Notes: a model not told the origin generated them from the letters alone. Positions 1 to 27,470 are shown, counted from the first letter of the stretch. The stretch is 27,470 nucleotides of DNA from Pseudomonadota bacterium (GCA_031416315.1 JANOTL010000088.1:1-27470); one strand, 5' to 3'. Numbers and translations are program-made.

Positions 1-375
1 GACGGCCGTCGTGCGGCAATCCTCCGAGCACTGGCCGATGTTGCGCGAGCCGCACCTGGGCTCACGCTCATTCGCAGCGACCGGTGTCCGCGCTATCCAG
101 GGCTCGTGCGACGTGCGCTGCCTGGAGTCTGCCACGACCGCTTCCTAAGCCGCCGCGGCTGCGTCGTAGGCCAGGGCGAGCTCAAGCGCGGGGGCTTCGA
201 CCCACTCTTCAGCCTGAACCACACATGCGCCATGTTCCGCGACCGCTTGAAGACGCTGACCCGTCGAACTTGGTGCACGACTAAGCGACCTGACAACCTG
301 CAGCACCTGATTGACCTCTACACGTGGTCGCACAACGAGGTCCTGCGACTCGGACCCCACCACGTCACGGTCTGA
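1..375 (+). mobile_element. C-terminal part of an IS1-like transposase (5' end lies outside the window)
   Basis: Frame 1 is open from base 1 to TGA at 373-375. It contains IRSDRCPRY (SD-x4-Y-type motif) and LNHTCAMFRDRLKTLTRRTWCTTK, which resembles the IS1 InsB C-terminal signature (ER.N..LR..L.RL.R.T.C.SK). No terminal inverted repeat could be verified. Confidence 0.6.
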
Positions 376-400
376 CACACAATTACGTCGGCCAGTTTGT

Positions 401-513
401 GAAACGCAGATGGCGCCACGGAGAAAACCGTGGCGCCATCCCCGGGTTCAAGGTCGCTCCCGCATGCGCGGCATGCCTTACCCGTTTCGACTCCGTAGAG
501 CCTTCGCTCTACG
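401..513 (-). ncRNA. Candidate structured small RNA (~110 nt), family not recognised
   Basis: On the minus strand, a sigma70-like promoter sits directly upstream. It is followed by hairpin CGTAGAGC-GAAG-GCTCTACG (513-494), an inner GCATGC-CGC-GCATGC hairpin flanked by GTCG/CGAC, and a perfect 13-bp terminal stem (440-409) followed by TGCGTTTC. No credible CDS overlaps it. Confidence 0.5.
409..440. terminator. Perfect 13-bp hairpin, probable terminator between the transposase-like ORF and the candidate sRNA
   Basis: GATGGCGCCACGG-AGAAAA-CCGTGGCGCCATC. The U-tract on the minus strand is weak. Confidence 0.55.
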
Positions 514-518
514 TCTCC

Positions 519-546
519 AAAATAGTCCTTTTCGCGGCGAAGTCAA
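519..546 (-). promoter_or_regulatory. Sigma70-type promoter for the candidate sRNA
   Basis: Minus strand: TTGACT (546-541), 16-nt spacer, TATTTT (524-519), with A-rich tracts further upstream. Confidence 0.5.
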
Positions 547-635
547 GACGGCTCCGCCCTTATTTTCCAGGGGTTTTCTCAGATTTCGTTAGGCTCGACG
601 AGGCCGGCGCCGTGCCCGCCGAGGCGTTCGATTAA

Positions 636-973
636 TCGGCTTCGGCTTCGGCTTCGGCTTCGCCTTCGGCATTGGCATCGGCATCGGCGGTTGCGTGGGC
701 CTGGGCAAGGGCACCCCACGTCGGCTCTGGCTTGGACGTAAGTTGTCGCATCGGCGTCAGCAGCGACACGCGTCGCGCGCCGTCACGTAGAATCGGCAAG
801 CCGATCGATACGAAAGTTCATCGGCTAATGCAGTGAGTTGTTTCGTGGCGGAGCCTTCGCGGACGCCGACGAGATAGATCACGTCCATGCCAAAGCCGAC
901 GTGGGGTGCCCATGCCCAGGCCCACGCGACCGCCGACGCCGACGCCGATGCCGATGCCGATGCCGATGCCGAC
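636..973. repeat. Long imperfect inverted repeat (arms ~636-758 and ~862-973) with terminal hexamer tandem repeats
   Basis: The left arm core GGCGGTTGCGTGGGCCTGGGCAAGGGCACCCCACGTCGGCTCTGGCTTGGACGT matches the reverse complement of the right arm (GGCGGTCGCGTGGGCCTGGGCATGGGCACCCCACGTCGGCTTTGGCATGGACGT). The outer ends are (TCGGCT/TCGGCA)n and (GCCGAT/GCCGAC)n runs. Confidence 0.9.
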
Positions 974-1076
974 GCGGCCGCTAACGCGATCTGCCGGACG
1001 CAAGCTAGTCCACCCGCGGCAGCGCCAAGAACTTAAAATCGATCCGGATTCGCGCCATAATAAGGTATGCTGAAGC

Positions 1077-1583
1077 ATGCGCTACACACTCCTCGGTTTA
1101 TTGGCATCCTTCTGGGCGGTCTCAGCCTGCGTCACCGATCCGATGGCGGAGAAGCAGTCGTCCTACGTCAAGGATCTCAGGACGGCCGACGGTCTCTGCC
1201 GCACGCTCTTGAAGGCGAAAATGAAAGAGAAGGACGGCAAGAAGGCCGTCTACTACTTCGGCAAGCTTGCGCGCGAGCCGGCGAAGTCCTACGCCGTCAT
1301 TTACGCCAAGGACGGCGGCGCCATGGCGACCATCTGCGACAACGACAAGGGCAAGATCATCGACTGGATGAACTTGGCGAAGAACAAGGCGAAGGCCTTC
1401 GAAACCGTCTACGGCAAGCGGCACAAGGAGTCGCTCGCGGGCCACAAGAGCGAGCTTACGATGTCGGAGACGGCGAGCTCGGCCGTGGTCGAGGTCTCCG
1501 CGTCGGGAAAAGCCGTGGAATACTGGCTCCCGAAGCACATGGAAAAAGAGTTCAACGACATCTTCTACGATCTTTGGAAGTGA
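1077..1583 (+). CDS. Hypothetical lipoprotein
   Basis: 168 aa. Signal peptide ends in a lipobox-like VSA-C. Normal amino-acid composition and GC3-biased codons. Confidence 0.8.
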   Translation: MRYTLLGLLASFWAVSACVTDPMAEKQSSYVKDLRTADGLCRTLLKAKMKEKDGKKAVYYFGKLAREPAKSYAVIYAKDGGAMATICDNDKGKIIDWMNLAKNKAKAFETVYGKRHKESLAGHKSELTMSETASSAVVEVSASGKAVEYWLPKHMEKEFNDIFYDLWK

Positions 1584-2509
1584 ACTCGTAAGAAGGTCTC
1601 GAGGCGACGGCAGACGAGGCCGGGATCGTCGAAGTGCGGACAGTGGCTCCCGTGCTCGACGATCGCGACCTCGGCGCCCGGCAGGAGCTTCGCCAAGCGC
1701 CACGTCTCGGCGAGCGGCACGATCTGGTCACGCGCACCGGCCACGATCAGAGTCGGGCAGTCGATCACCCGCGGAAGCTTCGCCACGTCGAAGGCCGCCA
1801 GGTCTTCGGCCAAGTCGAAGAAGAGCTTCGGGTTCACCTCGAGGACCTTGCCGATGTACTCCTCGATGTCCTCGCTCTTCGCCAGCTCGGGGTTGAAACC
1901 CTGCCAGCGGATCACCTCGATCGCGAGCGCCATCGCGACCGGATTCCGGCCGCCGTGCGGAGCGAGCGCTCCCGTCACCGCCGGCATCAGCGCGGGGATG
2001 ACCCGGTTGAGCCCGATCATGCTGTTCCATACCCAGCGCGAAAGCGGCTGGAGCTTGAAGTCCCGCGCCGGATCGCGCGCCGGCGAGGCGAGAAGCACGA
2101 GGCTCTTTACGAGCTCCGGCGCGTCATGCGCGAGCTGCAAAGCGATCGTGCCGCCCATCGACTGGCCAAGGAAGGTCGCGGCCTCGACCTCGCGGAAATC
2201 GCAGAGGGCGCGGACGTCAGCGACGATCTGCTTGATCGAGAGGCGCTCACGCGGCTTCAATTTCGAGCGGCCGTGGCCGCGGAAGTCCATCCAGATCTGG
2301 CGATAACCGCGCGCGCCGAGATGCGCCATCGGATACTTCCAATGGCGGATCGAGCAGCCGAGCCCGTAAATGTAGAACAGCGGGTGACCGTCGCCCCCGC
2401 TGTCCTCGAAGTAGAGCTCGACGCCGTCCGGTGCCACGAAAGTGCCGCGCATCGGCTGCGCGGCCGGCTTCGTCGAACGACGCGGTTTCTCGAGATCGAA
2501 GGCGGTCAT
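1565..2509 (-). CDS. Alpha/beta-fold hydrolase (esterase/lipase-like)
   Basis: Motifs DFRGHG, nucleophile elbow GQSMGG, GARDQIVP (Asp) and GSHCPH (His). ATG at 2509 is preferred over the GTG at 2527. Confidence 0.9.
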   Translation of the reverse strand: MTAFDLEKPRRSTKPAAQPMRGTFVAPDGVELYFEDSGGDGHPLFYIYGLGCSIRHWKYPMAHLGARGYRQIWMDFRGHGRSKLKPRERLSIKQIVADVRALCDFREVEAATFLGQSMGGTIALQLAHDAPELVKSLVLLASPARDPARDFKLQPLSRWVWNSMIGLNRVIPALMPAVTGALAPHGGRNPVAMALAIEVIRWQGFNPELAKSEDIEEYIGKVLEVNPKLFFDLAEDLAAFDVAKLPRVIDCPTLIVAGARDQIVPLAETWRLAKLLPGAEVAIVEHGSHCPHFDDPGLVCRRLETFLRVHFQRS

Positions 2510-2537
2510 CGAAGACCATCGTAGCACGCCGGACCCT

Positions 2538-3050
2538 TCAGAGATCCAGGCTCAAAATGCCGACCGCGTCGCCGGAGAATGCGCGCATCACCTGCAGTCT
2601 TTTGGGGAAATTCACGTCGTTTTCATATTTCCGCGCCAGAAACGCCTCGTTGGCGTCGACGTCGAACTCGAGCTCGGCGTACTGCAGCATGCAGGTCAAA
2701 GTCGCGCCCGCCTTGATGCACTGGCCCGTCGTCGCGCTGTCCGCCTCGGTGACGGCGAAGAACTGGCCGTCGACCGCTTTCCCGCCTTTGAGCTCGATGA
2801 TGACGTCGCGCTCGCCCACGATGTCGTGGGGGAGGCAGTAGCGGATCACCGTCTCGGCCTCGCCGAAGACGGCGGTGCTGCCCTCCATCGTGAAGCGCGC
2901 GAACTCGTGCAGCTCACGCTTCACCGGCACCGAGTAATAAGCCTCGACCGGGCTGCGCGGCGTGGGCGACCACGGCGTGTATGCGAGCGCGGCTTGCGCC
3001 ACCAGAGTCGAACCAACGAGTAGCGCCTTCGGAATCACGGAACGAATCAT
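2538..3050 (-). CDS. Secreted hypothetical protein
   Basis: 170 aa. Sec signal ending ALA. ATGA overlap with the stop of the upstream regulator. Confidence 0.75.
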   Translation of the reverse strand: MIRSVIPKALLVGSTLVAQAALAYTPWSPTPRSPVEAYYSVPVKRELHEFARFTMEGSTAVFGEAETVIRYCLPHDIVGERDVIIELKGGKAVDGQFFAVTEADSATTGQCIKAGATLTCMLQYAELEFDVDANEAFLARKYENDVNFPKRLQVMRAFSGDAVGILSLDL

Positions 3051-4822
3051 GCTAGCCCCCTCATGCTATAGCGAGTCGCTCGCCCCTTGCCGTGGCGAAC
3101 GAGAACCCCCAGGTTGGTGAGATGCGCCAAGTCCCGGCGCGCCGAGACCTCGGATACCGAGAACTTCTGACTGATCGTGCGCGCGTCGCAGAAGCTCTCG
3201 TCTTTGAGATGCTCGACGATGCCGAGCTGGCGGTAGTTGAGCCGCTCGCTCTGCGGCTCCTCCGCTTTGGCCGTCGCCACGACGTGCAAGGTGCCACCGA
3301 GGAAGCCTGCGCTGAGGCCCGAGCGCAGCGCATAGCCAGCTTCGGTCACCTCGATCCAACCAGAGAAGGGGCCGAGCAGCTGCCTGAGGCGAGAAACCGC
3401 CGTGTAGATTAGTTGATCGTGTTTGAGCGGATTGTACTTGTAGCCCCAGATCTCGCGGATGAGCTCTTCCTTCGTCCCGTGGCCCGCGGCGAGGCTCTTT
3501 AGCAAAGTGCGGAACACCTGCGAGACGCCGCTCGGGACGAGATGCAACTCGCCGCTGTCGTAGGCGAGCAAGGCGCCGGGCAGGAGGTCGACGAGCAAGC
3601 CGGCCGTTCCCGGTGCGATCGCGAGCTTACTCATCAGGAGCTGCAGATAGCCGCTCTCGACGATGCGCCGCACCGCCGACTCGGACCGCGAGACGGAGAG
3701 GTCGACGAGGTCGCCGAGCGGATCGTCGCCCATCAGCGCCTGGCCGTTGTAACCGCGGAAGACGTCGCGACTCAGCATGCGCTGGCTCACGGCGCGGCCG
3801 GTAAAGCGCGTGAGCTCGGCGAGCTCCTTCTGCGTCCGCTCGCGCTCGGCGTCGAGCGAAGGGCAGGGCACGCGCTGAAGCAGGACCAGCTCGAGACCGC
3901 GCACCTCGGTCGCCACCGTCTTGTCGACGAATGGATCGAGCGCTTTGGCCGCGTTGCGGACGAGGTTCAGGGCTTGCAGATGCTCCCCTTCGAGCCGCAT
4001 CAAAGCCGCGTAACGCATGTTGAGAATGATGCCGTAGCGGCGATTCTGCGAGCCGTAGACGAGGCGGCAGGCTTCGTCGAGCGCGGCTTTCGCGCGAGAC
4101 TTGCGGCCGCGCAGGAGATGCTGGCGGCCAAGCTCGAGGAGGAGCCGCGACTTCGAGTAGTTGTCTTCCGACGTGAGCTCCGCGGCGACCGCCTCCAGGT
4201 GCGCGACGTCTCGCTCGGGACCCAGCCCGTGCGTCGCACTGTGGATCGCCAGGGAAACTTGGATCGCTTGGCGCAGGCCGCCGTCACCCAAGAGCTCAGC
4301 GTAACCGAGCGCGCGCCGAAAGCTCTCGCCCGCCGCTTGGATCTGACCCGGACCGACCTGGCTGTGCGCCATCAGATCCGACGCCAGCGCCTTGCCGTAG
4401 AGGAAGTTCGCCTCCAGCGCCGCGTTCAACGCGAGCGAGGCGTAACGCAGAGAGTCCTGGTATCGGCAGCCGACGAGGCGGTAGAAGCCCGCGCCCTGCC
4501 ACACGTAAAAGCGGACTTTAGCGCAGGGATGGCGCACGCCTTCGCGCAAGTTTTGCGCGAGGTACCGGCGGCCCCGCGCATAGTGGGAATGCCGACAGAG
4601 GTTGATGCCGAGGAAAAAGCGCGCGACGAAGCCGGTGACGGCGTCGATCTCGCCTTGAAAGAGGCGGTACGTCGACTCCGCCTCGTCCAAGCGGCCGCGA
4701 AAGGTCAGGGCGCCGATAACGAAGCCGGCCGCCTCCGGCGGGATCACGCCGCCGGGCGAATCCACCGTCTCTGCCAAGATGCGGCCGTAATTGCCGCGAT
4801 AAAAGTGGGCTTCGATCGTCAT
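3047..4822 (-). CDS. Transcriptional regulator with TPR-like helical region, OmpR-type winged helix and C-terminal DeoR-type HTH
   Basis: Helical repeat-like N-terminal half. TKEELIREIWG...YTAVSRLRQLL...GYAL is trans_reg_C-like. RQLGIVEHL...ISQKFSVSEVSARRDLAHL...RHGKGRATRY is DeoR-HTH-like. Confidence 0.85.
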   Translation of the reverse strand: MTIEAHFYRGNYGRILAETVDSPGGVIPPEAAGFVIGALTFRGRLDEAESTYRLFQGEIDAVTGFVARFFLGINLCRHSHYARGRRYLAQNLREGVRHPCAKVRFYVWQGAGFYRLVGCRYQDSLRYASLALNAALEANFLYGKALASDLMAHSQVGPGQIQAAGESFRRALGYAELLGDGGLRQAIQVSLAIHSATHGLGPERDVAHLEAVAAELTSEDNYSKSRLLLELGRQHLLRGRKSRAKAALDEACRLVYGSQNRRYGIILNMRYAALMRLEGEHLQALNLVRNAAKALDPFVDKTVATEVRGLELVLLQRVPCPSLDAERERTQKELAELTRFTGRAVSQRMLSRDVFRGYNGQALMGDDPLGDLVDLSVSRSESAVRRIVESGYLQLLMSKLAIAPGTAGLLVDLLPGALLAYDSGELHLVPSGVSQVFRTLLKSLAAGHGTKEELIREIWGYKYNPLKHDQLIYTAVSRLRQLLGPFSGWIEVTEAGYALRSGLSAGFLGGTLHVVATAKAEEPQSERLNYRQLGIVEHLKDESFCDARTISQKFSVSEVSARRDLAHLTNLGVLVRHGKGRATRYSMRGLA

Positions 4823-4864
4823 CGCGCCTGTCTTACCACAAACACGGACGGTTTAGGACCAGTC

Positions 4865-4890
4865 CGATCAAATTCGATCACGAATTGTGA
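4865..4890. promoter_or_regulatory. Candidate operator in the divergent intergenic region
   Basis: Direct repeat CGATCA-AATT-CGATCA with 10-bp periodicity (4865-4880), overlapped by TCAC-GAATT-GTGA (4878-4890). Confidence 0.4.
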
Positions 4891-4950
4891 GCCGCCCTTA
4901 GTACTGCTCGCAAAGGCGCCCCTGTAGCTTCGTTCGTGGAGGTTACCAAC

Positions 4951-5532
4951 ATGCAAATCGTGACTAGAGTCTTCCCCTTTCTCGCCGCGCTCGCCGCGGT
5001 CGCCCCGCCAGCTCTCGCCGATTCCGAAGTCTTTGTGAGCGTTTGCGCGCGTCAGGCGCCTTTCGAGGCCTTCCTGACGTCGACGCTCGCCAAGCCATGC
5101 GATCAGATCACGTCAGAAGACCTTGCCGCCGTGAAGCGCGTTGCGGTCCCCGGCCGCGAGCTCGCGACCGTCACCGCGGACGACGTCGCCAACCTGCCGG
5201 CCCTGGAAATCCTCAACATCACGCGGAATCCGCTCAACGAGGGCCTGCCCGAGGGGCTCCTCGCGGCGCTCCCCGCGCTGAAAACCCTGGTCATGTTCGG
5301 CACCGAGCTGACCTCGCTCCCCGAGGACTTCCTCGAGGCCAACCCGCACATCGAGAACCTGCACCTCTTCGACAACCCCTTCGTCACCATTCCCGACGCC
5401 GTCCTCGAGCGCTTGGAATACGCGGCAGAGATCAAGGTGATCGATCTGAGCGAGGTGCTGGAGGCACCGGTCAAGGACCGGCTGCGCGCCCGCTTCCCGC
5501 TCGGCGGACCGGTCGAGCTGACGTTTTACTGA
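4951..5532 (+). CDS. Secreted leucine-rich-repeat protein
   Basis: GGAGG upstream of ATG 4951. Signal peptide ending ALA. LRR units LPALEILNITRNPL, LPALKTLVMFGTELTSLP and IENLHLFDNPFVTIP. N-terminal Cys pair (cap-like). Confidence 0.85.
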   Translation: MQIVTRVFPFLAALAAVAPPALADSEVFVSVCARQAPFEAFLTSTLAKPCDQITSEDLAAVKRVAVPGRELATVTADDVANLPALEILNITRNPLNEGLPEGLLAALPALKTLVMFGTELTSLPEDFLEANPHIENLHLFDNPFVTIPDAVLERLEYAAEIKVIDLSEVLEAPVKDRLRARFPLGGPVELTFY

Positions 5533-5542
5533 GGCAACGACC

Positions 5543-6628
5543 ATGGAACCGCTCGTGATGAAATTCGGCGGCACCTCCGTCGGCTCGCTGGAGCGCATCC
5601 GGGCGGTCGCGGAGCGCGCCTTGCAGGCGCAAGCCGAAGGCGTCTTTCCCGTTCTCGTGGTCAGCGCCATGAGCGGCGAGACCGACCGGCTCCTCGGCCT
5701 CGCCCGCTCCCTCGGCGGGGCTCCCGACCCCGCAGAGGTCGACGTTCTTGCCGCCACCGGCGAGCAGGCGGCTGCCGCGCTCGTGGCGCTCGCCATTCAA
5801 CGTCTGGGCGGGAAAGCTCGCTCCTTTCTCGGCGGCCAGCTCGCCCTGCGTACCGATGGACCCCACGGCGACGCCCGCGTGAAAGCCTTGGACCCGAGAC
5901 CCTTGCGCCGCGCGATCGGCAGGGGCGAGATCCCGGTGATCGCAGGCTTCCAGGGTGTGAGCGCCAAGGGCCGCGTCACCACCCTAGGGCGGGGAGGCTC
6001 CGATACCACCGCCGTCGCAGTCGCCGCGGCGCTCGGCGCGCGCGTCTGCGAAATCTACACCGACGTCGACGGCGTCTACAGCGGCGACCCCTCGCAAGTC
6101 CCAGAGGCGCGGCGCCTGACCGCGGTCGGCTACGACGCAATGGAGATCCTCGCGAAGCGCGGCGCGAAAGTGCTGCATGCCCGCAGCGTCACCCTCGCCC
6201 GCCGGCACGGCATCGAGCTCGAGGTCCTTTCCAGCTTCGCTTCGACCGTCAAGCGCGGCACGCGCGTCGGACCCGCCCGCATCGCCGACGGCAATCCCGG
6301 GCTCGCGGTCGCCTGCGACAAGCAGTTCGCGCATCTCCTCGTCGATGGCGTGATGGTCGAGCTGCGGCAGAGCGAGGTCGAAAGTTTTCGCCGGGCGGTC
6401 GCCTGCAAGAGCGCCTTCGCGCAACCCGAGTTGGCGCAGGTCTCCCTGGTCGGCGACGCCGCCGACTCCGTCCTCGCGGCCGAAGTGATGGCGCATTTGG
6501 CGCGCGAGAAGCTGCCGGTGCGCCGCATCACCGCAGAATCCGGCGCCATCACGTGCTGGGTGGATGCGCACGCGGCGCTCGCCGTCATGCGCGCGCTCCA
6601 CGACCGATTCGTGCTCCCGCACTCTTGA
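5543..6628 (+). CDS. lysC: Aspartate kinase with a shortened ACT regulatory region
   Basis: Motifs KFGGTSVG, VVSAMSGETDRL, AGFQG, TLGRGGSDTTAV, IYTDVDGVY and GAKVLH. Length 361 aa. Confidence 0.95.
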   Translation: MEPLVMKFGGTSVGSLERIRAVAERALQAQAEGVFPVLVVSAMSGETDRLLGLARSLGGAPDPAEVDVLAATGEQAAAALVALAIQRLGGKARSFLGGQLALRTDGPHGDARVKALDPRPLRRAIGRGEIPVIAGFQGVSAKGRVTTLGRGGSDTTAVAVAAALGARVCEIYTDVDGVYSGDPSQVPEARRLTAVGYDAMEILAKRGAKVLHARSVTLARRHGIELEVLSSFASTVKRGTRVGPARIADGNPGLAVACDKQFAHLLVDGVMVELRQSEVESFRRAVACKSAFAQPELAQVSLVGDAADSVLAAEVMAHLAREKLPVRRITAESGAITCWVDAHAALAVMRALHDRFVLPHS

Positions 6629-6650
6629 TCACAAACTGAAGGATCCTCCC

Positions 6651-7838
6651 ATGAAATCGCAAGCACCCGTCACGTTGCGCAGCTTCGCGCCGACGCCTTC
6701 GCCCGAAGCCACGAAGAAGCAAGGCGGCGCCGAGCTCTGGTTCGATGCCAGTCTCCTCGGCGAAGACGCCGCGAGCCTTTTGCCGCGCCTCGGCCGCTCC
6801 GGCTATACCGGCATCCTCCTCAAGGCCAATGATCTTGCGACCCTCGTGCCGCAGGTCGGCCCTCAGCTCCTGCCGATCGTCGCGGTCGAAGGCGAAGCCG
6901 AGCTCCTTCTCGTCCCCCAGCACGGCGTCGTCGCCAGCGCGGACGAGAGGATCCTGAGCCAAGCGCGCGGCGCCGGCTTTCCCACCTGCCTGCGCGCGTA
7001 TGTCGACGACGGCGACAGTCTCCACGACGCGATCGACCGCGGTCAAAAACACGATTACCTGATCCTGCGCTTCAAGGATCCGACCAATATCCCGCTCGAG
7101 CTGGTGATCGCGACCCTGCAGCCGACCAACACCGTGTTGATCAAAGAAATCTCGACCTCCGAAGACGTCGACGACGCCGTCGTCACGCTCGGCGTCATGG
7201 AGGTCGGCGCCGAAGGCGTCATGTTCTCGCCGAAAAACCACGCGGTCCTCGACGACTTCCTGGGGCGGCTCGCGGCTCGCGGCGAGGCCCACATCGCCTT
7301 GAAGCCGGCAACCATCGTCCGCAGCGTTCCCGTCGGCATGGGCTATCGCAGCTGCATCGACCTCGCCACCTTGTTCACCCCGCGCGAGGGCATGCTGGTC
7401 GGCTCGACCTCGCAGGGCGGCATCCTCTGCTGTCCCGAGGTCTTCTTCCTCCCGTACATGGAGCTGCGCCCATTTCGCGTCAACGCGGGCGCCGTGCATA
7501 GCTACGTCTACAATTTCGCCGATCGCACCGACTACATGAGCGAGCTGCGAGCCGGAGCCAGCGTCATGATCGTCGATCTCGATGGCAAGGCGCGCCGCGC
7601 CGCCGTCGGCCGCATCAAGACGGAGGTGCGCCCCTTGCGGCTGATCGAGGCGCGCTTCGACACCGGCGAGATGATCAACGTCCTGATGCAGGACGACTGG
7701 CACGTGCGCATCTTCTCGGCGAAGGGCGAGCCGCTCAACGTCACCGAGCTCAAAGCCGGCGACGAGGTGATGGCCTACCCGGCGCGCCCTGGCCGCCATG
7801 TCGGCATTAAGGTCGAAGAGACCATCCTCGAGTCCTGA
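6651..7838 (+). CDS. 3-dehydroquinate synthase II family; GriH-like 3-amino-4-hydroxybenzoate synthase
   Basis: Motifs F-x-DPTNIPLELVIA, GMGYRSCID, EGMLVGS, LPYMELRPFRVNAGAVHSY, VGRIKTEVRPL, MQDDWHVR and GRHVGIKVEETILE. Adjacent to a GriI-like aldolase. ATG at 6651 follows GAAGGA. Confidence 0.88.
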   Translation: MKSQAPVTLRSFAPTPSPEATKKQGGAELWFDASLLGEDAASLLPRLGRSGYTGILLKANDLATLVPQVGPQLLPIVAVEGEAELLLVPQHGVVASADERILSQARGAGFPTCLRAYVDDGDSLHDAIDRGQKHDYLILRFKDPTNIPLELVIATLQPTNTVLIKEISTSEDVDDAVVTLGVMEVGAEGVMFSPKNHAVLDDFLGRLAARGEAHIALKPATIVRSVPVGMGYRSCIDLATLFTPREGMLVGSTSQGGILCCPEVFFLPYMELRPFRVNAGAVHSYVYNFADRTDYMSELRAGASVMIVDLDGKARRAAVGRIKTEVRPLRLIEARFDTGEMINVLMQDDWHVRIFSAKGEPLNVTELKAGDEVMAYPARPGRHVGIKVEETILES

Positions 7839-7856
7839 GCCGTCCCCCTCGCCCCC

Positions 7857-8696
7857 ATGAGGTTTTCGATGAGTGCCCGCACGATCCGTTTATCCCGCTT
7901 CACCCGGCGCGGCGCCACCGCCGGGGTCCTCGTCCCGATCGACCACGGCCTTACGCTCGGGCCGCTCGGCGGCATCCGGAACTTAGCCGAGATCGCGAGC
8001 TGGATCGGCCACCCGGCGATCGCCGGCGTGATCGCTCACAAGGGCATCGTCGAGCGTCTCGGCGACCGGGGCCTGATCCAAGGCCAAGGCGTCATGGTGC
8101 ATCTGAACGGCATGAGCTCCTTCGCCCAGGATCCCGACACCAAGACCGCGGTCACGAGCGTGCGCGCGGCGCTGCGCCTCGGGGCCGACGCGGTCTCCCT
8201 CCAGGTCAATTTCGACGGGCAGAACGACGCGCACAACCTGGCGCTCCTCGGCCGGATCGTCGACGAGGCGCACCGCGAGGGCCTGCCCGTCCTGACCATG
8301 CTCTACGACAAGGTGCAGCACGAGGGCGACAAGACGCGGATCCTGCGCCAAAGGCATTTGATCCGCCTCGCGGTCGAGCTCGGCACGGATGCGCTGAAGC
8401 TCGCGCCGCCTCCGGCCGCGCGCCTCGCCTTCGAGCTGCCGGAGATCGTCGCCGACCACGCGCTGGATACCGCCATCTACTTCGCCGGCGGCGCCACCGT
8501 CTCTGACCAGGAGCTTCTGACGCTGGCACGCGAAGCCGTGCGCGCCGGCGCCAAAGGCCTTTGCGTCGGTCGCAACGTCTTCGGCCGCGCCAGCCCGGGC
8601 AAGATCCTGGCGGAGCTCGACCGGGTCATGAACGCCGCGCCTTTGGCGCTGGCGGAAGAAGCTTCGAACGGAGGGACCGCGCTTGGCGTGCATTGA
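7857..8696 (+). CDS. Class I (DhnA-type) aldolase; GriI-like aspartate-semialdehyde/DHAP aldolase
   Basis: Motifs VPIDHGLTLGP, HKG, ALRLGADAVS, GLPVLTMLY, AVELGTDALK (Schiff-base Lys), FAGG and GLCVGRNVF. The start could be 7857 or 7869. Confidence 0.88.
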   Translation: MRFSMSARTIRLSRFTRRGATAGVLVPIDHGLTLGPLGGIRNLAEIASWIGHPAIAGVIAHKGIVERLGDRGLIQGQGVMVHLNGMSSFAQDPDTKTAVTSVRAALRLGADAVSLQVNFDGQNDAHNLALLGRIVDEAHREGLPVLTMLYDKVQHEGDKTRILRQRHLIRLAVELGTDALKLAPPPAARLAFELPEIVADHALDTAIYFAGGATVSDQELLTLAREAVRAGAKGLCVGRNVFGRASPGKILAELDRVMNAAPLALAEEASNGGTALGVH

Positions 8697-9435
8697 CGCA
8701 CACGCGCATTTGCGTGCAGACCCGGAAGGCGCGGCGAAGTTCGTCGCGCTGATGGACCGCCTCGACGTCGAAGCCGCGTTCGTCGTCTTCGGAGGCCTCG
8801 TGCCGCCGGCGGTGCTCGCACGCCAGATCTCCTACGGCGGCGGCACCGACGCGTCCGCCGACAACGCCGCGCTGCTCCGGCACGCGGCGGCGCACCCGGG
8901 GCGCCTCATCCCCTATTACTTTGCCAATCCTTTGCAGGGCAGTGCCGAATACGAGCGCGACGGACACGCGTACGCCGGGCTCAAGCTCGGTCCTGCGGTG
9001 CACGGCGTGCCGCTCTCAGATCATCGTACGGGGGGGTTGATCGAAAGGGCGGCACGTTTCGGGCACGCCGTTTACCTGCATTGTCTCGCGAGGCCGGGGT
9101 TCGATTTGCCGGCGTTCGTGACCCTGGCGAAAACGCACGGCAGCGTGCGCTTCGTCCTCGGTCACGGCGGCATCGGTCAGGCCGATTTCGACGCGTTGGA
9201 GCGGATCGCGCCGCTCGACAACGTGGCGCTGGAGACCTCGGGCGCCTTCACCGGTTTGATTGCCGCGGCCTTCCGCATGCTCGGCAAGGACCGCGTCCTG
9301 TTCGGCAGCGAGTATCCGCTCCAGGATCCGCGCGCCGAGCTGGCGAAGCTCGACTGCCTCGCCCTCACCGCCGAGGAGCGCGCCGCTTACCTCCGTCTAA
9401 ACAGCTTGAAGTGGATGAGTCCCCATGCTCCCTGA
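8683..9435 (+). CDS. Amidohydrolase-family metalloenzyme; NatAM-like benzoxazole-forming cyclase
   Basis: Motifs IDAHAH (HxH), GLKLGPAVHG, YLHC, VLGHGG, LETSG and VLFGSEYP. TTG start after GGAGGG. Overlaps both neighbouring genes. Confidence 0.85.
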   Translation: MACIDAHAHLRADPEGAAKFVALMDRLDVEAAFVVFGGLVPPAVLARQISYGGGTDASADNAALLRHAAAHPGRLIPYYFANPLQGSAEYERDGHAYAGLKLGPAVHGVPLSDHRTGGLIERAARFGHAVYLHCLARPGFDLPAFVTLAKTHGSVRFVLGHGGIGQADFDALERIAPLDNVALETSGAFTGLIAAAFRMLGKDRVLFGSEYPLQDPRAELAKLDCLALTAEERAAYLRLNSLKWMSPHAP

Positions 9436-10666
9436 CCGCCTCCTCGACGTCCTCGCGGCGGCGCGCAAGGCGCCGTTCTACGAGCCCCGGCTGCCGCGGC
9501 TGCGTCGTCTCGACGACGATGCGTGGCAGGCGGTGCCGCTCACCCGCAAGACCGACCTGCGCGCCGCCTATCCTTTCGGGATGCTCGCGGTCGAGCGCAC
9601 GCGGCTCGCGACCTATCACGAATCGAGCGGCACAAGCGGCGAGCCGACGGCGTCTTACTTCACCGACGCGGACTGGGAAGACGTGACCTCGCGCTTTTTG
9701 CGTAACGCCGTCGGCCTCGGTCCGGACGACACCGTCCTCGTGAAGACGCCCTACTCGATGGTGACGACCGCGCATCAGATGCACCGCGCCGCGCGCTCGC
9801 GCGGAGCCCTGGTGGTGCCGGCGGACAATCGCTCGTCCAACATGAGCTATGCCCGGGTCGTCCGCCTGTTGAAGGATCTCCCGATCACGGTCTCTTGGTG
9901 CTTGCCGACCGAGGTGATGCTTTGGGAGGCCGCCGCGCGCCTGGCCGGGCTGGATCCGCGCCGTGACTTCCCGGCTTTGCGCGCCTTTCTCGTCGCCGGC
10001 GAGTGTTTGAGCCCCGCCCGCCAGCGTCGCCTTTCCGACCTCTGGGGCAATAAGCGCGTGCTCCAGGACTACGGCTCGACCGAGACCGGGAGCCTCGCGG
10101 GCGAGTGCACGGCCGGAAGGCTGCATCTATGGTCCGACCGTGTCTATGCCGAGGTCCTCGACGCGAAGACCGGCAGGAGCGCGCCTTCCGGGACGGGACA
10201 GCTCGTCGTCACGACCCTGCAGCGCGAGGCCATGCCGCTCGTGCGCTACCTGCTCGAGGACCAGGTCCGAATCGAGACGGAGCCCTGCGCCTGCGGCTCA
10301 CCGCATCCGACGATCGAGGTCTTCGGCCGCGCCGCCGATCTCGCCACGGTACAGGGCGCCCACTTCTACCCGATCCAGCTCGAAGACTGCGTGTTTTCCT
10401 TGCCCATGGAGCACGGCGTGACCTTCTGGCGCGCTCGTCACGGCGGCGAGGCGCTGGCCATCGAGATCGACGCGGCGCCCGGGCACGCCGGCAAGGCCGC
10501 CGAAGAGCTGACGCGCCTCATCCTGCTTCGGCTCGGCGTCAAGGCGAGCGTGCGCGCGGTCACGGGGCTCGTGCCCCATGCAGCTTTGGCGAAAGTCTCG
10601 AGCTTCGGCAAGCCCCGCTACCTCTTCCGCTCCCACGAAGATTGGCGCGACGGCCTCGGTTACTGA
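9425..10666 (+). CDS. Phenylacetate-CoA-ligase-family adenylating enzyme; NatL2-like aryl-acid coupling ligase
   Basis: Motifs PLTRKTDLR, YHESSGTSGEP (P-loop), AGE, QDYGSTETG, ECTAGRLH and CACG (Zn-site-like), LVVTTL and MPLVRY. Confidence 0.9.
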   Translation: MLPDRLLDVLAAARKAPFYEPRLPRLRRLDDDAWQAVPLTRKTDLRAAYPFGMLAVERTRLATYHESSGTSGEPTASYFTDADWEDVTSRFLRNAVGLGPDDTVLVKTPYSMVTTAHQMHRAARSRGALVVPADNRSSNMSYARVVRLLKDLPITVSWCLPTEVMLWEAAARLAGLDPRRDFPALRAFLVAGECLSPARQRRLSDLWGNKRVLQDYGSTETGSLAGECTAGRLHLWSDRVYAEVLDAKTGRSAPSGTGQLVVTTLQREAMPLVRYLLEDQVRIETEPCACGSPHPTIEVFGRAADLATVQGAHFYPIQLEDCVFSLPMEHGVTFWRARHGGEALAIEIDAAPGHAGKAAEELTRLILLRLGVKASVRAVTGLVPHAALAKVSSFGKPRYLFRSHEDWRDGLGY

Positions 10667-10706
10667 GCTCACGACCTCCCTCTTCACTTCTTTCGACGAG
10701 GATCCC

Positions 10707-12344
10707 ATGTCTCGAGCACCCACGCACCTCGACGCCAAGCTCCGGGCGGCGCTCGCGGCCGATCCGGAACTCGGCGCCGGCGACTTCCTTTGGCATGTGG
10801 TGCGCGCCAACCCGGCGCGCGAGCTGCCGATCCTGACCTTCGAGAGGCCGGTCCGCACGTTTTACGGGCGCGAGTTCGCGACCCTGAGCCTTGCGGAGCT
10901 CTTCGAAGTCTCGACGCGCTACGCGGCCTGGTACGCCGGCGCCGGCGTGAAGGCGAAGGACGTCGTGTCAATCTACCTCGACGACGGCGGCGCCTACCTG
11001 ATCCACTTCCTGGCGCTGACGAGCCTCGGCGCGATCCCGGCACTGATCAACGGCAACATGCCGATTGCCGTCGCGGCTGGTCACGTCAAGCGGATCGGCT
11101 CCTTCGGCCTCTATACCGAACCGAAGCGCGAGAGGGCGTTGGCGGATCTGCCGGAGACGCCGCTTTCGAGCCTGGCCTTTCTCGTCACCGACGCGACCGC
11201 GACGACGATCGGACGAGGTGAGCCGGCGCGCTTGCCGCAGCGCTACCCGTACAAGCACCATGCGGACGACCCGATCATGATCGCGCACTCATCGGGGACC
11301 ACGGGCATCCCGAAGCCGGTGCTCCTGCAGCACCAGCGCTTTTTCCACGGCATCCGCTTCCGCCTGAGCCAACCGCCGACGCCCGGTAACACGCAGATTC
11401 TGTCGACCTTGCCGCATTCACACAACTGCGCCATCGCCTACATCATGCTGGCGCTGTTGAACGGGACGCCGGTCTACCTTTTGTCGACGCACACCGGACA
11501 CGCGCTCGTCCGAGCCATCGACCGCGTGAAGCCGACGATGGTCGTCTCGTTCCCGCAGACCTTCGTCGAGCTGACCGAGGCCGAGCCGGAAAAATTCGAC
11601 CTCGCGAGCGTGATGCTTTGGATGAACGGCGGCGACGCCGCGCACGAGACGCACATCCGACGCCTGGTCGCCTTTGGCCACCGCCTCCTGCCCGACGGCC
11701 GGAAGATCGCGGGCTCGATCTTCGTCGACGGCATGGGCTCGTCGGAGATGGGCTTCTCCCTCTTCCGTCACGTCCACACGCCGGAGACGAACGATTACGG
11801 CCGCTGCGTCGGCAAGCCGCACGACTGGGTCGACGCGCAGGTCTTCGGCGAAGGCGGCGAGCGCCTCGGCGCCGGCACGGTCGGCCGCCTCGGCGTGCGC
11901 GGCCCCTCGGTGACTTCGGGCTATTGGAACGACTCGCTCCTCACCTACCGCACGCAGCTCGACGGCTACTGGCTCACCGGCGATCTTGTTTACAAAGACG
12001 AGGAGAACCGCTTCTACCACGTCGACCGCGTCCCCGACCTGGTGACGACGGCCGAAGGCCCACTTTACAGCCTCGAAACCGAGGAGCTCCTGATGCGCCA
12101 CGTGCCGGAGATCGCCGACTGCAGCGTCTTCGACGCCGGAGGCAAGGCGCACGCGCTGGTGCGGCTGCGCCCGGAAGGCGCGCGCTTCACGGAGGCGGGC
12201 TTACGCGCGCGCTTCAACACCGTCCTGTCCGAGCTGAAGCGGCCGCTCCTTGCGCAGGTCGACGTCGTCGGCACGAGCAAGATCCCGCTCGGCGCCACCG
12301 GCAAAGTCCTAAAACGCGAGCTGCGGGATGCCTACCATGTTTGA
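10707..12344 (+). CDS. AMP-dependent synthetase/acyl-CoA ligase (ANL superfamily)
   Basis: Motifs HSSGTTGIPK, DGMGSSEMG, GYW, WLTGDL and GATGKVLKRELR. ATG at 10707 follows GAGGA. Confidence 0.92.
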   Translation: MSRAPTHLDAKLRAALAADPELGAGDFLWHVVRANPARELPILTFERPVRTFYGREFATLSLAELFEVSTRYAAWYAGAGVKAKDVVSIYLDDGGAYLIHFLALTSLGAIPALINGNMPIAVAAGHVKRIGSFGLYTEPKRERALADLPETPLSSLAFLVTDATATTIGRGEPARLPQRYPYKHHADDPIMIAHSSGTTGIPKPVLLQHQRFFHGIRFRLSQPPTPGNTQILSTLPHSHNCAIAYIMLALLNGTPVYLLSTHTGHALVRAIDRVKPTMVVSFPQTFVELTEAEPEKFDLASVMLWMNGGDAAHETHIRRLVAFGHRLLPDGRKIAGSIFVDGMGSSEMGFSLFRHVHTPETNDYGRCVGKPHDWVDAQVFGEGGERLGAGTVGRLGVRGPSVTSGYWNDSLLTYRTQLDGYWLTGDLVYKDEENRFYHVDRVPDLVTTAEGPLYSLETEELLMRHVPEIADCSVFDAGGKAHALVRLRPEGARFTEAGLRARFNTVLSELKRPLLAQVDVVGTSKIPLGATGKVLKRELRDAYHV

Positions 12345-12380
12345 GCGCACCGCCCACCCCATCAACCCGGAGGAAATCTC

Positions 12381-13109
12381 GTGACCGTGATCCCCTTGGA
12401 CCCACGCTGGAGCCCGCTGATCGAGCCGTCGTGGATCGCCGAGCTCGACGACGCCCCGCTCCTCAGGCGCGCCGCGAGCGGGCGCGCCAGCCGCGCCGAA
12501 CTCCATGCCTTCATCGCGCAGCAGTTCCACTATTCGCGGCACTTCACCCGCTATTTGTGCGCGCTCATGGGCAACTTGAAGGACGAGGCGGACCGCGCCG
12601 AGCTCGCCGAGAACTTGTTCGAGGAGCTCGGGCTCGGCGCCGGCGGCGGCGTCGCCCACTCGCTCCTCTATCGACGGATGATGATCGCGATGCGCATCGA
12701 CGCCAACGCGGTCCCGGTGCATCCGGCGACGCGTGCCCTGGTCGAGGCGATGCTCACGGCCTGCGCCGATCCCGACCCGGCGGTCGGGCTGGGTGCGCTC
12801 TGCCTTGGGGCTGAAGCGATCGTGCCGCACGTCTACAGTCAGATCCTCGCGGGCCTGCGCGCCGTCGGCGAGCCGGAGGCCCACCTCGAGTTCTTCGCGC
12901 TCCACATCGAGGCCGACGACGAGCACGCGATCACGCTCGGCAAGATCATCGAGCGCGAGGTCCTTGCCGATCCGACGAAGCGCGTCGCGCTGCGCAAGAG
13001 CGCGCAACGCCTCATCGCGGCGCGAGTCGCTTTCTTCCGCGCCGTTCGCCCGGCGCATCCCTTTCCGCTGCATGTGGAGGCCGAAAACGATGAGCGCGTA
13101 CACGTCTAA
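12381..13109 (+). CDS. Heme-oxygenase-like diiron oxidase/oxygenase (TenA/PqqC/CADD-like fold)
   Basis: Ligand pattern ENLFEELG...H, GAEAIVP and FFALHIEADDEHA (E,H,E,H,D,H). GTG start after GGAGG. Confidence 0.85.
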   Translation: MTVIPLDPRWSPLIEPSWIAELDDAPLLRRAASGRASRAELHAFIAQQFHYSRHFTRYLCALMGNLKDEADRAELAENLFEELGLGAGGGVAHSLLYRRMMIAMRIDANAVPVHPATRALVEAMLTACADPDPAVGLGALCLGAEAIVPHVYSQILAGLRAVGEPEAHLEFFALHIEADDEHAITLGKIIEREVLADPTKRVALRKSAQRLIAARVAFFRAVRPAHPFPLHVEAENDERVHV

Positions 13110-13545
13110 AGATTTCGCCCGCGTCCCGGCGGCGCTCACGGCCGCGCTTCCCGACACCCTGATCCACCGAAACGTCGCCGGCCAGGCCGCCGACGCGGGC
13201 TTTAGCGCCGAGCGTAAGCATCCCGTTCATCTAGTTGACCTGCCGGCTAAGACTTTGAGCGTCACGCTCGGCGGCATCGTGCCCGCGGGACGCACCGGCC
13301 GCCACCGGCACAATTACGAGACGATTCTCTACGTCACCAAGGGCAAAGGCCGCACGGTGATCGAGGATCATGTCGTCGACTGGGAGGCCGGTGACGCCGT
13401 CTACATTCCCGTTTGGGCTTGGCACCATCACGAGAACCGCAGCGCGACCGACGGCTGCGAGTACTTGGCCTGCGAGAACGCGCCGCTCTTGCAGAATCTG
13501 GGCGGCATCGCCCTGCGCGAAGAGGAAATGCATGAATCCCTTTGA
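13090..13545 (+). CDS. Cupin-domain metalloprotein
   Basis: Motif 1 GRHRHNYETILYVTKGKG and motif 2 GDAVYIPVWAWHHHEN give a 3His/1Glu metal site. ATG at 13090 follows GGAGG. Confidence 0.9.
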   Translation: MSAYTSKDFARVPAALTAALPDTLIHRNVAGQAADAGFSAERKHPVHLVDLPAKTLSVTLGGIVPAGRTGRHRHNYETILYVTKGKGRTVIEDHVVDWEAGDAVYIPVWAWHHHENRSATDGCEYLACENAPLLQNLGGIALREEEMHESL

Positions 13546-14146
13546 AGGCACGCCCCTGCGCGGCCGGCATCCCGACTGGCAGGAGCTTTACGCGCGGGTC
13601 CCGGCGGAGCGGCTGCCGTGGCATAGCGCGGCGCTCGACCCTGACCTCGAGGGCGAGCTCGAGCGCCGCGCCTTGCGATCCGGACGGTTCCTCGACGTCG
13701 GCACCGGCGCCGGGCATCAGGCGGTCGCCTTGGCGCGGCGCGGCTTCACCGTCACCGGCACCGATCTGTCGCCGGCGGCGATCACGCAGGCCGAAGCACT
13801 CGAAGGCAGCGTGCAGTTCGTCGTCGACGACGTGCGCGATACGGCCCTGCGCGAGATTTTCGACTTTGCCTTCGACCGCGGTCTCCTCCATGTGCTCGAG
13901 GAATCGGAGCGGCAGCGTTTCGCCGAGACGATGGCCGCGCTCCTCCGGCCGGGCGGCCTCTTGTTTCTGAAGTGCTTCAGCGACGAAGAGCGCGAGGCGC
14001 CGGTCGGTCCGACGCGGTTCGCCCGCCGCGATCTCACCTTCGTCTTCGAGCCCGCCTTCGCCGTCCTGAGCTGCGAGAGGACGATCTTCCACGGTCCCCT
14101 TCCCCACAAACCGCGCGCCTGGTTCGCGGTCCTGGAGCGACGCTAG
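13532..14146 (+). CDS. Class I SAM-dependent methyltransferase
   Basis: Motifs WQELY...LPW, FLDVGTGAG, GTDLSPAAI, FDFAFDRGLLH and LLRPGG. ATG at 13532 overlaps the cupin 3' end. Confidence 0.92.
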   Translation: MNPFEGTPLRGRHPDWQELYARVPAERLPWHSAALDPDLEGELERRALRSGRFLDVGTGAGHQAVALARRGFTVTGTDLSPAAITQAEALEGSVQFVVDDVRDTALREIFDFAFDRGLLHVLEESERQRFAETMAALLRPGGLLFLKCFSDEEREAPVGPTRFARRDLTFVFEPAFAVLSCERTIFHGPLPHKPRAWFAVLERR

Positions 14147-14569
14147 GTGAAAACGCATGCATTCACGGCGAAGAGCGTCTGGCTCGGGGGGCTCGCCGGC
14201 GACGGCCTGGTCGAGGCCGGCGAGCTGAAGACGGGCTACTCCGTCCCGAGCTCGCTGGGTGGGCCGGGAAAAGCCTCGAATCCCGAGGAAATGCTGCTCG
14301 CGGCGGCGACGGCGTGCTTCTCGATCACCCTCGCAGCGGCGCTCGAGCGCCGCGGCCTTTCGGCCGAGGCGGTCGAGGTGACGAGCCAGGCGACGTTCGG
14401 ATTCGACGGGCGGACCCTTCACCTGACCGCGGTGGAGCACCGACTGCGCTTGCGGGCCGTCGGGGCGGAGCTCGATCGGGAGAAGCTAGAGGAGGCGCTC
14501 AAGGCGGCCGAGCTCGGGTGTATGGTGAGCCGGGCCTTGAACGTGGCGGTTACGGTCCGCTACGATTGA
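14147..14569 (+). CDS. OsmC/Ohr-family protein
   Basis: GGPGKASNPEEMLLAAATACF and AELGCMVSRAL carry the two conserved Cys. The start directly abuts the methyltransferase stop. Confidence 0.92.
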   Translation: MKTHAFTAKSVWLGGLAGDGLVEAGELKTGYSVPSSLGGPGKASNPEEMLLAAATACFSITLAAALERRGLSAEAVEVTSQATFGFDGRTLHLTAVEHRLRLRAVGAELDREKLEEALKAAELGCMVSRALNVAVTVRYD

Positions 14570-14570
14570 A

Positions 14571-14598
14571 AGCGCCCCGGATGCGGATCCGGGGCGCT
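14571..14598. terminator. Probable bidirectional terminator closing the biosynthetic operon
   Basis: AGCGCCCCGGAT-GCGG-ATCCGGGGCGCT, a perfect 12-bp stem between convergent genes. Confidence 0.75.
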
Positions 14599-14648
14599 CG
14601 AAACGAAATTTTTCCGTCGCACCGCCCTAGCGGCGGCACGCCATCAGC

Positions 14649-17525
14649 TTACAGGCGCTCGAACACGAGCGGCAGGAAGTGCGCGCCTTCGCCACGCTCG
14701 CCGGCGCTTCGGTCCTCGGGAGCCGGCCGCGGAGACTCGGACGGCGCGCTGGTTGACGTCGCACCTTCGGCGAGGCCCATGCCGCTCGGTTGCGTGGATG
14801 GCGCGGGCGCCGGAGCCGCCATCGGCGGACGCGGTGCCGACGAATCTTGCCCACCAGACGCCAGGGCCTCGTTGACTTTGCCCACTTCGACGCCGGTGCA
14901 GCTGCTGGCGTAGTTCATGGCAAAGTCGCCAGCGAAACTATTTTGCGTTGCATCGCGGAAACGGCCGCGGAGCGAGCTGGTCATCGTGTCGACGCAGCTT
15001 TCCTGGCCACCATTGGGCTCCTGCTCGCTTGCGTACAAGCGCGTTTGGTAGGAGTTCACGTCCACCCGCGTCAGCTCGAAGGCGCCGTTGAAGCGGGGCT
15101 TCAGCGTGAACTCGCCGCCGATCTGGCCGATGACCGTGCTCTTGAATGAGCCGCTGGCGTCGTAGCAAGCGCTGCGCGGCTCCGGCGATCCGCTGCATGC
15201 GAGAGACTGCGAGCAGCCGTTAGCGCCGTCGCACTCCCAGTGCATGTAGTAGCTGGGGAGACACTGGTTCGCCAACAGGTCGGAGACCGAGGCCGCGACC
15301 GAGGGGCCCGCGAGGCAGGACAAGCGCTCGAGCGCCGAAGCCCACTGCTTATTCATGGCGAGGATCGCCTCGACCTGCACATCGAAGCTGGCCGCGGCGA
15401 ATTCCGTCGCGCAACCTTGGAACTGGTCTGCCGTCTCGTACCAGTTACCCTGGTTCGCGGCGAAGTAGAGGGGGCAGAGCACAGGGGCTTGCTCGAGACC
15501 GACCCAAAGCTGGTTGCCCGCTTGCAACTCATCTTTCACGAGCTTTTGGCTGCCTTCTTGCGCCTTCATTCCGAGGCTATAGAAGACGTTCTGCGCTTGG
15601 TAGCAAAGCTCCGGGGGCGCTTCCCACATCACGGGCTCGGACGCCTCGACCGACATCGTCGCGGGGGTCGGCTCGTTCAGCGCGAAGCCGTCCTTGGGCA
15701 CCTCCGGCACTGGCGACGCGCCGCCGTCGGAGGGCTCGCTTTGGCCGTAGCCCTGCCCCATGTTCGCGAACAACTTGGCGCATTGGCCGAAGCCGCCTTT
15801 GGCGGCGAAGTCGGTCGGCGCTTTGAAGCGCGCGCAGATGTCTTGACCCTTGGACCATGACGCGCTCTGGACAAGCTCGCCGATCAGCTCACGGGTGCGT
15901 TGCGCTTCGGCAGCGAGACGGCCGTTGAAAGGACCGCCCACGGTGACGTCGCACTCGGGGCGACGGTAGACCGCGAGAGCCTCGGCTTCCGTGGCGCCTT
16001 GCGCAGTGTCTTGGATCAGGTACTGATAGCTCGACGGGATCGACTGCTCGCCGTCGGGGTTCGACTGGGTCGAATCCACTGGTTTGTAGTGGTACGTCTG
16101 GGTCACGCGGCAGAGAAGATTCAAATTCTTGCCGGCGGCGTCGACGAAAACTTTCATGTTGCCGAGGCCGGTCGAGTGGTCGAGCGCGGTCGCGGAATTG
16201 GAGCACCAGGGAAGGGTCCAGTCGCGGTTACGCTCTTTTTCGGCCATCGCCTCGCCGTCACCGTTCCACTCGAGCCAGGTTTGGCAGACTTGGTCGCGGG
16301 AGCCCGCCGCCGTTGCGTCGGCAAGCGCATCGAACTCTTCGAGCGCGTAGTAGCCCGGATACGAGTAGGTGACGAGCTTGCTGAGCCAATTGCCGGCTTC
16401 GTCCTGGTACCACTCGTCATACGAGCCGGTGACGTCCGCCGGCGCGGAGACCACCTTGCAGTCCTGGGGCGTGTACGGGTTGTACGCGCAGCTTTGCTTC
16501 TGCCAAGTCGTGTCGCGCTCGACGAGCGCGTCGATTTCGGCTTTGACGTCGGCCGACAGCACGCCATAAACGCCGCCGAGGCCGGCATTGAAATCGTCGA
16601 TGTTCTTGAAGCTGATGGGCACGCCCTTCATCGAGAAGACGGGCTCGCCGCCCGCGGCCAGACCGCAAGCCTCGGCGATCTTTTTCGACTCGAAGAGGCG
16701 GACTTTGTCGAGGGCCTGGGCGAAGTACACGTTGCCGACCGGAACGCCGTAGACGTAGGCCGCGGACTCGCCTTCTTGGCCCTTGATGCCGGCCTTCCAT
16801 TCGCCGGTGAAGGGCTTGGCGAAGACGGTCGGCTCGAGCTTCTTCTTTTCTTTGATCGCCGCGAGCTTCGACGGCTTGAGCGAGGTGCTCTTTTCGACGT
16901 CGATTTTGCCCGAGGCAAGCTTATTCTTCGGGTTGTAGACGACGTTCATCGAGATGACGCCGTCCGCGCCGAAGATGCTGGACTCCGGCTTCCCGTCGGC
17001 GCCGGGCACGGTCACTGCGACCTCGAACGCGTAAGTGCCGTCGGCGCCCCGCAGTTCGACGACGATGGCGAACTCGACTCCCGCAGGGACGTCGACCTTG
17101 TACGCGCCCGTGGTGTCGTCGATGGCGCCTTTGAATTTGACGCCGTCGGTCGTGGTGGCCACGATGACGCGCTCCGTGCCGCCGGCGTCGAGCCAGAGAC
17201 CGAGGCCTCCGCCGTCCCGGTCTTCCGCGACCTTGAACACGCCCGAGACGCTCACGACCTCTTCGAGGGGATCGACGACGGGATCGACGGCCGGCGGGAC
17301 TTCCGCGGTCGGGACCTCCTCAGCCGGCGGCACGACCTCGTCGGCAGCGGGGGCCGTCGCTTGGTCGGCCGGCGGCGCGACCGGAGCGGCGCCTTGCGGG
17401 AGCTGCTGGATGGCGTTCTTAATGGCTTCGCCGCCGCCGCCCGAAGACTTCGAGCAGCTCGTCGCCGTCATCGCGAGGGTCGCGAGCGACGCGAGGACGA
17501 AAGGAACTTTTGCCTTGATGATCAT
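14649..17525 (-). CDS. Large Cys-rich lipoprotein of unknown function (958 aa)
   Basis: Signal peptide with lipobox-like ATS-C followed by SKSSGGGG. Pro/Ala/Glu linkers. About 20 further Cys, with no CxxCH. Confidence 0.85.
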   Translation of the reverse strand: MIIKAKVPFVLASLATLAMTATSCSKSSGGGGEAIKNAIQQLPQGAAPVAPPADQATAPAADEVVPPAEEVPTAEVPPAVDPVVDPLEEVVSVSGVFKVAEDRDGGGLGLWLDAGGTERVIVATTTDGVKFKGAIDDTTGAYKVDVPAGVEFAIVVELRGADGTYAFEVAVTVPGADGKPESSIFGADGVISMNVVYNPKNKLASGKIDVEKSTSLKPSKLAAIKEKKKLEPTVFAKPFTGEWKAGIKGQEGESAAYVYGVPVGNVYFAQALDKVRLFESKKIAEACGLAAGGEPVFSMKGVPISFKNIDDFNAGLGGVYGVLSADVKAEIDALVERDTTWQKQSCAYNPYTPQDCKVVSAPADVTGSYDEWYQDEAGNWLSKLVTYSYPGYYALEEFDALADATAAGSRDQVCQTWLEWNGDGEAMAEKERNRDWTLPWCSNSATALDHSTGLGNMKVFVDAAGKNLNLLCRVTQTYHYKPVDSTQSNPDGEQSIPSSYQYLIQDTAQGATEAEALAVYRRPECDVTVGGPFNGRLAAEAQRTRELIGELVQSASWSKGQDICARFKAPTDFAAKGGFGQCAKLFANMGQGYGQSEPSDGGASPVPEVPKDGFALNEPTPATMSVEASEPVMWEAPPELCYQAQNVFYSLGMKAQEGSQKLVKDELQAGNQLWVGLEQAPVLCPLYFAANQGNWYETADQFQGCATEFAAASFDVQVEAILAMNKQWASALERLSCLAGPSVAASVSDLLANQCLPSYYMHWECDGANGCSQSLACSGSPEPRSACYDASGSFKSTVIGQIGGEFTLKPRFNGAFELTRVDVNSYQTRLYASEQEPNGGQESCVDTMTSSLRGRFRDATQNSFAGDFAMNYASSCTGVEVGKVNEALASGGQDSSAPRPPMAAPAPAPSTQPSGMGLAEGATSTSAPSESPRPAPEDRSAGERGEGAHFLPLVFERL

Positions 17526-17748
17526 GCGCTTTTCTCCGCTGCCAGTAGTTCTCGGGGGTCCACGATCGCAGATCCCACCCCTTCGGCTCGGCGGCAGGGA
17601 GCCCTTGACTAAAGATTTTGCTTGCTTAAAATAACTTTAAAAACAGATAGTTATGAAGAGCTCGGCCATCGCACAAACGCGGCCACGCCAGGCGAGCCGC
17701 CGCCCTCCGCTTCTTGAGGCGGCGCGGCCGTCCCGACCGTTTCAAACA

Positions 17749-17777
17749 TTGCCGCCGGACCAATACGCCGCGATAAT
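17749..17777 (+). promoter_or_regulatory. Candidate sigma70 promoter for the DUF808 gene
   Basis: TTGCCG (17749-17754), 17-nt spacer, GATAAT (17772-17777). Confidence 0.4.
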
Positions 17778-17833
17778 CTGACGGCTCGGTCGACCGTTGA
17801 AGGACCTCTTTCCCCGCTCTCGAGGATGCGACC

Positions 17834-18784
17834 GTGGCCGGAACCAGCCTACTGACTCTGATCGACGACATCGCCTCGCTCCTCGACGACGTGGCCGTCC
17901 TGAGCAAGGTCGCCGTCAAGAAGACCGCGGGCGTGCTCGGCGACGACCTCGCCTTGAACGCCGAGCAAGTGGCCGGCGTCGACGCGAACCGGGAGCTCCC
18001 GGTCGTCTGGGCCGTCGCCAAGGGCTCGATGATCAACAAGGCGATTCTCGTGCCGACGGCTTTGGCGATCAGCGCGTTCATCCCCGTCGCGATCACGCCG
18101 CTCCTGATGCTTGGCGGGCTTTTCCTCTGCTACGAGGGGTTCGAAAAAGTGGCGCACAAGTTCCTCGCGGCACCGGGCGAGGACGAGAAGCATCACACCG
18201 AGCTCGTGGCCGCCGTCGCCGACCCCGTCGTCGACCTCGTCCTTTTCGAGAAGGACAAGATTCGCGGCGCGATCCGGACGGACTTCATCCTGTCGGCGGA
18301 GATCATCGTGATCACGCTCGGCTCGGTCGCGGGCGCCGCCTTCGGCACGCAAGTCGCCGTCCTCGTGACCATCGCGGTGGCGATGACCGTCGGCGTCTAT
18401 GGGCTCGTTGCCGGCATCGTCAAGCTCGACGACCTCGGCCTTCATCTCTGCTTGCGCGCGGGCGACGGCGCTTGGCCCACGCTCCTACGCAAGCTCGGCG
18501 CCGGCCTTCTAGCCGTCGCCCCCCTGCTGATGAAATTCCTTTCGGTCGCCGGAATGGTCGCGATGTTCATGGTGGGCGGCGGCATCTTGACCCACGGCAT
18601 CGCCCCCCTCCATCATTGGATCGAGGCCGTCGCCGCGAGCGCCGCCGCCGTGCCGGGCATCGGCGTCGTGCTCGACGTGATGGCGTCGTCCTTGATCAAC
18701 GCCGTGGCCGGGGTGATCGCGGGTGCGTTGGCGCTGGGCTTGGTCTTGCTCGTGAAGCGAGTGCGCGCGAAAGTGTCGGCGTGA
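17834..18784 (+). CDS. yedI: DUF808 family inner-membrane protein (YedI-like)
   Basis: Motifs [77 protein letters not shown] and [13 protein letters not shown]. Confidence 0.92.
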
Positions 18785-18796
18785 CCTGAAGAAGGC

Positions 18797-19998
18797 TTAG
18801 GGCCTATCCGCGCAAGTTTCCGCATTCAACAAGCCGCATACCTCCGCCGCCCGCCGCGGCAACTCCTCGTCGCGCAGATGGCGCGACGTCCTCCCGTCCG
18901 GCGCGACGTGCCAAAGCCCGTCGACGTTCGCCACCCTCGGATGCTCGAACGCGTGGCAGCCGTTACAGGTGTTTTTCGACAGCTTGAAGCGGAGCTCCTC
19001 CAGGTCCGCGGCCGAGAGTCCGCCCGGATTCTGCAGCTGCCACTTCTTTGCCCGCGGGGCCAAGGCCGTCAGGCCGCCGAGGGCCGGCGGCATCCGGTGC
19101 GACTCCGCCAGAATCGCGCTCTGATGATCGTAGGCCCACTGGCTCAGGGCCTCGCCATGCGTCAGCGACCAATCCGGGGTTTGCGCCAGCGCCGCGTTGC
19201 GAATGGCGAAATGGCCCGGAACGACCTCGTCCAAGGAAAACTGCCGTAGCTCGCTCGGAAAGACCAGGATCTCGTTGCTGCGGATCTGCCCGAGCGTCGC
19301 GCCGTAGGTGAAGCTCCGCGTCAACGCTTCGAGCCGCTCGAGGTAGCTACCGGCCGGCGTCGCGCCGAGCGCGTGCCAGCTCGACGCCCAATCTCGGGCC
19401 GTGCGCAGCCCGGTCGGCAGGTCGAACTCGAAGATCAACGTGAATTGCTCGACGTCGTCGCGACCCTTGACCGCGGCCGGATTAAGCGTCGGCTCCTTCA
19501 AGACCGCGAAGACGTAACGTCCTTCGCCCGCCGACGTCGCACAGCGCGCCTCGTCCCGCAAATCGGGCCGGTAGACGATGGCCCGCAGAGCGAACGGTGC
19601 GAGCGCGAGCTTCAGCGAGCCGTCCTCCACCTCCCCGGCCGCCGCTCGTGCGGCGCGCGAGGCCTGAGCCAGGGCGAGATCACGGCCGTCCCGACGCCGG
19701 GACGCGGCAGAAGCACGCGCGCCGGATTTTCCGGGCTGGCGGGCCTAGAGGGGTCGGGCGTCAAAGTTTGCTCCCGTTCCCAGCTCCAGAACCAATCGGT
19801 GACGAGGCGGGAGACTTCTGCGTCCGTCGCGCCCGCAGGGAGCAGCGAGCGGACAATACTGGCGAAATGCCAAGGGCCGCCGGGATCGGCGCGTTGGTCG
19901 TGAATCACCGTCGGCGCGTCGACGTAAAGCTCTCGCGCCGGATCGATGGCGTCGGGACCCGTGCACACGGCGGCGGCGAGAAAGAAGAGGGAAAGCAT
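18797..19998 (-). pseudogene. Secreted ~400-aa protein with one CxxCH motif, interrupted by a 1-bp frameshift near 19666 (pseudogene or sequencing error)
   Basis: ORF 19998-19612 has a signal peptide and turns Arg-rich after ISPWL. Adding one base at ...TGG CTC^AG GCC... joins it in frame to ASRAARAAAGEVEDGSLKLALAPF of ORF 19630-18797, which contains NTCNGCH. Confidence 0.75.
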
Positions 19999-20116
19999 GG
20001 GCGAGGTCCTCCAGAAGCCGAGCCTAAGGGCCGCGGGCTAGGAAGGGCCACCGACAGCGCCTCGCATTTCGTGAGCGGATTCGAGCGGCACCCGGGCCCC
20101 GTGCTAAAGTCGACGC

Positions 20117-21076
20117 ATGCGGCGCCTCCTCGCAATCCTTCTGTCCACCCTTTCTGCGACCTCGACCGCGGCCGCGGCGCACGGCGACACGAGCTACGAG
20201 CCTTGCCTTCTCCTCTGCGCCTTGCCGAGCGGCCGCACCGGACCGCGTTCGAGCGAGGCCGAACCCGAGGCGGGGACCGTCACGGCGCGCCTCGAGCTGG
20301 TGTCGGTCGAGCCGCAGGGCCACTACGAGCGCGACCAATATGTTCCCCTCGCGCGCGGCGCGGAGGTAACCGCCGTCTTGTTGCTCCCGTCCTTGACCTA
20401 TGCCGTGACGCCCGACTGGCTGATGAGCGGGGGCTGGCCGTGGGAGTACAACCAAAGCACCGGGGTAACGCTTCCGACGCTCCACGAAGACGATGGTGAC
20501 CATCGCGCCGTCGCCGGCGGCGGCGTCTGGATCGCGACGAGCCACCGGTTCGACCAGGTCGCGGCGGGCACGTCTCCTTGGGCCGGCGTCGGCTACCGCT
20601 TCGGCGGCCCGCAGGGAAGAGGCGACGTCGAGGGCGAGATCGAGGCTAACCCCGACGCGGCGATCCGGGCCCTGGGCGTCGACGCCGACGATCTGTACGG
20701 CAGCCTTGCCTTGGAGCTCACCGGCATCAGCGGGGATCACTCGCGCCTGTGGATCGGCGGTGAATTCCGCCTCCACATGCTGCCGCGTTGGCGGCGGCTC
20801 TTCGCCACGACCTCGTCGTACGACCTCCTCTTCACGCAGCCCATGACCGAGGCGCTCGCGGCGAGCTTCCGCCTCTCAGGCTTTCAGACCTACATCCCGA
20901 GCCTGCGCGTGTTGCAATCCTCCCTCGGGATCCCGGCCGTCGGCGTCATTTACGCGCTGAGCCCAAGCCGGAGCTTCGACCTCTCCACGTCGACGCAGCT
21001 GCACGGCAAACGCCCGATGAATCAAAACTCGCTGCGCACGATCGACCTGCGCTTTGGCACTAACATCTCGTTTTGA
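20117..21076 (+). CDS. Secreted hypothetical protein, possibly an outer-membrane beta-barrel
   Basis: Signal peptide, alternating beta-strand-like segments and a C-terminal aromatic residue (IDLRFGTNISF). Confidence 0.65.
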   Translation: MRRLLAILLSTLSATSTAAAAHGDTSYEPCLLLCALPSGRTGPRSSEAEPEAGTVTARLELVSVEPQGHYERDQYVPLARGAEVTAVLLLPSLTYAVTPDWLMSGGWPWEYNQSTGVTLPTLHEDDGDHRAVAGGGVWIATSHRFDQVAAGTSPWAGVGYRFGGPQGRGDVEGEIEANPDAAIRALGVDADDLYGSLALELTGISGDHSRLWIGGEFRLHMLPRWRRLFATTSSYDLLFTQPMTEALAASFRLSGFQTYIPSLRVLQSSLGIPAVGVIYALSPSRSFDLSTSTQLHGKRPMNQNSLRTIDLRFGTNISF

Positions 21077-21163
21077 CGAGCGAAACGAACGGTCTGACGG
21101 AATTTTGTAAAGCTGCCCGGTTTCTGCTCCGAAACGTGCGCGCCAGGGGAAGGTGGAGGAGAA

Positions 21164-21448
21164 GTGAGGGCCGACCGCGTACCGATCATGCATTTCATCG
21201 AGGAGCGTTATGCGACGCGCCCGGTGCAGCGCATCGTCGAAACCTGGCGGGTGGAGCCGAAGCAAATCATCGAGCGCCTGACCGAGCATTTCCGCGAGAT
21301 GGGGATCTTCGCCGTCGACGCGCACAACGAGCGGCTCGTCCTACTTTCGATGCTGCACACGCTGCGGCACTCCCCGGAGATCCTGCGCCTCGTCCAGAAC
21401 GCGCGGCGCGAGGAGCAGAAGTCGCAGAAAATTCGGCACCAGGAGTAG
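21164..21448 (+). CDS. Small hypothetical cytoplasmic protein
   Basis: 94 aa. GGAGG upstream of GTG 21164 (alternative ATG at 21188). Helical, natural-looking composition. Fills the gap before the convergent bolA. Confidence 0.7.
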   Translation: MRADRVPIMHFIEERYATRPVQRIVETWRVEPKQIIERLTEHFREMGIFAVDAHNERLVLLSMLHTLRHSPEILRLVQNARREEQKSQKIRHQE

Positions 21449-21457
21449 GCGTCGAGC

Positions 21458-21685
21458 CTAGATTTCCTGCGTATCCAGCGCCAACGCGTGGATTTCCTTC
21501 TTCATCAGGTCGCCCAGCGCGCGGTAGACCATCTGATGTTGCTCGACCAGGCTCTTGTCCTTGAACTCCGACGCCTTGATCACGACGCGCCAGTGGTCGC
21601 CGCCGCCGGTCATATCGGTTGCCGTGATCTTTGCCGAAGGCATATGCTCGCGCAGCTTCGAGACGATGGTATCCGCGGTCACCAT
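21458..21685 (-). CDS. bolA: BolA/IbaG family protein
   Basis: GGGDHW.V.I.ASEF..KSLVEQHQMVYRAL......IHALAL.T. ATG at 21685 with GGAGG upstream. Confidence 0.93.
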   Translation of the reverse strand: MVTADTIVSKLREHMPSAKITATDMTGGGDHWRVVIKASEFKDKSLVEQHQMVYRALGDLMKKEIHALALDTQEI

Positions 21686-21697
21686 GAGGTTCCCTCC

Positions 21698-22309
21698 ATG
21701 CGCACCTTGTACCTCGCGAGCAACAATCGCCACAAGCTCGACGAGCTGGCCGCGATGCTCGGTCCGCGCTTTCGTGTCCTCCTCGCCCGGGATCTAGACC
21801 CCGCGACCTCCTGGGACGAGTCCGGCGCGACCTTCGAGGCCAACGCCCGGATCAAGGCCATGGTCGTCCGGAGGCAGCTCGAGGCCCGAGGCCTGAGCGC
21901 CGCGGTCCTGGCCGACGATTCCGGCCTCGAAGTTTTGGCCTTGGGTGGCGCCCCCGGCGTCATCAGCTCACGTTACGCGGGGAAGGACGGAGACGACGTC
22001 GCCAACAATCGCAAGCTCCTGAAGGACCTGGAAGGTGTTCCGGCCGCGCGGCGGGCGGCGCGGTTCGTGTGCGTGCTTTGCTTCGTCGACGAAGAGGGAG
22101 TGGAGAGCTACTTCCGCGGGACGTGCGAAGGGCGGATCGTCGAAAACACGGATGCAGCGCGGGGGGAGCATGGATTTGGGTATGATCCGCTGTTTCTCGT
22201 CGGAGAGGGCGGACGGACTTTGGCGGAGATGACCGCGGACGAGAAGAATGGGGTGAGTCACCGTCGGCATGCGGTGGAGGGCTTGCGGAATGCGCTCACG
22301 GAGGGCTGA
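21698..22309 (+). CDS. rdgB: RdgB/HAM1 non-canonical purine NTP (dITP/XTP) pyrophosphatase
   Basis: Motifs LASNNRHKLDE, ESGATFEANARIKA, LADDSGL, GAPGVISSRYAG, GFGYDPLF and EKNGVSHR. True start is ATG 21698. Confidence 0.96.
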   Translation: MRTLYLASNNRHKLDELAAMLGPRFRVLLARDLDPATSWDESGATFEANARIKAMVVRRQLEARGLSAAVLADDSGLEVLALGGAPGVISSRYAGKDGDDVANNRKLLKDLEGVPAARRAARFVCVLCFVDEEGVESYFRGTCEGRIVENTDAARGEHGFGYDPLFLVGEGGRTLAEMTADEKNGVSHRRHAVEGLRNALTEG

Positions 22310-22351
22310 GCGAAAGAAAGCAGCCGACGATGAGACGCTCGGCCGCCGCCG

Positions 22352-23323
22352 TCATTTGAGCTTCTTTTGTGCCGCCTTCTTGTACTCCCGGTACTCCTTG
22401 GCCGTGTGAATCCAGCCAAAGTCCTTGTGGTTCAAGCTCTCCTTGATCTCCGACCGATACTTGTCCGGCTCGACCAAGTACCCCTGCAGAATCAAGGTCG
22501 ACAAGCTCGGCTCGTTCATCTTTGCATAACACTTCGCCAGCAAGAAGATCGCCTTCCGCGCGATCGGCTCTTCGTCGGCCCAGATCTGCTTCTTGATCTC
22601 TTTGTCGTAGATCATTTTCAAAGGTTTGATCGCGTCGCCGCACTGATCGAGCTTCCGATACGCCGAGCCCATGTTGTAGAGGCCGAGGACGTCGATGTCG
22701 CCGCTGTTGCGCGCGCGCTCGTACGCGGCGACGGCCTTTTTCATGTTGCCGGCGTCGAACTGCTTTTGCGCTTCCTGGTAATCCTTCGAGGACTTCGCCT
22801 TCTGCCGGTCGGCGTCGCCGGCCGAGGTGCCGGCGGTGCCGGCGACCTGGATGCCGCCCAAAATGAAGCCCGTCGCGAGGAGGCAGGGGGCGTCACCCGA
22901 GCCGTCACAGCAAATCTCTTTGACCTCTGCCGAAAGGCGCTTGCCGTTGTAAGCCGTGCAGGCGCCGCCGCCGGGCGGAATGTAAGCGCCTATCGTCTCG
23001 CCGTTCAGGGCGCCCGGATCGTTCGACAGGCCCTTCTTGATCGCCGACGACTTCACGACCTTACCGCGGATGTAGAGGCCGCGGTAAGTCGCATAGAACT
23101 GCTTCTTGCCCGCGGCGTCGAGGTCGGTGATCCATTTGTACTTGGACTTGGCGGGATCGAAGAAGGTCTCCGGCTCCATCGCCTTGCAGCCCTGCACGTC
23201 GAGCACGATCGGCCCCGACACGAGGGAGAGGCATTCGGCGCGCGCCGTGACGCTCGCGCCCAAGAGCATCAGGGTGGCGGCAATTCGTCCGCAACCGGCG
23301 GCAACACGTCCTCGACCGTCCAT
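22352..23323 (-). CDS. Secreted protein with C-terminal TPR repeats
   Basis: GGAGG upstream. Signal peptide ending ARA. Cys-containing N-terminal domain. TPR-like helices (AVAAYERA, LYNMGSAYRKL, FLLAKCYAKM). Confidence 0.82.
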   Translation of the reverse strand: MDGRGRVAAGCGRIAATLMLLGASVTARAECLSLVSGPIVLDVQGCKAMEPETFFDPAKSKYKWITDLDAAGKKQFYATYRGLYIRGKVVKSSAIKKGLSNDPGALNGETIGAYIPPGGGACTAYNGKRLSAEVKEICCDGSGDAPCLLATGFILGGIQVAGTAGTSAGDADRQKAKSSKDYQEAQKQFDAGNMKKAVAAYERARNSGDIDVLGLYNMGSAYRKLDQCGDAIKPLKMIYDKEIKKQIWADEEPIARKAIFLLAKCYAKMNEPSLSTLILQGYLVEPDKYRSEIKESLNHKDFGWIHTAKEYREYKKAAQKKLK

Positions 23324-24516
23324 AGTAGCTTTCCTCCGCTCTCGAACACGTGGTCGCGGCGGTCGCGGTACTCGTACCGAACTTCCAGACCTTCCGGCTC
23401 TTTGCTTAGATCGATGTTAATGGAAGGCAGCGTGAAATTGAACTGCGCGTCCAAACGCGTCAGGAGATCGACCGCGAGCCACTTCGAGGAGCCGACGGCG
23501 CGGTACTCGAGCTTGGCGCTCACGATCTCGTTCGACGCCAAGCCGTCGAAGGCCTTGGCGAGGCCGGAGACCTGGGCGACGAAGGCGTGCAGCGGGGCGC
23601 CCGTCTTCGCGTCTCGGGAAGCGATCTGGGTCGACATGATCTCATCATTGCCGGCGAGCATGATCGTGGCGATGGTGACGGGGGCGGCGGTCGTGCCGGA
23701 GTAGACGCCGATGGACTTCAGCTGGGTCGCGACCTGGATGCCTTCCTTGCCGGAGTCGGGCTGGCCGTCGGAGACGAAATAGATTTCTTTCGCCGCATCG
23801 GCGCGACCCGCGGCCAGGAGCGCCGAAGCGCGAGTGAGGCCGGCCTCGTAGTTGGTGCCGCCTTCGATGTTGCAGATGACGTCGGCGATGTCGCCCACGC
23901 CGGCCAGCTCGGTGAAGAGCAGGTTGACGTTGTCATAAAGACGCGAGGAAGTGCGATCGAGATCCGAGTTGAAGGTGACGACGCCAAAATTGGCGGCGCC
24001 CCCCGGCAGCGCGAGGAGGACCTGGCGCACGGCTGCGAGCCGGCCGCAGTTGCTGCCGGTGCGAGGATCGTTCTGGCCCATGGAGCCCGAGGTGTCGATG
24101 ACGAAGACGATGTCCCGCTTGAGGGCCGCCGGCGGGCACAGGCGGCCGCTGAGCGTCACCTTGGTGCCGGAGACCTGGTCCGGGTCGAAGCGGTGCGGGC
24201 CGACGCCTTGGAGGACGAGGGACGAGTCGTCCGCCGCCTTCGGCACGCTCGTCGGATCGGACTCGCACTGCCAAAACCAGTTCAGTCGCTTGTACGCGGG
24301 GTCTCCGGACGGCGGCGGCGGGATCACCGGCGCCGGGGCGCCCGGGGCCGGAGGCGCCGGGTCGGGTGGCGGCGCGGGCGTCGGCGCCGGGGATATGACG
24401 AGATCTGCGGACTTTTTCGCGCTCGGCCCTTCGAATTCGGTGTCGTTCCCGCAGGCGGTGAGCTGTCCCACCGTCGATAACGACGTCAGCAGCAGAATCG
24501 TTTGAAGCTTGCGCAT
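23269..24516 (-). CDS. Von Willebrand factor A (VWA) domain lipoprotein
   Basis: Start ATG 24516 (MRKLQTILLL...LTA-C lipobox). Pro-rich linker. Intact MIDAS: DIVFVIDTSGSM, GGTNY, FVSDGQP. Confidence 0.9.
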   Translation of the reverse strand: MRKLQTILLLTSLSTVGQLTACGNDTEFEGPSAKKSADLVISPAPTPAPPPDPAPPAPGAPAPVIPPPPSGDPAYKRLNWFWQCESDPTSVPKAADDSSLVLQGVGPHRFDPDQVSGTKVTLSGRLCPPAALKRDIVFVIDTSGSMGQNDPRTGSNCGRLAAVRQVLLALPGGAANFGVVTFNSDLDRTSSRLYDNVNLLFTELAGVGDIADVICNIEGGTNYEAGLTRASALLAAGRADAAKEIYFVSDGQPDSGKEGIQVATQLKSIGVYSGTTAAPVTIATIMLAGNDEIMSTQIASRDAKTGAPLHAFVAQVSGLAKAFDGLASNEIVSAKLEYRAVGSSKWLAVDLLTRLDAQFNFTLPSINIDLSKEPEGLEVRYEYRDRRDHVFESGGKLLWTVEDVLPPVADELPPP

Positions 24517-24747
24517 TGGGATCGTCCTCCAGGCCACACGCGAATTACCTGGAGGGGTCCTCGGAGATTTTGGGGAAAGCTTGAAGGCGCGGTCGAAACC
24601 CGGTGGAATCAAGGGCCTTCCTGTGCGCCATTCGGCGGCCTTTGGCGGCAACCCGCCCGGCCTTGTCAAGATTTCAGGCGATCTCCCGAAATTCTGCGTG
24701 CAAGGACGCAAGCAAAATTCTTTTCGCGTCGCGCGAGGGAGACGAAC

Positions 24748-25404
24748 ATGAAGTTCATCGCATTGAAGATGGGACTGATCGCCGGGTTGGCGCTCTCCGT
24801 CCACGGTTGCTCCGGGGACCAGCAGCAGGAAGAGGCCATCGAGAACACCGAGGGCGAGAACGAGGCCGGCGGCAACCAGGCCGCCGAGGGCTCGGGCAGC
24901 GGCGAGGAAGAGAACGAAGAGGGCAACGCGCCGGCCGAAGGCGGAGAGGACGGTGAAGGCGGTGAAGCCGACGGCGAAGACGCCACCGGCGACGAGTCGG
25001 CCGAAGGGGGCGAGGCGCCTGCCACGGACGCCGCTACGGACGCGCCAGCGACCGAGGCTCCGGCCGCGGACGCCACGGCGGCAGCCGCTCCCACGGGGGC
25101 TCCGGCTGATGCCCCTGCTGCCGGCGGCGCAGCCCCGGCCGCGGCCGCTCCGGAAGGCGGCGGCGTCGATCCGAACCGCGTGGTGCGCTTCGTCGTCGCC
25201 GACGGCACGGCGATCAAGTCGGCGGCCAACGACACGGCCGGCGCGGCCGGTACCTTCTCGCAGGGCGACATCGTCATGGTCGTCATCGAAGGCGAGTGGG
25301 CGAAGCTCAACGACCAAGCCTTCGTGAAACTCTCCGACCTCTCCGAGAAAGCGGTGCCGCGCATGAAGGGCAAGACCGCCTCGTGGTCCGCCGCGGGCGG
25401 CTGA
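24748..25404 (+). CDS. Lipoprotein with a long acidic/Ala-rich disordered linker and a C-terminal SH3b-like domain
   Basis: ATG 24748 after GAGGGAG. Cys after a hydrophobic stretch (VHG-C). E/G/A-rich tract. C-terminal VRFV...AIKS...GTFSQGDIVMVVIEGEWAKL...FVKLSDLS is SH3b-like. Confidence 0.8.
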   Translation: MKFIALKMGLIAGLALSVHGCSGDQQQEEAIENTEGENEAGGNQAAEGSGSGEEENEEGNAPAEGGEDGEGGEADGEDATGDESAEGGEAPATDAATDAPATEAPAADATAAAAPTGAPADAPAAGGAAPAAAAPEGGGVDPNRVVRFVVADGTAIKSAANDTAGAAGTFSQGDIVMVVIEGEWAKLNDQAFVKLSDLSEKAVPRMKGKTASWSAAGG

Positions 25405-25438
25405 GGACGGGATCCGGCAGGAGCGCGACGCGTGCCTT

Positions 25439-25447
25439 TGCTACAAT
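25439..25447 (+). promoter_or_regulatory. Extended -10 promoter element upstream of mlaE
   Basis: TG-C-TACAAT about 40 nt before the TTG start. Confidence 0.5.
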
Positions 25448-25486
25448 GACCCTGGGAGCCCCATCACGGCTCCTGGGGAGTTTCCG

Positions 25487-26278
25487 TTGGCGTCTTTGAC
25501 CCGCAGCATCTCGCTTTTCGGCGAGCTCGTCATCAGACCGGTGACCAACGTCGGCAAGTACGTCACCTTTTTCGGCGTGTCGGTGCAGCGCGTATTCTAC
25601 CCGCCGGTCCGCTGGAAGCTGCTCTTTCGCCAGCTCGAGTTCGTCGGCAACAAGTCCTTTGGCATCGTCATCATCTCCGCCGCGATGATCGGCGCCGTCT
25701 TCGGCCTCATCCTGGGCGACATCTTCCGGACCTTCGGCGCGGAGTCGATGCTCGGCGCGGCCTCGGGCATAGCACTCGCGAAGGAGCTGGCGCCGGTCAT
25801 GACCGGATTCCTCGTCACCGCCCGCGCCGGCTCGTCGATGGCCGCCGAGATCGCGACGATGCGGGTCAACGAGCAGATCGACGCGATGCGCGTCATGGCC
25901 GTGAACCCTTACGGCTACCTCGTCGCCCCGCGCATCGCCGGCGCCATCTTGATGCTGCCGCTTCTTTGCTGCGTTTTCATCCTGACCGGCGTCTTCATGA
26001 GCTTCGTCGTCGGCGTCACCTTCTTCGACATCGACGTCGGCACCTTCTTCGAGAAAATGCGCTGGTTGGTGAAGCCGAAGTACATCCTGCAGGGAATGGA
26101 GAAGGCCGCGATCTTCGGGGCGATCTTGTCTTCCGTCGGCTGCTACAAGGGGTTTTACGCGGGTGGCGGCGCGAAGGGCGTCGGGAAGGCGACCACCGAC
26201 GCGGTGGTGATGTCGCTCGTCGCGATCTTGGTCGTCGACTACTTCATCAGCTTCTTGCAGTACGACAAGCCGTTCTAA
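25487..26278 (+). CDS. mlaE: MlaE-family lipid ABC transporter permease
   Basis: Motifs KELAPVMTGFLVTARAGSSMAAEIATMRVNEQIDAMRVM, YLVAPRI and GGGAKGVGKATTDAVV. TTG start after GGGGAG. Confidence 0.95.
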   Translation: MASLTRSISLFGELVIRPVTNVGKYVTFFGVSVQRVFYPPVRWKLLFRQLEFVGNKSFGIVIISAAMIGAVFGLILGDIFRTFGAESMLGAASGIALAKELAPVMTGFLVTARAGSSMAAEIATMRVNEQIDAMRVMAVNPYGYLVAPRIAGAILMLPLLCCVFILTGVFMSFVVGVTFFDIDVGTFFEKMRWLVKPKYILQGMEKAAIFGAILSSVGCYKGFYAGGGAKGVGKATTDAVVMSLVAILVVDYFISFLQYDKPF

Positions 26279-26285
26279 ACTCAGT

Positions 26286-27470
26286 TCAGAAGAACAAGTG
26301 CAGCTGCGACGTAATCCCCTTCCGCGACGCCTTCGCCTCTGCCTTCGTCGTCGGATCCTTCGTCGTCTCGTTCCGGATCTCGTAGACCGTCATCAAATCG
26401 ACGCCCGGAAGCAGGAACGAGCGGACGCCCAATTTGATCTCGTTCGAGTCGCCCGGCAAGAGCTGCACGTTGGTGTTCCCGCGCGCATACGCCAGCGTCA
26501 CGTAGTTCTCCCGGAAGAACTGCGTATAAGTGTCCAACGTCATGACCCCGCCCTGCCGGTAGTCCTGCGTGTCGATGTCCCGCTTCAAGCTGACGGCGTC
26601 GAAGCCCGCGACGGTGCGCCCGAGCTTCGCCGCGCCGCCGATCGAGTGCATCTCCACCTGCGTCGTCTTCGGCGCGAGCCCCTCGCGCTCGTCGCTCGTC
26701 CGCCAATACGAGTAGTTCACGGAGCCGCCGAAGGAGACGAAGCGCATGCCGGTGTTCGCCGCGAAGCCCTTCGTCTTGTCTTCGGGGTCGCCGACCTGCT
26801 TTTGCACGACGTGGACGTTGAGGTAGGGCACGTTCGGCGCCGTGCCGAACGACAGGGCGTTGAAGAGGACGTTGTAATTTCGCGTCTGCCCGGTCATCGC
26901 GTAGGTCGTCATCTCCTGAGCTAGCGCGTAATGGTCCGGGACGTAGTTGCCGAAAAGCGGCTTATAATAGCCACCCATCACGAAGATGTTGAACGCCAGG
27001 TCGTCGACGAGCGCGTAAAGGCTCCGCATCTTGACCTGGCTCAGCATGTCCTCGTACTTGGCGTTCTCCGCCGGATTCCCCTGCATGCGCCCTTCGTAGA
27101 CCAGGTGCAGGTTGCGATAAAGGGGGCGATGCCGGACGGCGAAGTCGACGTCCATCAGGAAGCTGTTCCAGCGCTCGGCCTTCACCGACTCGCCGGCGAC
27201 CTCGGACTCGAGATCGAAGCGCACGACCTGCCAGCGCACGTCGCCACCGGCGTCGGTCTTCGACTGCTCGACTTGACGGTATGGGTCTTCCTGCGGGATC
27301 TGATAAAGGAACTCGTCGCGCGACTCGCTCTTGCGGAACTCGAGGCCATCACGCTTGTAGAGCTCCTCCGGCGGGGCGACGTTGGCGATCTCGACGTGCG
27401 GGAAGCCGATCTTGCCGGGACCCTTCTTCTTCTTTGCGCCCTTCTTCTTCTTGTCGTCGTCGCCGTCCTT
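26286..27470 (-). CDS. Probable outer-membrane beta-barrel protein, 5' end outside the window
   Basis: The frame stays open from 27470 (KDGDDDKKKKGAKKKKGPGKIGFPHVEI...) through to the stop at 26286. Amphipathic beta-strand patterns and a C-terminal SQLHLFF beta-signal-like end. Confidence 0.75.
   Translation of the reverse strand, partial: KDGDDDKKKKGAKKKKGPGKIGFPHVEIANVAPPEELYKRDGLEFRKSESRDEFLYQIPQEDPYRQVEQSKTDAGGDVRWQVVRFDLESEVAGESVKAERWNSFLMDVDFAVRHRPLYRNLHLVYEGRMQGNPAENAKYEDMLSQVKMRSLYALVDDLAFNIFVMGGYYKPLFGNYVPDHYALAQEMTTYAMTGQTRNYNVLFNALSFGTAPNVPYLNVHVVQKQVGDPEDKTKGFAANTGMRFVSFGGSVNYSYWRTSDEREGLAPKTTQVEMHSIGGAAKLGRTVAGFDAVSLKRDIDTQDYRQGGVMTLDTYTQFFRENYVTLAYARGNTNVQLLPGDSNEIKLGVRSFLLPGVDLMTVYEIRNETTKDPTTKAEAKASRKGITSQLHLFF

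Follow-up and report, generated by a model that had tools for sequence, protein, structure and literature searches.

A predicted 3,4-AHBA operon in a probable Oligoflexia bacterium may couple benzoxazole assembly to diazotisation

The 11-gene operon at positions 4951-14569 of the window (the whole stretch of DNA analysed, 27,470 nucleotides) carries putative genes for both benzoxazole closure and diazotisation, each a known module, and would unite the two; no paper joining them was found in a literature search. Roughly even chances are given to the reading in which 3-amino-4-hydroxybenzoate (3,4-AHBA) is synthesised, converted to a benzoxazole and then diazotised, these three steps being taken jointly. 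The features of the region are as follows.

3047-4822, minus strand: divergent regulator-like protein of 591 aa, with a C-terminal DeoR-type HTH (PF08220, 33 bits)
4951-5532, plus strand: LRR protein of 193 aa (PF13855, 30.8 bits), with a signal-peptide-like N-terminus by eye
5543-6628, plus strand: aspartate kinase, extra copy (TIGR00657, 285 bits against a cut-off of 209)
6651-7838, plus strand: GriH/BagC/ClxB-type putative 3,4-AHBA synthase, DHQS-II family (PF01959, 300 bits; BagC_FevH, 236 bits, under its cut-off of 750)
7869-8696, plus strand: GriI/BagB/ClxE-type class I aldolase (PF01791, 97 bits)
8683-9435, plus strand: amidohydrolase of 250 aa (PF04909, Amidohydro_2, 85 bits)
9425-10666, plus strand: NatL2/AjiA1/BagE-type aryl acid ligase, PaaK-like, 413 aa (AjiA1, 396 bits; NatL2, 381 bits)
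10707-12344, plus strand: second ANL enzyme, type Ib diazotase family, 545 aa (AvaA6 model, 471 bits; H239, F282, K533)
12381-13109, plus strand: haem-oxygenase-like diiron enzyme (Haem_oxygenas_2, PF14518, 96 bits; six iron ligands)
13090-13545, plus strand: metal-binding cupin of 151 aa (Cupin_2, PF07883, 53 bits; H72, H74, E77, H112)
13532-14146, plus strand: SAM methyltransferase, TPMT/TehB-like (PF05724, 60 bits; PF13649, 60 bits)
14147-14569, plus strand: OsmC-family two-cysteine protein (C57, C125; PF02566, 65 bits)
14571-14598, no strand: GC-rich 12-bp hairpin between convergent genes (z -2.84)

The preliminary description had reported 11 co-oriented, coupled genes, and this was confirmed: all 11 plus-strand ORFs were intact and free of internal stops in the ORF check, with spacings from -20 to +40 nt between genes and GC3 values of 0.79-0.88, and all 11 proteins scored above their cut-offs in the Pfam profile search. 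The genes are real, intact and coupled. Of the two boundaries proposed, the divergent regulator with its DeoR-type HTH was upheld; at the other end the hairpin was present, and none of 200 shuffles was equally stable, but no U-run lay alongside it and the terminator scan made no call. It is a plausible terminator. Three paralogues of the regulator are encoded in the host genome, on contigs C94, C101 and C67, and its relatives also adjoin the operon at loci L151, L168 and L169. A nearly identical gene set and order recurred at L168, in another genome belonging to the same order (G058), and at the metagenome locus L151; the arrangement is therefore not due to chance. The G058 copy of the diazotase-like gene is frameshifted. 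Among the loci examined, L151 and L168 alone kept the methyltransferase gene, and in both an LRR gene again heads the operon (42% and 38%, respectively). The LRR protein probably has no catalytic role.

The aspartokinase, the aldolase and the DHQS-II protein would together form 3,4-AHBA, a step that homology to demonstrated chemistry makes nearly certain. In agreement with the earlier proposal of 3,4-AHBA supply, the aspartokinase was accompanied by homologues of both GriH (PF01959, 300 bits) and GriI (PF01791, 97 bits), the two gene types expected of a closoxazole cluster; the Bag/Fev models matched them under their cut-offs. For the aldolase, which has a possible alternative start at 7857, the ADH synthase model gave 170 bits and BagB_FevI 113 bits, each under its cut-off. 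Two further full-size AK-like genes lie elsewhere in the host genome, and an aspartate kinase gene was found in 15 of the 23 long amidohydrolase loci (those of 9 kb or more). The extra copy presumably supplies aspartate semialdehyde for 3,4-AHBA synthesis.

The NatL2-type ligase would then adenylate 3,4-AHBA and couple two units, and the amidohydrolase would close the oxazole ring to give the 2-(3-amino-4-hydroxyphenyl)benzoxazole-5-carboxylate dimer; we consider this second step probable. The claim of a NatL2-type ligase held, with scores of 381-396 bits to NatL2 and AjiA1 and only 110-179 bits to the catabolic PaaK. The NatL2 residues S88, G237, T239 and K418 and the Cys/His zinc motifs were conserved. 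In sequence and in most active-site residues the ligase resembles those of the nat/AjiA/bom (NatL2, AjiA1) and bag/fev (BagE/FevW) systems. Unlike nat, AjiA and bom, the operon would use 3,4-AHBA rather than 3-hydroxyanthranilate, genes for which were absent among the 11 by Pfam, and it has no NatAM-type cyclase.

The top NCBIfam model of the ligase was BagE_FevW (425 bits, cut-off 800), and P214 of NatL2 is replaced by Cys. Both points favour an alternative without a benzoxazole, in which the ligase would act like BagE/FevW and join 3,4-AHBA to another partner as an ester or amide, while the amidohydrolase would hydrolyse or decarboxylate, leaving a small phenol derivative with a diazo or nitroso group. 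So does the amidohydrolase, for which no close characterised relative, and hence no such cyclase, was found: the single-protein query had no match in the PDB, and the profile had 17, none named NatAM and the weak ones including decarboxylases. This alternative is nevertheless improbable. The amidohydrolase is of the same superfamily as ClxD and similar in size (250 and 255 aa), and was placed in the ClxD/NatAM network through a relative with 47% identity, Cystobacter fuscus A0A250JBU6, which belongs to cluster 2, unlike ClxD of clx in cluster 3 (Horch; PMC9400959 supplement). Cluster 2 was collected as ClxD/NatAM homologues beside activating enzymes and includes a noc candidate from a relative of the nocarbenzoxazole producer, an assignment that is itself a proposal only (PMC9400959 supplement). 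Consistent with the benzoxazole-type context described earlier, the family was co-located with GriH and a NatL2-type, PaaK-like ligase in 22 of the 23 long loci. The further suggestion of a NatAM-like enzyme was not supported, there being no NatAM match and the myxobacterial relatives lying in cluster 2, apart from ClxD. The protein is best described as a putative benzoxazole-closing enzyme of a noc-like group, apparently belonging to neither the NatAM nor the ClxD group.

Like the closoxazole clusters clx of Clostridium cavendishii and pfx of Pyxidicoccus fallax (PMC9400959, PMC12118335), the operon combines homologues of GriH and GriI with a PaaK-like ligase and an amidohydrolase of roughly 250 aa, and the same dimer is predicted. 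It differs in having one PaaK-like ligase instead of two (ClxA, 440 aa; ClxC, 442 aa), in its diazotase-family second ANL enzyme and in six extra genes; its ligase is also much closer to NatL2 than is ClxA (27%, Table S6). With the putative noc cluster of Nocardiopsis it shares an aspartokinase, GriI, GriH, an amidohydrolase (253 aa in noc) and a single PaaK-like ligase. The proposed noc pathway requires loss of the aryl amine, by a tyrosinase and an FAD oxidoreductase, and reduction of the carboxyl (PMC9400959 supplement); in place of the tyrosinase and FAD oxidoreductase the operon has the diazotase-like ligase, OsmC, the diiron enzyme and the cupin.

The second ANL enzyme groups by sequence with CmaA6, AvaA6 and Tri17 in the type Ib family of ATP-dependent diazotases. 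Its best NCBIfam match was AvaA6, at 471 bits (under the equivalog cut-off of 975), with the next model at 157 bits. Only four PDB sequences matched beyond 1e-30, led by 8ZTZ (379 bits; 9XB8, 337 bits) and including 9BQ0 (328 bits), which is Tri17 (PMC12207350). Residues H224, F267 and K533 of CmaA6, which are essential by mutagenesis, align to H239, F282 and K533, and this nitrite-site triad was present in 104 of 106 family rows (the other two are truncated) and in none of six outgroup ANL enzymes. The enzyme fell within the 106-row clade (SH-aLRT 100) together with the ava-type, M. thermotolerans and M. siamensis enzymes, in a 13-row sub-clade that contains no characterised enzyme. It was 44% identical over 547 aa to the enzyme of Marinactinospora thermotolerans, the species of a group 5 diazotase active in vitro. 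Family membership and the active site make it likely that this enzyme would, like CmaA6 and AvaA6, use ATP-activated nitrite to turn the free aryl amine into a diazo group. On anilines, however, two of the assayed groups of type Ib enzymes had almost no activity. Nor does the triad prove diazotase activity, since a 35-row actinomycete clade found beside type II PKS genes retains it and CreE was absent from three of the four genomes of that clade that were tested.

Such triad-bearing proteins in genomes without CreE, and the failure to find a nitrite source in the host genome, are points in favour of a closoxazole-like trimer, in which the second ANL enzyme would be an amide-forming ligase replacing ClxC/PfxA and adding a third aryl unit, with the diiron enzyme, the cupin and the methyltransferase oxidising and methylating the trimer. 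The clx and pfx clusters likewise each have two ligases, one amidohydrolase and two AHBA genes. A coupling role had been assumed for the second ANL enzyme in the preliminary description; at 545 aa and of the diazotase family, it is unlike ClxA and ClxC, both PaaK-like and of 440-442 aa. Moreover, the Phe that closes off the acid pocket of CmaA6 is conserved here and is Ala, Gly or Val in the six outgroup ligases, and a diazotase-like gene accompanies GriH/GriI without the ligase or amidohydrolase at seven loci (L003, L005, L008, L020, L169, L175 and L176). We regard the trimer as quite unlikely. The operon shares with the ava and cma pathways of diazotisation-dependent deamination (AvaA6/CmaA6 with AvaA7/CmaA7; PMC10777205, PMC12207350) and the type Ib diazotases (PMC13674236) the 3,4-AHBA origin, the type Ib ligase and the His/Phe/Lys nitrite site, and differs from ava and cma in its lack of a type II PKS (Pfam showed neither a KS nor a carrier gene in the operon), its non-actinomycete host, its OsmC and diiron-cupin neighbours and its predicted benzoxazole substrate.

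After diazotisation, OsmC would stand in the place of the NADPH reductase AvaA7, no gene for which was found in the host genome at E 1e-5, and would convert the diazo compound to a deaminated (nocarbenzoxazole-like) or hydrazino product, while the methyltransferase would cap a hydroxyl or nitrogen. The gene neighbourhood and a fusion of a diazotase-family ligase to OsmC in Sinorhizobium medicae (WP_102030049.1) bring this step just short of an even chance. OsmC, with C57 and C125 invariant in nine of nine sequences, is a candidate reductant for the diazo product and, backed by that fusion, a candidate new diazo reductase.

The diiron enzyme would oxidise an amine and the cupin would release nitrite or NO for the diazotase, a step that we rate as somewhat less than evenly likely from gene fusions and the missing aspartate-nitrosuccinate (ANS) pathway. 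The diiron enzyme has the three His and three carboxylate iron ligands of an HDO (E82, H93, E145, H175, D179 and H182, invariant in nine of nine aligned), and H72, H74, E77 and H112 of the cupin were invariant in ten of ten; the former is a candidate N-oxygenase and the latter its candidate partner. One protein, P0379, fuses a diiron domain to a diazotase-family domain with the triad and all iron ligands intact, and another, P0377, fuses a diiron domain to a cupin (54% identity). The closest structures to the diiron enzyme were CADD, BesC, HrmI and the 3BJD/8W1Q protein. A CADD-type p-aminobenzoate synthase was rejected: Leu28 and Ile155 (CT610 alignment) occupy the positions of what we take to be the donor residues in self-sacrificing synthesis, Tyr27 and Lys152, and TIGR04305 gave 53 bits against a cut-off of 200. 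An SznF/GrbD-type N-nitrosating HDO-cupin was also rejected by sequence closeness, the diiron profile scoring SznF at 14 bits (E 0.2) and CADD at 82. Like SznF, GrbD and HamA/HamB (PMC11705231), the operon has a haem-oxygenase-like diiron domain paired with a cupin, for proposed N-N chemistry; unlike theirs, its pair would serve an ATP-dependent ligase that is a separate protein.

The host genome (93.3% complete) yielded no CreE or CreD by tblastn and PF13454, unlike genomes with ANS-linked type Ib diazotases, and no NO synthase, NarG or full-length Nas/Nap. CreE was likewise unfound in all nine other non-actinomycete carriers, with the positive control detected. Among 15 non-actinomycete loci, OsmC occurred in eight, the diiron-cupin pair in five (and so not in the other ten) and CreE in none; the corresponding counts among 73 actinomycete loci were zero, zero and 16. 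The diiron, cupin and OsmC genes track the diazotase-like gene and not the benzoxazole genes, so that the earlier idea of a further oxidised closoxazole leaves out the probable N-N chemistry. Nitrite might instead come from outside, from the environment or general metabolism, with the diiron enzyme and cupin tailoring the aromatic product by N-oxygenating the aryl amine or by hydroxylating or cleaving the ring; this alternative is in part the same as our preferred reading, leaves its first three steps unchanged and differs in the nitrite-supply step alone. It fits Nibrella (G131), which has the ligase and OsmC without a diiron or cupin match, and the 72 of 134 ava-like actinomycete clusters that lack ANS genes, for which nitrite origin was stated as open and exogenous nitrite listed as one option (PMC10777205). 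The closest structures to the cupin are gentisate 1,2-dioxygenases, and its near relatives adjoin DapA-like genes in unrelated operons, which also suits tailoring. Against it stand the P0379 fusion, the lack of a nitrate reductase in the host, and the genome G136, where the pair accompanies ligase-OsmC in a cluster of NRPS/PKS type whose scaffold differs, so that shared small-molecule supply fits better than scaffold tailoring. Against our preferred reading, four genomes that have the diiron gene are among the eight of 13 with full-length matches to possible nitrate reductases, with no complementary pattern between the two, and the pair occurred without a diazotase-like gene in G100 and G004 (73% and 77% complete). 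Outside nitrite is a possible but doubtful explanation.

The proposal of an Oligoflexia-like host was supported, as probable. As a benzoxazole lineage the host is less special than had been suggested, since cultured myxobacteria have the same amidohydrolase and ligase, two loci apart.

Surveys of type Ib diazotases have been confined to actinomycetes, the enzymes being gathered by closeness to CreE (PMC13674236). We suggest, tentatively and against the balance of probability, that the non-actinomycete enzymes use a kit of their own, with a diiron-cupin source of nitrite or NO without the ANS pathway and OsmC to reduce or remove the diazo group, here coupled to benzoxazole assembly in a bacterium of a predatory lineage, the product being a diazo-, hydrazino- or deamino-benzoxazole not described before. 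If only the benzoxazole half were true, the operon would be one more uncharacterised cluster of an already surveyed kind. It offers a route for testing the uncharacterised cluster 2 amidohydrolases, and the system is approachable through cultured myxobacteria that share its core. On the origin of nitrite it is a compact candidate answer: two small iron enzymes, backed by gene fusions.

All 11 genes that the preliminary description had named between positions 4951 and 14569 were present and intact on the + strand, with gaps of -20 to +40 nt, and each scored above its Pfam cut-off. The window is the entire contig C88 of its genome assembly (G000; 6.36 Mb, 226 contigs, completeness 93.3%). The features discussed here, some of them outside the operon, are as follows.

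3047-4822: 591-aa regulator
8683-9435, + strand: amidohydrolase
9425-10666, + strand: NatL2/AjiA1-type ligase, 413 aa
10707-12344, + strand: second ANL, a diazotase-like ligase, 545 aa
12381-13109, + strand: diiron protein
13090-13545, + strand: cupin
14147-14569, + strand: OsmC protein
14649-17525, - strand: 958-aa lipoprotein-like ORF, signal ending SCS, acidic, Cys-rich, no Pfam match, convergent on the operon
23269-25373: VWA-domain lipoprotein-like ORF (- strand) and acidic low-complexity lipoprotein-like ORF (+ strand)

The claim of a divergent regulator was borne out by an HTH gene upstream of the operon (Pfam). A 12-bp hairpin was found downstream, as described, but no U-run adjoined it and the terminator scan did not report it. 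The 591-aa regulator belongs to a lineage-specific family with no NCBIfam model; G000 encodes three paralogues of it (32-39%), and in three other loci it lies beside this operon.

The arrangement recurred in G058, a genome of another family within the same order, as LRR, GriH, GriI, amidohydrolase, ligase, second ANL, diiron, cupin, 113-aa ORF, methyltransferase, OsmC and regulator genes; the second ANL gene of this copy carries a frameshift. The metagenome locus L151 held all 11 genes and the regulator, together with di-haem peroxidase and glyoxalase-like genes. The host lineage is probably Oligoflexia. Of 119 listed homologues of MlaE, the three with organism names, at 60-62%, were from Deltaproteobacteria, Oligoflexales and Proteobacteria bacterium. 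The host phylum is represented by 131 genomes, three of which carry the diazotase-like gene; this patchy presence, with nearest relatives that are myxobacterial, suggests that the operon may have been acquired by transfer. The amidohydrolase and ligase of Cystobacter fuscus (ATB40952-54), Archangium violaceum (QRN93227-29) and Stigmatella ashevillena are two accession numbers apart, the same spacing as in the window, and 20 of the 119 ligase homologues listed were paired by eye with an amidohydrolase homologue, apparently from the same genome. The existence of many further copies of the two genes is suggested.

The DHQS-II protein and the aldolase matched the Bag/Fev AHBA models of NCBIfam with scores below the cut-offs; a GriH/GriI-homologous pair from Clostridium was shown to make 3,4-AHBA (PMC9400959, available text). 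The 413-aa ligase scored 396 bits with AjiA1 and 381 bits with NatL2, compared to 110-179 bits with PaaK-type enzymes, and is thus much nearer to the NatL2 type than to PaaK; with the BagE/FevW model it scored 425 bits (cut-off 800). Among the NatL2 residues listed in the available supplement of PMC9400959, S88, G237, T239 and K418 were retained, S88 aligning with Ser at position 68 of the window ligase, and P214 was replaced.

For the amidohydrolase, there was no match in a single-protein PDB search, only distant matches in a profile search of the PDB (best 55 bits), and no relative in a single-sequence scan of the genome contigs. Its family, with 101 close homologues, goes with AHBA chemistry: the amidohydrolase was found in 80 metagenome loci, mostly short, and of the 23 that span 9 kb or more, 22 held GriH and 22 the ligase. 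The window protein was 47% identical to A0A250JBU6 from C. fuscus, which the published ClxD/NatAM network places with the noc candidates in cluster 2, with ClxD in cluster 3 and the nataxazole strain in cluster 1 (PMC9400959, available text); the network position of the window protein was read from this A0A250JBU6 listing. Since the family is tied to AHBA genes and cluster 2 has, in the same text, a proposed pathway only, benzoxazole formation by the window operon was graded as likely.

The preliminary description had read the operon as making a closoxazole-like scaffold that is then oxidised and methylated. The clx and pfx clusters each have two PaaK-like ligases (ClxA, 440 aa, and ClxC, 442 aa, in PMC9400959, available supplement; PfxA and PfxC are their homologues), whereas the window operon has one, together with the 545-aa ANL. 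Because the two-ligase feature was absent, the operon is not a clx/pfx member. The 3,4-AHBA supply of that description was supported, and its benzoxazole module is likely. The second ANL is not of the ClxC coupling type: unlike the PaaK-like ClxA and ClxC, it belongs to the AvaA6/CmaA6/Tri17 diazotase family. The best NCBIfam model for this protein was the AvaA6 diazotase (471 bits, cut-off 975), the next scoring 157. Four PDB sequences lay beyond 1e-30 (8ZTZ, 9XB8, 9BQ0 and 8TF7), of which 9BQ0 is Tri17 (PMC12207350, available text), and 8ZTZ was taken as CmaA6 because it reproduces the H224/F267/K533 numbering once an offset of 16 residues is allowed for. This type of His/Phe/Lys triad is essential in CmaA6 and Mco01_40450 (same text) and corresponds to H239, F282 and K533 of the window protein. 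In a 112-row alignment, which left out duplicates, the split G058 gene and matches of <300 residues, the triad was found in 104 of 106 family rows, the remaining two being truncated ahead of the Lys, and the six outgroup ANLs all lacked it. In a quick-method tree the window protein fell inside the 106-row family clade (SH-aLRT 100). There it grouped with myxobacterial and metagenomic proteins in a sub-clade of 13 rows (95), none of them a characterised enzyme. It was 44% identical to a member from Marinactinospora thermotolerans, a species with a group 5 enzyme shown to diazotise aminobenzoates in vitro (PMC13674236, available text); judged by species and neighbours, the gene at locus L006 would be that enzyme.

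OsmC, diiron and cupin genes accompany the diazotase-like gene outside the actinomycetes. In 15 non-actinomycete loci (the window, L003, L004, L005, L008, L011, L019 with L190, L020, L084, L088, L151, L168, L169, L175 and L176), several of them short and with kin that are not independent, OsmC was found in eight, diiron and cupin in five, diiron alone in one and CreE in none; OsmC, diiron and cupin were found in none of 73 actinomycete loci. Loci without OsmC often adjoined another reductase gene, encoding nitroreductases (L004, L011), a flavodoxin-like protein (L005) or an AvaA7-like protein (L176). Fusions joined ligase to OsmC (Sinorhizobium medicae WP_102030049.1), diiron to cupin (P0377, sharing 41% and 54% identity with the corresponding window proteins) and diiron to ligase (P0379, one metagenome sequence only). 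In P0379 both the triad and the full set of six iron ligands are kept, and its ligase was nearest a Pseudoduganella enzyme, in a different sub-clade from the window protein. Cupin matches occurred in 23 further of the 150 diiron relatives listed, and in genome G136 a diiron-cupin pair ended an NRPS/PKS cluster 27 kb from a ligase-OsmC gene pair. There were counter-cases: Nibrella had ligase and OsmC with no diiron or cupin match, and G100 and G004 had the diiron-cupin pair without a whole ligase. The window diiron protein had all six iron ligands, the cupin metal site was His/His/Glu/His, and both OsmC cysteines were present in nine of nine aligned sequences.

A closoxazole B-like starter fed by CADD-type p-aminobenzoate supply was rejected, as the diiron protein is without the CADD donor residues; profile comparison also led to rejection of a close relation to SznF. 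In G004 (L186:15838-16559 and L187:1-2130), diiron, cupin, amidohydrolase and OsmC genes were consecutive after a weakly ligase-like 115-aa ORF, which looks like a reduced operon split across two contigs. A distant relative, P0407, is a diiron-cupin-globin triple fusion, whose globin might point to a role in handling NO or O2. A fused diiron-cupin gene lay with a ThiF-family gene and MFS transporter genes in a same-class genome (G130, L188:7827-11286), and G134 had two more such fusions (L193, L194). A search of 401 genomes around G134 matched only G134 itself. When plasmids were searched with the diiron protein, four records matched; of these, two were inspected and neither had a cupin or diazotase-like gene nearby. 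ESM Atlas searches added nothing on either function or host.

Genes of the aspartate-nitrosuccinate (ANS) pathway and of other nitrite sources were sought. In G000 (93.3% complete) there was no CreE- or AvaA7-like gene, the CreD search gave a weak lyase match only, no NO synthase or NarG was found, and there was no full-length Nas/Nap-type gene (best match partial, 118 bits). CreE was not found in nine of nine other non-actinomycete carriers; an actinomycete positive control was detected. This non-detection is not to be over-read, since actinomycete carriers and ava-like clusters without ANS genes also occur: CreE was likewise not found in three of five further actinomycete carriers tested, no more than 16 of the 73 actinomycete loci had it within 10 kb, and ANS genes were reported to be missing from 72 of 134 ava-like clusters (PMC10777205, available text). 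Full-length matches to the NasC model, which cannot tell nitrate reductases and formate dehydrogenases apart at scores of 420-536 bits, were found in 8 of 13 genomes tested and are perhaps nitrate reductases; four of these genomes also hold the diiron gene. A complementary pattern of diiron-cupin and nitrate reductase genes was tested in the 13 genomes and not seen.

Gene content, family placement, residue conservation, co-occurrence, fusions and the ANS non-detection were observed directly, and the chemistry is inferred from them. The operon almost certainly directs synthesis of 3,4-AHBA; a benzoxazole dimer would probably be formed from it, and diazotisation by the second ANL is about equally probable. 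OsmC might act on the diazo product, a step put at slightly under an even chance, and it is somewhat more tentatively suggested that the diiron-cupin pair could supply nitrite or NO. A deaminated, methylated nocarbenzoxazole-like acid is a plausible end product, since the noc proposal requires loss of the same aryl amine (PMC9400959, available supplement); a stable o-diazophenol or hydrazine is also plausible. The mich cluster, of the 3-hydroxyanthranilate type, was irrelevant as a comparison. Most likely, the operon combines a benzoxazole module of the noc-like kind with a type Ib diazotase and the accessory genes seen outside the actinomycetes.

No paper joining benzoxazole, diazotization and AHBA biosynthesis was found; most subscription papers lay outside the search, and novelty is provisional. 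Titles and abstract starts gave no on-topic paper on OsmC and diazo chemistry in biosynthetic gene clusters, and a diiron (HDO)-cupin-nitrite-diazo module was not found described in the literature text available. The 211 type Ib diazotase candidates listed in a survey (PMC13674236, available text) may bear on the novelty of the operon.

Diazotase-like ligases were also seen in other clusters. NRPS/PKS clusters, mostly with OsmC and GriH/GriI, occurred in Sinorhizobium, Nibrella, Novosphingobium and an alphaproteobacterial MAG (L175:9944-12073, on S. medicae plasmid NZ_CP149880.1; L003; L004; L019/L190), and six S. medicae plasmids were matched. A compact cluster of the cyanobacterium Moorena bouillonii PNG5-198 (L005:7589-13972), with GriI, GriH, diazotase-like ligase, O-methyltransferase and flavodoxin-like reductase genes, had a cremeomycin-like logic; CreE was not found in that genome. 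On a Klebsiella michiganensis plasmid (L176:5705-11638), GriH, GriI, AvaA7-like reductase, MFS transporter and diazotase-like ligase genes lay amid insertion sequences. In G009, of the same family as G000, a diazotase-like ligase, a FAD monooxygenase-like ORF (by eye), GriH and GriI (L169:1900-4790) were divergent from the same type of regulator. Triad-bearing ligases of L014, L017, L021-L023, L025-L027 and about 27 more actinomycete loci formed a 35-row clade with type II PKS, HPPD-like, PhyH and pyruvate dehydrogenase-like genes as neighbours, and CreE was not found in three of four genomes tested. This uncharacterised cluster family could reveal other roles of diazotase-like ligases.
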